This document shows, one piece after another, positions 1-64,000 of a DNA stretch of 64,000 nt. The notes under the pieces are model-generated. The model was not told the DNA's origin. It searched no databases and saw only the letters and a list, made by a program, of their open reading frames with translations. The position numbers and the translations under genes were made by a program. The stretch spans positions 1 through 64,000 of the forward strand of contig NIVC01003844.1 of NCBI GenBank assembly GCA_002269645.1, in the 5' to 3' direction. The stretch is from Macrostomum lignano (lineage: Eukaryota). Position 1 is the first letter of the stretch, and each line of letters starts with the position of its first letter.

Positions 1-1741
1 GGAAAAATGTTCTTGAGGTTTGGAAATCCCCCAAAAAAGTTAGCTGCATTCTAAAAATGTAACAAATATATTTGGATTCCTCAATTAGATTTTGCTAATC
101 CGTTTCATATAATCCTCTCTTTTACACCCTCATGCTGGCACCTCGTCAAGGACCTTTGGTAGGTAGACAAGATACGACTCTGTACTGAGTTTACCGACTC
201 TCTCATCTCATACATGTATTTATTGTAGGTACAGTGGTACACCCCAATAATCATGACGCAACTCATGCTCAAATTCACTCGATGCAGGACTTTTATTTTC
301 GAAAATATCAGTGCCGGGAGACCCCGACGCTAATGCGTTTGCTTGAGGGCCACTTGCAGAGATGCAGCTCAGACGTTGGAAAGAATTTTTTTTCTATTAA
401 AGTACGAAAAATTGGCAATGCGACCAGTAACTTCCCCTTCGCCTAACCATAAGACAGACGGGTGGGATTTTTCATTCACTCTGCCAAGCTAAAAAATCTT
501 TCTCTATGGGTTTTTCACGACAGACGTTCTTGATCGACGAATAGAACCCACGTCTCCTTCATCCGTGAATGCAACACACTATTAATGCTACGATATTTTC
601 TTACACAAAATCCCACAGTGAAAGATAAACAAAATTAAACAAGTTTCAGAGGAGAGACTGTTCGGAAAGAGAATAAGGGCCCGTTCTATAAAGCCATCGT
701 AAGATAAGATCGTTCTTAGCTACCATCTCCGCAGTGTAAAAGTTCCGGCGTACGATCCAACTTACGCAACGACAGCTTTATAGCTACGCCCCCTAAATGT
801 TTGTGTAGTGAGTGTGTATTTTTACTTAATTCAATGAAAAAACAATGGAGTTTCTGCGAACTGAGTTGGAAATTACTATAATAGTAATGGTATTGCGCAA
901 CAGAATTAAGAACTGTATGACAACGGGAATTCTGCTTAAATTGAACACAATAGGAAAATTGAAGTTATTAAGCGCTGAGGCCTCTTAACTCGCCATTTAT
1001 TTTTTTAATCCAAGTACTAAGTCACTAATTGTCTCACTGCCAAATGATCTTTCCTGTTTTTTCTGATATCCCCAACTCAACTAACTCAGTTTGGGATAGA
1101 ATTTCGGGATACTCCAAAACGCTTGTATTTGGAATCGTGTACAAGCGTATTCTAGCGAGAAAACCAGAGAACACGAGCGAAAGAGTGAAGAAATTTGGGG
1201 GAAATCGTAGTGAATTTATAGGCACAGTGCGGAGGTGAGGAGAGTGTGCGCGGGGCAGACAGCCTAACAAATTATAGTTTAATTTTTTAAACAGTTTGAG
1301 TTCCCGTTGCCGTTTAGGACCCGAGAACCGGCAGGATGTCTCAGTTGGTCTGTAAATGAGAGTTGAGTTGTTCATCGGCATGCAATAGGGAATCGAGGAA
1401 CAGGAGGTAGCATCTACACAGCATTTGCTACTTGGGTGGTAAAGACTAAACTGATTTCAAACGAGTGGGCATGCACTCTTCGCACATCTCATTGAGTTTC
1501 TATCGTCAGTCATATGAAGTCGCTCATGATTGTAATTTGCACTACCCAGTGCCAATAAATTCTGTTAGAAAAAAAACAAATTAAGCTAACGACCATAATC
1601 GGAGTTTTGGGCCAAGAGTGCCAGACCTTGTCGCAAATTGTAAACAGGAGAAAAGCTAAATGATTCTAAATGATGAAGAGAATCTTACATGGCAGCGCCG
1701 CGCGAAAAATCAAGACGAACAGCACCATCGCAATGACGCCA

Positions 1742-2319
1742 TTATTCCAGCGTCAAGTCCGGCCTTGAACTGCCACGGCAGCTGCGCCCTGTCAAAACTC
1801 TCTGTATGCTCTCAGTAGAATTCCAGCAGTTGCTGCAGAGCCAGTTGTAGTCTTTACCACTCGCCTCCAGCAGCTGCATCAGCGTGACGTCAGTGTTTTT
1901 GATCTTTACTGGCCTGACAACCCGGAAGTTAGGAGGCAGATTCTTGCCGATCTTCACAATGCGGCTGCCCTTTTCGCCACCGATGCGGTGCAGCTCCTCC
2001 ATGTGATCCGGCGCTACGCCTGTTCGTAAATGGTTCAGTAATTGTTGCAGAACGAGGATATATTTGTAAGTTCTATCCACTATACTACTATGTATTATGT
2101 CAATTATCACAGTTGCAACAGTCAAGCACTTTTAGAGGCCACAATGGGCAGCACTCACCCTTTTCGATCAGGTATTTTTGGCCATCGGCTGTGGTGACGC
2201 ACGCACCCCTCATGAGGAACTTTGTGGCCGGACGCTTGGTCCGGTCGCTTGGTATTGAGTGGTCGCTCGACAACCACGAATTCAACGACTATCTTCTGCA
2301 GCTCGTCATGCGCGGTCAT
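1742..2319 (-). pseudogene. Copy A of a tandem family of small permuted papain-like (NlpC/P60, LRAT-like) proteins; exons 2319-2159 and 2019-1742; 1-nt insertion just after the His motif
   Basis: The phase-1 intron AAGG|GTGAGT...TACGAACAG|GC joins MTAHDELQKIVVEFVVVERPL...PHEGC(fs)VVTTADGQKYLIEKG to VAPDHMEELH...GKDYNWLCSNCWNST. His followed by Y-x4-NC is the permuted catalytic order. There is an extra base near 2199 relative to copy B. Confidence 0.6.
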
Positions 2320-3205
2320 AATTGCGAGGAATTTGTATTGTTTCTTTACTTTCTGCTGCTGTAGTATGGAGCTGTGAAAGTAGCCGAGCGCGCTCCTAAA
2401 CTGGTTAATTTAACAAGCCATTTATCATTAGGTTTACTCTCTAATAACAAGGAACTTACTCATCGACTGGTGTCCGCTGCAGACCAAGCACCCTGGCATT
2501 ACTGTACAGTTACATTGCGCACTTCAATACGCGCGCGGGATTGTACACTGTCCAAAATGTACTTGTCTGGGCTTGAATGTAATTTCAGCTAGTATGAATT
2601 GTACACTCACTGTTCAAAACGTAGGAGAAGGTGGAACTTCACTTCTTTCTTTTTTTCTTGTTTTCTTAGCATATGGTATACAGTGCAATGCCTAATCTTC
2701 ATCTGCAATCTACATGTATAACCTAAAACTGTGCTAAATCCGAATTTTTTCGGCCTTGCGTGGAATTGACGCTACTGGCTTAAGACATTTTCTTAATACA
2801 TTTTCGACGCATGAAAAAGTTTTTTATCGTTGGTAAATGGAGCCTCTGCATAGTGTACTCATATCTCATTGGCTCAAAGCTTTAGATTTGTTTTTAAGCG
2901 TTCTTCGGTTGCAGCATCATTTGCCTTTCTAAAACATATTCTTATATAGCAATACTGCCAAATAAAGTGCAATAAAGCCTTTTGAAACACTTTTTTTGCT
3001 CATGCTTAGTCTTTACTGACGTAGTAGCGCCGCTTCTTAATAATTTTGTTTATTCTTAAGGTATGGATAAATAAGAGGGAAACAGATAATCGCAGGACAG
3101 GGCTCGCACAAATTTGAGTGACACCTGCATTAGTACTGCAGTTTTATTAAACTAAAGCGGCAAAGAACCATTCATTTTAATAAGCTTGCCTGGGGACCGC
3201 ATTAA

Positions 3206-3560
3206 AGGGCCCTGTCAACTCATAAAGTGGAGCCCGAGTAACCTATGCACACAAATGATACAGTATGTCATTCTGCTCACAATGACACTAGGAAGCTAGT
3301 TTTGGCAAAATAGCGACGAAAATTTGACTTGGGATAGGGTAAAACAAGCAAAAGCTGATAATAGTGACTCTACTTTATGAGCTTAAGTTGACATAATAGT
3401 AAATAGTTCCTTAATTATCCCCTTGCTTATTCTTCCAAGTCCAATTTTGTCGCTTTTTGCCAAACCCAGCTTCCTAGTGTCATTGTGAGCTGAATGGCAT
3501 ATCATTTGTGTGCATAGGTTACTCGGGCTCCACTTTATGAGCTTAAGCTGACAGGCCCCT
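3206..3560. mobile_element. MITE with about 130-bp imperfect TIRs and TTAA target duplication (Kolobok/T2-type termini)
   Basis: TTAA (3202-3205) + AGGGCCCTGTC...GACAGGCCCCT + TTAA (3561-3564); long inverted arms; no ORF. Confidence 0.8.
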
Positions 3561-4278
3561 TTAAACCGATGGCGACTGTTGGGAAAAGTTTGCTTTCATT
3601 CAAGTGACGAAAATTTGCAACAAAACACTGGGATTTCCCCTTCAATTTACTAACCAAAATCTTAACTTTTATAAATTTTCGCACCTGTGCGGACTGTATG
3701 TTGCGGATTTTCGACACGATTGAAACGTGTTTAAATATCTGTTTGTTTATGGTTCTTCCTCCGTAGACAGTTACCCCAGTTTAATTATCGTATAAGAACA
3801 AGTATAAATAGAAAAACGTACAGATTTGGGAGCTGACTAAAAAATGTCCAAGGGATTTTGGTCACAGCACAATTGCGTAATCAGACAACATTCAGAGACA
3901 AAAAAGGAATCCCTCGAGTATGAGTGGGCCGAATGTATTCTTAACGATGATATAACTTGGATACAAATCCTATATACTAAAATTGAATCTATGCTAGTAG
4001 TGACAAAAACGAGGGTTTTCAGTTTAAAGTAAGTTAAACAGCTTTGTTTAAACAGTTAGAGTTCCCGCAGCCGTTTAGGACCCGATCGAGAAGCCGGCAG
4101 AGTCCCGATGTCTCACCGGCGCTGTAAATGAGAGTTGAAGTTGTTCAGCGGCATGCAATTGGGAATCGAGAAACAGGGGATACCGTCTACAGAACATTTG
4201 CTGCCTTATTCACATCACTCACTCTCCCGAACTTCTTCGTCAGCCAGTGGGCACACTGTGCAGCTCTTGGGTCGGCTC

Positions 4279-4989
4279 TCATGAATGACTAATTGCACTA
4301 AGCCCCATTGACAAAATTCGTAAGAAAGCCAACCTTGGGGACTTTGAGAATGATGCAAGCACTTCTCTGGCCAAATTCGACATTTTGTGACTGTGAAATC
4401 TTACCGCGAAAAAGCTGAGCAACCCGGCCATAATGAATTTAACTGCACCAATTCCGGCCTGTGACTGCCACGACAACTGCGACTCCCCTGTCACAACTCT
4501 CTTCATGCTCTCAGTAGCATTCCAGCAGTTGCTACAGAGACTGCTGTAGACTTCTCCGCTCGCCTCCAGCAGCTGCATCAGCGTGACGTCAGTGCGTTTG
4601 ATCTTTATTGGTTTGACAATCCGGAAATTAAGAGGCAGCTCCTTGCCTATCTTGACAATGCGGCTGCCCTTTTCGCCACCGATGCGGTGCAGCTCCTCCA
4701 TGTGGTCCGGCGCTACGCCTGTTCGTCAGTGTTTTGTTAAATTTTTAAAAACCAAGATAATTTGGACAGTTTTATCCATTATTTATTTATTTATCACAGT
4801 TGCAACAGTCAAGCAGTTTAGAGGCCACAATATGCAGCACTCACCCTTTTCGATCAGGTACTTTTGACCATCGGCGGTGGTGACCACGCACCCCTCATGA
4901 GGAAATTTGTAGCCGGACGTTTTGTCCGATCGCTTGGTACTGAGTGGTCGCTCGACAACCACGAATTCAACGACTATCTTCTGCAGCTC
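4279..4989 (-). pseudogene. Copy B of the permuted papain-like family; exons about 4989-4845 and 4718-4279; start codon region lost
   Basis: Same intron position and phase as copy A. Reads ELQKIVVEF...FPHEGCVVTTADGQKYLIEKG|VAPDHMEE...GEVYSSLCSNCWNATE followed by hydrophobic IGAVKFIMAGLLSFFAV. The 5' side is fused to copy C exon 2. Confidence 0.6.
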
Positions 4990-5453
4990 CAAAATATAAG
5001 CAATTGCATCAGAGAGATGTTGGTGTTTGACATTTTTTTCTGCGACGACCTCGAAGCCAGAAGGCAGCCTTTTACCGATGTCTACGATGCGTATTTCACC
5101 AATGCGATGCAACTCTTTCATTTGGTCCGGCGCTACGCCTGTTCGTTAATGATTCATTAAATTTTATAAAAATAGTTTGTTTTAGATTTAGTTGGTTCCT
5201 ATCAGTAATAGCAACAAAAATAGGCTGACACTCAGTTAAAAAATTCTGCGTCACAGGGCGCATCTCAGAGCCAGGGCGCGAACGTAGTCCGGGCCACCAG
5301 GGACCGTAGCCTGGTGTGGTCCAGCGCGGCGCTCTTACATGCCCGCGGACCAGACTCAATTCCAAATGCAGTAGTCACAAGGAATGTATTGTTAGGCCTA
5401 AATTTGAATCTCGGCTTGGCTGTGTTCGTGCAATTAATGTCTAGACGTTCAAC

Positions 5454-5535
5454 TCCCAAGGCCCAGTGAAGTGTACATTCCTAACGATAAATAAAGTTAG
5501 AGCCTCTCTACACTCCTGTTTGAGTGTGTGCCTGG
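5454..5535 (+). repeat. Dispersed repeat of about 80 bp; second copy inverted at 54783-54863
   Basis: CCCAAGG-C-CAGTGAAGTGTACAT-CCTAACGATAAATAAAGTTAG...TACACTCCTGT-TGAGTGTGTGCCTG is shared by both sites. Confidence 0.75.
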
Positions 5536-5744
5536 ACGTCTGACATCGACGTACGACGTAGTTCGTCAGGGCGCCTGTCGGAGTGTGACAGGGCGCCCAA
5601 GTTTCAGCCTCTAATAAAAAGTCCGTCAGCGCCTCCGCGTAAAATTTTTAATTTGATGTCGCCCGGCCCACAGAGCCCGATGGACTTCTCAGTGTTGATC
5701 ACAAGCCCGACAATCGACTCTACAGCGACCAGTCGGTCGACCAG

Positions 5745-5810
5745 TCAGCAAACAGTTGAGGACAGCAGGGCGAGATCGTCGGCGTAGCCTAACAGGCTGA
5801 GCCGTCTCCG
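5745..5810 (-). mobile_element. Tiny LINE reverse-transcriptase remnant inside the expanded intron of copy C
   Basis: Translates LLGYADDLALLSS (RT catalytic motif) only. Confidence 0.35.
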
Positions 5811-7348
5811 GTTGGCGTCGACCCACTCTTTGCCGCAGCAGAAAGCCGCATTGGTCGGAGAGAGCAGTCCGCAGCACCCAGTCAAGCAGCAGAACAAGAG
5901 GAACGGCACGAACTTATTACTTTGGGTTGCGGCATTTACTTGCACCGATATCCAAACAAGTTAAGACGAATATTATCAATAATAATAATTATCATCCTTA
6001 CAGTTACTATATTCAAGCAATTTAGAGATTAAATTTTGCAGTGGCTTTTACTCACCCTCTTCGAACAGGTACTTTTCGCCGTCCGAGGTGGTGACCACAA
6101 ATCCTTTATAATGACCTTTGTAGCCGGACATTGGGTCCGGTTCGGGAGTTGTTCCTCCCTGCCTGGCAGATTACAGAAAATATGATCGGAACTTATAATA
6201 ATCGGAATCTAAAAATAGTTCGCCAAATAAATTATGTCAAAATAATCACAGTTGCTACATTCAAGCAATCTAGAGATTAAAATTTTGCTGTAGCTCTTAC
6301 CCTCTTCGATACTTGGCCATCCATACTTATAATGATCTTTGTAGCCGTACATTGGGCGAGGGAAATGATGCTCCTGCCAATACCGGTAATTATCATAGAA
6401 ACCTAAAAATGGTTGGCCAGATAAATGTGGTTCATCCCGTTTATGCTCTGAAGGCTTAACGGACGCAATTTTAACGACTGTCTTCTGTAGCTCGGCAGAC
6501 ATGGCCATAATTATTCCGAGTAAAAATACTAGAGCCCTAGGAGTAAGTGATCGCGCTTGTAAACTGGTTGATTTAACAAGCCATTTATCCTTAGCTTTAC
6601 TGCCTAATAATATGATACTTACTCATCGAGTAACGCGTACTGCAACCCACGTCACTCTTGCGTTACTGCTCACAATGGGATGTACAATTGCTGTACGTGG
6701 GCAATCTTCAATACGTGCGCGGGACCGTACTGTCCAGAAGTGAACTCGATGAAGTGTTTGGGCTTGGATGCTGAGGGCTCAGTGCACACGTAAATGCCAA
6801 GTGCACGGTGTAAAATACTCATAGATGCATTGACGTACACTCACTGTCCAAAAGGTAGCAAAAGTGGAAGTTCATTTTTTTCGTTATTCTTGTTTTCTCA
6901 GTATCTGGTACAGTGCAACATCGAATTTTCGTCTAATGCGAGAGTCGCACACGTTTCGTCTTCGCTGCTCAGTCTCACAGGCAGCTATGCAAGATGTTGC
7001 GATAAAAATTGCTGCCTTGCTCAAACAAAAACTGACACTACTAAAATAGCAAAGCGGTTCGGCAAATTCAGATCAAAGATGGCGGCGGCAAAATACAAAG
7101 AAAAATTTTCCGCTGATGCTGGTTCGCCTCGCTGCTGGGACTGGCAGCCACGAGCAAAAAAGATGCAATCACTGAATTCTCAGAAGCACCGCTTTCGCCT
7201 AAAATCTACCCCATTCCGGCTGCTCAATCGATGCAGCGATACCAATCGTTTCATCATTATTTTTCAGCATAAATGCATCGATTCTTTCCTGAAATCCCCA
7301 GCTACAAACCAACTGAGAACAGCAGAGTCTCCAAAATATCCGCTCACA

Positions 7349-8360
7349 ATGTCGCACGGCACTGTCAACTCGCTTCTGTCGCTGTGTCTCTGCCTTCCTG
7401 CCTTCGGTCTCGCCCAAGAGTCAACGAGCAAAATAACGGTCTGGGATAGGTGGTTCGACAGTCTGAGCGAGTACTCGACTCTGCTGAGCATCTCCGTTCC
7501 CAGCAATGTCTTATGTCTGATGAAAGCCAGTCTGAGTACCGCGGACGCCGCTGACTTCTCGGAGGAGGACGGACTGTGCCGCCTCTACCGGTGCCGATGG
7601 GGGCCGTCCGGCTGCAGGAAGTGCCGATACGTCTCGCAGGGAGCGCGGCTGTGGGTGAGGCCAGACGGATGAAAATTCAGTAGCTGTGCTGCTGAGGTTT
7701 GGGTAGCTGGGCATTCCTGACCATTGCGGTCATTTCGCTCTCTCATTTCAGCTCAGACGGCCGACACATCTGGACCGAAAGTTCTGTTGGCGCACCTTCC
7801 AGCACCGCGTCGACGGTTCCGTGCGGTTCGATCGCAACTGGGCCGAGTACCAGGCCTCGTTTGGCCAGGACGAGCACCGCAACTTCTGGCTGGGCCTGGA
7901 CACCATCCACGCCGCCACCGAGGATGGACTGCGCCGAGTCCGCTGGGAGCTGAGAACGTGGCAGGACCAGCCGTTCTGGGCCGAGAACGAGCGCTTCCTA
8001 GTCGCCGGCTCCGACAAGCTGTACCGACTGCTGCTCGGACCGCTGGAATCGAGCCTCTCCTCGATGGGGCAGTGCAGCTTCACGGACATGAAGTTTCTCA
8101 ACAATCAAAGCTTCTCCACATTCGACATGGACAACGACAACAGCAGTGTCAACTGTGCGCGAGTGTACGACGGAGGCTGGTGGTTCAACAGTTGCGCCTG
8201 CTTCAACCCGAACGGTCTGTACTACCAGTACCCGGATGCGTACAACAAAAGTGCTACGGACAGCCAGGGGATCTACTACTTCTGGCCGGGAGCGCCCTAT
8301 CCGTTTCGCTATGAGCATTCAATGAAGGAGTTCGAGTGTCTGTTCACGGATTTTATTTAA
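7349..8360 (+). CDS. Secreted fibrinogen-related domain (FReD) protein, about 304 aa: signal peptide, Cys-rich PAN/apple-like region, FBG domain; exons 7349-7654 and 7752-8360
   Basis: Phase-0 intron TGG|GTGAGG...TTTCAG|CTC. Exon 2 reads WRTFQHRVDGSVRFDRNWAEYQASFG...FWLGLD...FSTFDMDND...NCA...GGWWFNSCACFNPNG. The N-terminus MSHGTVNSLLSLCLCLPAFGLAQ is hydrophobic. Confidence 0.9.
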
Positions 8361-9439
8361 TGAGCCACCTTGAGGAGATTTCGGTCGCTTATCATTTTTG
8401 ATGCATGAGCAGAACATTTTATCTTTGAAAAATCGGGCCTCTGCAGTGTACGCTCGTACTCGTATCTCAGTGACTGAAAACCTTCAAAATTTATTTTCGA
8501 TTGCAGCTTCACTTGCCTCTCTAAAATATATACTCTTGTAAGGCAATACTTCAGCCAAAAAATTATTGCATCCGCCAGCTTGTGCTTCAGTATCCGTGAA
8601 GACTGAGCAAGGGTAGCGTCAGCTCGAGACGGGATTGGGTTAGGAGGTGTTGTCTTTGCTGGTTCCACTGCTGTGTGAATACGACCAGATGATAGTTAAA
8701 TGTGTGATACTCTCGTATAACGATAAGCAAATCGATCAAGAGGTCCGCAGACCGGAGCTCAAAACCTTTATGTAGTTTTTTCTGCTCTTCGTACACGGAA
8801 GAAGCAAATGAGCCTGCTTACTTGTAATGACTATGATGAACTTGACTTGATAATTTAGAGTTTATTTTTGCGTGCATCGTGAACTGAGAAAATAAAGGTA
8901 AAACATAAACAATATACAATATAGCCATATTCGTATGACATGCAAACGGGTAGCAAAAATCAACTCATTCTTCGACCGCCGGGGTTCTTCATCGACCCCC
9001 AGTTGATTCTTCATCAACTTCATCGTCATCAGTGAACTCTTTCAGCATCAGTTGCAATGAGTGCAAACAGTAGTGCTATTAATATAAATATTACAACGAA
9101 ACGTTAATGTTACTTTTAAAACCACGAGAGCCAGAGAACCGTGATTCGAAAAGTATATTTTTAGTGTGTGCAGTGCCTCTATAGACAAAATAATTTATAC
9201 CGTGTTGGTCCATCAATAGTAGAAACGGTCTTAGATTAAAGAAATTGAGGTGAAGAAAAAAGTTATAATCTTAGATTAGAGAGTTTTCAATTGGTCAAAG
9301 ATGTTCATCATAGCAGCCTTTCTACCCATAGGAAATACCGGAGATGGCGAGTCACCCAAAACCACCTTTAAGAACGCATCTACGGACTCTCGAGACATCG
9401 GCATTCGCAGTCGGCTTCAATGTTGCATTATCCATCAGA

Positions 9440-9850
9440 TCACAGGTCAGGAGCAGCCGGGGTTGAGGCGACAGTCTGCAGCTGCGAAGCCCGGGAAACC
9501 GGAGGAGCTCGGCTCGACATCCGGGATCCGGAGTTGGCCGAGTAGCGGCTGCGGCGGCTCCTGTCCGAGCGGCAGAGCAGCGCGTCCACGAGCTCGTCTC
9601 GGAACTTTTTGCCGCTGAGCACGTACATGAAGAAGTTCATCGTGTGGTTGGAATACACCAGCACGTCGGTTGCTGCAGAGGCCAACTCTTGGCAAGCTGG
9701 AAACGGACTGTAGCTCGGCCAGTACGGAGCCGAGATGTACATTGACATGCTCGGCGTGATCAGCACAACGTACATCAGCGTCACCAGCAGCATCATGCGG
9801 GTCATGCTGCTGTTTGTGTCATCGGCCGACTGCTTTTGCTGCTGCTGCTG
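9440..9850 (-). pseudogene. Rhodopsin-class (peptide-receptor-like) GPCR, end of ICL3 through TM6, TM7 and C-tail, separated from its upstream part by a LINE
   Basis: MTRMMLLVTLMYVVLITPS (TM6); DVLVYSNHTMNFFMYVLSGKKFRDEL (TM7 and helix 8, NFxxY variant). Confidence 0.8.
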
Positions 9851-12800
9851 TTGTTGTTGTTGTTGTTTTGTGGTACGCGCCCAGGCAGAGCTAAGGGCAG
9901 TGTCTGGCCAGCGCTATCAACCCGAGGGGTCGGCGGAAATGCTGCTGATGTCTGTCGTGGGTCCTCCAAGAAGGCGGAGCCTGGTGCCGGCGAGAGCTGG
10001 GCAGTCAAGCCAGTGTTCCAGGTCATCGCAGGGATGGCCGCAGCGGTGACATGCTGGGTCGACGGCCGGGTCGACAATGCTGCGATACGCGTTGAAAAGA
10101 GTGCAGTGACCTGAGCGTAAGCGCGCAAGAAGCACCGCATCGGCACGGTTGGTGATGGAGTCCTCTTCCAATTGACGGTTGAGAAGCCGGTACGCGTGCC
10201 GGGTGCGCTCGTGGCGTATCGGGGGATCGAGGACGGATCTTCTGATGACGTTTTTGGCGCTGTGGATGCTGATCTGACTAGCGGGAGACACGAGCGTGGT
10301 GGCCTCTTTGGCTGCTTGGTCGGCCAGCTCGTTGCCAGGAATATTCTGGTGGCCCGGAACCCACTGCCAGGTGATTTCGGCAGATGCAGTAGGTAGTGCA
10401 GATCTGATTCTGGGGTTGCCGCTGGCCAGAGCGCGGAGCATAGATTGGCTGTCTGAGCAGATGTTGGTAGCCGCGGTGAGAGCAGCTTGGTTGATCCAGC
10501 CGATGGCGAGAGAGGCGGCGCGAAGCTCCTCTTCGAACGAGGATGTGGAGGGCGCGCCGCGCTGTTGAAGAGTCGCCAGGATGATAGGGTGGGCTGGGTC
10601 ACCGGTCGTGACGATGGCTGAGGCGCCGCCATTGGTCGTGCCGCCTGATGCCGAGCCGTCGCAGTAGATGGTGATCAGGCCTGGGAGGTGGCGGATAGTG
10701 TCGATGGCCGTGGCTGTGCGCGCGGGACCGGGTTCCGGCAACGCCATGTCGACACGCACGTCGGTAGAGAAAGGGTCCCAAGGCGGCGGACGAGCAGTGC
10801 AGATCATGGCGCGCGGCGTGACCGAGCTAGCAATGAGTGGCAGCAGGTCGGTGACGTGGTTCCGCCAACTGTTCCTGCGTAGCCTGTGCGCTGTGTTTCC
10901 AGTGGCGGCAATGCGGCACGGGTGAGAATCCGGGAGGCGCTGAGCTCTTTCGAAGGCCGTCAGGCATATAACATTGCTACCAGTGCGGACGGAGCAGATG
11001 CCAGCTTCCAGCCTAAGGGCCTCAACCGGAGTCGTGCGGTGTTGTCCTGTGACAATACGAAGGGCTGCGTTCTGCGCTCTCTCCAGCTGTTGAAACGCGG
11101 ATTCAGAGAGCCAAGGGTGCCAGGCCGGCGCAGCGAAGTTAATGATGCTAAGTTGCATGGCACGGTAAATGCGGAGCAGGAGTTTTTTGGACCATCCCCA
11201 TTCCTTGGAGGCCAGGCAGGCGAGGAGACGGCATCGGGAAGTGGTCCGATTGCACACGTGCTCCAGATGACTGCGGAAACTCAGAGTGCGGTCCAGTGTG
11301 AGGCCCAGCAGCCGAGGCGTTGGATTGTGCCGCAGGTTCCGGCCTTCGATAGAGATAGCCGGGGACCAGGCGGCTTCGCTGGTGTCCGTGGAGAAAAAGG
11401 CGGCCTCGCTTTTGTCTGGGTTTAGGACCATTTTGTGCTCATTGCTCCAGCGGGCCACGTTGTCGAGTGCTCTTTGCACAGTGCGTTGAGCCTCGAGCTT
11501 GTTGCGGTGGCGGCGCGGAGGGCGATGTCGTCGGCATACATGGAGATCTCTGCCGGCGGGTTGACCACGTCATTGACCGTGTCAATGAAAATAAGGAAGA
11601 GAAACGGAGCGATGACCGATCCTTGCGGGAGGCCCTGGCGCATGATAACCGGTGAGCTGCGAGCACCGTGGAGTTGCACGCGGGCAATGCGATGGCGCAA
11701 AAAGGCCGCAGTCCATTTGATAAAGACAAGAGGGACGCGTTTGCGTGCCATAACGGTGATGAGGCGCTCACGCCACACTTTGTCAAAGGCTTTACAAAAA
11801 TCAAGCAGAGCAATGATCGTGCGTTCAGATGGTTTGAGGTTCATCCCGTCGCTGATGTCTTGGGTGACTCTCAGGAGCTGATCCTCGCAGGAGTAGTTGG
11901 CCCGAAACCCCGCCTGGTTCGGGGAGATCAGCCGTGGCGCTCAGCCAGGTGGTGCAATCTAGTGACCAGGATGCGCTCGAGCAGCTTGACAATACAGATG
12001 TGAGGCTGATGGGGCGAAAGGCCGCGATGTCCCGAGCCGACTTTCCAGCCTTGAGGCAGGGAATAATAATCGCGGTGCGCCAGGATTGAGCGACGGCCGC
12101 GTGCTGGAAGGACCAGTTGAAGAGACTAAGCAGCTCTGCGCGGGCGAGCGGGCCAAGGGCCTTAATGAACCGAGCGTGACCTCGTCGGCGCCAGCAGCGC
12201 CGTTAGCACGCTGGTGTTGGATGGCTGAGTCCAGTTCCTGCTCGGTGATGGCGGCGTAACCGTCGTGGATCGAACCTGGGAGCGGAAGGGGAACCGAAGG
12301 ATGGCTTTGGCTTCTCGGATAGTAGCGCGATCCGAATGGGAAATGTGGTACCTGCTGACAGAGGCGTACTGCTTGGCAAAGGCGTTGGCTTTGTCTCTAG
12401 GGTCTGTTAACACTTTGTTGCCGACCTGGAGGCCTCATTAGGGCAGTTGGAGTCCGGAGTGCCGTTAAGGCTGCGGATGAACTTCCACGCCTTGTTCGAG
12501 TTGGGCTCTTCTCAAGATCGGTTATCGTGTCACGCCAAGCAGCCTCTTTCGTTGCCCTGGCAATTTTGAACGTTGGCGCAGGCGCTGAGCCAATCTTCTC
12601 TATTCTCGCCAACGGAGCGCCTGAGGCGGTTACGGAGCTTAATCGCCGCTTTGAGTTCAGGGTGAGCCAGGGACGCGGTCTGTGCGAGGTACGGACTTTG
12701 CCGATGCAAAGGTTTGCCGCTTGCATGACTATATCATTAAAGCGTTTGGCTCTGGCGTCAAAGGTAAGATGCTCTTTGTGAAGGGCTTTAAATTTGTCCT

Positions 12801-14465
12801 CGACGACCGTTTGGAAAGCATTCCAGTCGACCCCTTGTTTGCGCCATATGAGACGGCTTTGGGCCTTAGGCAAGGTCCTAACCTTGAGGTCAAGGCGGAT
12901 CACAATCGGCGTGTGATCACTGCCGAGGTCATCGGAGACTTGCCAGGTGCATTTGCTAGCCAGCTTTGAGGAGGCGAAGGACACATCCGGTGAGCTTTCG
13001 CCACCTGTGGCTTTATTGACTCTGGTGGGCGAGCCGTCGTTAAGGATTTCCAGTTGCGTGTCGATGGACCAGTCCAGGAGCGTGGAGCCTCGTTCGTCCT
13101 GGGGCTGTATAGGGTCCCAGGCCGGAGAGTGGCTGTTGAAGTCTCCTAGGATGATGCCCTGAGACGGAGTGCCCAGGTGATTCCAGTCCGGAAGCTGTCG
13201 ATCCTCGACGCAGGTGCGAACAGGTGGAGCATAGACGTTGGTGATGGTAATCCAGTTAGCGGTAGATATCTGGATGTCGACCGTCTGGATTTCCATGTCC
13301 GCTGTGGCCGTGGGTTGCGGGGACGAGCGGAAGGCCAGCTTGTCTCTGATGAGAAGCAGCAGACCTCCACCGCTGCCGTCGCCGCGGTCTTTGCGCACGG
13401 CGATGTACCCGTTGATCTTTGGCAGCTGCGTGCGGTTGGAGAGCTTCGTTTCTTGGACAGCTGCAATGTCGATATCGCTGTCGGAGAGGCGTTCGGCCAG
13501 CTCGGGCAGTTTGGAGGCGATTCCGTCGGCGTTCCACTGGAAGACGGAGGCTGTCGGCAAATTTAGTGTCGCGGGCGACCTTGTCCTGCAGGGGACGCGC
13601 GACGTAGCTGCCGAAGGGGCGGGAGCTCCTTGGGTGCGCGCTGTGCAAACTGGGCAGTCCCAAGGGCTGCGAGCCGCGGCATCCGCGGCGTTGCGATTAA
13701 GGCCGGTGCAGCACTTGTGGTAAGCGGCGCTGCAGGAGTTGCACTTGACAAACGCGACGCCGCGGCGAATGGCGGTCGAGCATTTAGCACAGTAGCGGCG
13801 CTGGGCGTCGCTTGGATCGTTCAGATCTCTGTCGGTAGTGGGATCAGCTTGTCTGCGGGTAAGAGCAGGGCGGCGGAAGATGGAGTGTGCGCCTGGAAGT
13901 TGGACCGCCTGCTGCCGATGCAGAGGGCAGAGCCAGCTGGGGGCGCCACGATACCGCGAGATGTGGCTGCAGTTGCTGGAGCGGTGGCAGGCCAGAGCGC
14001 AACCTTTGGCAGCGCAAGTGAGCGGAGTAGTGCCAGTGCGGATGGGCCCTGAGCAGCTGTGACAGCGCGTTGGCTGAGACATGCGGGGCTCGGGTGCCGG
14101 GAGGTCACGCAGGTGCGCAGCGGATGCCGAGTCCAATTCAAGGGGGCGGTGCACAGAGCAGCGCCACGGAGATCGGACAATCTCGGCGCGGTGCATACCG
14201 CTGCATTTCTTCTGACAGTGACAGCGCTCGAACATTCTGGGACCTCACATGGCAGGCTGTGCATGCCCGTGCGGATTGGGCCGTTGCATGAGTTGCAGGC
14301 TGGGCCGGGATTAGTTTCGATGTCCCGGCGAGCGTAGTGAGGGCGAGCGCAAAGAGGACGAGGCGGGACAGATAGACAGCAGCAAAACAACCGGTCTCCC
14401 TGCCAGCCGTGCCGAAGGCACGCGAGGGCAGATGGGTTGAAGACCACGACTTAGGAGCTTTGGTG
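9851..14465 (-). mobile_element. Ingi-like (I group) LINE, near full length: 2A-like peptide, three PHD-like fingers, APE endonuclease, RT, RNase H, C-terminal zinc finger, (CAA)n tail; several frameshifts
   Basis: 15-bp TSD TTGCTGCTGCTGCTG at 9836-9850 and 14466-14480. Motifs: DIETNPGP; QWNADG/QETKL/GDFN/SDH (APE); QGS and YADD (RT); YCDGS/EL/SDS/WVPGH/GNELAD (RNase H); CHRC...HWLDC. Confidence 0.9.
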
Positions 14466-14534
14466 TTGCTGCTGCTGCTGCTGGTGGCCCTCCTGCATGG
14501 CCTGTCGACGCTTCCCCGAGAGCAGCAGCTGCCG
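14466..14534 (-). pseudogene. Upstream ICL3 portion of the same GPCR, running into the gap
   Basis: RQLLLSGKRRQAMQEGHQQQQQQ joins in frame to KQSADDTNSSMTRMML when the LINE and one TSD copy are removed. Confidence 0.7.
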
Positions 14535-14979
14535 NNNNNNNNNNNNNNNNNNNNNNNNNNNNNNNNNNNNNNNNNNNNNNNNNNNNNNNNNNNNNNNNNN
14601 NNNNNNNNNNNNNNNNNNNNNNNNNNNNNNNNNNNNNNNNNNNNNNNNNNNNNNNNNNNNNNNNNNNNNNNNNNNNNNNNNNNNNNNNNNNNNNNNNNNN
14701 NNNNNNNNNNNNNNNNNNNNNNNNNNNNNNNNNNNNNNNNNNNNNNNNNNNNNNNNNNNNNNNNNNNNNNNNNNNNNNNNNNNNNNNNNNNNNNNNNNNN
14801 NNNNNNNNNNNNNNNNNNNNNNNNNNNNNNNNNNNNNNNNNNNNNNNNNNNNNNNNNNNNNNNNNNNNNNNNNNNNNNNNNNNNNNNNNNNNNNNNNNNN
14901 NNNNNNNNNNNNNNNNNNNNNNNNNNNNNNNNNNNNNNNNNNNNNNNNNNNNNNNNNNNNNNNNNNNNNNNNNNNNNNN
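14535..14979. other. Assembly gap (445 N)
   Basis: Run of n. Confidence 1.
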
Positions 14980-15050
14980 AGGATCGCAGATAGGTTTAGT
15001 AGGCCTCTCATCTGTACCCGAAAGATTCGAGATTAAATCACCCCAGAATT
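14980..15050 (-). mobile_element. Continuation of the R2-like ORF beyond the RTE insertion
   Basis: Reads KFWGDLISNLSGTDERPTKPICDP, in frame with NNISVEEYT on the other side of the RTE element. Confidence 0.65.
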
Positions 15051-15063
15051 TAGTATATTCTTC

Positions 15064-18000
15064 TTCTTCTTCTTCTTCTTCCACCTTTTTTTCGCCTCCC
15101 GGCGTAGGTGGCACCCTGTGTCTCGGACGTTTCCTCTTCTTCTGTTACTCGCCGCATGCACTCTCTCGTGCCGTGCCATGTTGGTTGCTGACAGCCATCT
15201 CTTACAGTATCGACATTCTGCTCTCTTCCTTTTGTGGATCCTTGCTATCATTCTCGCCGCTTCGTCGTTCGTCTTCGGTCCTTCCATTGCATGGGGCTCC
15301 TCCGCGCACTTCTTCCTGTGTCTTGCGTAGTTAGTCTTACTGATCCACGTTTTACAGTCGTTACACTCTCTTCTTGTGCCTTCCGTCCTGCCTCCCGTGC
15401 ACCATTTCTCGTGATTCTTTCTTGTCGCTTCCGTTCTGAACTCGCTGTTGCATCTCTCGCATCTCATTCTTATGCCCGTATCGGTCTTGTGCATTCTTTT
15501 CTGGTGGATGGCTAAGCCTCCTCTCGATCTGCATACTTTTCCGCAGTTCTTTTCCCAACACCTGAAACCTGTCAGTTCGTTTTCATCCATTTGAGTGCTG
15601 TTGAGCTGGTTTTGTTCCTCTCGTCCTTCGTCGTCTCTTTCTGCACCTTTGCATCTCAGCCGTTCGATCTTTTCCCACTCGACGTCTCTTTTCCTGATGA
15701 TCTCTTTCCACTTGATCTTGTCGTTCGCGTATTGTCCTACCTTGAGTGGGTCGAGTTTTGTTTTCCGGACCAGCTTTTTCCAGTAGGTGATAATTGTAGT
15801 TCTTCTCTTCTTCGGTCTTCTTATTTTCTCTATCCTTTTATTCCATCCCATCACGCAGATCTTTGTGAGGCTGGTATCCGGTAGTCTTAGGACGTGACCC
15901 ATTCGTCTCCAGTGTGCGATCTCAATTTTTCTCTGGATACTTTTAATTCCAAGAGATCGTCTTACGTCCCACATGTTCACTTGCTTTTCTTCCATTTCAC
16001 GTAGAGGTTCCTTGGTTTTACTGCTCCAGATAAAGCGGTAGCATTTGTCTATTGTTCTTTGCAGTTGATTTACTTCGCCTTGCTTGAACGGTCTCGCCCC
16101 TGCGTTGAACGTCATCGTGCTTTCCACACATGCCTCTATCACTCTCGCCTGGGTTCGTTTACTCAATCTTGTTCTCCTGAGTCTTTTCTTGACTTTAGCC
16201 TATGCGTTTGTTGCTCTTTGCAGTCTCTGGTGGATGTCTTCTTTGCTGCCAAGCCATACACCCAACATCCGGATCTTATTACTTTCCTCTGTTCCCAAAA
16301 TTGCTGTCTCTTCTTTCTCATCGTTCGTTCTCTCTTCCAACCATCCATGACTTCCTTCACCGTCTTTGTACCTTCCTCGATCTCCTTCTTCTCGCCTATC
16401 ACTGTGGTGTCGTCTGCGAAAAGTGACCAGGTGATCCGTGTGGTGATTGATTCTTCCGTGAACTGGTAGTTTCTCTGTGGGGGCAGGTCATTGCGTGGTA
16501 GGTATGTCCATTCGATACCTATTTCCAGACCCTCGCTTGCTGCTTTGATTTTTCTTTCGGTCTCGGCTGCTCGCATGACCGCCTGGTGGTAGATATTGAA
16601 AAGCACTGGCGAGGTCGCACATCCTTCTCGCAGTCCTCTCTGGGGAAAGAATGTCTGGCTGTTCTCGTCCTCGGTGTGTATCTTGTAGGCGGTGTTTTCG
16701 TGCAGGTCTTTAAGTTTATCAATCATCTTCTCTGGCATCCCGTGGTGTGCCAACAGTTTCCATAATGCTGGCTTATTCACTCTTGGGTAGGCTTTTTCAG
16801 GTTTTTCCTCGTTGTTTTCGTCGTTTTCTTCACTTTCCTCGTTCTCCGTGTTTGCTCGTGCTTCCCTCATCAGTGTTGCGTCTTCTTGGAGTCTCAGGAT
16901 AATCTGGGTGGCGTCCATTGTCGATCTGTTACGCCTGAAGCCTGCTTGATTTTCGTCTAGGCACTCGGTTTCCTCCGCCGACTTGTTAATTCGGGTTGCG
17001 ATTATTCTCGCCAGTATTCTGCTTGTGATTGGAAGTAGGCATACTCCTCGGTAATTGTTCAGATTCTTTTTGTCACCCTTCTTATGCAGAGGGATTATTA
17101 GACCAAGTTTTTGGCTCTCTCTCCACTTCTTTGCTGGTTCTTCCCAGAGTCTCGTAATCTCGGTGAAACATTCTTCTTTTACGGTTTCGTTTGCCGCCCT
17201 GGTGTAGATTTGTCTAACTTCATCCTCTCCGGGTGCTCCATTCTTCATCTTGTTCAACTCTCTCTCGAATTCTGTCTTAGTGATGGGTTCGATCAGGGCT
17301 GTGTTTGCTATCCTTCGCACTTCTTCGGTCACTTGAGGCTTTTCAAGCGCGTCAATCCTGGTCATCATGGTCGTTGGGTCGTTCTCGAAGCGATCTTTCT
17401 GCACTAATTCGAGGTGTTCTTTGAAATCGCTTGCACTGAACAGATCTTTCCCCCTGCTTTGGTTTTGGTTTCCCATCTCCGTTATACCCATTTCTTTGAG
17501 GTTTTCGTACATCCCTGCGATATTTCCTTTCTCGCAATTTTCTTTGCACTTTTGAGCAAGTCTGTCCCACCAGTCCTCCTCCCACTGCGTAAGTTTCTCG
17601 TTCTTCTTCCTTTTCTCACGGAGTTCTTGCTTCTTTGTTTCCAGGTTTCTTCTGTCTTCTTCGCTTCGCGTTTCTAGCCATCTGCGGTTTGCTTCGTTTC
17701 TCTCCTTCAGTGCGTCTTTGATGCCTAAGTTAAGTACCCTTAGTTCACCTTCCTTCCCGGCAAGCCATGGGTTTGTTTGTCTTTTCTTGATTCCGCATAC
17801 GGCCTCTGCTGTCTTCACTAGGTTTGCCTCCATTGTTTCCCATTGGTTCTCTCTTGTTTTCTGGTACGTTTCTTTTGCGAATCTTTCTCGTATTTCAACT
17901 TCTCTGAGTTTTTCCCATTCGATCCTCTTCCTCTTTTGCTTCTTTATCGCTGTCGCCTTGTTCTTCTTGATGATCTTCTTGATTTGTTTCGTCAAGTTCG

Positions 18001-19188
18001 GGTGTATCCAAAGGACCTTCGGTAGGTGATCTGATAGCTTCGGGCTGTGGTCCGTGTACACTTTTCTCACGGTCTTGTGCCTCTGGTCTTTTCTTACCAG
18101 GAAACCGTCCAGTTCGTACCATCTCTTCGTTTTTGGGTGTTTCCAAGTGCCCCCTTCTTTTGCTTGAAAAAGGAGCTTGTCCATACCAGGTTCCACTCTT
18201 CCATCCATAGCATTAAATCTATTCCTTGTTCGTTAGCCGTTTGCATGTTACATTTTCCTATGCAGCTGAACGGGGTACCAGATTTCGGGTTCATTCTTGT
18301 GTTGTTGCTTCCTACTGATGCATTGAAGTCGCCCCCGATGAAAATGGCTTTCTTTTGTCTTACCGTTGTCATGAGTCTTTCGAGTTCATTCCGTATTTCT
18401 GAGGTTGTCTTGTCGTAGCCTTCGACGCCTTTGACTGGTTGGTATACCGAGATTAGTATGCAGTCACCTAATTCAATTGCCAGGCTTCTTTCTTGTGGAT
18501 GCATCTTCCTTCCTTCTTTTAACCACAATAGCCATGCTGGTTCTGATAGTAGGATTCCTACTCTTCCGGAGTGAATTAAGTGGCTTGTTCCTTTGTTAGT
18601 CCTATACTCCCTGATTCCCACTTTGGTTTCTTGGGTTTCCGTGATTAAGGTAATTTGCCATTTATAGGCTGTCTTTACGATTTCGCCAAACCTTGCCGAT
18701 CCGATGTTGGCTCGCTGTACATTCCAGGTTGCAATCTTTATCCTTGCTTCTTTCCATTCCGATTCTGCTTCTTCGGTTTTCTGTTTTATTTGTTTTTCTT
18801 TTCTTTTCTTTCTTCTTAGTGTTCTCCTCTTATTTCTTGCTCTTCTTTGATCTGCGTTCCTAGGTCCTGGATTATTCTCAATGGTGCACAGGTCCTTCTC
18901 AATCCTTGTCTTAACCGATCTCTCCGATTCTTTTCCTAGTTCTCCTTCCTCTTCCTCGTCCGAGTTGGCACTAGGGTGCCTCACTTTTTTGTTGTTTATA
19001 GAGGTGTGGACCGTGGTTAGTGGGCCACCACTCTGTTGAAGAGGGTTTCGTCCACGGACCTCAGGTGTTACTCTGAGTCCGCGGGCTCTTCCCCCCCCCT
19101 TTTTGGCTTCTTCTTTGCCAGCCGATTTCTCGGGCAGTCCGCTTGGCACTTGTGCGTCTGCACGAAAGTGGGAAGCCGTTCGCCAAGC
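15064..19188 (-). mobile_element. RTE-like LINE: APE, RT, four C-terminal C2H2/C2HC-like fingers, (GAA)n tail; frameshifted
   Basis: 13-bp TSD TAGTATATTCTTC at 15051-15063 and 19189-19201. Motifs: ATWNV, TETQE, GDFNA, SDH, QAGFR, GLREGCATSPVLFNIY, LFADD; fingers CWEKNC...HQKRMH, CERC...HEKWC, CNDC...HRKKC, CRYC...HERVH. Confidence 0.88.
19105..19188 (-). ncRNA. Candidate HDV-like ribozyme at the exact 5' end of the RTE-like LINE (atypical L3)
   Basis: P1 GCTTGGC (19188-19182) pairs with GCCAAGC (19147-19141), followed by GG; P2 GGCTTC/GAAGCC; P4 hairpin with a GAAA loop. Confidence 0.45.
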
Positions 19189-19201
19189 TAGTATATTCTT
19201 C

Positions 19202-20934
19202 AACGCTAATGTTGTTTCGTCTTCCTCGCCCAATTTTTCCAAGCCCCTGTGAAGACCGATTCTGCTGCTCTCTTTTTATTTTTTCGTAAATCCTATGCAT
19301 TTCTGCAAAGGCTCTACGCCTTTTTTCCTTCTTTTTTGGCTTTTTTGATTTTTCGTTTTTTCATAATAGGTTTCTTGGTTCCAGGACCCGTAGGTAGTAA
19401 TTTCTCGATTAGGTTACAGGTAGCTTCATTTCCCCTCTTCTAAGAGCTTGCAGATAACATTGCAATACTCACCAAGTTCCACGCACTTATTTTTTCTAAG
19501 CCAGGCAATAATATGTTCATTATTGTCGCTACTAACACCTTTGGAATAACAGCTGTTCTTAGGAATAGTAGTCTGCTGATCTATGCCATTGTTTTCAAAA
19601 CTTTCTTCTGAGTCTGAGCCCCAAATTTTGTTTTTAACTTCTTCTGGAATGTCATGCTTAGCGAAATCGGTATTTCCGTTCTTACTAGATGAACTAACAG
19701 CTTAAATCTGGCCACCTTCATGACCTACCAAGTCAAGCTCCGGCAGGTGGCCGGCGGACACCGGACCCAAATCCTGACCAGACGCCAAGCTGCCAGTTAC
19801 ATCGTCGTTTTTGTATTGACTTTTTTTGGAATTTTCGGAATTTTTTGTTAAATTCGACTTATTTGAGTAGCCATCGACCTCACCTGACTCAAAGATAGTG
19901 GGCATGGCACCCGGACCCTTAGGATTCGTATCCCGGCCACTGTCTATGGTCTCACCCCCTGCCTCTGTTGCTAGGTCTTCTTTTTTGTTGGTTTTCTGAG
20001 TTGTATTCGCTTTTTTTGTTTTCTTGGTTGGCTTCTGTCTTACTAGTTACTTTGTACTTCTCGCTAGGTCTTTTTCAGTCTTTTCTAGTCTTTTTTCAAA
20101 TTGCTTCCTTCTAACCTTCCTCAGCTCATCGACACTACCTCTAACTCCTGTTACGACAGCTATCTGAACTTCTTCTAGAATCTCATCATTCTCGCTAACT
20201 TTATTACGGGCTTCGTTTCTGAGTTTTTCCACAAGTAATTTGTAAGTCTTGGTTCTTTTAGCGCTCTTAATGCTGTCTAGAGTTCTCTCAGGTAATATTT
20301 TCGCTCTCATAACCACGTCGTTTACTGGTACGAAGTTAATATCAAATTTGGCTTCAAAACTAGCTAGTATGTATAATTCCTCATCAGACCATCTTTTTTT
20401 GGTGCCCGGTAGGGCCGAGCATTTTATAGAATGGTAGTAGTCAGGATGAGTCTGTCTTTGATGATTGCTAAGCCCCGCTCTAGTACTAAATTTGCCGTCA
20501 CACTCACTGCAGGCATACCCACCACTGGCCTGACCTATCCCCCTGGAGTGACACCTATTTTGCCCATCAGCAGAGGCCGACAGGTCTGTATCGTTATTTT
20601 TATTCGTAGCAATAGGATGTCACAGAAGACCCGGGCTGCTAACCCAGGCCCCCCGAATTAAACAGTGGAATTAAGCCGCAGCACCGAGGTACGTTTGAAG
20701 AATGAGGGAAGAAAAAAGGCGGAGAGGAAGAAGCTGAAAAGAGAGGATGAAGGGAGTGATGTGGACTAAGAAAGGTTGAGGAAGCCAGATTGAAGATGAG
20801 AGCAGGAGATGAAGCGGTGAGACAGAACAGAGGAAAGACACGTACCCCGGCACTCCGTTGCCCGACTCTCGCCTCGTGGAGGCATCAAGCACTGTCTGAC
20901 AGGGATTAGCACTACGGCGTCACCAAGACGAGCC
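19202..20934 (-). mobile_element. 5' part of an R2-like (RLE-type) non-LTR element: 5' ribozyme, C2H2 zinc finger, Myb domain, pre-RT segment; frameshifted
   Basis: YACSECDGKFSTRAGLSNHQRQTHPDYY (20511-20446); KKRWSDEELYILASFE...LPERTLDSIKSAKRTKTYK; RRRAFAEMHRIYEK(fs)NKKRAAESVFTGAW. Confidence 0.8.
20660..20934 (-). ncRNA. HDV-like (nested double-pseudoknot) ribozyme candidate in the 5' UTR of the R2-like element
   Basis: P1 GGCTCGT/GAGAGTC (6 of 7 pairs); P2 AGACAGTG/CACTGTTT; P3 GCC/GGC with L3 TCCACGA; GG for P1.1; P4 GTGCCGGGGTACG/CGTACCTCGGTGC around a pyrimidine-rich insert; J4/2 GGCTTAA. Confidence 0.6.
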
Positions 20935-21764
20935 AGATCTGCTATCGTGCTTTTACCCTGCGATCATCAACATTCGAATCGAAACCCGGACCCGCCTAAG
21001 CGGAGACCAACTAGATGAAAGTATGTTAAAGTTCGAGCCGCACCCGACCATAGCGCGTACAGGCCCGATCCTGATCCGTGTTTCAATCCGAACGAAGTTC
21101 CCCCTACTCCAAGGGCGTACCTACAGAGCAAGGATCCCACCGGTGAGAATCGAACCACCAGACCGAACCGGGTGCGGGGGGCCACCCAATCCGAAGGCAG
21201 AACAATCCTCACAATCATCCGCACTAGAAGCAAAGCTTTAGCCCGGAATCCTGATCAGTTATGTTTACCCTCTACCAGGTTTCCCCGGTAGTGGAGCCAT
21301 TTTTCGAACTGGAGCTCCCCGGCATCCAGCCGCCATTACTGAACAGTCCTCCAGGCTTCGGCGAAGCTTCTGCCAAGCTTAAGTCTCAGGCCTCTTCTTC
21401 CGTGGGAAGTCTTCTTAGCTCTTAGTAGCGTAGGTAGTGCTGCCACCAGTTCCTTCAGGTCTCGGCCTTCGATGAGGTGAGCTTCCCGTCGGAACGAAAT
21501 ACACAAGTCAACAAACTCAACACGACGTGCAGACTTGCAGCTCAACGTAAAGGCGTCTCGTTAGCAGTACCTGCCGGGCTTGGTTGGTACAGGGAGGGCT
21601 GTGTTAGTCTCTCTTAGGCTAGGGTTGGCTTTAGTAGGGTCGCAGTCAGACCAATAGGAGAGAGCTCAGTGTATGCAAACACTTAAAGAACAGTCGTTCA
21701 GTACAGACACTGGGAAACGCTGAAAACTAGGAACTCCTTGACGGAAACAAGGGGGAGAGGGGTC

Positions 21765-21966
21765 CTATTTATAGCGCGGGATTCACCTCTAGCCCATTGC
21801 ACAAGATCTCGTGACTCGTTCTATTTTGAGAACTAACGTCACTCAGGGCCTCCGGGCAGGGTCCCAATCCGCGCAAGACCTCGTGACTCGTTCTATTTTT
21901 AGACCTGACGTCACTTGGGGTCTTCGGGCAGAGTACGCGTGGCTGTGACTCAGTTGCTATTTTTAG
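21765..21966. promoter_or_regulatory. Candidate enhancer/promoter: repeated units with AP-1-like, MEF2-like and CRE motifs plus a minus-strand TATA
   Basis: CTATTTATAG 21765 (TATAAATA on minus), CTATTTTGAG 21821, CTATTTTTAG 21893 and 21957, TGACGTCA 21906, TGACTCA 21946, GTGACTCG twice. Confidence 0.3.
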
Positions 21967-22111
21967 CAACATGAATCACTCCTCTCCTTAGAGAAGGAAG
22001 GGGGCCGTAAGCACGTGACTCTCCAAGTAAACAGGACCAGCGAGTGCAATAACTTGTTTACTGCACTTTAGGACTCCAAGAACGAGAGGCTTGTCATGTG
22101 ACTGGCTCACA

Positions 22112-22342
22112 TGACAGGGGAAACTGAGACTGACGAAATAAAGACAGCCCACAGCAGAGAAGCTGAGGGCTGAGAAACGAAGTGCAAAACGGACAGAAGG
22201 AGGGACAGGAGCAGCAACAGACAGCCAAAAGGAAGGAGGCGCGAAGCTGACCAGCGGCAGACAGCAACCCAGGGCGAGGGCGAGGGCAAGGGCAACTGCT
22301 GACAAAGTGCGACGCCTAACACTAAAATAGCGGATTACTACA
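22112..22342. repeat. TG...CA-bounded LTR-like repeat of about 230 bp, copy 1
   Basis: Diverged direct repeat of 24961-25189; no TSD seen. Confidence 0.55.
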
Positions 22343-22409
22343 GCTGTATTGACTAGAAAAATTAAGTTGCGGCTGTAAGAAGCTCAGCTCTAATAAAAAA
22401 AGCAATTCT

Positions 22410-23500
22410 TTAAACACTTTTCAGGCGGGCCACTGCAGGCACCCTGAACCCCCTTCTATCCCATTTTCTAGTGTCTAGGTCGAAACTGTGCACTCCAGTG
22501 GCATCAGCTTTATTATACCAGCGCTTAGCTAGGCTCCAAATGCGCTCTTTGATCATAGGCATCTTAGTGATGTAGTGCAAATAGCTAATTATTGTGTACG
22601 CTGGGGCATCAAGGGACACCCTGAGTGCCTTGTTCTGCATCAGCTGAAGCTTATTGAGCTGTACATCCGTGAGATATATCAGCACTGGAGCACCATAGAC
22701 CATACAACTCTCTATGTACAATCTATAGATTAGTCTGAGCCCTAGCTGAGAGATTCCAGTCTTTGGCTAAGCTTTGAAGCGCGAACAATTTATTTTGAGC
22801 AGCATGCACGATTTTGGCCAGGTGTGGCTTAAAGGTGAGCTGTTTTTCGAGGATAATACCTAAGAAGGAGACGGAGTCATGGTAAGGGATGGACTGATTT
22901 CCAAGTAACAGGGGGGGGGCTTGTCAGGCCCAGTACGTTGGTTGCCCAGAGGCTTAAAGAACAAAATCGCTGTGCTCTTATTGGGGTTGATAATAATCCC
23001 AACTTCGTCAAGCCAGACCTGAGCTTTCTTGAAGTAGGCGTTAAGAAGTTTAGCTGAGATTGAGGATGTCCTGGCGCTCGCCCAAACCGCCAGATCATCC
23101 GCATATTGACTAACATGTACCTTTCTATCAGCAGGCAGTGGAATATTGTTGACATATACCAGGAAGAGCAGCGGCGAGAAAACTCCCCCCCCCTGTGGAA
23201 CTCCAGCTGCCGGGGAGAAGCTCTCGCTAAGAGCCCCTCCAACCTGGACCTGCAGATCTCTATCGTCAAGATAGCTGGAAACTGACCTCGTTAGGCAATG
23301 GGGTAGACCACTTTCAAGGAGATCTAACCGTAGCGAGTCATGCCAGACTCCATCGAAGGCACCTTCAACGTCAAAGAAGACCCCAAGGGTGTACTGACTG
23401 AGTTGCAGCATCTTGAGGACGTCATCAGTAATCCTAACTATGTTATCGAAGGTGCAATCATCTTGTCTATATGCACATTGATCTGGACTAATGATATTGC
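22410..23500 (-). mobile_element. Jockey-like LINE RT fragment (RT motifs through C-terminus), degenerate
   Basis: NIISPDQCAYR...VFFDVEGAFDGVWH...GVPQGG...SPLLF...QYADD...LQLMQNKALR. Confidence 0.85.
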
Positions 23501-23534
23501 GGTTAGGGTTAGGGTTAGGTTAATAGAGGCAAAC

Positions 23535-23860
23535 TAGCAATCAGCGCCCCCCGTTGGGGAGCCAAAAAAATGCAGTACAAGATTTTTTAATAAACTACAT
23601 GTAAGCGTCTCTTTGCATTATACCTTGTAAGCCTTGACATGTCAGAAAATCCCCCCACAAGCCTTAGCATATCAACCCCCTTGACATCTTAGCAATGCCC
23701 CATAAGCCTTGCAATCTTAAAAAATCTGTCAACCTTCTAACCCTAGCCCTAACCCTAAACCTAACCCTAACCCTAACCCTAAACCTAACCCTAAACCTAA
23801 CCCTAATCCTAACCCCACCCTAATCCCTAATCCTAACCTTAATCCCTAATCCTAATGCTA
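23535..23860 (+). repeat. Non-coding element ending in a degenerate (CCCTAA)n telomere-like tract; inverted relative at about 24150-24410
   Basis: CTAGCAATCAGCGCCCCCCGTTGGGGAGCC... followed by a CCCTAA/CCTAAA array at about 23738-23857. Confidence 0.75.
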
Positions 23861-24125
23861 ACTCTCACCCAATCTCCTTCCGCCTCTGGTCCCCTGGTAT
23901 CTTAATCTGTCTGGGTTAGGGATTAGGGTTAGTGTAAGGTAAGGTGAGGTTGGGTACTTGCTAATTGAAGCGACTGGGGCCCAGGTCCGCGGGAGATCCA
24001 GGGCACCACCAGGGAGGCTGGGGAAGGAGGAGGAGGAGGGGGAGGAGGCACTGGCCCCCGCCACAGCGTCCTCGGGTACTGGGGTCTCAACCCAGACCGG
24101 AACAGGGCGACGGGATCCATTGCAC

Positions 24126-24410
24126 CCTAACCCTAACCATTGCACAAGATCTAGGTTAGGGTTAGGGTTAGGGTTAGGGTTAGGCTAGAATTAGAAAGTA
24201 GACAGATTTTTTAAGATTTCAAGGCTTTTAGGGGCATCGCTGAGATGTCAAGGGGGGAAGTTGATATGTTAAGGCTTGTGGGGGAAATTGCTGACATGTC
24301 AAGGCTTACAAGGGACTGCTGAGGTAAAATGCAAAGAGACGCTACATGTAGTTTATTAAAACAACTTGTACTGCATTTTTTGGCTCCCCAACGGGGGGCG
24401 CTGATTGCTA
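24126..24410 (-). repeat. (TTAGGG)n tract plus the inverted copy of the 23535-23740 element
   Basis: GGTTAGGGTTAGGG at 24146-24186, then a diverged reverse complement of the 23535-23740 segment. Confidence 0.75.
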
Positions 24411-24469
24411 GCTGATTGCTAGTCCTAAACCTGACAAACCAAAAGGTCAGGTGGACAGCTACCGTCCAA

Positions 24470-24960
24470 TTTGCCTCTATTAACCTAACCCTAACCCTAA
24501 CCGCAATATCATTAGTCCAGATCAATGTGCATATAGACAAGATGATTGCACCTTCGATAACATAGTTAGGATTACTGATGACGTCCTCAAGATGCTGCAA
24601 CTCAGTCAGTACACCCTTGGGGTCTTCTTTGACGTTGAAGGTGCCTTCGATGGAGTCTGGCATGACTCGCTACGGTTAGATCTCCTTGAAAGTGGTCTAC
24701 CCCATTGCCTAACGAGGTCAGTTTCCAGCTATCTTGACGATAGAGATCTGCAGGTCCAGGTTGGAGGGGCTCTTAGCGAGAGCTTCTCCCCGGCAGCTGG
24801 AGTTCCACAGGGGGGGGGGAGTTTTCTCGCCGCTGCTCTTCCTGGTATATGTCAACAATATTCCACTGCCTGCTGATAGAAAGGTACATGTTAGTCAATA
24901 TGCGGATGATCTGGCGGTTTGGGCGAGCTCCAGAACATCCTCAATCTCAGCTAAACTTCT
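24470..24960 (+). mobile_element. Inverted near-identical duplicate of the Jockey-like RT fragment (partner of 23044-23533)
   Basis: Same translation apart from a G-run length difference and one substitution; shares the same (CCCTAA)3 junction. Confidence 0.85.
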
Positions 24961-25189
24961 TGACAGGGGAAACCAAGACTGACGGAACGAGGTCAGCCCA
25001 CAGCAGAGAAGCTGGGGGCTGAGAAACGAAGGGCAAAGCGGGCAGAAGAAGGAAGGGAGCAGCAACAGACAGACAAAAGGGGACCGGACGGGACGCTGCC
25101 CAGCGGCAGACAGCAACCCAGGGCGCGGGCCAGGCAAGGGCGACTGCTGACAGAGTGGGACGCCTAACATCAACTAGCGGATCACTACA
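24961..25189. repeat. LTR-like repeat, copy 2; truncates the RT duplicate
   Basis: TGACAGGGG...CTACA, homologous to 22112-22342. Confidence 0.55.
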
Positions 25190-25665
25190 ATAAACTCACT
25201 CTAATTTAATCCAGGTAAGCTATTGGCTGATTTTTTAACCCCCTCAATTCTCCTTCACACTGTACATAAAAGATTTTTTTAGTTTCTCAAAGCTTGTTGA
25301 TAATAAACTGTTTACCAATCAAAAAGCTTTGCGAAATCAACAGCCAATCCGCGACAAGTGGGTGAATTAGAAAGATTTTTGACCATTCTTTTCTCTGATT
25401 GGTCATCCATATCTGACTATTGATCTTTGCTTTGTACCCCCCCCCAATTAGTCCCAAATCATGCCATTGACATGATTCATCACGAGTGCCAATTGGGTGT
25501 GTAGGTTAGGGTTGTCCGAGAATGCTTTGTAATAAAAGTTGAGTGCACTAGGTGAATTTTTTTCTTAACCACAACAGCTTCAATTATCAAACACTTATTT
25601 GTGACAAGTTAAGGATATAATTATTTTGTCCAGCTATATCATTCCAACAAACAAGCATTAGAGTC

Positions 25666-26245
25666 ATGCGATTGACAAGCCAAAAAAGCAAAGTGTGTAT
25701 CGCTGCTCTGCTTCCGGGCCTGATGCACGCTGCTATCGTTGGTCTGGTAATGAGGCTGAGCAAAATCACGGACTTCGAAGGCAAAAGAGGACCAGCCCAA
25801 GTGTTCTCCTTCATCCTATGTGATGACACGGGCGAAATTCGAGTCAGCGTGTTTGGAAAGAATCTAAAGCCATTTTTGACCGTGTGTCAAGAGGGCGTCA
25901 TCTTCTGCATATCTGGCGGCTATGTGAAGAAGGCTGATCCAAGCTACAGCACTACGGACAATGAGCACGAGATAACCGCTTCCACTGACTAACGTGGTAC
26001 TATTAAGAGGACAGCCGAGACAGTCTGTCGAAGTCCACCGATCTATAAGAAGATTAAAGAGACTTCCGGCAGTGAAATGAAGACGTAAGTGTAATTTTCT
26101 ACCGTAAAAACTTAGTTATTTAGATTTCCAGTCAGTGAATTTGCCTACTAAATTATCAGTTTAATTCTTTCTATTAACCTTACCTCCCTTCGCACAACAC
26201 ATCACAGGAAATTTGACGTCTGTGGCACGATTGTGATGTTCAGAA
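25666..26245 (+). pseudogene. RPA70 (RPA1)-like OB-fold gene fragment with an intron (26085-26207) and a premature stop at 25990-25992, cut by a satellite
   Basis: QVFSFILCDDTGEIRVSVFGKNLKPFLTVCQEGVIFCISGGYVKKADPSYSTTDNEHEIT matches the RPA70 DBD-A pattern; the in-frame splice AC|GTAAGT...CAG|G gives KFDVCGTIV. Confidence 0.7.
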
Positions 26246-26945
26246 ACCACAGGACTCAGACCAGTTGGAATCTTCTGTCTCTGAATAGTCAGACTCTGAC
26301 TCAGACCAGTTGGAGTCTTCTGTCTCTGAATAGTCAGACTCTGACTCAGACCAGTTGGAGTCTTCTGTCTCTGAATAGTCAGACTCTGAATCAGACCAGT
26401 TGGAGTCTTCTGTCTCTGATAGTCAGACTCTGACTCAGACCAGTTGGAGTCTTCTGTCTCTGATAGTCAGAATCTGACTCAAACCAGTTGGAGTCTTCTG
26501 TCTCTGAATAGTCAGACTCTGACTCAGACCAGTTGGACTCTGACTCAGACCAGTTGGTGTCTTGTCTCTGAATAGTCAGACTCTGACTCAGACCAGTTGG
26601 TGTCTTGTCTGTGAATAGTCAGACTCTGACTCAGACCAGATGGTGTCTTGTCTGTGAATAGTCAGACTCTGACTCAGACCAGTTGGTGTCTTGTCTGTGA
26701 ATAGTCAGACTCTGACTCAGACCAGTTGGTGTCTTGTCTGTGAATAGTCAGACTCTGACTCAGACCAGATGGTGTCTTGTCTGTGAATAGTCAGACTCTG
26801 ACTCAGACCAGTTGGTGTCTTGTCTGTGAATAGTCAGACTCTGACTCAGACCAGATGATGTCTTGTCTGTGAATAGTCAGACTCTGACTCAGACCAGATG
26901 GTGTCTTGTCTGTGAATAGTCAGACTCTGACTCAGACCAGTTGGA
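26245..26945. repeat. Tandem repeat with 45-bp units grading to 43-bp units, about 16 copies
   Basis: GACTCTGACTCAGACCAGTTGG(A/T)GTCTT(CT)GTCT(C/G)TGAATAGTCA. Confidence 0.9.
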
Positions 26946-27219
26946 GTCTATCTGAATCAGTTCTTGGCTCTCGGATTGCTCCATGCAGAGCTTTCAGTTT
27001 TTTATCAGGAATCAAAACTGAAATAATGTTTCGAAAATAAAATTTTTGCATACAAAAATTAGCTAAATATTTAAACTAGACTGTTGATGCTCATAATAGT
27101 GTAGCTGGAATCATACGTGCGTATTACTAAAAACTTTTTTATCACGTTAGTCGTGTCTTCAATAGCAAAACTCAAATTTAATTTAAAAAGGAATCCGAAA
27201 ATCAACATGTGGTTTTTTC

Positions 27220-27251
27220 GACGCGTTTCGCACACCAAGGTGCATCGTCAG
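27220..27251 (-). ncRNA. Minimal hammerhead ribozyme core in the PLE pseudo-LTR
   Basis: CTGACGA-TGCACCTTGGTGTGC-GAAAC-GC-GTC. Confidence 0.75.
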
Positions 27252-28209
27252 GTATATTGTTTGAAACGAAAGGTGTGAGTAAGCGAATTTATAAATTATT
27301 TGTCAATGAAACGTATGTAGCTGGTGAGTAAGTATTTTGTATGTACAGAGTAGTAGGAGGTTGATAGTCCGTAGGGCGGGGCGAAAGCCAATAGGCAGAA
27401 AACAAAATATAACTCAATGAGCACTGGTTACAACAAGGTCAGTGCTCTCTCACTCAGAATACACGGAAAACATGGCCTGCACACTGTGTTGGAGTTGCGT
27501 ATTAAGGGTGGGCGACTGGTTTTTTATTTACAAGGCTACTAAGATCTTGAGCTTGTGATCAGATGGGCATTGATCGATGATTTTAAAGCGTTCTTCAGGT
27601 GTACAATTAGAGCAACTGTTACATTCCAAAAGGTGGGTTTGGATGGCCGACGGTTTGAGCCAGTGCTCCCTAGTTCTAGTGTGCAGGTGTCTTTTGGTCT
27701 TCCCCACGTAGGAGGGAGATCGGAGACGCTCTGATCAACAGAGCAGTTGAAACAGTAGACAACACCTGCACACAGATCACGGGGTACACGTGAATTTAAC
27801 CGACCGACAAAACTGCAACTTTGGAAGAGCGGAAAATAATGCGAATTGGGCTGTTGAAAGAGTTGTGGAATAATTTGCAAATCCTGTTTTTGAAGGTGAG
27901 AGAAGGATGGCTAAAGAAAGGGAGAATGAGGGTTGGTTCACTAAGGTAAATGTAGTCAGGTTTGGAAACTTTTAGTTGATTCATTCTTTCAGAAATTAAT
28001 TGTGGATGTTGTGGTGGATGAAGGCAGAAGGGTAACCGTTTTGTTGGAGCATTTTGGTCAGGAATCTAATTTCTTGGTCAAAGTTGATCCAGGAGTTGCA
28101 GACAGTGTAGGCTCTGTGAAGCAAGCATCTTACTCACCAGCTACATACGTTTCATTGACAAATAATTTATAAATTCGCTTACTCACACCTTTCGTTTCAA
28201 ACAATATAC

Positions 28210-28241
28210 CTGACGATTAACCTTGGTGTGCGAAACGCGTC
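28210..28241 (+). ncRNA. Second hammerhead core in the inverted pseudo-LTR, with stem II mutated
   Basis: CTGACGA-TTAACCTTGGTGTGC-GAAAC-GC-GTC. Confidence 0.6.
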
Positions 28242-29554
28242 GAAAAAACCACATGTTGATTTTCGGATTTCTTTTTATTTTACTTGCCAAGCCACTTTAC
28301 CAAATTTAATTTATTCATTTTTTCGTTTTAAAATAGGCATGCTTTACATATTTTATGCTATAATAAGTTGTTGAATAATGCAGCTCTAACTTTGAAACAC
28401 CAAACATATTCTATTTAATAAAAAAAACTTTTTTCACTATTTTGTATTCCAATAATCAGTAGACACTTTTGTGCTTCAGCACGCACATTAACAACCTTAT
28501 TTAATTTTAATTATGTTGTGACCTTGTACTAAACCTTTGCAAACTTTCCGACTATTCAGTAAACATTTCATTCGAGAAATTTCCGCGCTAAAATATGATT
28601 CTAAATATAGTAACTTCAATTCCCGCGTGACTCTTTCTAGAAAATTCTTTCTTCCGGAGTGTTCCATGAAAAAGCTATAAACATAAATCACCCGCAATCA
28701 AACGGTTGCAGTTCTTCGATCTATCTTGTAAACTTATCTTATTACCAATAATAATTAAGAACCACCGGCTTTCGCCTCGTTTATTTAAAACGTTACAATT
28801 ATTTCAATTTACAATCGCAGCCTTATATAAATTTTACTGGTTAGGAATAAAATGTTAGGGTGCGTTCGGGTGGCTTAAAATAAGTTAAAATGACTTAAAA
28901 TGAGTTTAAGCGCCATTTTAACGTCCTCAGTAAAACAAAACAAATGACAAGATTTCATTTTAAAAAACCGGTAAGTATTCATACACAATGTTTTAAGGGT
29001 TGTAAAAACCTAGTTTAAAATTTTAAATGGGTAGATAGTCAGTCTAAACCTGTTTTCTACATTATGAGACGGTAATTTATAACAAATCGTTAAGTGAGAA
29101 ATATTTGTCAATGCTGTTTCAGTAAATTGCTTTCTACTAGTGTTATTATTTTAGTGTGAATATTTATTATAACAGTAGTAAATATCATTTTAAATTACTT
29201 TACTGATAGGTATAATCAAGTCTAGGAGCCTCTTCACGAAAATCGGTTCTAGAACCAGAATAAATTCAAGTTCTGGAACCCGAACCAGAGCAAAATGAGG
29301 AGCTTCGAACAAAAATAAAGGAATACAAACGAATATTTATTCTGTTACAGCATGATTTAATAATCATCATGCAGTCATTTACTATTACTATTTTTTACCC
29401 AGGAATAGTATATAATACAGTGTTTTTGTTTTACTAGACAATCAAAATTTTTAACACGATATATTTGCAAGAAATAAGCACCGCTGGCTTTTATGTACAG
29501 AGTCAGTCCACAGCGTATTATTCGGGGTGCATTTTTTACTTTTACTAACTTGAA

Positions 29555-30518
29555 ATGGAACATCTGACGAAATTTAGTTTCTTAAAAGATAATGTCATAA
29601 TCGAAATCGCCGCCGAGTCTGAGAACGAAGCCCTGCGGTACCTCGAAAGCTGCGAATTTAGCACACTAGGAGAGCGCATAGCTATACAGCCTCCGCGGGA
29701 TATGAAGACCGACTCCTTGGAGCACGAATTTTTGAAGGTACTTTGGACAGCGGAAGTACATGTGGAGACAACCAGTCTGCTGTAGCCGTTGACTCTGGAA
29801 GTTCTACATCTAAGGATCTTAGTCTTAAAGCATCTGTTGAAGAGAAACGTAAACTTGAAACGAAGTGCTTCCTGGCATGTGTATCTAAGCGTAAGAGAGA
29901 ATTCGAAAGCAAGATCATTAAAAAAAAGTTATTTGGAAGCATCTTGAAGACGACATGCAAAAGCAAGGATACCAACTACCTGCGGAACAGTGCGAAAACA
30001 AGTATAAAGTTTTGAAAAAGAAATATTCTAATTTCATTTTACAGCAGGCTAAGTCTGGAGAAGGCAAAAAGGAAATTGAATTTCAAAAGGAGTTAGAAGA
30101 ACTTTTTGGTAAGCATGCTGATGTTGCCCCGAAATTTTTGCTGACTGCACAGATGCCTGTGTCACTTGGTGATCAACATTCTATTGGCACACCTAATGCC
30201 AATTATTTGAGGTCAGATGCAACATCAACATTGACTTCTAGCCCTGTACAACAGCAACAAAGTGGCAATGAAAAAAGAGCAACTGACTTTCCAACAGCAG
30301 GCAAGCAAAATGTTAAGCAACAAGGAAAGAAAAAAGAAGAGAAAGAAGCAAGCAATGAAAGAGTTGAAACATTATGTCGAGCAATTTTAGAGAAACTAAA
30401 TGAGAATCAGCAAGAACATAAGGAAACAAGAAGCCTAATGGAGCGTCAGCATGCAGAGCGAATGGAGAGACAAGACAGGTTTTTGGAGCTTTTTGCAAAG
30501 AGTATTGACAAGAAGTAA
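29555..30518 (+). CDS. Harbinger Myb/SANT-like (trihelix) DNA-binding protein; two apparent frameshifts near 29740 and 29930
   Basis: ETKCFLACVSKRKREFESKIIKKK(fs)VIWKHLEDDMQKQGYQLPAEQCENKYKVLKKKY...KSGEGKKEIEFQKELEELFG. Confidence 0.75.
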
Positions 30519-32024
30519 CTGCTGCCAATTTTTCCTATGGTGTCTTACTATTACTTTAATGGTAAATGGTTGATTGTAAAAGACAGTTATTTATATAAGA
30601 AAAGTGGTAGCCAGTTTTTCCTTTTATTTAGTATTTTAGTTCTTACATTATTACCCTTTATAGTGTCATTTATTCTAATCTTCTTCAACGCGTATGCATG
30701 CTTGTATTCTTTGGGTCCTCAGTTTTCTTTTTTATTTATTATGTAAAATATTTTGTCATTTTTGAGATGTGGCAATTTATCTAGCTTAAATTAAAAGCAT
30801 TTAACATAGTTTTAAAATAAGTATTTCGTATAATTTCAGGCCACATTATATATGAACTTACAGAGTAAGACTCACATCATGTTTTTGATATAACATGTCT
30901 ATAACAAGTGCTAATAGACTTGTAGACTCTTAGAGATTCCTAGAGAGATAGAATAGCTTTAACAGAATTGAAGAGACTTGACTTGAATAGAATAAAATAT
31001 AATAGACTTCAGTTAGTTCTTTAAACCTTCAAAAACTTAGTGTTTAGCTTTAGAGTTAAAATTTATTTTGTTGCATTAATGAATAATGGTTTAATACAGA
31101 GATAAATGTACAGGGTATCAGAATAAAAAATAAAAAAAATTACACACATTGATTGTCAACAATGTTTATTGCTACAATTTTCCTTGGTAATAAAGATGTA
31201 AAAATGCATAGCAATATATGTTACAATGGCTTACATCAATGCATTTTTTAAGGTATGTATAATGTGCCATGCATCTGTCTCTCTAAAATATTGTATTGCT
31301 TTTGCCATCTTGCTTTTGCCATCTGTATGACTCATATATCTGCTAATTTTTTAGTTATAGCTTTTTAACATTGTATAAAAGTGACTATTTGTATAGTACT
31401 ATACATACAGTAGAAAATGTAGAGTATTGTAGTTAACACAGTTATTATATATGCTGGCTCCCATATATAGGGGGGCTTATATGGGAGCCAGTCAAATGGG
31501 ACTACTAGTAATCATATCTAAAACTAAAAGTTCCAATTTGAGAAAAAGATATATTATAGAGTGCTTTGAATATGTACTGCCAATATGTATATGGACAATT
31601 ACATATACAAATTTTTCCACTGCCATATAGATAAGTTCTTTACCATTTATATAGTACTATATGAATAGTCACTCCATTCTACCAGTGTATCCTATGAAAA
31701 TACATTTTCCATTGTGCATTGTTCTATGTGTATCTTTACTTTAAAAAAACATGATATTAATAAATGGCAAGAAAGTGTTAGGAGAAATGTTACAAGAAGT
31801 GTAGCTATTAAAAGCATGGTTAATTTTTTCCATCTTCATAAATGCACCTGAAGCAATGTCTTACTGTCTTGTCTTTTTAATTTTTATATAGCAGACAGAA
31901 ATGTCACTGAGACAGTGACCAGGGATATTCAAAATGCCTGGAGTAAATGCAATTGCATGAAGTTATCCATTAGGTAAATGAGTGAGTCTATTTTTCAATT
32001 ACATATCAAGGTGTCTTTTCTAAT

Positions 32025-33610
32025 TCACAAAGACTCTGCAATTGCCCATCTCTTCTGCTGTGTTGTCTGGTTGTTGTTCTGTGGAGCCAGCTGGTCATCC
32101 TGATAGTCATCAATGAGGTCATCAAGGTCTTCTTCAAAGGAGGCCTCATTCTTCAAAATGCAGATGTTATGCAATGTACATGCAGCAACTATGGTGTAAC
32201 AAATGGATGGAACATCCCGTTGATAGATATAGCGTAGACGCCGGAATCTGGCCTTTAACTGGCCAAAAGCCCGTTCCACAACTTGTCTGGCAACTGATAA
32301 GTGCTTGTTGTACTGCTTTTGTACATTACTGAGGTTGCCATTGTCCACAAAAGGTGTTAGTAGCCCATTTAATAATGGATATGCACCATCTCCAAGTAAA
32401 TGAAGTCCATACATGTTCTCACCAGTTTGCACTTTTGCAGCAAGCGGACTATATTGAAATACACGAGCATCATGCATCCGACCAGAGCAACCAACAAAAA
32501 CATCATAAAATAGAAGATTACGTGAAGCCACTGCTTGCAATGTAATTGCCTGGCGATACTTTCTAGTTGTAAAATCAGAAGATGCTGTAGATATTTCAAT
32601 ATGGCTTCCATCAATTGCACCAAGAACATTAGGAAATCCACTGTGGTAGAGAGTTCCTTCAGCATTTGTATGTGCTTCTAACTCTGTTGGCCATTTTATA
32701 AACTGTGATGAGAGTGTAGGAACAATCTTTCTTGGCAATGAATGCACAATTTCATTTACTTTACCAGCACTAACATCATAAAGGACTTCCAACTCTGACT
32801 GATTACACTGGTGACCAATGTAGTCCAAGAAGATCAGCAGCTGCTTGTCGCCTAAAAAGAAGAAAAGGAAACTAAGTCAATAATATAATCATTGTGGTAA
32901 TAAAAAATGACTTATTAACCTTTAGAATGCTTTCTAAAAGGGACAACTTATGTTTTTTTCTTAAACACAGGATTCCAAAATCAAATACAAAGTGCCAAAA
33001 TAAAAAATCAAAAAGCAGTATTGCCACCCAGAAAAGTTGAAAAAATATTTTAGACCCCTAAAGTTGCACTTAGAAAAAGTTAGAACTATTTCAATTAGTA
33101 GCATAAAGTATATAGCAGTAGAATGATGTACTTAGAAAATTCTTTTTTCTATATTATGGCATTAGCCATTTACTTATATTTTTGGACTGATGAGTGATTT
33201 TCTACAGAACACAGAAACAATCAAAAGTTGCAACTTGCAATAAGTAGAGCATTAATAAGAGCCTTATTACCTGGTATTCCTTTTGAAGACGTTGGTTCCT
33301 CATGTTGGTTCAGCAGCTCATATTTCATCAACTCGCCCAGCACAAATTCGAATGCACTTCGCGTGAGTCGGTATCGGCTTCTAAACTCGTCAATAGTAAA
33401 TAATGGCACCGTATTTACGACAAAACCAGGTACTTTAACCCTATGGCGCTTCTCCTCGGTCTTGTTATTTAAAGAAGCAATCACAGTTGTAAGGGCTGCT
33501 GTTGCTGCCAGGACGTTATCCCTATTAGCTTGGTCTACAAGAATGGAAGTTTCACTACTGTCTTCAGTAAAAAACAATTGCTGAACTATAAAAGCAGTTG
33601 CAGAGTCCAT
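32025..33610 (-). CDS. PIF/Harbinger (HARBI1-like) DDE transposase, 388 aa; exons 33610-33271 and 32851-32025
   Basis: FRSRYRLTRSAF; a phase-1 intron gives IPG|DKQLLIFLDYI; GAIDGSHI, LLGDGAYPL, VVERAFGQLKARFRRL. Confidence 0.9.
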
Positions 33611-35694
33611 TCGTTGAATAATTACAACTCTATATGCTTAAGTATGTCGCAATTCAATTCTTTTTTGAAATGAGTAATGGAATGACTAAAATGATAATAT
33701 GTATTCTATAGTTTAGCAACTAAGATCTAAAACCACTAATACTTATCTTATTATATACGGACTACGTAGTAAGCCAAAAACTAAGACGTCACTAACGATT
33801 GGGTAAAAAAAGAAATAAATCTACTGTCTTAAAAAGCAATACAAAGCAAAAATTATTAAAGACGACAATAAAATAAATTGAAAATTTACTCGTTGCTATA
33901 GATACGAATAAACGGTTCGAGAAATTTTCTCGAACCATATTCCAGAACCAGAACCTGGTTCCGAACATTGTTCGAAAAACAGAACCATCGATATGAAGAG
34001 CGTCGAACCGGTTCGGAACTGGTTCCGTTTTTCGAACCGGCGATATGAAGAGGCTCTAGCTGGCAGTGCATTCTTCGAGCACGCGGTGCCCGAAAGAATA
34101 GCGATTAAATTATATCCGCGCTTTCTAGTTTCTAATTATAAGTATCCACTGATTTAATAATGTATAAATTGGAAGCAGCTTTACATGTAATTATGTATAG
34201 TAGCTGGCATGGTAAAGCTGTCTTATATCGCTTCTTTTGACTTATGCCAGATATGTTTACACAAGGCAGCAACTGAATATTTTCAGTAAAAGGCAAAATA
34301 CGAGTTGCGAGTCTATGTGATAAATAAATATACCTGGCTTTTGCATCAACTTCTAGTCCCCATGCATGAATCTACTTTTTTGTTCTGTTGATGGTTCTCT
34401 GAATTATTTACTAATGATGAGAATGTGCCTTATTATTCCATATTCCTTTGTTTTTTAAATCATTATTAACCCTCCTCTCAACCCAAACAGCCAAACTGTC
34501 ATTCTTAATTTTTACTGCTTTTAATTTCTACTTTTACTTATTAACTCGTAAATATAATCGATACTATGTACACACTGCTAAAATTAGTAGTGTAAAAATC
34601 CACCAAAAATTAATTTCTAAGTCCATTTTGATCAAATACACATTGTAGAAGATTATTTACATGACTTTTTCTTACTGTGATTGCAAGATGTGCTGAAAGG
34701 ATGCTTTTTATTTTCATTTTTTCTTATATAATCGCCTGGGCCTAGCTGGCTTCCTACAGCTAGAGTTGTAACTTTACTGGGTATGGGGGCACACCAAAGT
34801 ACTTTTGACGTTTGTACTTTATTTTTCAACTCAATAGCTAAGCAGATGGAGGCGTGAAAAGTGTTAAATTTTTTAGCTGGAGAATGGCAAGGTGTATAGT
34901 GATAAAATACAGAATGAAAACGTGTCTTCCAGTTTATTCCAGTAGTCGAGTTTCATTTACTTGTACCATATAAGAAAGCATCAATTAGCGAGTAGAGACC
35001 CAAGCATCTGATCTATACTTATATTTGCAATCAATGATCGTGTAGGTTGAGAAAAAATTAACTGCTGTGTTTTAATGTCCACGTGGACTGCATCACACCT
35101 ATCGATAAAGTAATTTAAACTGATATTTACTATTGTTATAATGAGTATTCACACTAAAAGAATAACACTAGTAGCAATTTACTGAAGCAGCATTGACAAA
35201 TATTTCTCACTTAACGATTTGTTATAAATTACCGTCTCAAAATGTAGAAAACAGGTTTAGACTGACTATCTACCCATTTAAAATTTTAAACTAGGTTTTT
35301 ATAACTCTTAAAACATTGTGTATGAATACTTACCGGTTTTTTAAAATGAAATCTTGTCATTTGTTTTGTTTTACTGAGGACGTTAAAATGGCGCTTAAAC
35401 TCATTTTAAGTCATTTTAACTTATTTTAAGCCACTCGAACGCACCCTTAGTAAAAATTAGCGAGAAAAAAACGACGGTAGATCAAGATTCATGTAGCAAA
35501 CTAATTAATAAATCGGAATTTCAAAGCTTAATTTACCTAAATTGGAGTAAAGACTATTTCAAATTTGTCAATTTTTACTATGTAGGCAGCCCCCGTGACT
35601 GGCGGTAGCACCAGCTGAAGACCGTTCATGCTAGCCGTCCTCGCCACAGTCGGAGGTGGATGAGCTGCAGTTGTAGTGATGAGCTGCTGAGGTA

Positions 35695-36543
35695 TTAATT
35701 AATTGTAGCCCCCAACACTTCATCAAGCGAGCCAAAAGCTTGAAGCATAGAGCCAAACGCACCATTAGACTGCTCTGGGGCATAAGAATCGGCTGTGTTG
35801 TAATCTGCGGCAACCTGCTGGGCGGTGCCATCTTGCTGTTGAGTTCCCGCAGGTGGTGGCAGCTGCTGGGCGGTGCCGTCTTGCTGTTGAATTCCCGCAG
35901 GTGGTGGCAGCTGCTGGGCGGTGCCGTCTTGCTGTTGAATTGCCGTAGGTGGTGGCAGCTGCTGGGCGGTGCCATCTTGCTGTTGAATGTCCACAGGTGC
36001 TGGCTCGCAGATGCCGGGAGGCTGCTCATTAATGATAGCAATGTCGCTGTCCTCAGTCTCCTCACCGGTTGGCACTTCGTACAGTAGGCTGCCCGGACTG
36101 TCCATGCGAATCTGCTTTCCTCTGATAACCGGGAAATGTCTAGCCGACTGAGCAGCGAGTGGGCGTTGGAATTGTGGCTGCTGCTGCTGCTCAACAAAGT
36201 CATCATCGCTGTTACAGCCGTCTCTAATTACACCGTTTATTAATTGGCTGAGAGCCTGTCGTGCAGCGGTTTGCTCTCCGGCTATTTGATGTGCTTTCTG
36301 CATAACTATGCGTCTAAATGTTTTTATTCCATTGTCTCCAGTAGGTAGCTGCTGGTGTCCGCGGTGAGCTTTGAATTTTCCTATATTTCCTTCACGCTTT
36401 TTTACAACGCCAAACTGCCAACAAGCGCTAAAAATGCGCTTGTTGCACTCTTTTTGACAGCCAGTCTTTAAAAATCCAACAACGCATTTGTTACGCGTTA
36501 AGCAGACTTCAAAGGTAGCACTTGAATCGCTAGTCTTCTCCAT
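35695..36543 (-). CDS. Intronless 282-aa ORF of unknown function with four 15-aa repeats (QQQDGTAQQLPPPAG)
   Basis: Open frame from ATG, Cys-containing N-terminal region and 45-bp tandem repeats; no family recognised. Confidence 0.35.
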   Translation of the reverse strand: MEKTSDSSATFEVCLTRNKCVVGFLKTGCQKECNKRIFSACWQFGVVKKREGNIGKFKAHRGHQQLPTGDNGIKTFRRIVMQKAHQIAGEQTAARQALSQLINGVIRDGCNSDDDFVEQQQQPQFQRPLAAQSARHFPVIRGKQIRMDSPGSLLYEVPTGEETEDSDIAIINEQPPGICEPAPVDIQQQDGTAQQLPPPTAIQQQDGTAQQLPPPAGIQQQDGTAQQLPPPAGTQQQDGTAQQVAADYNTADSYAPEQSNGAFGSMLQAFGSLDEVLGATIN

Positions 36544-36657
36544 TGTTGCGGTGGAAGTGAGAATTCGGAAAGACTGCAGTTATTTTTTACCTCATTTATA
36601 TACAATTTGCTGAACACGGAACACTAAATACAGAACCCTCCAATCTCCGTTAAACTT

Positions 36658-37234
36658 GACTTACTTGACTTAGCTGCAGGGGGCTCCGTGCGTCCGGAAA
36701 CAGCGAGGAGGCGTTGCCGCCCATTTCGCTAACCCCTGGCGACCACGGGCAGCTAGTGCTGCGGTGTCGCGCAGGGAGTTCCGGTGGTGCCGGTGTCCAC
36801 AGCGCGGTCCCCCTCCGGAGGGTCCAGGAGGTGGACTGTCGCTCGCCCGGTAGCCCTTAGGTAGCGGACGAGCTGGCAGAGATTCTCGGGCTTGAAAACG
36901 TCGGAGAGGTCCGGGTTTGGGCCGAGGTAGGTGAGCCTGACCTGAGTAAAGGCGGGGCATTCACAGATGAAGTGCTCCGCATTCTCGACACCGGAGAGGC
37001 AGAAAGGGCATTCCTCACTGCGGATTTTTCCCTGGAGGTAGCGATGCCTGGCAAAACAGCCATGACCCAAGAGGGCCATGGTCACCGCCCTGATGTCCCT
37101 GCGGTTGAGTCCAAGCAGGGCCTTGCGCAGGGCGGAGGAAGGACAGGGGACAGCCGCGCGTGATTGCCGGCAGTCGGGGGCGTTAGCCCACCTCTCCCTG
37201 TGCTTTGAAGCCACCCACTGGTTGATCCGAGTGG
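36658..37234 (-). mobile_element. 5'-truncated LOA/R1-like LINE 3' end
   Basis: 14-bp TSD TCTCCGTTAAACTT at 36644-36657 and 37235-37248; LLGHG...CPFC...[10 protein letters not shown] zinc knuckle; short AAGT(C) tail. Confidence 0.8.
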
Positions 37235-38382
37235 TCTCCGTTAAACTTACATCATTATTTGTTTCCCACCAACCCCAATCCAGTTCTTCCTCAAACCGAC
37301 GAATCTCCTCCAATCACCATAAAATCTACATCGTGATTTATTTCCCACCAACCCCAATCCAGTTCTTCCTTAAACCGACCAATCGACCCCTCCCCAAATT
37401 TTTCTCTCCAAAAACTGTGTACACAGCGCAGTTGCTGTGAGACCTGGAACCCTGCCAGACTAGAATAATAACACGCCGACGTAATTCTGGCGCAATAACA
37501 AACTTTATGCTTAGACCCCAGCAGTGGCGTACTCAGGATTTAGTTTTGGGGGGGGCCGCAATCCTTAGGGGCGCCAATGTTGGGTGTCTTGTGGGGGCGC
37601 CATTTGCCAATGTTGCGTGCTTAAAATTTAAATCATGAATATTGAACAATTTGAGCACTTTTGTATTTCGACTTGTACTTATTTATTAGAAAATAACTAT
37701 TATGCTTAATTTGTTTATTGGACTTTATGTATGATCACGTAGGAACAACCGCGAAATTGGCATTCAAGGCATCAATCAGAATCGATTCAAATGCGCGCAA
37801 AAGTTAAGTACAATAACTAAACTCACATGCAAATATAGACAATATTTTGTACTGACAGATTAAAAAAACTCATAGCATGGGAAAGTCGTTTTACGATGTG
37901 AGAAATTTTCATTAAATTTGAGCATGAAAAGTTTCAGAGTAATGAGAAAGGTATGAAACATTCGCCGAATTTTGCACAGACACTTCTATAGAAACTTTTT
38001 AAAGAAACATAAATAAATGTCCAAATATAATAGGCAACTCCTGAAAACACTGCACATATACTTTTATCGTCCATGCTTGCAGATTTTTTAAAGCAGTTTT
38101 CATTGAATAGAATGATCTAGAAGCCTCGCAAAATGACAAAGAACTTGTTTTACTACACCCAGTCACCCATTATTTCTTGGAAATCAACTAAGTATATAAC
38201 AAGTATCTGTGAAAGTAATAAATAAGCCTATTTGAACAGCTTGCTAAAATGTCAATACACAGAATACGCAAAGCAGGAAAATGTCAATACATAAGATCCG
38301 GTAAATGGCACCTACTACAATAGTATATGACGGCTCGTACTCGTACGAGCTAGGATCGCAAATTAAAACAATAGCTAACACT

Positions 38383-41300
38383 TCAAAGTAAAAGTTCTAT
38401 CCGTCTGGGCTGCGACGCGAACCTTTGAAGAACTTCTTCAGGAGTTGGGCAAGCGCTACGGTGGCATTGAAGCAGCAGAATCGATTGCAGGCGATCCTCT
38501 CCCATTGTGCTGCGCTCAACAGTTAAAGTCCTTTTTAGCTTGGAAAAAACTCTCTCTGGCTCACACGTTGAGACTGGAAGAGTAGCCAGGATCATGAGTA
38601 GTCGCTGAATGTTTGGAAATTTATGCACGCTACAAGTCTTTAATGCTTCAAGTGCTGACCCAGGACGGTCTCGCGTCGACACTGCTGCCCACTGTCGACG
38701 CCATAGCAGGTACTCTTGCTTCACCACTGAAGGTGGGTCTGTAAGTTGGCAGTTGTACTTCAGCACAGCTTCCTGCACTTTACTCCATTGCTCCTCCATG
38801 TCAACAAGCTTTTCGTGAAAAAACTTTGGTATCAGAAGCGTCAAGTTGAAGGCACGCTTTTGTGGAGCATCAAATCGCAGTTTGATATCTGATATGATTG
38901 CTGCTACTGCCGGATAGAAAACCGTTTCTCTGTAATGCTGCTCAGCTGTTACCGACACCGGTTGCCGGGATCTTGTAGTTGCAAATGCAAAATGTTCTCG
39001 TGCAGAGCGAATTCTTGGCGGCCTTACTTCGATATCAAATTCTGCAGCGAGCTGTTCAACTTTAGAGAATACTTCTCTAAATCGCACCTCACTTTGAAGC
39101 TCTTCCAGTTCAGCCAGGACATGATGAACATCTGCTAAAGCTTCTACCAGTTCGCTGCTAGATGATTGCAGTCTTCGGGAAACAGGCAGCAGAAGACTGG
39201 CCAAGGTTTCAAGGACAATCATCCCAACAATAAAGTCCAAATTCAAAATAGCTGAATGGTGGCAAGCTGCAGAGCGAGCAGCATCGGTTCCTGGCCAGGA
39301 GCTGATTTCTTCTAAGGCTTGTTCAATGAAAGGAAATAGCAATCGAAAGGTGACGACAGCGGTGTGGCGCTCCAAAAATCGAGTTTCACACAAACTAATG
39401 AGATGCCACTTTGCCGTTTCAACTTCGTGATCATTTGATTGTATTAGACGTTTGAGCAAAGTAGTCCTTTTGCTGCTTGACTTGAAGCCTGCTACAACCT
39501 CTTGAATGACTCCCATGGAATTTCTGATGATCTGGACCTTAATGGCATTTGCTGCGCTTAAATTCAACCAGTGAGCCATACAATGAAAGTAGTCCGCTTG
39601 AGGGGCCTCTTTGCGGATAAAAGCAGCAACTCCAATTCTCTCACTCGCCATGGCAGCGGCACCATCGTAGCATTGTGCTACGCACTGATTCAAATCAAGT
39701 CCAAGAGTGCGTAGGCGCCTGACAATTGCGGATGAAATATTCGCACCACTGAGTCGCAAATTCTCCCATCCATCACAATTTTCAGCTATATCAGCAACAA
39801 CATCTAGCATTGCAACTGGCTCTTCGAATTGCTGAAAAGCACCATCTTCAGTTTGTTCTACAAATCGAACAACGATGACCAGCTGCTCCCTCTTCTGTAC
39901 ATCCATCGTTTCATCGACAATCATAGCATTCCTAACTCGAGCGACAATTCTTTCTTGAATAAGTTGCAACGCGACATCCAAAGTTTCATTCTGAATTCGA
40001 GGAGAAAAATATGTCGCGTTTAACGATGCTTGTCTAGCATGTGCTCCCAAGACACTGTCCCCAGCTCGAATACGAAATCGTAAAAGCGCTCGGAAATTTC
40101 CATCATTGACTTTTGGCTCTTCTGCCTCTTGAGAATTGTCTGATTCTGGGAATAAAGGCTGATTTTCTCCGCGGTGCCCACGCAAACTGAGATTTTGTCT
40201 TGCGCATGTCAGCACTGTGTCAATCACTGATATAAGAATTTCCCTGTTTTTACTGATTTGCTGTTGACGCGTCTTCTCAATTTGGGAGCGAATGTCGTTG
40301 GTTTCTTCTCCAAATAATGTGCGCTTCTCAAACTCCTTCATTTTTTCTACATTTGCTAGATGAAAAGCGGTCTTCTCGTGACAACTAAGGTGTCCACTCT
40401 TGCCAGTGAGTTCGTCAAAACGCTGTAGTGGCTTCATAACTAATACGCCAGGCATTTGTCCACCCCCATGAGAGCGCCCTCCAACTCCAGCTGCTGATGA
40501 AAATAATACACATAGGGTGCAAAATACGCCTTCAAGTCCAGAGACTCGGCTCACAGACAGCCAGGGAAACTCTTCAAGATGACTGGGCATAATTTTTCGT
40601 TTTCTCTGACGTCCTTGACATCGATGCATTGAAAATGGAAAATGCTCTTGCTTTTTCGGCACCCACGGTTTAAAAAACTTTCGTCGAATTTCGATATTAA
40701 TTGAACTTAGTTTAACAGCAAGACCGATGTCATTTTCAGCGACAAAGTGCTGTGACTGAATTCTGTCTTCAATGATAAGAGCTGAGCCACAAAGTGAAGC
40801 TGTGCTTACATTAGAGAAGAGAGCGCTTGGAGCTGAAGCGGCTGGATTGTCTGAGGCGCCGCCGACGTCAAGGGCGGCAGCTGAAGCGGCTGGATTGTCT
40901 GGGGCACCGCCGACGTCAAGGGCGGCAGCTGAAGCGGCTGGATTGTCTGGGGCGCCGCCGACGTCAGGGGCGGCAGCTGAAGCGGCTGGATTGTCTGGGG
41001 CGCCGCCGACGTCAAGGGCGGCAGCTGAAGCGGCTGGATTGTCTGAGGCGCCGCCGACGTCAAGGGCGGCAGCTGAAGCGGCTGGATTGTCTGGGGCGCC
41101 GCCGACGTCAAGGGCAGCAGCTGAAGCGGCTGGATTGTCTGGGGCGCCGCCGACGTCAAGGGCGGCAGCTGAAGCGGTTGGATTGTCTGGGGCGCCGCCG
41201 ACGTCAAGGGCAGCAGCTGAAGCGGCTGGATTGTCTGGGGCGCCGCCGACGTCAAGGGCGGCAGCTGAAGCGGCTGGATTGTCTGGGGCGCCGCCGACGT

Positions 41301-41946
41301 CAAGGGCAGCAGCTGAAGCGGCTGGATTGTCTGGGGCGCCGCCGACGTCAAGGGCGGCAGCTGAAGCGGCTGGATTGTCTGGGGCGCCGCCGACGTCAAG
41401 GGCGGCAGCTGAAGCGGTTGGATTGTCTGGGGCGCCGCCGACGTCAAGGGCAGCAGCTGTAGCGGCTGGATTGTCTGGGGCGCCGCCGACGTCAAGGGCG
41501 GCAGCTGAAGCGGCTGGATTGTCTGGGGCGCCGCCGACGTCAAGGGCGGCAGCTGAAGCGGCTGGATTGTCTGGGGCGCCGCCGACGTCAAGGGCGGCAG
41601 CTGAAGCGGCTGGATTGTCTGGGGCGCCGCCGACGTCAAGGGCGGCAGCTGAAGCGGCTGGATTGTCTGGGGCGCCGCCGACGTCAAGGGCGGCAGCTGA
41701 AGCGGCTGGATTGTCTGGGGCGCCGCCGATGTCAAAGGCGGCAGCTGAAGCGGTTGGATTGTCTTGCTCGCAGAGGGCGGTGCTTGAAGCAGCTGTGATG
41801 GCTTGTGTAGCCTTGTCGCCTTTATCATCTGAACGACTTGAAAAATACTGTCGGATCTGGGCGCTCTCCTTTGCGCTGTCTTTGAGCAATCGAGCACGTT
41901 TATTTCTTCTACCTTCAGCTCCAGATAATTTTCTTTTTGTCGACAT
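38383..41946 (-). CDS. hAT transposase (ZMYM/PRKRIR-like), 1187 aa, uninterrupted
   Basis: WLS...FCTLC...H...H zinc finger, GNFRALL, DETMD, QCYDGA, HCMAHWLNL, CETRF, STCEPERVFSKLKR. Confidence 0.9.
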   Translation of the reverse strand: MSTKRKLSGAEGRRNKRARLLKDSAKESAQIRQYFSSRSDDKGDKATQAITAASSTALCEQDNPTASAAAFDIGGAPDNPAASAAALDVGGAPDNPAASAAALDVGGAPDNPAASAAALDVGGAPDNPAASAAALDVGGAPDNPAASAAALDVGGAPDNPAATAAALDVGGAPDNPTASAAALDVGGAPDNPAASAAALDVGGAPDNPAASAAALDVGGAPDNPAASAAALDVGGAPDNPAASAAALDVGGAPDNPTASAAALDVGGAPDNPAASAAALDVGGAPDNPAASAAALDVGGASDNPAASAAALDVGGAPDNPAASAAAPDVGGAPDNPAASAAALDVGGAPDNPAASAAALDVGGASDNPAASAPSALFSNVSTASLCGSALIIEDRIQSQHFVAENDIGLAVKLSSINIEIRRKFFKPWVPKKQEHFPFSMHRCQGRQRKRKIMPSHLEEFPWLSVSRVSGLEGVFCTLCVLFSSAAGVGGRSHGGGQMPGVLVMKPLQRFDELTGKSGHLSCHEKTAFHLANVEKMKEFEKRTLFGEETNDIRSQIEKTRQQQISKNREILISVIDTVLTCARQNLSLRGHRGENQPLFPESDNSQEAEEPKVNDGNFRALLRFRIRAGDSVLGAHARQASLNATYFSPRIQNETLDVALQLIQERIVARVRNAMIVDETMDVQKREQLVIVVRFVEQTEDGAFQQFEEPVAMLDVVADIAENCDGWENLRLSGANISSAIVRRLRTLGLDLNQCVAQCYDGAAAMASERIGVAAFIRKEAPQADYFHCMAHWLNLSAANAIKVQIIRNSMGVIQEVVAGFKSSSKRTTLLKRLIQSNDHEVETAKWHLISLCETRFLERHTAVVTFRLLFPFIEQALEEISSWPGTDAARSAACHHSAILNLDFIVGMIVLETLASLLLPVSRRLQSSSSELVEALADVHHVLAELEELQSEVRFREVFSKVEQLAAEFDIEVRPPRIRSAREHFAFATTRSRQPVSVTAEQHYRETVFYPAVAAIISDIKLRFDAPQKRAFNLTLLIPKFFHEKLVDMEEQWSKVQEAVLKYNCQLTDPPSVVKQEYLLWRRQWAAVSTRDRPGSALEALKTCSVHKFPNIQRLLMILATLPVSTCEPERVFSKLKRTLTVERSTMGEDRLQSILLLQCHRSACPTPEEVLQRFASQPRRIELLL
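40825..41770. repeat. 48-bp coding minisatellite (NPAASAAALDVGGAPD), about 19-20 copies, inside the transposase
   Basis: Direct reading of the DNA and its translation. Confidence 0.95.
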
Positions 41947-44900
41947 GAATCCGTCCAGAGTCCCGACTACGCTCTCAAATGCATTCTCGATTCGATAGGT
42001 TGAATTGGATTAATGCGTTTTTTAAAGCTTATTTGCTTGGTTTTGCTTTGCATAAGGAATATTCCGTGAATGAGTCAAACACAGACGCTTTTATTTACAA
42101 GTAAGCGTACGTTCATCATAGTACTTTCTTTCTACGTACTTTCAAGCGTAGCTCTTAGGGCTTAGGGCGTTGGGGGGGGGGGGGGGCAGGCAGTCCTTGT
42201 TTTGCCTCCTCTCTCTCAACTCAACCCCGCGCGATCGATAATGGACGGGAGACGGTTTGCTTCATGTGGTGAGGGTATGCACACGATTTTAATGTACAGC
42301 GGAGAGCTTTTTAGCTAACATGTTTATCAGTAGAGAATGGGTTGATTAAATTCAGTGGAGAGTTGTCTATTTGCCAAACTTATTCAATTGATGTTAGAAA
42401 AATGTGTACATTCTGACTGACGCCAAGTACAAGCATGCATATAGAAAGCGAGAATTGAACAGCTAGTTATTTGCGAAGTTCTTAAAAATTGAGTTATTTC
42501 TGCTTAATGGAATGAAGAATTTTCAGTAAATGATTAGAATCTACATTTAGTATAGGTAGCTTTTCAAACTGATTAGTCATACCTTCATGATATTTGTTTC
42601 ATTTATACGCACTTATTACAAAAACAAAATTAACTATCTGTTGGTGGGGCGTGGGCGCCTGTCGTTTGGTGGGTGGGCACCCTGTATCTTACAGTGCGCC
42701 CTTGTCTCTTAAATGGGCGTCCGTGTCCCTTAGGTGGGCGCCCCTATCATTCATCGAGCTTATACCCCATCGTTTCGTTGTTGGAGGGGCGCAATTTTTG
42801 TGGGGGCACAATTTTTTTAAGGGGCAATTTTTGTGGGGGCGCAATTTTTGTGTGGCCGCAATTTTTGTGCGGGGATCGATGGGCGGCGGGAGCTTACGGC
42901 ACCGGGGCACGTTTACCGCACGGGCGGTAATTTTTAGTGCCTTCTCTGATATTTTAGGCCCTAATTATTAGCAGCTTATATAAAGGTACCTGTGCTGTGC
43001 CCCCTTGCCCTGTGCCCAGTGCCCCCTAAAATATTAGGCTCTGCCACTCCCTGGGGAGGGGGCAATTTTAGTGGAACTGTGGGGGCGCAATTTTTGTCAG
43101 GGGGGGGGCAATTTTTGTGAGGGCGCAATTTTAGTGGGGAGGGGGGCAATTTTTGTGGGGGGGGGCAATTTTTGTGGGGTGCGCAATTTTTGTGGGGGGC
43201 GTAATTTTTTTGGCGGGCGATTGGGGGGGGGGGGGCCGCGGCCCCCCCCCCCCCCCCCCTGCGTACGCCACTGGACCCCAGACCGTTATCTATTAAAATT
43301 TCTCGCAATAATTTAGTTTATATTTATTGTGCTTCGTGCTGTACCATAAACCGCCTTTACAGTTGTAAAACTGAGATCAATGGAAAAGAAAACGGTGGGA
43401 GCGTCTGTTTTAAGAAAACCGGTTTGGGCGTCAATTTTTTTAAAGAACAAAAATAAGCATAAAACTTACATACTATCAAAAATTCGTTTTTTTATTTTTA
43501 AACGATATTTGTTGCTGAAGCAGGTTATTTTTCTTAACTTCTATCTAACTAACTAATAATTATGTCGCCAATTTGTAAATAACGCTCGTACAAGTTCAAA
43601 CGATTCATTTGAAGTTTTAAAGTTTGACAGAGTTAATGACAAAGTTTTAGTCTTAGTTACTCTTAAATTTAGTTTATTGAAAGCTTTATATATAAACCTG
43701 TCATTTGCATTGCATCTCTCTGCCCTCTTGAGTCCGCCTCTGCCTCCTTGAATTGGACACCCAGTACAGTAAATCTCAATAAATTTTCGAAGCCTGACGA
43801 AAACTGTTCCTGGTCGATAAAATCCACAAACCAGACAAAATTAGGTGGGCAAGCGCAGAGTGGCCAAATGAGTGGAAAGGTGAGCAGGATAAATTATAGA
43901 AATTAATTCGCCTGATTAGTGAAAATTCATCATAATTTGCTATGCTGCCTACTTAATCTCATTTTCAGTAGTGTGTGCGACGACTTTGAATTTCGACATT
44001 TTATGCAATTTCTTGTACCCGAAATTCACTGTAATCTATTGTTACTAAGTTTACTATTTTTTATTGCTTCACTTCAGCTACGACAACCTTCAGTAATAAA
44101 GTTTTTTGCGCATTGAAAGATTTCGCATCCTCAAGGTTTTAAATTCTCATTTTCAACTTTTATCTGCTGAAAAACTTTGCAATTCTTAGGAATTTCGATG
44201 CCTATCATTTGTTTTAAATTTCTATAATTAAAAATAAGGAATTCAATCAGTTTGCAGACTGTGTAGTCAGCTTTAGTGGCCTCGCTTTCTAAAAATACAC
44301 CAAATTTTTCCCTTGTGCAGCCTCGTCAATCTTAATAACTCCTGCATCAACTGGAACCCACTCGCTTATATCAGCGTATTGAAACCCTCAGCCGCAAGTG
44401 CAGTGCTTCTTTCTTTTAGTCGTGACAGGTCCGTATATAAACACGTCATCATCCTATCCAGACAGGCAGACCTTTGCCCGATAATCCTCGTGCCAATCCA
44501 TTCTACTGTTCCAAACAGTGAACTGCCTGTAGAGCACTTGAGCCACTCAGCTACAAGTTGATTACTTCGTCACTAATCCTTGAGAGTTTTCGGTCCTTTC
44601 TTTGCTGGACTCCCGCTGGACTACCTGTCTATCTATGCAAGATTTTGTTTCTGTTCTGACTTGGCTACAAGACCATTCTACTATACTATCTGCTGTAGTT
44701 TTGTTCGTGAGCCGCCAATCTACACTTTGATGAAGTGGTGCCTAGTAAACACACACTAAACAGAGGCTGTGGGAAATATTTGAAACTGATTCTACTGCCG
44801 AAACCGTAATGACAAGTAAGCTGTGTTTGCTAGTCCGATGCCCGTTCGGCTACCGTGCATTGAAAATGAATCTATGGACCCTATAGCTACTAGAATCTGG

Positions 44901-45136
44901 CGTCCACGTGTCCATTATCGATTCGCTTGAATTCTACAAATTGTATTATTGTACCCATCGATCTCTCGACTCTCATTACTTCTGATTCATTTTAATTTCA
45001 ACTCAATGATGCCAAAGATAAAGCCATATATATTTCTAGTCTTGATAGGTGCTAGATTCAGCGTCTCTGTATCAAGTCTGGCGCTCCTTTACTATCTTTT
45101 ACCGCGGAAGCAGAGCAGCTCAGCGATAAATGAAAC

Positions 45137-48100
45137 TGCGGCGCCAAAATGAGTGCCTGCGGCGCTAAAATGAGTACCTGCGACGCTAAAATGAGTGCCT
45201 GCGGCGCTAAAATGAGTGTCTGCGGCGCTAAAATGAGTACCTGCGGCGCTAAAATGAGTACCTGCGACGCTAAAATGAGTGCCTGCGGCGCTAAAATGAG
45301 TGTCTGCGGCGCTAAAATGAGTACCTGCGGCGCTAAAATGAGTACCTGCGGCGCTAAAATGAGTACCTGCGGCGCCAAAATGAGTGCCTGCGGCGCTAAA
45401 ATGAGTGCCTGTGGCGCCAAAATGAGTACCTGCGGCGCCAAAATGAGTGCCTGCGGCGCTAAAATGGTGTCTGCGGCGCCAAAACGAGTGTCTGCGGCGC
45501 TAAAATGGTGTCTGCGGCGCCAAAATGAGTGCCTGCGGTGCTAAAATGAGTGCCTGCGGTGCTAAAATGAGTGCCTGCGGCGCTAAAATGAGTGCCTGCG
45601 GTGCTAAAATGAGTGCCTGCGGTGCTAAAATGAGTGCCTGCTGCGCTGAACTGAGTGCCTGCGGCGCTAAAATGAATAACTTTGGCGCCAAAATGAGTGC
45701 CTGCGACGCTAAAATGAGTGCCTGCGGCGCTAAAATGAGTGCCTGCGACGCTAAAATGAGTGCCTGCGGCGCTAAAATGAGTGCCTGCGGCGCTAAAATG
45801 AGTGTCTGCGGCGCTAAAATGAGTACCTGCGGCGCTAAAATGAGTACCTGCGACGCTAAAATGAGTGCCTGCGGCGCTAAAATGAGTGTCTGCGGCGCTA
45901 AAATGAGTACCTGCGGCGCTAAAATAAGTACCTGCGGCGCTAAAATGAGTACCTGCGGCGCCAAAATGAGTGTCTGCGGCGCTAAAATGAGTGCCTGCGG
46001 CGCTAAAATGAGTACCTGCGACGCTAAAATGAGTGCCTGCGGCGCTAAAATGAGTGTCTGCGGCGCTAAAATGAGTACCTGCGGCGCTAAAATGAGTACC
46101 TGCGACGCTAAAATGAGTGCCTGCGGCGCTAAAATGAGTGTCTGCGGCGCTAAAATGAGTACCTGCGGCGCTAAAATGAGTACCTGCGGCGCCAAAATGA
46201 GTACCTGCGGCGCCAAAATGAGTGCCTGCGGCGCTAAAATGAGTGCCTGTGGCGCCAAAATGAGTACCTGCGGCGCCAAAATGAGTGCCTGCGGCGCTAA
46301 AATGGTGTCTGCGGCGCCAAAACGAGTGTCTGCGGCGCTAAAATGGTGTCTGCGGCGCCAAAATGAGTGCCTGCGGTGCTAAAATGAGTGCCTGCGGTGC
46401 TAAAATGAGTGCCTGCGGCGCTAAAATGAGTGCCTGCGGTGCTAAAATGAGTGCCTGCGGTGCTAAAATGAGTGCCTGCTGCGCTGAACTGAGTGCCTGC
46501 GGCGCTAAAATGAATAACTTTGGCGCCAAAATGAGTGCCTGCGACGCTAAAATGAGTGCCTGCGGCGCTAAAATGAGTGCCTGCGGCGCCAAAATGAGTG
46601 CCTGCGGCGCTTAATAGAGTTTCTGCAGCGCCAAAATGAGTGCCTGCGACGCTAAAATGAGTGCCTGCGGCGCTGAACTGAGTGCCTGCGGCGCTAAAAT
46701 GAATAACTTTGGCGCCAAAATGAGTGCCTGCGGAGCTAAAATGAGTGCCTGCGGCGCTAAAATGAGTGCCTGGGGCGCTAAAATGAGTGCCTGCGGCGCT
46801 GAAATGAGTGCCTGCGGCGCTAAAATGAGTGCCTGCGGCGCCAAAATGAGTGCCTGCGGTGCTAAAATGAGTGCCTGCGGTGCTAAAATGAGTGCCTGCG
46901 GCGCTGAAATGAGTGTCTGCGGCGCTAAAATGAGTGCCTGCGGCGCTGAAATGAGTGCCTGCGGCGCTAAAATGAGTGCCTGCGGCGCTAAAATGAGTTT
47001 CTGCAGCGCTGAAATGAGTGCCTGCGGTGCTAAAATGAGTGCCTGCGGCGCTGAAATGAGTGCCTGCGGCGCTAAAATGAGTGCCTGCGGCGCCAAAATG
47101 ACTGCCTGCGGCGCTGAAATGAGTGCCTGCGGCGCTTAAATGAGTTTCTGCAGCGCTGAAATGAGTGCCTGCGGCGCTAAAATGAGTACCTGCGGCGCTA
47201 AAATGAGTGCCTGCGGCGCTAAAATGAGTGCCTGCGGCGCTAAAATGAGTGCCTGCGGCGCTGAAATGAGTGCCTGCGGCGCTGAAATGAGTGCCTGCGG
47301 CGCCAAAATGAGTGCCTGCGGCGCTGAAATGAGTGCCTGCGGCGCTGAAATGAGTGCCTGCGGCGCTAAAATGAGTGCCTGCGGCGCCAAAATGAGTGCC
47401 TGCGGCGCTGAAATGAGTGCCTGCGGCGCTAAAACGAGTGCCTGCGGCGCTAAAATGAGTGCCTGCGGTGCTAAAATGAGTGCCTGCGGCGCTGAAATGA
47501 GTGCCTGCGGCGCTAAAATGAGTGCCTGCGGCGCCAAAATGAGTGCCTGCGGCGCTGAAATGAGTGCCTGCGGCGCTAAAATGAGTGCCTGCGGCGCTAA
47601 AATGAGTGCCTGCGGCGCTAAAATGAGTGCCTGCGGTGCTAAAATGAGTGCCTGCGGCGCCAAAATGAGTGCCTGCGGCGCTTAATAGAGTTTCTGCAGC
47701 GCCAAAATGAGTGCCTGCGACGCTAAAATGAGTGCCTGCGGCGCTGAACTGAGTGCCTGCGGCGCTAAAATGAATAACTTTGGCGCCAAAATGAGTGCCT
47801 GCGGAGCTAAAATGAGTGCCTGCGGCGCTAAAATGAGTGCCTGGGGCGCTAAAATGAGTGCCTGCGGCGCTGAAATGAGTGCCTGCGGCGCTAAAATGAG
47901 TGCCTGCGGCGCCAAAATGAGTGCCTGCGGTGCTAAAATGAGTGCCTGCGGTGCTAAAATGAGTGCCTGCGGCGCTGAAATGAGTGTCTGCGGCGCTAAA
48001 ATGAGTGCCTGCGGCGCTGAAATGAGTGCCTGCGGCGCTAAAATGAGTGCCTGCGGCGCTAAAATGAGTTTCTGCAGCGCTGAAATGAGTGCCTGCGGTG

Positions 48101-49050
48101 CTAAAATGAGTGCCTGCGGCGCTGAAATGAGTGCCTGCGGCGCTAAAATGAGTGCCTGCGGCGCCAAAATGAGTGCCTGCGGCGCTGAAATGAGTGCCTG
48201 CGGCGCTAAAATGAGTGCCTGCGGCGCTAAAATGAGTGCCTGCGGCGCTAAAATGAGTGCCTGCGGCGCTAAAATGAGTGCCTGCGGCGCCAAAATGAGT
48301 TCCTGCGGCGCCAAAATGAGTGCCTGCGGCGCTTAATAGAGTTTCTGCAGCGCCAAAATGAGTGCCTGCGGCGCTGAAATGAGTGCCTGCGGCGCTAAAA
48401 TGAGTGCCTGCGGCGCTAAAATGAGTGCCTGCGGTGCTAAAATGAGTGCCTGCGGCGCTGAAATGAGTGCCTGCGGCGCTAAAATGAGTGCCTGCGGCGC
48501 CAAAATGAGTGCCTGCGGCGCTGAAATGAGTGCCTGCGGCGCTAAAATGAGTGCCTGCGGCGCTAAAATGAGTGCCTGCGGCGCTAAAATGAGTGCCTGC
48601 GGTGCTAAAATGAGTGCCTGCGGCGCCAAAATGAGTGCCTGCGGCGCTTAATAGAGTTTCTGCAGCGCCAAAATGAGTGCCTGCGACGCTAAAATGAGTG
48701 CCTGCGGCGCTGAACTGAGTGCCTGCGGCGCTAAAATGAGTACCTGCGGCGCTAAAATGAGTGCCTGCGGCGCTAAAATGAGTGCCTGCGGCGCTAAAAT
48801 GAGTGCCTGCGGCGCTGAAATGAGTGCCTGCGGTGCTAAAATGAGTGCCTGCGGCGCTAAAATGAGTTCCTGCGGCGCCAAAATGAGTGCCTGCGGCGCT
48901 TAATAGAGTTTCTGCAGCGCCAAAATGAGTGCCTGCGGTGCTAAAATGAGTGCCTGCGGTGCTAAAATGAGTGCCTGCGGTGCTAAAATGAGTTCCTGCG
49001 GCGCTGAACTGAGTGCCTGCGGCGCTAAAATGAGTGCCTGTGGCCTCAAA
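45137..49050. repeat. 21-bp minisatellite (GGCGCTAAAATGAGTGCCTGC), about 185 copies, with higher-order blocks
   Basis: Direct reading; variant units recur at multiples of 21 bp. Confidence 0.97.
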
Positions 49051-51529
49051 TGATCGCTGACAACACCGATTTTGAAAATAATGTACATGTAGGAATTTAT
49101 TCATGTAACATGTACATATTTAGAATTCTCAGATTTGTCCCCCCTACCATAAAATCCATGGCGACGCCCCTCGCTACGAGTAAATTTACGCCACACTACC
49201 AATTTCTGGTGGTTAGGCTTCTTCCCTAGCTTCATATTCTGAATTTGAACTACTGATTATTTAAAAAATATGATTCCATCAATTTCAATCAGTCAAATCA
49301 AAATCCCTACAGTGTTTTATTTTGGCAACTATTTTGTGATTCAATCTTTTGCTATTTTTGTTTACATTTGGTTGATGTAATGTAACTGGCAACCACATCC
49401 GTTTTCACGCCTAGATACTAAATATAGTTGTCTAGTTAAGATCTCTAATGTGCATAGGGCCAATCTGTCACGAGCTAGTAGTGAAAGAAATATATCTTAA
49501 AAGGTTTCCTTTAAAAAAGTTACAAAAAGAATATTTCCTTGTCAAACAAAACTACACAGCGGTGGTTCACAAGCTGGAAAATCTACTGGCAAAATCTTGT
49601 CGAAAAAATTAACTGAAGTTTCGTCAGTTTTAACTGACACCGCGGGGACCACCCTGACAAGGCGCGTCGGTCAAAGAATTGCTATGGTCATTTTTCTCAT
49701 GGGGAGTTTGCTCCCACAGAAGAAGCGAAAGCCACGGAATGCTATAGGCCTAGTAATCTGGATTGAGAAATTTTAGACTTTCAGTCAATGAACATATTTT
49801 GTGCAAAGAATCTCAACTGTCGAATAGAATTCTAGTGAATTCAGACCTGTTAACTATTTACCTCTTTAAAATCCAATTTAACTAATGCCAATTAGTTAAA
49901 TAAAGTGGTCTGCCTTGCCGTTTAGTTGCTCTGCCACTGCTGACAGAATAGAGATCAGGTCTTCTAAGAAAAAGGGTTTACTGAAGAGAAAGAAGCAATA
50001 ATATATAATATCTGTAACTGGAAACAAACTCATTAATATCATGCTAACGATGTTACGGAACACTGTCTAGCTGTTCACTAACGTTAATGGACTGTAGTTA
50101 AGAAATTTTAGCTAACGGGTTAATGATTGTGTTTGAAAATGCGTCATTGTTATTTGTTAATGATGTACGTGTATTATATAGCGCCAATTTTTCCCGCAAA
50201 GAAGCGCCATTCCCACGGGCGCCAAGGCTAGATAGCAGACGCTATACTTATTTGGTGAAATCAGATAAATAGAAATAAATATAATTTAGTTAAATACAGT
50301 TTCAAGCAGCTTCAAAACAGTAAAATTAATAGGTATTTTGAAAGTTAAAGTTAACGGATTAACGTATATTAATGTTTTACCGTTTATTTTTTCCTTTAAC
50401 ATCTAACGATTAGGTCATTAACAGGGGTTAAGCTTTTAATTAACGTTACCTGACACACTGTGTGTTAATCATTCCGTAAAAAATTCAAAAGTCTAATACC
50501 GGAATACTTTTCTTTCAAAAAACCGGCAGCACTAAACCAAGTTGTAGTTAAATTAGTTCTCCTTACTCTAGAGTTCCATCCATAGTTTCAGGCTTCTATG
50601 TTTTTTCTTCAAATCTCTCCATGGCGTCTCCTCTTTTTTCACGGATGAGGTGCATGGGATGGACGGCGGGGCACAGCGGGTGGCGCTGGTTACCCGGACC
50701 AACATATCGAGATCAGCTACCGAAATCTTCGAGATTTCCTAGATCTGCCGCCAGAGGGTAAGGCCGGTATATGTAGGAAGGTGTGAACGAAGGTGTCTTT
50801 GGTGCCGCGCGCGGTCGCAACTCGCAAGGGAATCGCCGGCCCCACCCGCCCCGCCTTTGCAGCCGACTGCTGGGCGATAATTTAGCAAAAAATACGAACA
50901 GAAAGAGTTCGGGTGCCGACCTGACAACCGGAGAATTTCTTTCTTTTCTTTGCTTTTTTCTCAGTAGATTGGTTCCGGCTTTGGACACGTCTCTGTTCGC
51001 TGTAAGGGTCCGTCCGGCCTTTAGAATTCGGCCAAGCGCACTGCTTTTTAGTTTCGGGGATATTTATTTACGGAAACTCCCCGGGGTATCGCAATCGCAT
51101 AGTGAAAATAGAGCTGCTGTTGTTGCCGCGAAGCCGCCGCGCCGCTGTTGCTGCTTCTAGTGGGAGGGGGGAGGGCGGGGCGAACCGCTTGGTCACTGAA
51201 CGAACGGCCGGATTACTGAGGACCCTTGAGGCTTGGCTTTGGGGTCTTTTCAACTGATTTAAAGATAGAGGAACGAACGATAAAGCATATGCATGCCTAG
51301 TATATCAGGCTTTAGTAACTCTTGCGCTAGTATCGGTTTAGCTGCAGTCAGAGATATCCTGGATGTACATTACTTGGAAGCATAATAACTTATAGCTGGT
51401 ATTCAATTATTTTATTACTAGATTATTATTGGATTCGTGAAAAACAATTTTATCACTTCTTACAATCCTACTCTTAGAATTCTCAAACAATAATATCACG
51501 CTTCTCTCCCTTAATCCATTGGAGGTTCG

Positions 51530-51930
51530 CCTCTTTTTGACCCGAAAATCTGGCCCTCTCTGACCCCAAAGATCCGTCTCTCTCTGAACCTAAAGATCCA
51601 CCCTCTCTGACCCCAAAGATCCGCCTCTCTCTGAACCCAAAGATCCACCCTCTCTGACCTCAAAGATCCAGCCTCTCTGACCTCAAAGATCCAGCCTCTC
51701 TGACCCCAAAGATCCACCCTCTCTGACCCCAAAGATCCACCCTCTCTTCAAGCCCCTCTTTTCAACCCCAAAGATACCCTCTCTGACCCCAAAGATCCAG
51801 CCTCTCTGACCCCAAAGATCCACCCTCTCTTCAAGCCCCTCTTTTCAACCCCAAAGATACCCTCTCTGACCCCAAAGATCCAGCCTCTCTGACCCCAAAG
51901 ATCCACCCTCTCTGCGACCCCAAAGATCCG
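51530..51930. repeat. About 21-bp tandem repeat (CTCTCTGACCCCAAAGATCCA)
   Basis: Direct reading. Confidence 0.85.
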
Positions 51931-52844
51931 CCCTTCTCCTCCCTATAATTCTAACGCCTAAAAATCAGTTTCTCTGGTCCATGAGTTTTAGTGACTGCAT
52001 TAAAATAAGCCAAATGTGTCCATGCAGCTTGCAGTTCTTAGCATTTCTTTCCAAAAACAGGCAAAATAGAGGATGGTGAAAACACTGCGAGACCAAACAT
52101 TCTTGCCTATATTAGAAAAACTTCTAAACACGATTTTCTGCTTTTCCAGTTCCAGCAGCCAGCAGGTGGTACCAGGTGAATATCGTCCAAGTCAGATCTC
52201 GACAAGGGAATATCCGTGAGCCCGCGAAAGGCTACGACTGCCTCGTGTTAAAACATCTGCACGGAATTTTGTTTCCTAAACAAAAAAAAAGTTTTTCCTA
52301 TTTAGAGACACTGACATTTCTTCAGAAAGTCGCGAAACACCTGCGTTTCCCTTGCCTAGTTACGCAAAATTGTCCAAAAATCAGCAAGGTGTTAATAGCG
52401 CATCGATCTGTGCCAACTTTGAAAAAATATTAACTGCATCTGCATCTATAAATGATTGAAGTTTGTTTAAGTCTCTTTCCTAGAATCGAAAAAAACGAAG
52501 GAGCTATTCGAAGATCGACTGCAGGAGAAAAAATAAGGTTGATTGAAAGCAAACTATAGTTGGGCAATCATCCTTTTTTAAATGATTCGAGCGTTAGCAG
52601 GTGTGTTCTATATTCCTCAATCATTTTGCTAAAAAAATTGAAAAAAATGGAGAGTAGCGCTCCTTTTTTACTATACACTATGTAGGTTTTTAAATTCCGA
52701 AAAAGTATAGAGTTGCTTGATCTAAAAGACATCCGAATCCATGCACTAAACATGTCTTAACAAAGCGCCCCACGAGCACTGCTCCATCTCCTCCGAACAG
52801 AACGCCCCACCCAATAAATACAGTTCTAAAAACCACGGTGCCCA

Positions 52845-53490
52845 CCAACGCAGTGCCCCCCACACTGTGCCCCCCCAGCACAGTGCCCCCCCCCAACACA
52901 GTGCCCCCCACACTGTGCCCCCAGCACTGTGCCCACCAGCACTGTGCCCCCAGCACTGTGCCCCCAGCACTGTGCCCCCCAGCACTGTGCCCCAGCACTG
53001 TGCCCCCCACACTGTGCCCCCCAGCTTTGTGCCCCAGCACTGTGCCCCCAGCACTGTGCCCCCAGCACTGTGCCCCCCACACTGTGCCCCCCCAGCTTTG
53101 TGCCCCCAGCACTGTGCCTCCCAGCACCTGTGCCCTCAGCACTGTGCCCTCAGCACTGTGCCCCCCAGCACTGTGCCCCCCAACACTAACCCCCAGCACA
53201 GTGCCCCCAACACAGTGCCCCCACCACACTGTGCCCCCCAGCACTGTGCCCCCAGCTCTGTGCCCCCCAACACAGTGCCCCCCACTGTGCCCCAGCACTG
53301 TGCCCCCAGCACTGTGCCCCCAGCACTGTGCTCCCAGCACTGTGCCCCCAACACTAACCCCTAGCACTGTGCCCCAACACTGGCCCCCCAGCACTGTGCC
53401 CCCAACACTAACCCCAGCACCCAACACTAACACCCAGCACTGTGCCCCAACACAGTGCCCCCCAGCACTGTGCCCCCCAACACTCTGCCC
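52845..53490. repeat. About 14-15-bp C-rich tandem repeat (CAGCACTGTGCCCCC)
   Basis: Direct reading. Confidence 0.9.
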
Positions 53491-54886
53491 CCTCCCCTGC
53501 CAGACAGCACCCCAAGCAGAGAGCCCCGTCCCCCTTTTTGAAGGTCGTTTACCGCGGCAAAAACGGGCACTTTACTGTTTTCAAACTTGACTGGCCTCAT
53601 TCAGTTCTGTAAAACTCACGAGTTTCAAAGAAACGTCAACTTATCAAATCTAATACATACACTTCAAAATTAAATTTTGATTAAATCAATGTACTGGGAT
53701 GAAAGTTACTCTGGAGTTGGTGTAACAGTGTCAAACAAAACCTATCCCCCATAAATTTGATGGACTCCCATGCATGATGGGTTTCAGTATTTCAAGGCAG
53801 AGCTATATAACCCGATATGGGCCCCCCTTTGATGTGCACAGCTGCACGAGATGATAGCGCAACAGGTAGCGAGGAAACCAGATTCCAAGCACGACGTGTC
53901 GGGAGTCTACATGGCTCGCTCGATGCATTTCAAAGAAACAAAAAACAGTTCAACAATGGGTGGATGGGAGGATGATTCAGCGTGCAGTAAGTCAGGGAAT
54001 CAGAAAATATCCAATTACTGTTGCAAATGACCGTATTGGAACACCCAACAAGGATAGCATGACTGGATCATGCCAAGTAATAACAATTTTACAATAATTC
54101 ATTAGATTTCAACAATTCATTTGAACTGGATAATTTCTAACATTTCTTTATCTCTTTTAGTCCATAATTGGAAATTTAGTGGTCCTTGACTTAAACAGTA
54201 GTTTAATATTGGGCGATATAAGCAGCATAACAGTGCAAACATGCTCTCGTATCGTCCAATTAATTCTATAACCAAAATTCATTCACCAGATTCCTGATTT
54301 ATTTTCCTATTTGTCAATTGGCCTATACATGCGGTATGGGGACTTCACTCGCTCCCTGAAAAGTGGCTATGGTCGTAAATTATGATTTTACCTGGGCGCC
54401 AAATCCCCTGTCATTGTACGAGTATGGGGCTTATATTGAAAATTAGTTAACACATGCAGGTGGGCTCGGAAAACTCCGGCCCACGAAGCCTCTCTATCCG
54501 GCCCTCGGGGTAACTTTGAAACTTCGCAATAGCAATCCGGGCCTATCCAGGCATGTGCTGTCTCTTCTCTGCTCTCCTCTCTCCCCTCTTAGCTCGTATC
54601 TCTCCTCTCATTTGAACTCTAATCAGCGCATTGCATTGTCTGCTATACAGTTTGTCTCTGCAGGTTTGCTTTGAAAAGAAATTTCTTAATAAATTAATCT
54701 GAAAACGAAAATCTAACACCCTGTTATACTCGTAGACTCGAACAAAACCATTTTGGAGTGTTATTGGTTTTAGTCTATACGCGCAGGCACACACTCACAC
54801 AGGAGTGTACAGCGGTCCTAACTTTATTTATCGTTAGGCATGTACACTTCACTGCGCCTTGGGCTCATGGATTAGCCACAAATTAA

Positions 54887-55416
54887 GGGGGCGCTTCACA
54901 AGACCTAAATTTCACAACGCCTAAAGCACATGACTTCACATCACCTAAATTTCATAACGCCTAAACTCGAAAGTGCAGCCTCCTTCACAACGCCTAAATT
55001 TCACATCGCCTAAATTTCACAACGCCTAAATTTCACAACGCCTAAAATTTCTGCACGCTCCTTCACATCGCCTAAATTTCATAACGCCTAAAACCGAAAA
55101 TGCATCCTACTTCATATCGCCTAAATTTCATATCGCCTAAATTTCATATCGCCTAAATTTCATATCGCCTAAATTTCATATCGCCTAAACTTCATATCGC
55201 CTAAATTTCACAACACCTAAAACTGAATGTGAAGGAGAGAAGCAAAGATTTTAGGCGTTGTGAAATTTAGGCGATATGAAATTTAGGCGATGTGAAAGAG
55301 CGTGCAAATATTTTAGGCGTTGTGAAATTTAGGCGATGTGAAGTGTGGTGGTTTTAGGCGTTGTGAAGTGTGGTGGTTTTAGGCGTTGTGAAATTTAGGT
55401 CTTATGAAAGCGTCCC
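54887..55416. mobile_element. Fold-back MITE built from inverted arrays of 17-bp repeats
   Basis: TIR GGGG-CGCTT-CA-AAGACCTAAATTTCACAACGCCTAAA at both ends; flanking duplication CAAATTAA (54879-54886 and 55417-55424). Confidence 0.8.
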
Positions 55417-55500
55417 CAAATTAATGCGACTGCACTTGGAATCGAGCCTGAGCCGCTGGAAAACCATATTAAGGACTCCTTGGCTTCAGGAGCCAGACTG

Positions 55501-55549
55501 GGCCAATAAGTGCGCTCCCCAGTCTGCGGGCCCCCTGGCAGCCAATAAG
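55501..55549 (+). promoter_or_regulatory. Two GCCAATAAG (CCAAT-box-like) motifs about 200 bp upstream of the Six ATG
   Basis: Motif match only. Confidence 0.25.
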
Positions 55550-55741
55550 AATGCTCCAGCCGCCCATCTTCATCGGGCCGAATTCGCGAGTGGGGTTTGG
55601 GGTTGAAGAGGGGGGACATTATAACACGCAAAATATCCCCCATCGATTTGATTAAGAAACGTCACGATCAGGATGGCTATAAACGACTGAATTTTTTTAG
55701 TCTTCATACCCTGCATCGTTATAGACCTCAGCCTCTCATCA

Positions 55742-56981
55742 ATGCAGCTGTACCAGCTTCATCAGCAGCAGCCGAATTCGTTGCTGCCAAATTTGGCATT
55801 CGGATTCACCCAAGAGCAGGTGGCGTGCGTTTGCGAAGTTCTGCTTCAAGGCGGCAACGTCGAACGACTCGCCAGATTTCTATGGTCGCTGCCCCAATGC
55901 GAGCTGCTGAAACGCAACGAAAGCGTCGTGAAAGCCAGCGCCACAGTGGCTTTTCATCGCGGCAACTTCAAAGAGCTCTACAGGCTGGTTGAGAGTCACA
56001 ATTTTGCACCGCAGAATCACGCTCGAATGCAGGTGAAGAGCCATTGTTCGCTTAAAATGCCATTTTTATTAGGATACATATGCAAAAATTTATCGTTAAG
56101 GAAACTTTTAATGATGATTTGGTGCCCTTTAAGATGATTTGGCGCCATCCTAGATGATTTGGCGCCATCTTAGATGATCTGGCGCCATCTTAGATGATTT
56201 GGCGCCATCCTAGATGATTTGGCGCCATCTTAGATGATTTGGCGCCATGTTCGATGATTTGGCGCCACTTAACATGATTTTGCGCCATTTATGATGATTT
56301 AGTGCCACTTAACATGATTTGGCGCTATTTATGATGATTAAGCGCCATTTAACATGATTTGGCGCTATTTATGATTATTTGGCGCCGCTTAAGATAATTT
56401 GGCACCTTTTTAGATGTCTTAGCGCCATTTATGGTGACTTAGCACCATTTATTATGATTTGGCGCCACTTAACATGATTCGGCGCCGTTTATAATTACCA
56501 TAATCTTGGTAAGCACTCATGCCCTCCCTCTTCGCAGGACCTGTGGCTGCGCGCTCGCTACACGGAGGCCGAGCGCCTACGCGGCCGTCCCCTCGGCGCC
56601 GTTGGCAAGTACCGGGTGCGCAAGAAGTTCCCGCTGCCGCGCACCATCTGGGACGGCGAGGAGACATCCTACTGTTTCAAGGAGCGTTCGAGAAACGCCC
56701 TGAGAGACTGGTACTCCAGGAACCCCTACCCGGCCCCCAGGGAGAAGCGGGACTTGGCCGAGGCAACCGGCCTGACCACCACACAGGTGTCGAACTGGTT
56801 CAAGAATCGCAGGCAGCGAGACCGAGCAGCCGCCGCGGCCGCCGCCGCCGGGATTGGGCCGCTGGGGTCGCATAGCGGAGCTCGACCGATTCTGCGCGGC
56901 GTTGACGACACGGCTGACGATTTGTGCCAGGAGGAGGAGGCCTGTGAGGATGACACGAGCGATGCTGGAGCTGCTATGTGA
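55742..56981 (+). CDS. Six1/2: Six1/2 (sine oculis class) homeobox protein; exons 55742-56032 and 56538 to 56977/56981; a further 3' exon is possible
   Basis: SIX domain [13 protein letters not shown]...ARFLWSLP; phase-0 intron CAG|GT...CAG|GAC; homeodomain with the ETSY tetrapeptide and [10 protein letters not shown]. Confidence 0.95.
56110..56480. repeat. 20-bp tandem repeat (GATGATTTGGCGCCATCTTA) in Six intron 1
   Basis: Direct reading. Confidence 0.85.
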
Positions 56982-57049
56982 GTGCAGGAGTGCAGAGAGG
57001 CTCTGTTGATGCCATAGAGGACAGAGCTATTTGAGGGGGTTTGAGGGCA

Positions 57050-57570
57050 TTTTATATGACCTATGGGTATTATTTTAGATCTGAGGGTATTCTTTTGAAA
57101 CTGAGGGTGTTCTTTTGGATCTGAGGGTATTCTTTTGGATCTGAGGGTATTCTTTTGGATCTGAGGGTATTCTTTTGGATCTGAGGGCATCCTGTTGGAT
57201 CTGAGGGTATTCCTTAAGATCTGAGGGTATTATTTTAGATCTGAGGGTATTATTTTAGGATCCGAGGGTATTCTTTTGGATCGGAGGGTATTCCTTAAGA
57301 TCTGAGGGTATTCTTTAGGATCTGAGGGTATTCTTTTGGATCTGAGGGTATTCCTTAAGATCTGAGGGTATTATTTTAGATCTGAGGTTATTCTTTTGGA
57401 CCTGAGGGTATTATTTTAGATCTGAGGGCATTCCTTAAGATCTGAGGGTATTCTTTTGGATCTGAGGGTATTCTTTTGGATCGGAGGGTATTCCTTAAGA
57501 TCTGAGGGTATTATTTTAGATCTGAGGGTATTCTTCTGGACCTGAGGGTATTAGTTTGAAGCTGAGGGTA
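57050..57570. repeat. 20-bp tandem repeat (GATCTGAGGGTATTCTTTTG)
   Basis: Direct reading. Confidence 0.9.
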
Positions 57571-58489
57571 TTCTTTTACTTTCTCTTATTCTTGGGAAAT
57601 TCTCAAAATCTTAGGGGTGGTATATTTTTAGTGAGGCACTTTTGCGACTCAGGAGAATGCTTGAGTCCCTAATTTAATTGACTGATTTAACCGAAATTGT
57701 TCCATTTTTGTCAGAAAAACATATCTCTGACAATTGTTACTCTCAACCGAGAATATCAGATATTATTCTCCATGGGCATGGCAGAGGGTGAGGGCACATA
57801 CGAGAGTGTACATGGGCTGACCGATTAGAATGTCGGGACTGCTGTACACAACGTGTGAGCGTGCAGTGTATTAATGTGTGCCTGTGTACAGCATTGGCGC
57901 GCTTGTATGTACGAGGAGTCAGGAGTCAGCGGAATGAGGCAGAATTGCTGTCAACGCTGGTTGTTGTGCCAGGGTGTCACGGATGGGTCTAAAACTTATA
58001 GAGAGCTGCTTGGGGAAGAGTTTTTGACTTCCAGGGGCTCCCGGCGCATTCATGCAGAGTCCGAAATCGAGGCCAAGCAATCTGTGGGAACAAATGACGA
58101 ATGCATCAAAAGGTAGCAGCAGACATATAGCTCGATATATGAAGCATGTTTTTGTTCTCACACATGTGGAAATATCCTATATTCCAACACCATCCATTAC
58201 TATAACACCTTTCTTCCGGCTCGCATATACGAGTATATGTGCGCTATGGCAGTTGGCACCATCATCCATTGTTTGTTTGAATGCAACTTGACTTCCGGGC
58301 GTACAAAGAGAGAGAGAGAGAGAAAAATATTAATAACTGCACCGATTCTCGGACACAAATGACACTTATACTTTGACAGTCATGACAGATCGACTGGGCA
58401 CTAAGCTATAGTTAAATTTATTTGCGTTTTGGAACTTGGCTTGAATTATACTTGACCTCGGAAGGAAGCATGGTTTCGTGAGGTTTCCT

Positions 58490-61068
58490 CTTAGGATCCC
58501 AGTTCAAGGAGCTTAGATCCAATGAAGACCCCAGTTCAAGGAGCTTAGATCCAATGAAGATCCCAGTTCAAGGAGCTCAGATCCCCTGAAGATCCAAGTT
58601 CAAGGAGCTTAGATCCAATGAAGATCCCAGTTCAAGGAGCTTAGATCCAATGAAGATCCCAGTTCAAGGAGCTCAGATCCAATGAAGATCTCAGTTCAAG
58701 GAGCTCAGATCCCCTGAAGATCCCAGTTCAAGGAGCTCAGATCCCCTGAAGATCCCAGTTCAAGGAGCTTCTAAAGATTCAATGAAGATCCCAGTTCAAG
58801 GAGCTCAGATCCCCTGAAGATCCCAGTTCAAGGAGCTCAGATCCCCTGAAGATCCCAGTTCAAGGAGCTCAGATTCAATGAAGATCCCAGTTCAAGGAGC
58901 TCAGATCCCCTGAAGATCCCAGTTCAAGGAGCTCAGATCCCCTGAAGATCCCAGTTCAAGGAGCTTAGATCCAATGAAGATCTCAGTTCAAGGAGCTCAG
59001 ATCCCCTGAAGATCCCAGTTCAAGGAGCTTAGATCCAATGAAGATCCCAGTTCAAGGAGCTCTGATCCAATGAAGATCCCAGTTCAAGGAGCTCAGATCC
59101 AATGAAGATCTCAGTTCAAGGAGCTCAGATCCCTTGAAGATCCCAGTTCAAGGAGCTCAGATCCCCTGAAGATCCCAGTTCAAGGAGCTTCTAAAGATTC
59201 AATGAAGATCCCAGTTCAAGGAGCTCAGATCCCCTGAAGATCCCAGTTTAAGGAGCTCAGATCCCCTGAAGATCCCAGTTCAAGGAGCTCAGATCCCCTG
59301 AAGATCCCAGTTCAAGGAGCTCAGATCCCCTGAAGATCCCAGTTCAAGGAGCTCAGATTCAATGAAGATCCAAGTTCAAGGAGCTCAGATCCCCTGAAGA
59401 TCCCAGTTCAAGGAGCTCAGATCCAATGAAGATCCCAGTTCAAGGAGCTTAGATCCAATGAAGATCTCAGTTCAAGGAGCTCAGATCCAATGAAGATCCC
59501 AGTTCAAGGAGCTTAGATCCAATGAAGATCCCAGTTCAAGGAGCTCAGATCCCCTGAAGATCCCAGTTCAAGGAGCTCAGATTCAATGAAGACCCCAGTT
59601 CAAGGAGCTTAGATCCCCTGAAGATCCAAGTTCAAGGAGCTTAGATCCAATGAAGATCCCAGTTCAAGGAGCTTAGATCCAATGAAGATCTCAGTTCAAG
59701 GAGCTCAGATCCCCTGAAGATCCCAGTTCAAGGAGCTCAGATCCCTGAAGATCCAAGTTCAAGGAGCTCAGATCCCCTGAAGATCCCAGTTCAAGGAGCT
59801 CAGATCCCCTGAAGATCCCAGTTCAAGGAGCTCAGATCCCCTGAAGATCCAAGTTCAAGGAGCTCTGATCCCCTGAAGATCCAAGTTCAAGGAGCTCAGA
59901 TCCCCTGAAGATCCCAGTTCAAGGAGCTCAGATCCCCTGAAGATCCCAGTTCAAGGAGCTTAGATCCAATGAAGATCTCAGTTCAAGGAGCTCAGATCCA
60001 ATGAAGATCCCAGTTCAAGGAGCTTAGATCCAATGAAGATCCCAGTTCAAGGAGCTCAGATTCAATGAAGATCCCAGTTCAAGGAGCTCTGATCCCCTGA
60101 AGATCCCAGTTCAAGGAGCTCAGATCCCCTGAAGATCCCAGTTCAAGGAGCTCAGATCCCCTGAAGATCCCAGTTCAAGGAGCTTAGATCCAATGAAGAT
60201 CTCAGTTCAAGGAGCTCAGATCCAATGAAGATCCCAGTTCAAGGAGCTTAGATCCAATGAAGATCCCAGTTCAAGGAGCTCAGATCCCCTGAAGATCCCA
60301 GTTCAAGGAGCTCAGATCCCCTGAAGATCCCAGTTCAAGGAGCTCAGATCCCCTGAAGATCCCAGTTCAAGGAGCTCAGATCCAATGAAGATCCCAGTTC
60401 AAGGAGCTTAGATCCAATGAAGATCCCAGTTCAAGGAGCTTAGATCCAATGAAGATCCCAGTTCAAGGAGCTTAGATCCAATGAAGATCCCAGTTCAAGG
60501 AGCTTAGATTCAATGAAGATCCCCCAGTTCAAGGAGCTCAGATCCCCTGAAGATCCCAGTTCAAGGAGCTTAGATCCCCCGAAGATCCCAGTTCAAGTAT
60601 CTTGAATCCCCCGAAGATCCCAGTTCAAGTATCTTGAATCCCCGAAGATCCCAGTTCAAGTATCTTGAATCCCCCGAAGATCCCAGTTCAAGTATCTTGA
60701 ATCCCCGAAGATCCCAGTTCAAGTATCTTGAATCCCCCGAAGATCCCAGTTCAAGTATCTTGAATCCCCCGAAGATCCCAGTTCAGCTATCTTGAATCCC
60801 CCGAAGATCCCAGTTCAAGTATCTTGAATCCCCCGAAGATCCCAGTTCAAGTATCTTGAATCCCCGAAGATCCCAGTTCAAGTATCTTGAATCCCCCGAA
60901 GATCCCAGTTCAAGTATCTTGAATCCCCGAAGATCCCAGTTCAAGTATCTTGAATCCCCGAAGATCCCAGTTCAAGTATCTTGAATCCCCCGAAGATCCC
61001 AGTTCAAGTATCTTGAATCCCCCGAAGATCCCAGTTCAAGTATCTTGAATCCCCCGAAGATCCCAGTT
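58490..61068. repeat. 32-bp satellite with two subfamilies; switch near 60590
   Basis: GATCCCAGTTCAAGGAGCTCAGATCCCCTGAA, then GATCCCAGTTCAAGTATCTTGAATCCCCCGAA. Confidence 0.95.
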
Positions 61069-62029
61069 AAAAAATAGTTGAACGTCGGATTCAAAAACGC
61101 CAGATTTAAGAAATTTCTTTTTTATAAAAAAATAACAAGACACTAAAGTTCATAAAGCTGACTTTATTCAGTTTTGTTTTCATGCCAGACACTCAAAATG
61201 CAGTTGACTCATCTAGCTCATGAAAACGTCTATGGAATAAACCGGGATTCTGCTTGCTTACATGCATTTCCGGTGTCCCTACAAAGTTTCAGAGTGAATC
61301 TTCACTCTTATACTGAATCAGACCGACGCATAACTATTTATTAGCTTCATATGATTTTTAATCAGTCAGTCGGTCTGGTATTTCGAAAATTTTCTTAGTT
61401 AAACTGATAACTCACCTTCCGCGGAGCTTCCCCTCAGACAGAGAGGCAAACAGCTTTGTATTCGGGATTCCCTATCTAAAGCGGGACATTTTTCATGGAT
61501 GAATGAATGGTCATACTCATAATTCAACCCTTAAATAGCTACCTATCCAACCTGCATATTAGCTTCGAACAGTTGCAAACTAACGGGCATGTATAACACA
61601 GATGCAACATAAAGATATCCAGGGACTTCCTCTTTTCCCTTTCAACGTGGTGGCGTAAAAATGTTTTCTAATTCGCTTTCAATTTTATGATGTCAAATTT
61701 TCGGGAGCTCGGGTACACGGGTACTTTGTGCGATGATTCGTTTTACAAATCTAACATGTATTATAAAGGTATGCGGTCTTTATCAAAGCTTTGTAGACAG
61801 ACAAGACTTTTAATTATTGGACTGTCTGTGTAATTGTAAACGAAAAGTGTCAAGAAAAGACGCGCTGGTTGTTAAATTAATTGTTACGGAGAATGTTAAA
61901 GGACGCCCATATTTAGCCATAACTGTAAGTGCCAAGTTTAGGTTGTAAAACTAAGTTTTTTTGTCGAAACCTGATCCCTTTTTGACTGCTGGACATCCGC
62001 TGTAGATAGCATGATTAATTATCATTAAC

Positions 62030-64000
62030 TGTTAGATAGGATCAGTACATTTTAGATAAAGATCATTAGCTGTTAGACATGGATCGTTAGCTGCTCAGAC
62101 AAGGATCATTAGCTGTTAGACAAGGATCAATAGCTGTTAGATAATTGGATTATTAGTTGTTAGACAAATATCATTAGCTGTTAGATAGGGATCAATAGCT
62201 GTTAGACAAGGATCAATAGCTGTTAGATAAGGATCATTATCTGTTAGATAATTGGATCATTAGTTGTTAGACAAATATCATTAGCTGTTAGATAGGGATC
62301 AATAGCTGTTAGACAAGGATCAATAGCTGTTAGATAAGGATCATTATCTGTTAGATAATTGGATTATTAGTTGTTAGACAAATATCATTAGCTGTTAGAT
62401 AGGGATCAATAGCTGTTAGACAAGGATCAATAGCTGTTAGATAAGGATCATTATCTGTTAGATAATTGGATCATTAGTTGTTAGACAAAGATCATTAGCT
62501 GTTAGATAGGGATCAATAGCTGTTAGACAAGGATCAATAGCTGTTAGATAAGGATCATTATCTGTTAGATAATTGGATCATTAGTTGTTAGACAAAGATC
62601 ATTAGCTGTTAGATAGGGATCAATAGCTGTTAGACAAGGATCAATAGCTGTTAGATAAGGATCATTATCTGTTAGATAATTGGAATATTAGTTGTTAGAC
62701 AAATCTCATTAGCTGTTAGATAGGGATCAATAGCTGTTAGACAAGGATCAATAGCTGTTAGATAAGGATCATTATCTGTTAGATAATTGGATCATTAGTT
62801 GTTAGACAAATATCATTAGCTGTTAGATAGGGATCAATAGCTGTTAGACAAGGATCAATAGCTGTTAGATAAGGATCATTATCTGTTAGATAATTGGATC
62901 ATTAGTTGTTAGACAAAGATCATTAGCTGTTAGATAGGGATCAATAGCTGTTAGACAAGGATCAATAGCTGTTAGATAAGGATCATTATCTGTTAGATAA
63001 TTGGATCATTAGTTGTTAGACAAATATCATTAGCTGTTAGATAGGGATCAATAGCTGTTAGACAAGGATCAATAGCTGTTAGATAAGGATCATTATCTGT
63101 TAGATAATTGGATCATTAGTTGTTAGACAAAGATCATTAGCTGTTAGATAGGGATCAATAGCTGTTAGACAAGGATCAATAGCTGTTAGATAAGGATCAT
63201 TATCTGTTAGATAATTGGATCATTAGTTGTTAGACAAATATCATTAGCTGTTAGATAGGGATCAATAGCTGTTAGACAAGGATCAATAGCTGTTAGATAA
63301 GGATCATTATCTGTTAGATAATTGGATCATTAGTTGTTAGACAAAGATCATTAGCTGTTAGATAGGGATCAATAGCTGTTAGACAAGGATCAATAGCTGT
63401 TAGATAAGGATCATTATCTGTTAGATAATTGGATCATTAGTTGTTAGACAAATATCATTAGCTGTTAGATAGGGATCAATAGCTGTTAGACAAGGATCAA
63501 TAGCTGTTAGATAAGGATCATTATCTGTTAGATAATTGGATCATTAGTTGTTAGACAAATATCATTAGCTGTTAGATAGGGATCAATAGCTGTTAGACAA
63601 GGATCAATAGCTGTTAGATAAGGATCATTATCTGTTAGATAATTGGATCATTAGTTGTTAGACAAAGATCATTAGCTGTTAGATAGGGATCAATAGCTGT
63701 TAGACAAGGATCAATAGCTGTTAGATAAGGATCATTATCTGTTAGATAATTGGATCATTAGTTGTTAGACAAATATCATTAGCTGTTAGATAGGGATCAA
63801 TAGCTGTTAGACAAGGATCAATAGCTGTTAGATAAGGATCATTATCTGTTAGATAATTGGATCATTAGTTGTTAGACAAAGATCATTAGCTGTTAGATAG
63901 GGATCAATAGCTGTTAGACAAGGATCAATAGCTGTTAGATAAGGATCATTATCTGTTAGATAATTGGATCATTAGTTGTTAGACAAAGATCATTAGCTGT
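62030..64000. repeat. 107-bp higher-order satellite made of five subunits of about 21 bp; continues past the window
   Basis: TTAGATAGGG recurs at 62181, 62288, 62395 and onward. Confidence 0.95.

What the first reader, a model, noticed from the sequence alone, without database searches (positions are those of the whole stretch)
1742..6508. Tandem family of uncharacterised permuted papain-like (His...NC) enzymes with a hydrophobic tail
Seen: three minus-strand paralogs share one phase-1 intron and encode about 150-190 aa with RPL...HEGCVVTTADG.KYLIEKG in exon 1 and G..Y..LCSNCW in exon 2, then a hydrophobic segment. Known: His before Y-x-x-x-x-NC is the circularly permuted NlpC/P60 order of LRAT/PLAAT/PPPDE-type acyltransferases and hydrolases, and PLAATs carry a C-terminal hydrophobic anchor. 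Inference: a locally expanding, fast-evolving lipid- or peptide-processing family beside a fibrinogen-domain gene, possibly defence or secretion related. The ORF track misses it because of splicing and frameshifts.
Basis: partly seen in the sequence, partly recalled or inferred. Interest (0 to 1): 0.75.

Follow-up and report, generated by a model that had tools for sequence, protein, structure and literature searches.

The report
Flatworm tandem permuted papain-like genes
This is a small tandem cluster of flatworm (Macrostomum lignano) genes for a previously undescribed family of about 167-residue, membrane-anchored proteins that most likely have the rearranged papain-type fold of lipid-modifying LRAT/PLAAT enzymes: a new enzyme family within a known superfamily, not a new kind of system.

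Summary
The window is Macrostomum lignano DNA, 97-99.6% identical to three Mlig_3_7 contigs. The repeated minus-strand units are real, but there are two complete copies, not three. Copy C is only relics, and its truncated exon-2-like piece is fused in frame to B's exon 1.

Copy A carries about five frameshifting indels in this window. It is intact and annotated from RNA-seq in the three homeologous loci (Mlig004476 g1-g3, 167 aa). B has an open reading frame in all four locus versions but is annotated nowhere.

The family has no Pfam or PDB sequence match. A full HMMER scan found only other M. lignano paralogs, three shark proteins and a few metagenome proteins. All share RPL, H-x-G-x-V-x-T-T-x-x-G-x-x-Y-L-I-[E/H]-K-G and Y-x5-N-C.

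An AlphaFold model (core pLDDT 80-94) puts His and Glu on a beta-hairpin and Cys at a helix N-terminus. Foldseek and hhalign point weakly but consistently to permuted NlpC/P60 proteins: Aichivirus 2A, a DUF4105/Lnb protein, PLAAT3. A-type proteins are tail-anchored.

The defence or secretion link has no support.

The parts
6509..6640 (-). Upstream/5'UTR segment of relic copy C, homologous to the segment upstream of copy A. Probably the promoter that would drive any C-B chimeric transcript.
   Evidence: Direct repeat D6, 6542-6629 vs 2379-2466, 83% identity. Sequence read.
6301..6508 (-). Relic exon E1a (ATG at 6508, phase-1 donor G|GTAAGA at 6301/6300). Exon-1 homologue that keeps ELQKxVV and ends ..YGWPSIEEG. 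The His and the beta-hairpin are lost.
6056..6154 (-). Relic exon E1b (..SGYKGHYKGFVVTTSDGEKYLFEEG, donor G|GTGAGT). Hairpin kept, catalytic His replaced by Tyr. It can be spliced in frame (99 nt, phase 1/1), but its use is unknown.
   Evidence: tblastn 54.5% identity to B residues 61-93. Frame test.
4845..5138 (-). Fusion exon. A truncated exon-2-like piece (5138..~4990, GVAPDQMKELHRIGEIRIVDIGKRLPSGFEVV.., no NC motif) is joined in frame to exon 1 of copy B (4989..4845). First ATG at 5121. His codon 4899-4897; Glu codon 4851-4849.
   Evidence: Open in frame in all four locus versions.
4719..4844 (-). Copy B intron 1 (phase 1, GTGAGT...GAACAG).
4405..4718 (-). Copy B exon 2 (VAPDHMEEL...LCSNCW...AGIGAVKFIMAGLLSFFA). 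Tyr codon 4548-4546, Asn 4530-4528, Cys 4527-4525. Donor GCG|GTAAGA.
   Evidence: Downstream of the donor, the read-through frame is broken by indels or a stop in L002 and L005.
4113..4121 (-). Copy B predicted exon 3 (cag|CGC CGG TGA = Arg-Arg-stop), homologous to the annotated exon 3 of A-type genes.
   Evidence: Flanking homology in repeats D7/D8. A-type exon 3 proven in L001/L002.
3219..3541 (.). Inverted-repeat (MITE-like) element in the spacer between B and A. Not part of the genes.
   Evidence: Arms 3219-3260/3500-3541 100% complementary; arms 3264-3310/3455-3501 91%.
2320..2466 (-). Copy A 5'UTR/promoter-proximal segment. In the homeologous loci it lies inside the annotated transcript.
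2159..2319 (-). Copy A exon 1 (MTAHDELQKIVVEFVVVERPLNTKRPDQASGHKVPHEGC..). His codon 2214-2212. A 1-base insertion at 2199 shifts the frame in this window only.
2020..2158 (-). Copy A intron 1 (phase 1 in the intact homeologs).
1689..2019 (-). Copy A exon 2. Tyr 1849-1847, Asn 1831-1829, Cys 1828-1826. Carries a 4-base and several 1-2-base indels relative to the intact homeologs.
1341..1349 (-). Copy A exon 3 (cag|ACC AAC TGA = Thr-Asn-stop), identical to the exon 3 used by annotated proteins PAA74250.1 and PAA74236.1.

Best explanation
The region is a tandem array in Macrostomum lignano: relic C, then copy B, then copy A, all on the minus strand. It belongs to a lineage-expanded, unnamed gene family. 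The intact product is about 167 aa and is annotated from A-type homeologs.

Its predicted layout is a cytosolic catalytic domain followed by a single C-terminal transmembrane helix, that is, a tail-anchored protein. The domain most likely has the circularly permuted NlpC/P60 papain fold of LRAT/PLAAT-like enzymes. In the 167-aa numbering, His36 opens the first strand of a beta-hairpin. Glu52, which is His in shark and metagenome relatives, lies near the end of the second strand, ahead of the conserved Lys-Gly. Tyr111 and Asn117-Cys118 lie further on, with Cys118 opening an alpha-helix.

Inferred mechanism, by analogy with PLAAT3/LRAT: the Cys thiolate is activated by His, which is oriented by Glu/His. 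It attacks an acyl ester (or amide) of a membrane lipid and forms an acyl-thioester enzyme. The acyl group is then released to water (phospholipase A1/2-like) or passed to an acceptor (acyltransferase). The tail anchor holds the domain at the membrane surface.

What is shown: the gene structures, the tandem duplication, the conservation of the motifs, and RNA-seq-based annotation of A-type genes in three homeologous loci. What is predicted: the fold and the transmembrane segment. What is inferred only: catalysis and the lipid substrate.

In this window, copy A is frameshifted (true pseudogene or assembly error, undecided). Copy B is intact but has no transcript evidence, and would probably be expressed from C's promoter as a chimeric transcript if at all. 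C is a relic.
For: Organism and locus. Window 1-12000 is 98.4% identical to L001 (NIVC01000963.1). It is about 97-99.6% identical to L002 (NIVC01000964.1) and about 95-99% to L005 (NIVC01002014.1), both in several pieces. All are M. lignano Mlig_3_7 contigs with the same C-B-A order.

Gene models.
- PAA74250.1 and PAA74236.1 are reproduced exactly by three-exon GT-AG models in L001 and L002.
- That annotation is built from RNA-seq and transcriptome data (PMC5730564).
- A 167-aa form exists in two annotation sets: PAA61613.1 and UniProt A0A1I8I5L7, the latter named 'Membrane spanning protein'.

Family.
- A HMMER scan of 1.84 billion representatives found only M. lignano paralogs (E=1e-14 and 3e-5), a shark protein (E=4e-4; two further sharks hold cluster members), a Tara metagenome protein and one Logan contig protein.
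- The alignment keeps RP, His, VTT..G..YLI[E/H]KG, Trp and G..Y.L..NC.
- A second M. lignano subfamily, 26-27% identical in the family alignment, has its intron at the same codon and phase and also forms a tandem array.

Fold.
- AlphaFold with 17 sequences gave mean pLDDT 73, core 80-94. Strands span 63-71 (His64) and 76-81 (Glu80). A helix at 146-158 starts at Cys146, in P0001 numbering.
- Foldseek against the PDB: the best probability is Aichivirus 2A (0.51-0.66 for four of the six listed chains, 0.35-0.44 for the other two; TM 0.42-0.53 normalised to the target).
- Foldseek against BFVD: a Tupanvirus protein at E=7e-7, a Moumouvirus protein at E=3e-5 and a virophage DUF4105 protein at E=2.8e-3.
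- DUF4105/Lnb is a permuted NlpC/P60 acyltransferase (PMC12994826).
- hhalign against a PLAAT3 alignment gave P=3.7e-4 with NC on NC and transmembrane segment on transmembrane segment. The extended alignment puts His on His23 and Glu on His35. Controls gave 0.019 or worse.
- Sub-threshold Pfam hits in two distant members are to LRAT and Peptidase_C97, over the hairpin-to-NC or NC stretch.
- A Cys/His/Glu triad occurs in the solved permuted enzyme BcPPNE (PMC3142127).

Tail anchor. Kyte-Doolittle 19-residue maxima are 2.2-2.4, with 7-12 residues left after the window, and there is no N-terminal hydrophobic segment.
Against: - No window-encoded protein reaches any Pfam threshold. No member matches a PDB sequence.
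- No PDB structural match reaches E<=0.001. The Aichivirus match has E=0.3.
- The two strongest structural matches are giant-virus proteins of unknown function, whose fold class I could not check.
- hhalign probability is only 36%, and part of the score comes from the transmembrane segments. The core alone gives P=0.009.
- The model rests on 17 sequences, most of them from one species.
- I had no coordinates, so the geometry of the triad was not measured.
- Copy B's tail is only weakly hydrophobic (below 1.6).
- B-type protein is absent from a 15-billion-protein collection.
- No enzymatic or expression data exist for the family. Three papers' supplements held no entry, and two further papers had no supplementary files held as text.
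Confidence: 0.65

Rival explanations
1. The domain is a permuted papain-fold isopeptidase of the PPPDE/DeSI type. On this reading it would be a membrane-anchored deubiquitinase, deSUMOylase or other peptide-bond hydrolase, not a lipid enzyme.
For: The H-x-G...G-x-x-Y-x-x-x-x-G and Y-x-L..NC pattern also resembles the PPPDE motifs (my own knowledge). Two distant members give sub-threshold Peptidase_C97 hits (E=0.08 and 0.14) over the NC region. PPPDE belongs to the same permuted cluster (PMC10318531).
Against: The Peptidase_C97 hits cover only about 36 residues around NC. The LRAT hit is better and longer (E=0.019, 62 residues). In PPPDE1 a Phe occupies the position of the third polar residue (PMC3142127), whereas this family keeps Glu/His there. 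Structural matches go to an H-box/NC protein and to DUF4105/Lnb, and no DeSI/PPPDE entry is among the 50 listed. The C-terminal transmembrane anchor and the Y-x5-NC spacing match PLAAT3.
Confidence: 0.12
2. The His...NC resemblance is superficial. On this reading the family is a small membrane protein with another fold or with no catalytic function, for example a structural or regulatory tail-anchored protein.
For: All database similarities to permuted papain families are below the usual significance thresholds. The model has a shallow alignment. Viral H-box/NC 2A proteins show that this fold can serve functions other than that of a protease (bioRxiv 10.1101/2024.04.06.588386, abstract).
Against: His, Glu/His, Tyr and Asn-Cys are the best-conserved positions across flatworm, shark and metagenome members at 26-35% identity. 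Four independent weak signals (Pfam sub-threshold hits, hhalign, PDB Foldseek, BFVD Foldseek) all point to the same superfamily. Reversed and shuffled controls score at least 50-fold worse.
Confidence: 0.12
3. The three units in this particular window are non-functional. On this reading A is a true pseudogene, C is a relic and B is a promoter-less, unexpressed copy. The family's function would then be carried by the intact A-type genes of the homeologous loci and by the second subfamily.
For: A has about five frameshifting indels here but is intact in L001, L002 and L005. The first one leads to a stop right after the splice. B lacks the A/C-type upstream segment. B is not annotated in any of three Mlig_3_7 loci and is absent from protein collections. 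dN/dS is near 1.
Against: Relative to L001 the window has more indel events than substitutions (75 vs 67), mostly 1-base deletions, many of them beside a run of the same base. That pattern suggests assembly error. B's reading frame, splice sites and all motif residues are intact in 4 of 4 locus versions, although divergence is too low (0-3%) for that to prove constraint. The GenBank annotation excluded transcripts overlapping repeats, and the C-to-B intron holds a transposon fragment, so missing annotation is weak evidence.
Confidence: 0.3

Closest known systems
PLAAT/HRASLS and LRAT (Pfam PF04970, LRAT-like permuted NlpC/P60 acyltransferases/phospholipases)
   Same: His before Cys. His and the third residue sit on a Gly-containing beta-hairpin. 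Helix, then Gly, then Tyr-x5-Asn-Cys with identical Tyr-to-Cys spacing. Cys opens a helix. Size is about 160 aa, with a single C-terminal transmembrane anchor after a short linker. hhalign P=3.7e-4 with motifs in register.
   Different: The family does not reach the PF04970 threshold. The hairpin is two residues longer on each arm. The third residue is Glu in the flatworm proteins, against His in LRAT-like enzymes (CHH triad, PMC10318531). It has NCW/NCH rather than NCEHF, plus its own RPL motif and a conserved Trp. It contains three predicted strands between the hairpin and the helical part.
Picornavirus 2A H-box/NC proteins (Aichivirus A 2A, PDB 7zv1/7zv6)
   Same: Highest-probability PDB structural match (probability up to 0.66, TM 0.42-0.53 over about 125 columns). 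Same H...NC order. These are homologues of PLAAT3 (bioRxiv 10.1101/2024.04.06.588386).
   Different: Foldseek E-value is only 0.3 and identity 12-13%. They are viral polyprotein pieces without a tail anchor.
DUF4105/Lnb (permuted NlpC/P60 lipoprotein N-acyltransferase of Bacteroides) and its virophage homologue
   Same: Foldseek match to the Yellowstone Lake virophage 5 DUF4105 protein at E=2.8e-3, probability 1.0. The family is a lipid-directed permuted NlpC/P60 with conserved His and Cys (PMC12994826).
   Different: These are large multi-domain proteins, mostly bacterial (853 aa in the virophage). There is no sequence-level match and the membrane topology differs.
YaeF/YiiX-like C92 enzymes (BcPPNE, PDB 3kw0; YiiX, 2if6)
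   Same: Permuted order with a Cys/His/Glu triad. His-to-Glu spacing is 15 in BcPPNE and 16 here. They have an extra conserved Tyr and a hydrophobic, lipid-binding pocket (PMC3142127).
   Different: No Pfam or Foldseek hit to them. Tyr lies 27 residues before Cys in BcPPNE, against 7 here. They are soluble bacterial or poxviral proteins.
PPPDE/DeSI (Peptidase_C97, PF05903)
   Same: Permuted papain fold with similar H-x-G and Y..L..NC motifs. Sub-threshold Pfam hits in two members.
   Different: PPPDE1 has no polar third residue (Phe at that position; PMC3142127). These are soluble isopeptidases, and there was no structural match here.

Membership tests
Circularly permuted NlpC/P60 superfamily (PPNE) | Catalytic His and third polar residue precede the catalytic Cys in the sequence, and all are conserved across the family | tested here: met
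   His64, Glu/His80 and Asn145-Cys146 (P0001 numbering) are conserved in flatworm, shark, Logan and Tara members at 26-35% identity. His is missing only from N-terminally truncated metagenome gene calls.
Circularly permuted NlpC/P60 superfamily (PPNE) | Cys at the N-terminus of an alpha-helix; His and the third residue on adjacent beta-strands of the sheet | tested here: met
   AlphaFold model me3a7aee0355c has strands 63-71 and 76-81 and a helix at 146-158, with local pLDDT 80-94. This is a prediction only. No coordinates were available to measure distances.
Circularly permuted NlpC/P60 superfamily (PPNE) | Significant 3D similarity to a known permuted NlpC/P60 structure | tested here: inconclusive
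   PDB: nothing at E<=0.001. The best probability is Aichivirus 2A (0.66, E=0.31, TM 0.53 on the target). BFVD: a DUF4105 protein at E=2.8e-3, probability 1.0. The query model carried about 60 residues of non-domain sequence, which lowers the scores.
LRAT/PLAAT family (Pfam PF04970) | Score above the Pfam gathering threshold (24.3 bits) | tested here: not met
   No hit for the window proteins or for P0001/P0002. The best is 15.7 bits, E=0.019, in the distant member P0005.
LRAT/PLAAT family (Pfam PF04970) | Profile-profile homology with motifs in register | tested here: inconclusive
   hhalign P=3.7e-4, probability 36%, NC aligned to NC. Core alone gives P=0.009, with His on His23 and Glu on His35 in the extended alignment. 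Reversed controls gave 0.03, and the best of 30 shuffles gave 0.019.
LRAT/PLAAT family (Pfam PF04970) | C-terminal transmembrane anchor after the catalytic domain | tested here: met
   Kyte-Doolittle 19-residue maxima of 2.2-2.4, 7-12 residues from the C-terminus, in A-type proteins and in P0003. Copy B's tail is weaker, below 1.6.
LRAT/PLAAT family (Pfam PF04970) | Acyl-thioester intermediate; phospholipase A1/2 or acyltransferase activity | not testable with these tools
   Needs biochemistry.
PPPDE/DeSI (Pfam PF05903, Peptidase_C97) | Score above the Pfam gathering threshold (29.2 bits) | tested here: not met
   13.2 and 12.4 bits in P0004 and P0005 only, over the NC region.
YaeF/YiiX-like (Pfam PF05708, C92) | Sequence or structure match to the family | tested here: not met
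   No Pfam hit at E<=10. No YiiX or BcPPNE entry among the 50 listed Foldseek PDB matches. Only the Cys/His/Glu triad type is shared.
Tail-anchored membrane proteins | Single transmembrane segment within about 30 residues of the C-terminus and no N-terminal signal sequence | tested here: met
   A-type 167-aa proteins: transmembrane segment at about 141-160 of 167-170, hydrophilic N-terminus. The shark homologue instead has an N-terminal hydrophobic segment.

The most novel reading that the evidence does not exclude
The family may not be a diverged PLAAT. It could be an independent lineage of permuted NlpC/P60 lipid enzymes shared with giant viruses. Its best structural matches are Tupanvirus and Moumouvirus proteins of unknown function. 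It also has a patchy eukaryotic distribution: one flatworm genus, sharks and marine plankton contigs. That pattern would fit horizontal transfer to or from nucleocytoplasmic large DNA viruses. A tail-anchored, tandemly amplified, fast-changing flatworm version could act on organelle or pathogen membranes, in a PLAAT-like role of organelle clearance or antiviral restriction.
Probability: 0.12. Interest if true: 0.65.

Novelty: new variant of a known kind. Interest (0 to 1): 0.42.

Why it matters
Permuted NlpC/P60 enzymes (LRAT, PLAAT1-5, Lnb, the T6SS effector Tox-Act1) remodel or destroy membranes. They matter in vitamin A metabolism, organelle clearance, virus entry and bacterial warfare.

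A further eukaryotic family would extend the map of this superfamily. This one lies outside every Pfam model, has a Glu/His third residue and a tail anchor, and is amplified in tandem in a transgenesis-ready flatworm model. That gives a tractable system for asking what such enzymes do in an invertebrate.

For genome annotation there are two practical points. In the three Mlig_3_7 versions of this locus, only the A-type gene of the array is annotated. This window's copy of that gene may also be broken only by assembly errors.

Tried and rejected
- Pfam scan of the spliced B, corrected A and C-B pieces: no family. The only hit was a spurious DUF4379 match at E=0.02.
- phmmer/hmmsearch against PDB sequences: only chance hairpin matches such as the TM1112 cupin.
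- First AlphaFold run with a 6-row, near-identical alignment: pLDDT 43, unusable.
- The word-indexed search with the family profile added only M. lignano paralogs.
- The search for related loci on viral and metagenome contigs: the alignment was too variable to seed, so no scan ran.
- P0006 and P0007 from the HMMER scan are bacterial DUF11/DUF7507 repeat proteins and were rejected as false positives.
- Expression data for Mlig004476 and paralog IDs: absent from the main text of the paper library and from the supplements of three papers. Two further papers hold no text supplements.
- Constraint on B from homeolog comparison: divergence is 0-3% in coding and flanking DNA alike, so it is uninformative.
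- A link to the neighbouring fibrinogen ORF: no evidence was found. The fibrinogen ORF is not among the called genes in L001.

Full report
**What the sequence is.** The window is eukaryotic. A protein search with the spliced middle copy returned only two proteins among 5.8 billion. [quoted passage not shown] Their loci in assembly Mlig_3_7 align with window 1-12000. L001 (NIVC01000963.1) aligns at 98.4% over one 12-kb stretch. L002 (NIVC01000964.1) aligns at about 97-99.6%, and a third locus, L005 (NIVC01002014.1), at about 95-99%, both in several pieces. So there are four versions of one locus, as expected for this hidden polyploid. The window is one of them, or another assembly of one.

**Checking the observation.** I read 1500-6800 on the minus strand and located the splice signals. 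The layout, 5' to 3' on the minus strand, is as follows.
- Relic copy C: an upstream segment homologous to the one before A (6542-6629 vs 2379-2466).
- Exon E1a, 6508..6301.
- A possible exon E1b, 6154..6056.
- An interval holding a reverse-transcriptase-like fragment (LLGYADDLALL, about 5745-5945).
- A fusion exon, 5138..4845. Here a truncated exon-2-like piece (GVAPDQMKELHRIGEIRIVDIGKRLPSGFEVV...) runs in frame into exon 1 of copy B (ELQKIVVEF...HEGCVVTTADGQKYLIEKG).
- B intron 1, 4844..4719, phase 1.
- B exon 2, 4718..4405 (...LCSNCW...AGIGAVKFIMAGLLSFFA).
- B intron 2, then a 9-base exon 3 at 4121..4113 (RR-stop).
- A spacer of about 1.8 kb between B's exon 3 and A's ATG, with an inverted-repeat element at 3219-3541.
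- Copy A: exon 1 at 2319..2159, intron 1, exon 2 at 2019..1689, intron 2, exon 3 at 1349..1341 (TN-stop).

The repeat finder recovers the duplicated units at a spacing of about 2.69 kb. tblastn finds no other copy in the window.
- There are two complete paralogs plus relics, not three paralogs.
- There is a third exon.
- B's long ORF tail is intron read-through. It is broken by indels or a stop in L002 and L005.
- The feature extends to 1341.

**Transcript evidence.** The GenBank proteins PAA74250.1 (P0001) and PAA74236.1 (P0002) are reproduced residue for residue by three-exon GT-AG models in L001 and L002. This includes the phase-1 junction after LIEK and the mini-exon ACC AAC TGA. The Mlig_3_7 annotation was built from RNA-seq and a de novo transcriptome, not from ab initio prediction (PMC5730564). 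A-type splicing is therefore supported by transcripts, at homeologous loci. A complete 167-aa form is present in two annotation sets: PAA61613.1 and UniProt A0A1I8I5L7, the latter named 'Membrane spanning protein'.

Copy B is not annotated at any of the three loci. No B-type protein exists in the collection. That annotation dropped transcripts overlapping repeats, and the C-to-B interval contains a transposon fragment, so the absence is weak evidence. B lacks the upstream segment shared by A and C. If B is expressed, the likely transcript starts at C's promoter and splices 6301|5138, with or without E1b. Both variants are open in frame.

**State of the copies in this window.** Relative to the intact homeologs, copy A has several indels: +1 base at 2199 just after HEGC, a 4-base deletion at 1785, a 1-base deletion at 1741, and further small indels near 1709 and 1689. 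The first shifts the intron phase and gives a stop straight after the splice. Over 12 kb, however, the window differs from L001 by 75 indel events and only 67 substitutions. Most of the indels are 1-base deletions, many of them beside a run of the same base. That is the signature of long-read assembly error, not of natural polymorphism, so I cannot say whether A is a pseudogene here. B's reading frame, splice sites and motifs are intact in all four versions. Divergence among the versions is only 0-3% in coding and flanking DNA alike, so this does not prove selection.

**Rate of change.** A against B gives dS 0.13-0.16, dN 0.10-0.11 and dN/dS 0.64-0.85. Two A homeologs differ by 12 non-synonymous and 3 synonymous changes. 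Substitutions avoid the motif blocks, and the intron is more diverged (22%) than the silent sites. 'Fast-evolving' is plausible but rests on small counts.

**The family.** Neither Pfam nor PDB sequences match. A full HMMER scan of 1.84 billion cluster representatives, using a profile of the family, found eight proteins at E<=0.001. One of these is P0002 itself, which was part of the query profile.
- Two are bacterial repeat proteins and are false positives.
- The rest are further M. lignano proteins (Mlig017153/000256/022102/015703/018103/012613 groups), a protein of the great white shark with cluster members in two other sharks, a Tara metagenome protein and a Logan contig protein.

All of them share RP(L), H-x-[GA]-x-V-x-T-T-x-x-G-x-x-Y-L-I-[E/H]-K-G, a Trp, and G-x-x-Y-x-L-x-x-N-C.

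The second flatworm subfamily is 26-27% identical in the family alignment. It has its first intron in the same Gly codon and phase (GAGAAGG|GTGAGT), a third exon after the transmembrane segment, and three consecutive genes per contig. The gene structure is therefore old, and tandem amplification is a habit of the family.

**Fold.** With 17 sequences AlphaFold gave a usable model, mean pLDDT 73 and 80-94 in the core. In P0001 numbering:
- a long first strand at 38-48;
- a hairpin at 63-71 and 76-81, with His64 at the start of its first strand and Glu80 next to last in its second;
- three more strands;
- a helix at 128-135;
- a helix at 146-158 that begins with Cys146.

This is the order and placement expected for a circularly permuted NlpC/P60 domain. 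In the 167-aa protein the residues are His36, Glu52, Tyr111, Asn117 and Cys118.

The database comparisons were as follows.
- Foldseek against the PDB found nothing at E<=0.001. The highest-probability match is Aichivirus A 2A, with probability up to 0.66 and TM 0.42-0.53 on the target. Kobuvirus 2A proteins carry the H-box/NC motif, and such 2A proteins are homologous to PLAAT3 (PMC4785127 and bioRxiv 10.1101/2024.04.06.588386).
- Foldseek against predicted viral structures gave three matches at probability 1.0: uncharacterised Tupanvirus (E=7e-7) and Moumouvirus (E=3e-5) proteins, and a virophage DUF4105 protein (E=2.8e-3).
- DUF4105/Lnb is a permuted NlpC/P60 lipoprotein N-acyltransferase (PMC12994826).
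- An hhalign comparison with an alignment of PLAAT3 relatives gave P=3.7e-4, with NC on NC and the transmembrane segments aligned.
- Without the tail, P is 0.009. The extended alignment then puts His on PLAAT3 His23 and Glu on His35.
- Reversed alignments gave about 0.03, and 30 column shuffles gave 0.019 at best.
- Sub-threshold Pfam hits in two distant members are to LRAT (E=0.019) and Peptidase_C97 (E about 0.1).

The Tyr-to-Cys spacing (Y-x5-N-C) equals that of PLAAT3. The hairpin is two residues longer on each arm, which keeps His and Glu facing each other (my reading). A Cys/His/Glu triad is known from the solved permuted enzyme BcPPNE. PPPDE1 has a Phe at the third position (PMC3142127), which argues for the lipid-enzyme branch over the PPPDE branch.

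**Topology.** A-type proteins and the second subfamily have a strong hydrophobic segment 7-12 residues from the C-terminus and no N-terminal one. They would be tail-anchored, with the domain in the cytosol, like PLAATs. B's tail is weaker. The shark protein instead has an N-terminal signal-like segment.

**Most likely mechanism.** The family is most likely a Cys-His-Glu/His thiol enzyme held at a membrane surface. It would form an acyl-thioester from a membrane lipid and either hydrolyse or transfer the acyl group. The fold assignment is predicted at about 0.75. The thiol-enzyme and lipid steps are inferences by analogy. Rivals are:
- a PPPDE-type isopeptidase;
- a non-catalytic or differently folded membrane protein;
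- the possibility, not exclusive of the others, that the three units in this window are dead copies.

**Membership and novelty.** The family fails the Pfam thresholds of LRAT, Peptidase_C97 and C92. I therefore do not file it as a member of any of those. It behaves as a separate, unnamed family inside the permuted NlpC/P60 superfamily. No paper in the library links Macrostomum with LRAT, NlpC, PLAAT, HRASLS or PPPDE, and the gene ID appears in no main text. It is a new variant of a known kind and of moderate interest.

**Surroundings.** Upstream on the plus strand lies a Fibrinogen_C ORF (7821-8357, E=4e-32). It is not among the called genes in L001, and nothing ties it to the family. The rest of the window is transposons and satellites.

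Noticed in passing
window 7821-8357 (+): Open reading frame with a Fibrinogen_C domain (PF00147, E=3.8e-32), divergent from relic copy C. It is not among the called genes of the homeologous locus L001. It may be one exon of a larger or unexpressed gene.
   Followed up: partly
window 5745-5945 (-): Short ORF with a reverse-transcriptase-like ...LLGYADDLALL... motif, lying between relic exon E1b and the fusion exon. Probably a non-LTR retrotransposon fragment inside the C-to-B intron. Pfam gave no hit for the 66-aa piece.
   Followed up: partly
window 3219-3541: Nested inverted repeat (arms 42 nt at 100% and 47 nt at 91% complementary) in the spacer between copies B and A. It looks like a MITE-type insertion and is present in the homeologous loci too.
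   Followed up: no
window 1-12000 vs L001: 75 indel events against 67 substitutions, mostly 1-base deletions in the window, many beside a run of the same base. One of the two assemblies has a high indel error rate, so any frameshift in this window should be checked against reads.
   Followed up: yes
window 9920-14235 and 15036-19242 (-): Non-LTR retrotransposon ORFs: RNase H, endonuclease-reverse transcriptase and RVT_1. They coincide with a G+C-rich, GC-skewed block (10-14 kb) and a strongly AT-skewed block (14-20 kb).
   Followed up: partly
window 32028-32828 (-) and 38386-41946 (-): DNA transposon ORFs: a DDE_Tnp_4 (Harbinger/PIF-type) transposase, and a 1187-aa hAT-type transposase (Dimer_Tnp_hAT, DUF4371). 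The hAT-type ORF overlaps a 48-bp x 19.5 tandem array at 40831-41764.
   Followed up: no
window 45136-49053; 58495-61068; 62021-64000: Large tandem arrays: 21 bp x 187 copies, 32 bp x 80 copies, and 107 bp x 18.5 copies running off the end of the window. Several long ORFs at 45.5-49.1 kb lie on the 21-bp array (a multiple of 3), so they are probably artefacts of the repeat or a repeat protein.
   Followed up: no
L006 (NIVC01001413.1) 236-2729 and 8001-11330: A second subfamily (Mlig015703g1, Mlig017153g1, plus Mlig011546g2 on the same contig) forms its own tandem array. It has the same phase-1 intron in the Gly codon after LIEK and a last exon after the transmembrane segment.
   Followed up: yes
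P0008/P0013/P0014 (shark proteins XP_041044995.1, XP_078072585.1, XP_078396344.1): Shark homologues carry an N-terminal hydrophobic, signal-like segment instead of a C-terminal anchor, and have His as the third residue (LIHKG). The family's distribution (one flatworm genus, sharks, marine metagenome contigs) is oddly patchy.
   Followed up: partly
window 6794-7672 (+): 292-aa ORF between relic copy C and the fibrinogen ORF with no Pfam match. It overlaps the region upstream of C on the opposite strand and is probably not coding.
   Followed up: partly

Follow-up and report, generated by a model that had tools for sequence, protein, structure and literature searches.

Results

An R2-type retrotransposon fragment outside the ribosomal DNA

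The minus-strand region between positions 14980 and 20934 of the window, by which we mean the whole 64-kb stretch of DNA analyzed here, very probably represents the 5′-terminal third of a non-LTR retrotransposon of the R2 superfamily, with the combination of one zinc finger and a Myb domain (ZF-Myb) that is also found in R2Bm (lineage D). About 1.75 kb of R2-like sequence is preserved, with a further 71 bp on the far side of a nested LINE, and the collinear order of a putative ribozyme, the zinc finger, the Myb domain and the segment that precedes the reverse transcriptase (pre-RT) supports homology to R2. It is the N-terminal third, together with the ribozyme, that carries this assignment, since the phylogenetically clade-defining reverse transcriptase (RT) and restriction-like endonuclease (RLE) are absent. 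The copy is dead and decayed, with three stop codons, at least four frame changes, a mismatch in ribozyme helix P1 and decayed P2 and J4/2 regions. No second copy of the family was retrieved in the window or in the protein and contig collections searched, and so no consensus and no profile of its insertion sites can be drawn up.

Protein domains and their relatives

The C2H2 zinc finger (CSECDGKFSTRAGLSNHQRQTH; 20446..20511, minus strand) was detected by Pfam (zf-C2H2, E=8.8e-4) and aligned to the finger of R2Bm, and no second finger was seen upstream in any frame. It is followed by an R2-type Myb domain (KKRWSDEE...RTLDSIKSAKRTKTYKLLV; 20230..20400, minus strand) that was recognized both by phmmer against R2Bm and by hhalign against an R2 profile. 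Finger and Myb together match residues 103-207 of R2Bm (8gh6), which is the best solved match (phmmer, E=6.4e-11), and the N-terminus of the window element aligns to the R2 profile with 99.6% probability (hhalign, E=1.5e-23). The profile comprises 23 proteins found via this same N-terminus and matches R2Bm end to end with 1048 bits. A long K/E/S-rich linker, apparent from the translations (19429..20229, minus strand), leads into the first part of the pre-RT segment, the N-terminal extension of the RT (19189..19427, minus strand). In-frame stops occur at 20047-20049, 19702-19704 and 19426-19428, and the frame changes near 19427, 19321, 19280 and 19216. The continuation of the pre-RT (KFWGDLISNLSGTDERPTKPICDP; 14980..15050, minus strand) ends at an assembly gap. 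The match of the pre-RT to columns 274-338 of the R2 profile, directly upstream of the RT (hhalign, 95.4% probability, E=1.8e-8), depends on the correction of two compensating frameshifts, and a weak collinear stretch to residues 265-340 of R2Bm is also visible. The single finger, the Myb domain and the R2-type pre-RT had all been proposed in the initial annotation from the sequence, and these matches bear them out, the last with both frameshifts corrected.

An exhaustive search of 1.8 billion representative proteins with the ZF-Myb stretch returned many proteins of 1000-1200 aa with 31-41% identity, and those relatives that were read carry the R2 CCHC/RLE signature. When the 503-aa corrected translation was submitted to a word-indexed protein search, one distant R2 protein (P0001) came up, and the same kind of search with the 190-aa ZF-Myb stretch gave no match. 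The contig that encodes P0001 has an R2 CCHC motif at its 3′ end in a shifted frame, and no ribozyme core was seen in the 198 nt available upstream of the open reading frame (ORF). The window element shares with R2Bm and other one-finger (clade D) R2 elements the C2H2 finger, Myb domain and pre-RT in the same order and, putatively, the HDV-like ribozyme at the 5′ end, but differs from them in its position away from the 28S site, in the low-complexity linker of ~300 aa between Myb and pre-RT, in an RT and RLE that are not assembled, and in a ZF-Myb identity of only about 30-40%.

A putative, decayed HDV-like ribozyme at the 5′ end

Upstream of the coding region, the sequence GCCTCCACGAGGC-GAGAGTC-GGGCAA at 20883-20858 (feature 20858..20883, minus strand) fits the P3/L3/P3′/P1-3′/J1-4 pattern of the HDV ribozyme and is identical to the HDV core. 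P3 (GCC/GGC), L3 (UCCACGA) with the CC for P1.1, the P1 3′ strand (GAGAGUC) and J1/4 (GGGCAA) are intact, and the pattern has its sole match in the window here, with 0 expected from shuffles. Rfam gave no HDV match, neither across the window at the gathering score nor for positions 20300-21800 at E up to 10. The remaining elements, namely P4, J4/2 and the 3′ part of P2 (20815..20857, minus strand) with a candidate catalytic C near 20825, are degenerate and were tentatively placed by hand comparison with a metagenomic element described below; P2 would retain ~5/7 pairs, J4/2 appears shortened, and substitutions and indels occur in this part. The candidate P1 5′ strand GGCUCGU (20928..20934, minus strand), which would mark the putative cleavage site and the element's 5′ end, pairs with GAGAGUC at 6/7 positions with a G-A mismatch. 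Another candidate, GAUUCUC at 21151-21145, pairs at 7/7 positions and lies 217 nt further upstream, so that the 5′ boundary may be at either 20934 or 21151. As far as can be read from the sequence, the ribozyme is decayed and not demonstrably functional. A tRNA-like appearance of the 5′ flank was also considered and dropped, as ARAGORN found no tRNA.

A comparison is offered by the metagenome contig Ga0157575_124104 (L002), which encodes an intact 1104-aa R2-type ORF with RT, CCHC and RLE and carries a ribozyme core about 200 nt upstream of it. The ribozyme of L002 scores 31 bits with Rfam RF00094 (E=0.11; gathering score 50), its P1 5′ strand GGCUCUU forms 7/7 pairs with GAGAGUC, and it has a canonical P2 (GGUGACC/GGUCACC) and GGCUAAA. 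In a 42-nt local alignment (score 57, null 19±2), the two ribozyme cores are near-identical with four differences, and the elements have in common the P1 3′ strand, a 5′ strand of the form GGCUC.U, the spacing between ribozyme and ORF, and a 5′ flank without rRNA. L002 differs from the window element in a J1/2 of about 167 nt versus about 37 nt, in its intact ORF, in its canonical P2 and GGCUAAA, in its high GC content and in a ZF-Myb identity of ~29%; flank target sequence, J1/2 and 5′ UTR homology between the two are all at chance level. What had first been described as a ribozyme-like 5′ UTR contains an HDV-like core, and the same core precedes an intact R2-type ORF in L002. Metagenome contigs scanned with a protein pattern yielded no relative, and viral contigs scanned with the ribozyme core yielded no match.

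Genomic setting

No Rfam family, rRNA included, reached its gathering score across the 64-kb window, and no rRNA was matched at E up to 10 over 20300-21800. The R2 target site was not found in the window on either of its sides with up to 3 mismatches, and the 5′ flank aligns locally with the region around the 28S target no better than by chance, all of which agrees with the earlier observation that no 28S sequence flanks the 5′ end. Judged from the 5′ side, the 3′ junction being missing, the copy does not sit at the conserved 28S rDNA insertion site, and its 5′ junction lies inside uninterrupted contig. We infer that it came here by inserting away from the 28S site and not through a rearrangement. 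The initial 19 nt of the element bear a resemblance to 28S over the R2 site (GGCTCGTCTTGGTGACGCC vs GACTCTCTTAAGGTAGCC), which was discarded as not significant because it requires gaps at five positions and its score is lower than that of chance-level alignments. The surrounding region is a transposon-rich part of an animal genome outside the rDNA, and a hAT transposase in the window has mostly echinoderm sequences among its named relatives, a weak pointer to the host.

A younger LINE nested in the pre-RT segment

The pre-RT segment is split by a nested LINE of about 4.1 kb (15064..19188, minus strand) that was recognized from Pfam matches and ORFs and encodes an APE and an RT, ends in a (GAA)n tail and contains two frame breaks. 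Its Pfam matches are Exo_endo_phos_2, RVT_1 and zf-C2H2, a 2A-like CTIENNPGP lies near the N-terminus, and the unusual C-terminal region of 370 aa contains four zinc-finger-like motifs. The initial annotation had called this LINE RTE-like, and of the traits of that clade the APE, the RT and a simple-repeat tail are present; to our knowledge, neither such a four-finger C-terminal region nor an N-terminal 2A-like motif is a feature of canonical RTE elements. The LINE is bounded by two copies of TAGTATATTCTTC (15051..15063 and 19189..19201), and the removal of 15051-19188, i.e., the LINE and one repeat copy, yields ...NNISVEEYTKFWGDLISNLSGTDERP... in a single frame. The initial annotation had described a frame restored across a 13-bp target-site duplication: the 13-mer does occur twice and the excision of the LINE with one copy restores the frame, but the true duplication measures 7-13 bp, because the TTCTTC of the repeat merges with the (GAA)n tail of the LINE. 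The nested LINE inserted cleanly and later, with a target-site duplication, and is younger than the R2-like element.

The assembly gap and the missing 3′ part

The R2-like element is cut off by a gap of 445 N (14535..14979), the sole N run in the window. Measured against L002, at least 2.9 kb of the element is missing, for which there is no room within 445 N, and the gap may be undersized, as the initial annotation had suggested. The RT may lie in the gap or have been deleted. A position of the RT and RLE on the other side of the gap finds no support in the window: the far side is adjoined by the 5′ end of a different, GC-rich LINE with zinc fingers, APE, RT and RNase H (9800..14534, minus strand; ORFs and the Pfam matches Exo_endo_phos, RVT_1 and RNase_H), and a tblastn search of the window with six R2 proteins found no R2-type RT or RLE and matched only the RTs of unrelated LINEs with 19-26% identity. 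Target-primed reverse transcription does not produce 3′-truncated LINEs, so that the lost end needs another cause: the gap or the join may be in error, or the copy may have lost this part by deletion once it had inserted. An ORF at 9440-9805 was considered as a GPCR exon and dropped for want of Pfam support.

Discussion

R2 is the textbook example of a site-specific retrotransposon and is under development for targeted gene insertion, and therefore lineages that have escaped from the 28S gene hold some interest with regard to how specificity comes to be lost or altered. Planarians, flukes, cockroaches and sponges are already known to harbor such lineages, and the fragment described here adds an ordinary case to the R2 relatives known outside the rDNA. 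One dead fragment cannot reveal how its family picks targets.

By analogy with the established biology of R2, the intact ancestor would have been transcribed within a longer transcript, from which a 5′ HDV-like ribozyme would free the element RNA by cutting. The single ORF would be translated into a ZF-Myb-RT-CCHC-RLE protein, whose finger and Myb domain would bind the target DNA and whose restriction-like endonuclease would nick it, after which target-primed reverse transcription would copy the RNA at that site. The copy in the window performs no such step and was later split by the 4.1-kb APE-type LINE.

The initial annotation had concluded that the element belongs to a retargeted or non-specific R2 lineage. 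Its two premises, R2 homology and a 5′ flank other than 28S, are sound, but a lineage-wide property cannot be inferred from one decayed copy. We consider the chances about even that the copy derives from a lineage of the R2NS type, which would have lost its 28S specificity or acquired another target, would occupy many sites and would depend on read-through transcription and its own ribozyme. The 5′ junction is entirely without 28S, and the copy is old enough to have gathered many lesions and a nested LINE, which, given the turnover of rDNA, is unexpected for residents of rDNA arrays. With at most 41% identity to the relatives listed from the 1.8 billion representative proteins, the ZF-Myb stretch belongs to a distinct lineage, and in L002, an intact R2-type element, the same ribozyme P1 goes together with a 5′ flank other than rRNA. 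Precedents exist in R2NS-1_SMed and R2NS-1_CSi (PMC5035012), in BLAG of Blattella germanica (PMC7650587) and in R2-homologous elements of sponges (PMC13188248). The likeness to all of these is one of description: R2NS families have an R2-type protein outside the rDNA, as in the window, but comprise many copies >98% identical to their consensus with unrelated flanks (PMC5035012), compared with one decayed fragment here; BLAG and the Myb-containing sponge elements are likewise R2-related and dispersed outside 28S, and the sponge elements branch near the R2 root, some of them with co-folded multiple fingers (PMC13188248) instead of the single finger of the window element. On the other side, there is one copy only and its 3′ junction is missing, and L002, at ~29% ZF-Myb identity, says little on the lineage of the window element. 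The flanks of the two share nothing, which counts against a common new target and not for non-specificity. Finally, the P1 3′ strand is perfectly complementary to positions -13 to -7 of the 28S target.

This last point leads to a second explanation, which we hold possible but somewhat less probable: an ordinary 28S-specific R2 family would have left a single off-target insertion here, or a piece of it would have been carried out of the rDNA by rearrangement, and the copy would then have decayed, the family itself still being rDNA-specific. Cleavage at 28S position -13 has been documented or predicted for rDNA-specific R2 elements in Nasonia vitripennis and in flour beetle B (PMC3774820), and the GAGAGUC of the window is the exact complement of the 28S sequence from -13 to -7 (GACUCUC); an RNA cut at -13 would take its own P1 5′ strand along when it inserted ectopically. 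Resident copies may also be hidden, as short-read assemblies usually miss or collapse rDNA. Kojima et al. (2016) renamed an oyster family first called non-specific, R2NS-1_CGi, after a 28S-flanked copy had turned up, and on the same grounds they made no decision on R2NS-1_PMi, which is known from a scaffold that has no rRNA genes (PMC5035012). However, a 13-nt 28S leader predicts the start GACTCTCTTAAGG, and the actual start GGCTCGTCTTGG is one mismatch and two indels away, which exceeds a rough decay estimate of a few percent from the lesion count, and its resemblance to 28S is not significant. Unlike in Nasonia vitripennis and flour beetle B, the candidate P1 5′ strands are not 28S and no 28S follows them, and the 64 kb contain no 28S fragment. 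On sequence grounds, the complementarity of GAGAGUC would be no worse a fit to an rDNA-specific ancestor or source than to a retargeted or non-specific lineage.

A chimeric or different element (e.g., ZF-Myb joined to a non-R2 RT) or an artefact at the 20934 junction or the gap join could account for the missing RT and RLE, the different LINE across the gap and a gap too small for at least 2.9 kb, but is very improbable given that the segment after the Myb domain is itself a collinear R2-type pre-RT, that the nested LINE inserted cleanly at a later time and made a target-site duplication, that the 5′ junction lies within uninterrupted contig and that the arrangement from ribozyme to ORF matches L002.

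A small but useful lead comes from the presence of a P1 strand complementary to 28S positions -13 to -7 in two elements without a 28S flank, one of them intact. It is conceivable, though we regard it as unlikely, that these elements belong to an R2 lineage with an rDNA-independent ribozyme, in which a diverged 28S leader, formerly the source of the P1 5′ strand, has become internal to the element, with the window copy as a fossil and L002 as a living example. The 28S GACUCUC would then have become GGCUCUU or GGCUCGU, and full-length copies could self-process anywhere and spread outside the rDNA. Both changes between GACUCUC and GGCUCUU are transitions, and the pairing with GAGAGUC is kept.

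Parts and homology of the R2-like element

The R2-like element lies on the minus strand and includes, 5′ of its ORF, a 26-nt core of an HDV-like ribozyme (20883–20858), GCCTCCACGAGGC-GAGAGTC-GGGCAA, which follows the P3/L3/P3′, P1 3′ strand and J1/4 pattern. A CT-rich leader of ~240 nt separates this core from the start of the ORF at 20619, which encodes one C2H2 finger (20511–20446, by Pfam and translations), a Myb-like domain (20400–20230) and a long K/E/S-rich linker that has in-frame stops at 20047–20049 and 19702–19704 and whose frame is closed in the translations by a third stop at 19426–19428. The pre-RT segment that follows (RRRAFAEMHRIYEK / NKKRAAESVFTGAW / NNISVEEYTKFWGDLISNLSGTDERP) is split between two reading frames, and the last assembled piece of the element extends 71 bp past a nested LINE before it meets an assembly gap of 445 N (14535–14979), the sole N run in the window. 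Since no second finger was seen upstream in translations of any frame, the architecture is one-fingered, as in R2Bm (structure 8gh6).

The finger and Myb region matched R2Bm residues 103–207 (E = 6.4e-11), and a second, weak match to residues 265–340 is collinear with it. Exhaustive searching with HMMER among 1.84 billion representative proteins gave 532 matches, which, once poly-zinc-finger proteins were set aside, included many single-stretch alignments of 31–41% identity at the N-termini of proteins of 1000–1200 aa; those relatives that were read carry the R2 signature CRAGC..ET..H..Q.C.RTHG.RI.RHD...KPD. A profile built from 23 such proteins (A2) matched R2Bm from end to end at 1048 bits, with three-finger R2 structures ranking lower. 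Against this profile the N-terminus in the window scored 99.6% probability (E = 1.5e-23) and the frameshift-corrected pre-RT segment aligned at 95.4% probability (E = 1.8e-8) to the columns directly preceding the RT, both scores depending on the selection of profile members via the query, which leaves the R2 identity of the members themselves uninflated. The ribozyme-like 5′ UTR, single finger, Myb domain and R2-type pre-RT segment described in the initial annotation are thus borne out by the core pattern, by Pfam and by the R2Bm and profile matches.

The absence of 28S sequence at the 5′ end, also claimed there, holds as well. Rfam called no family at threshold over the 64-kb window, the canonical R2 target site (either side, up to three mismatches) is absent from it, and an alignment of the 5′ flank with the 28S target region reaches only the level of shuffled sequence. 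The 5′ junction lies within uninterrupted contig. The surroundings are rich in transposons, with further RT fragments, a hAT transposase and a Harbinger-type ORF. At the level of sequence, the element is confirmed as R2-homologous and outside rDNA. A 2026 survey defines R2 by homology together with insertion at the 28S site; for a copy that lies elsewhere, as this one does, R2-homologous is the best name. It is a dead, nested and truncated R2-type fragment outside rDNA, real and ordinary, and represents no new kind of system.

The ribozyme and a metagenomic relative

The pattern of the ribozyme core has no other match in the window, and shuffled sequences lead one to expect none; Rfam did not call an HDV ribozyme in the window. 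Scanning metagenome contigs with the core pattern yielded one contig, Ga0157575_124104 (L002, 4625 bp), whose element occupies the minus strand within positions 1–4625 and comprises an intact ORF (587–3901, 1104 aa) with finger, Myb, RT, CCHC and RLE and a ribozyme (4096–4177) that has the same core as the window's, ~200 nt 5′ of the ORF. This ORF matched R2Bm residues 401–1100 with E = 3.5e-101. Its ribozyme scored 31 bits (E = 0.11) with the Rfam HDV model, below the gathering score of 50, in an alignment where P2 is canonical (GGUGACC/GGUCACC), P4 forms a hairpin and the catalytic C lies in GGCUAAA. Of the strong candidates for the P1 5′ strand, the nearest is GGCUCUU, which pairs 7/7 with GAGAGUC, but the assignment is not certain because the minimum-free-energy fold pairs GGCUCUU (4319–4337, minus strand) locally with a nearby AGGAGUC, a pairing that could be an alternative competing with P1. 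The motif GAGGAGUC recurs in J1/2 of L002. The 5′ flank of L002 contains no rRNA; by eye, two related stretches of ~90 nt stand ~120 nt apart in it, and TRF reported no tandem array in the contig. L002 is possibly a living non-rDNA relative of R2.

The two elements share a block of 42 nt that scores 57 as against 19 ± 2 in shuffles, and the leader and flanks outside it show no similarity. For the window copy, GGCUCGU (20934–20928) pairs 6/7 with GAGAGUC and GAUUCUC (21151–21145) pairs 7/7, so that the 5′ end falls at either 20934 or 21151. In a comparison with L002 inferred by hand rather than computed, P2 appears to retain ~5/7 pairs and to contain an internal loop, and J4/2 to be three to four nucleotides shorter. 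Judged by its sequence, the window copy reads as a decayed HDV-like ribozyme.

The nested LINE and the assembly gap

The LINE that interrupts the element at 19188 is 4,125 bp long (15064–19188), has the same orientation, ends in (GAA)n and, by its Pfam matches, codes for an AP endonuclease and an RT. The 13-mer TAGTATATTCTTC is present on both sides (15051–15063 and 19189–19201), and excision of the LINE with one copy of it joins ...NNISVEEY to TKFWGDLISNLS... in a single frame, as the initial annotation had proposed; because TTCTTC runs into the LINE tail, the true duplication measures 7–13 bp. The LINE has a C-terminal extension (15033–16166, minus strand) of ~370 aa past the RT with four C2H2/CCHC-like finger motifs, which to our knowledge is atypical of canonical RTE elements and makes the RTE-like label of the initial annotation a provisional one. 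On the left of the gap another, GC-rich LINE of the same orientation has its 5′ end; it encodes zinc fingers, an APE, an RT and an RNase H. Each of the two APE-type LINEs has a 2A-like motif close to its N-terminus, RRDIETNPGP in the GC-rich LINE (14301–14324) and CTIENNPGP in the nested one (18862–18885), both on the minus strand.

Searching the window by tblastn with six R2 proteins detected no R2-type RT or RLE, the RT matches being confined to unrelated LINEs at 19–26% identity. By comparison with L002, ~2.3 kb of ORF and >0.58 kb of 3′ UTR are missing after the pre-RT segment, and therefore too long for a gap of 445 bp. RT and RLE had been expected in or beyond an undersized gap; the missing part does exceed 445 bp, but what lies beyond is the other LINE. 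Since target-primed reverse transcription begins at the 3′ end, a copy that lacks its 3′ part must be due to a gap of incorrect size, to a mis-join or to a deletion that came afterwards.

Lineage of the element

Whether the element stems from a retargeted or non-specific lineage, as first suggested, is in our judgment close to an even question, the R2 homology and the location outside rDNA being the parts of that suggestion that stand. Besides the 28S-free flank, the age of the copy and the distinctness of its lineage speak for it, as copies living in rDNA arrays are rarely old. L002, which is intact, has the same ribozyme and is flanked by sequence other than rRNA, also counts in its favor. 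Against it, there is one copy without a 3′ junction, and the L002 protein is distant (~29% identity). Moreover, GAGAGUC, the P1 3′ strand, is perfectly complementary to 28S GACUCUC (−13 to −7), and after cleavage at −13 an RNA would have a P1 5′ strand of its own to take along to an ectopic site. Such cleavage has been shown or predicted for two rDNA-specific R2s, those of Nasonia vitripennis and flour beetle B (PMC3774820). That the element is a stray copy we consider somewhat less probable, though a serious contender; rDNA, where resident members of the family would sit, is as a rule collapsed in assemblies. Two earlier cases warn against calling this lineage non-specific: R2NS-1_CGi was renamed after a 28S-flanked copy was discovered, and R2NS-1_PMi of the bat star was left undecided on account of a scaffold without rRNA genes (PMC5035012). 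As a 28S leader, the first bases of the window copy, GGCTCGTCTTGG, are unconvincing, aligning to 28S at chance level. The shared ribozyme P1, possibly derived from the 28S leader, is the one lead worth following.

Neighboring sequences

Upstream of the R2-like element, 21799–21934 (plus strand) holds two 64-nt units, 84% identical with starts 72 nt apart, each containing a palindromic GTGAC...GTCAC box. An inverted duplication (23040–23500 / 24503–24964, 99% identical) carries an RT fragment and brackets interstitial arrays of telomere-like (TTAGGG)n/(CCCTAA)n repeats that run in both directions (23501–23522, 23737–23870 and 24154–24187). A palindromic rearrangement or a telomere-associated LINE could account for this arrangement, as could an artefact of assembly. 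A Harbinger/PIF-type DDE nuclease ORF (32025–32828, minus strand) adjoins a Myb/SANT-like ORF (29955–30518, plus strand), as read by eye from translations; such a pair is the customary two-gene layout of Harbinger transposons. The hAT/DUF4371-type transposase ORF (38383–41946, minus strand) is intact (1187 aa), its N-terminus contains a 16-aa unit (AASAAALDVGGAPDNP) repeated in tandem ~24 times, and its best named relatives are from echinoderms (Holothuria 44%, Diadema 42% and Lytechinus 41% identity). The telomere-like arrays and the fibrinogen-domain exon described below would be compatible with a marine invertebrate host. Both strands of the long tandem arrays at 45500–49104 and 52690–53590 contain several open frames, e.g., with GTHFSAA repeats, and the arrays are probably satellite-like repeats, not genes. 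The sole clear piece of a host gene seen near the R2-like element is an exon with a fibrinogen C-terminal domain (7821–8360, plus strand; PF00147, E = 3.8e-32).
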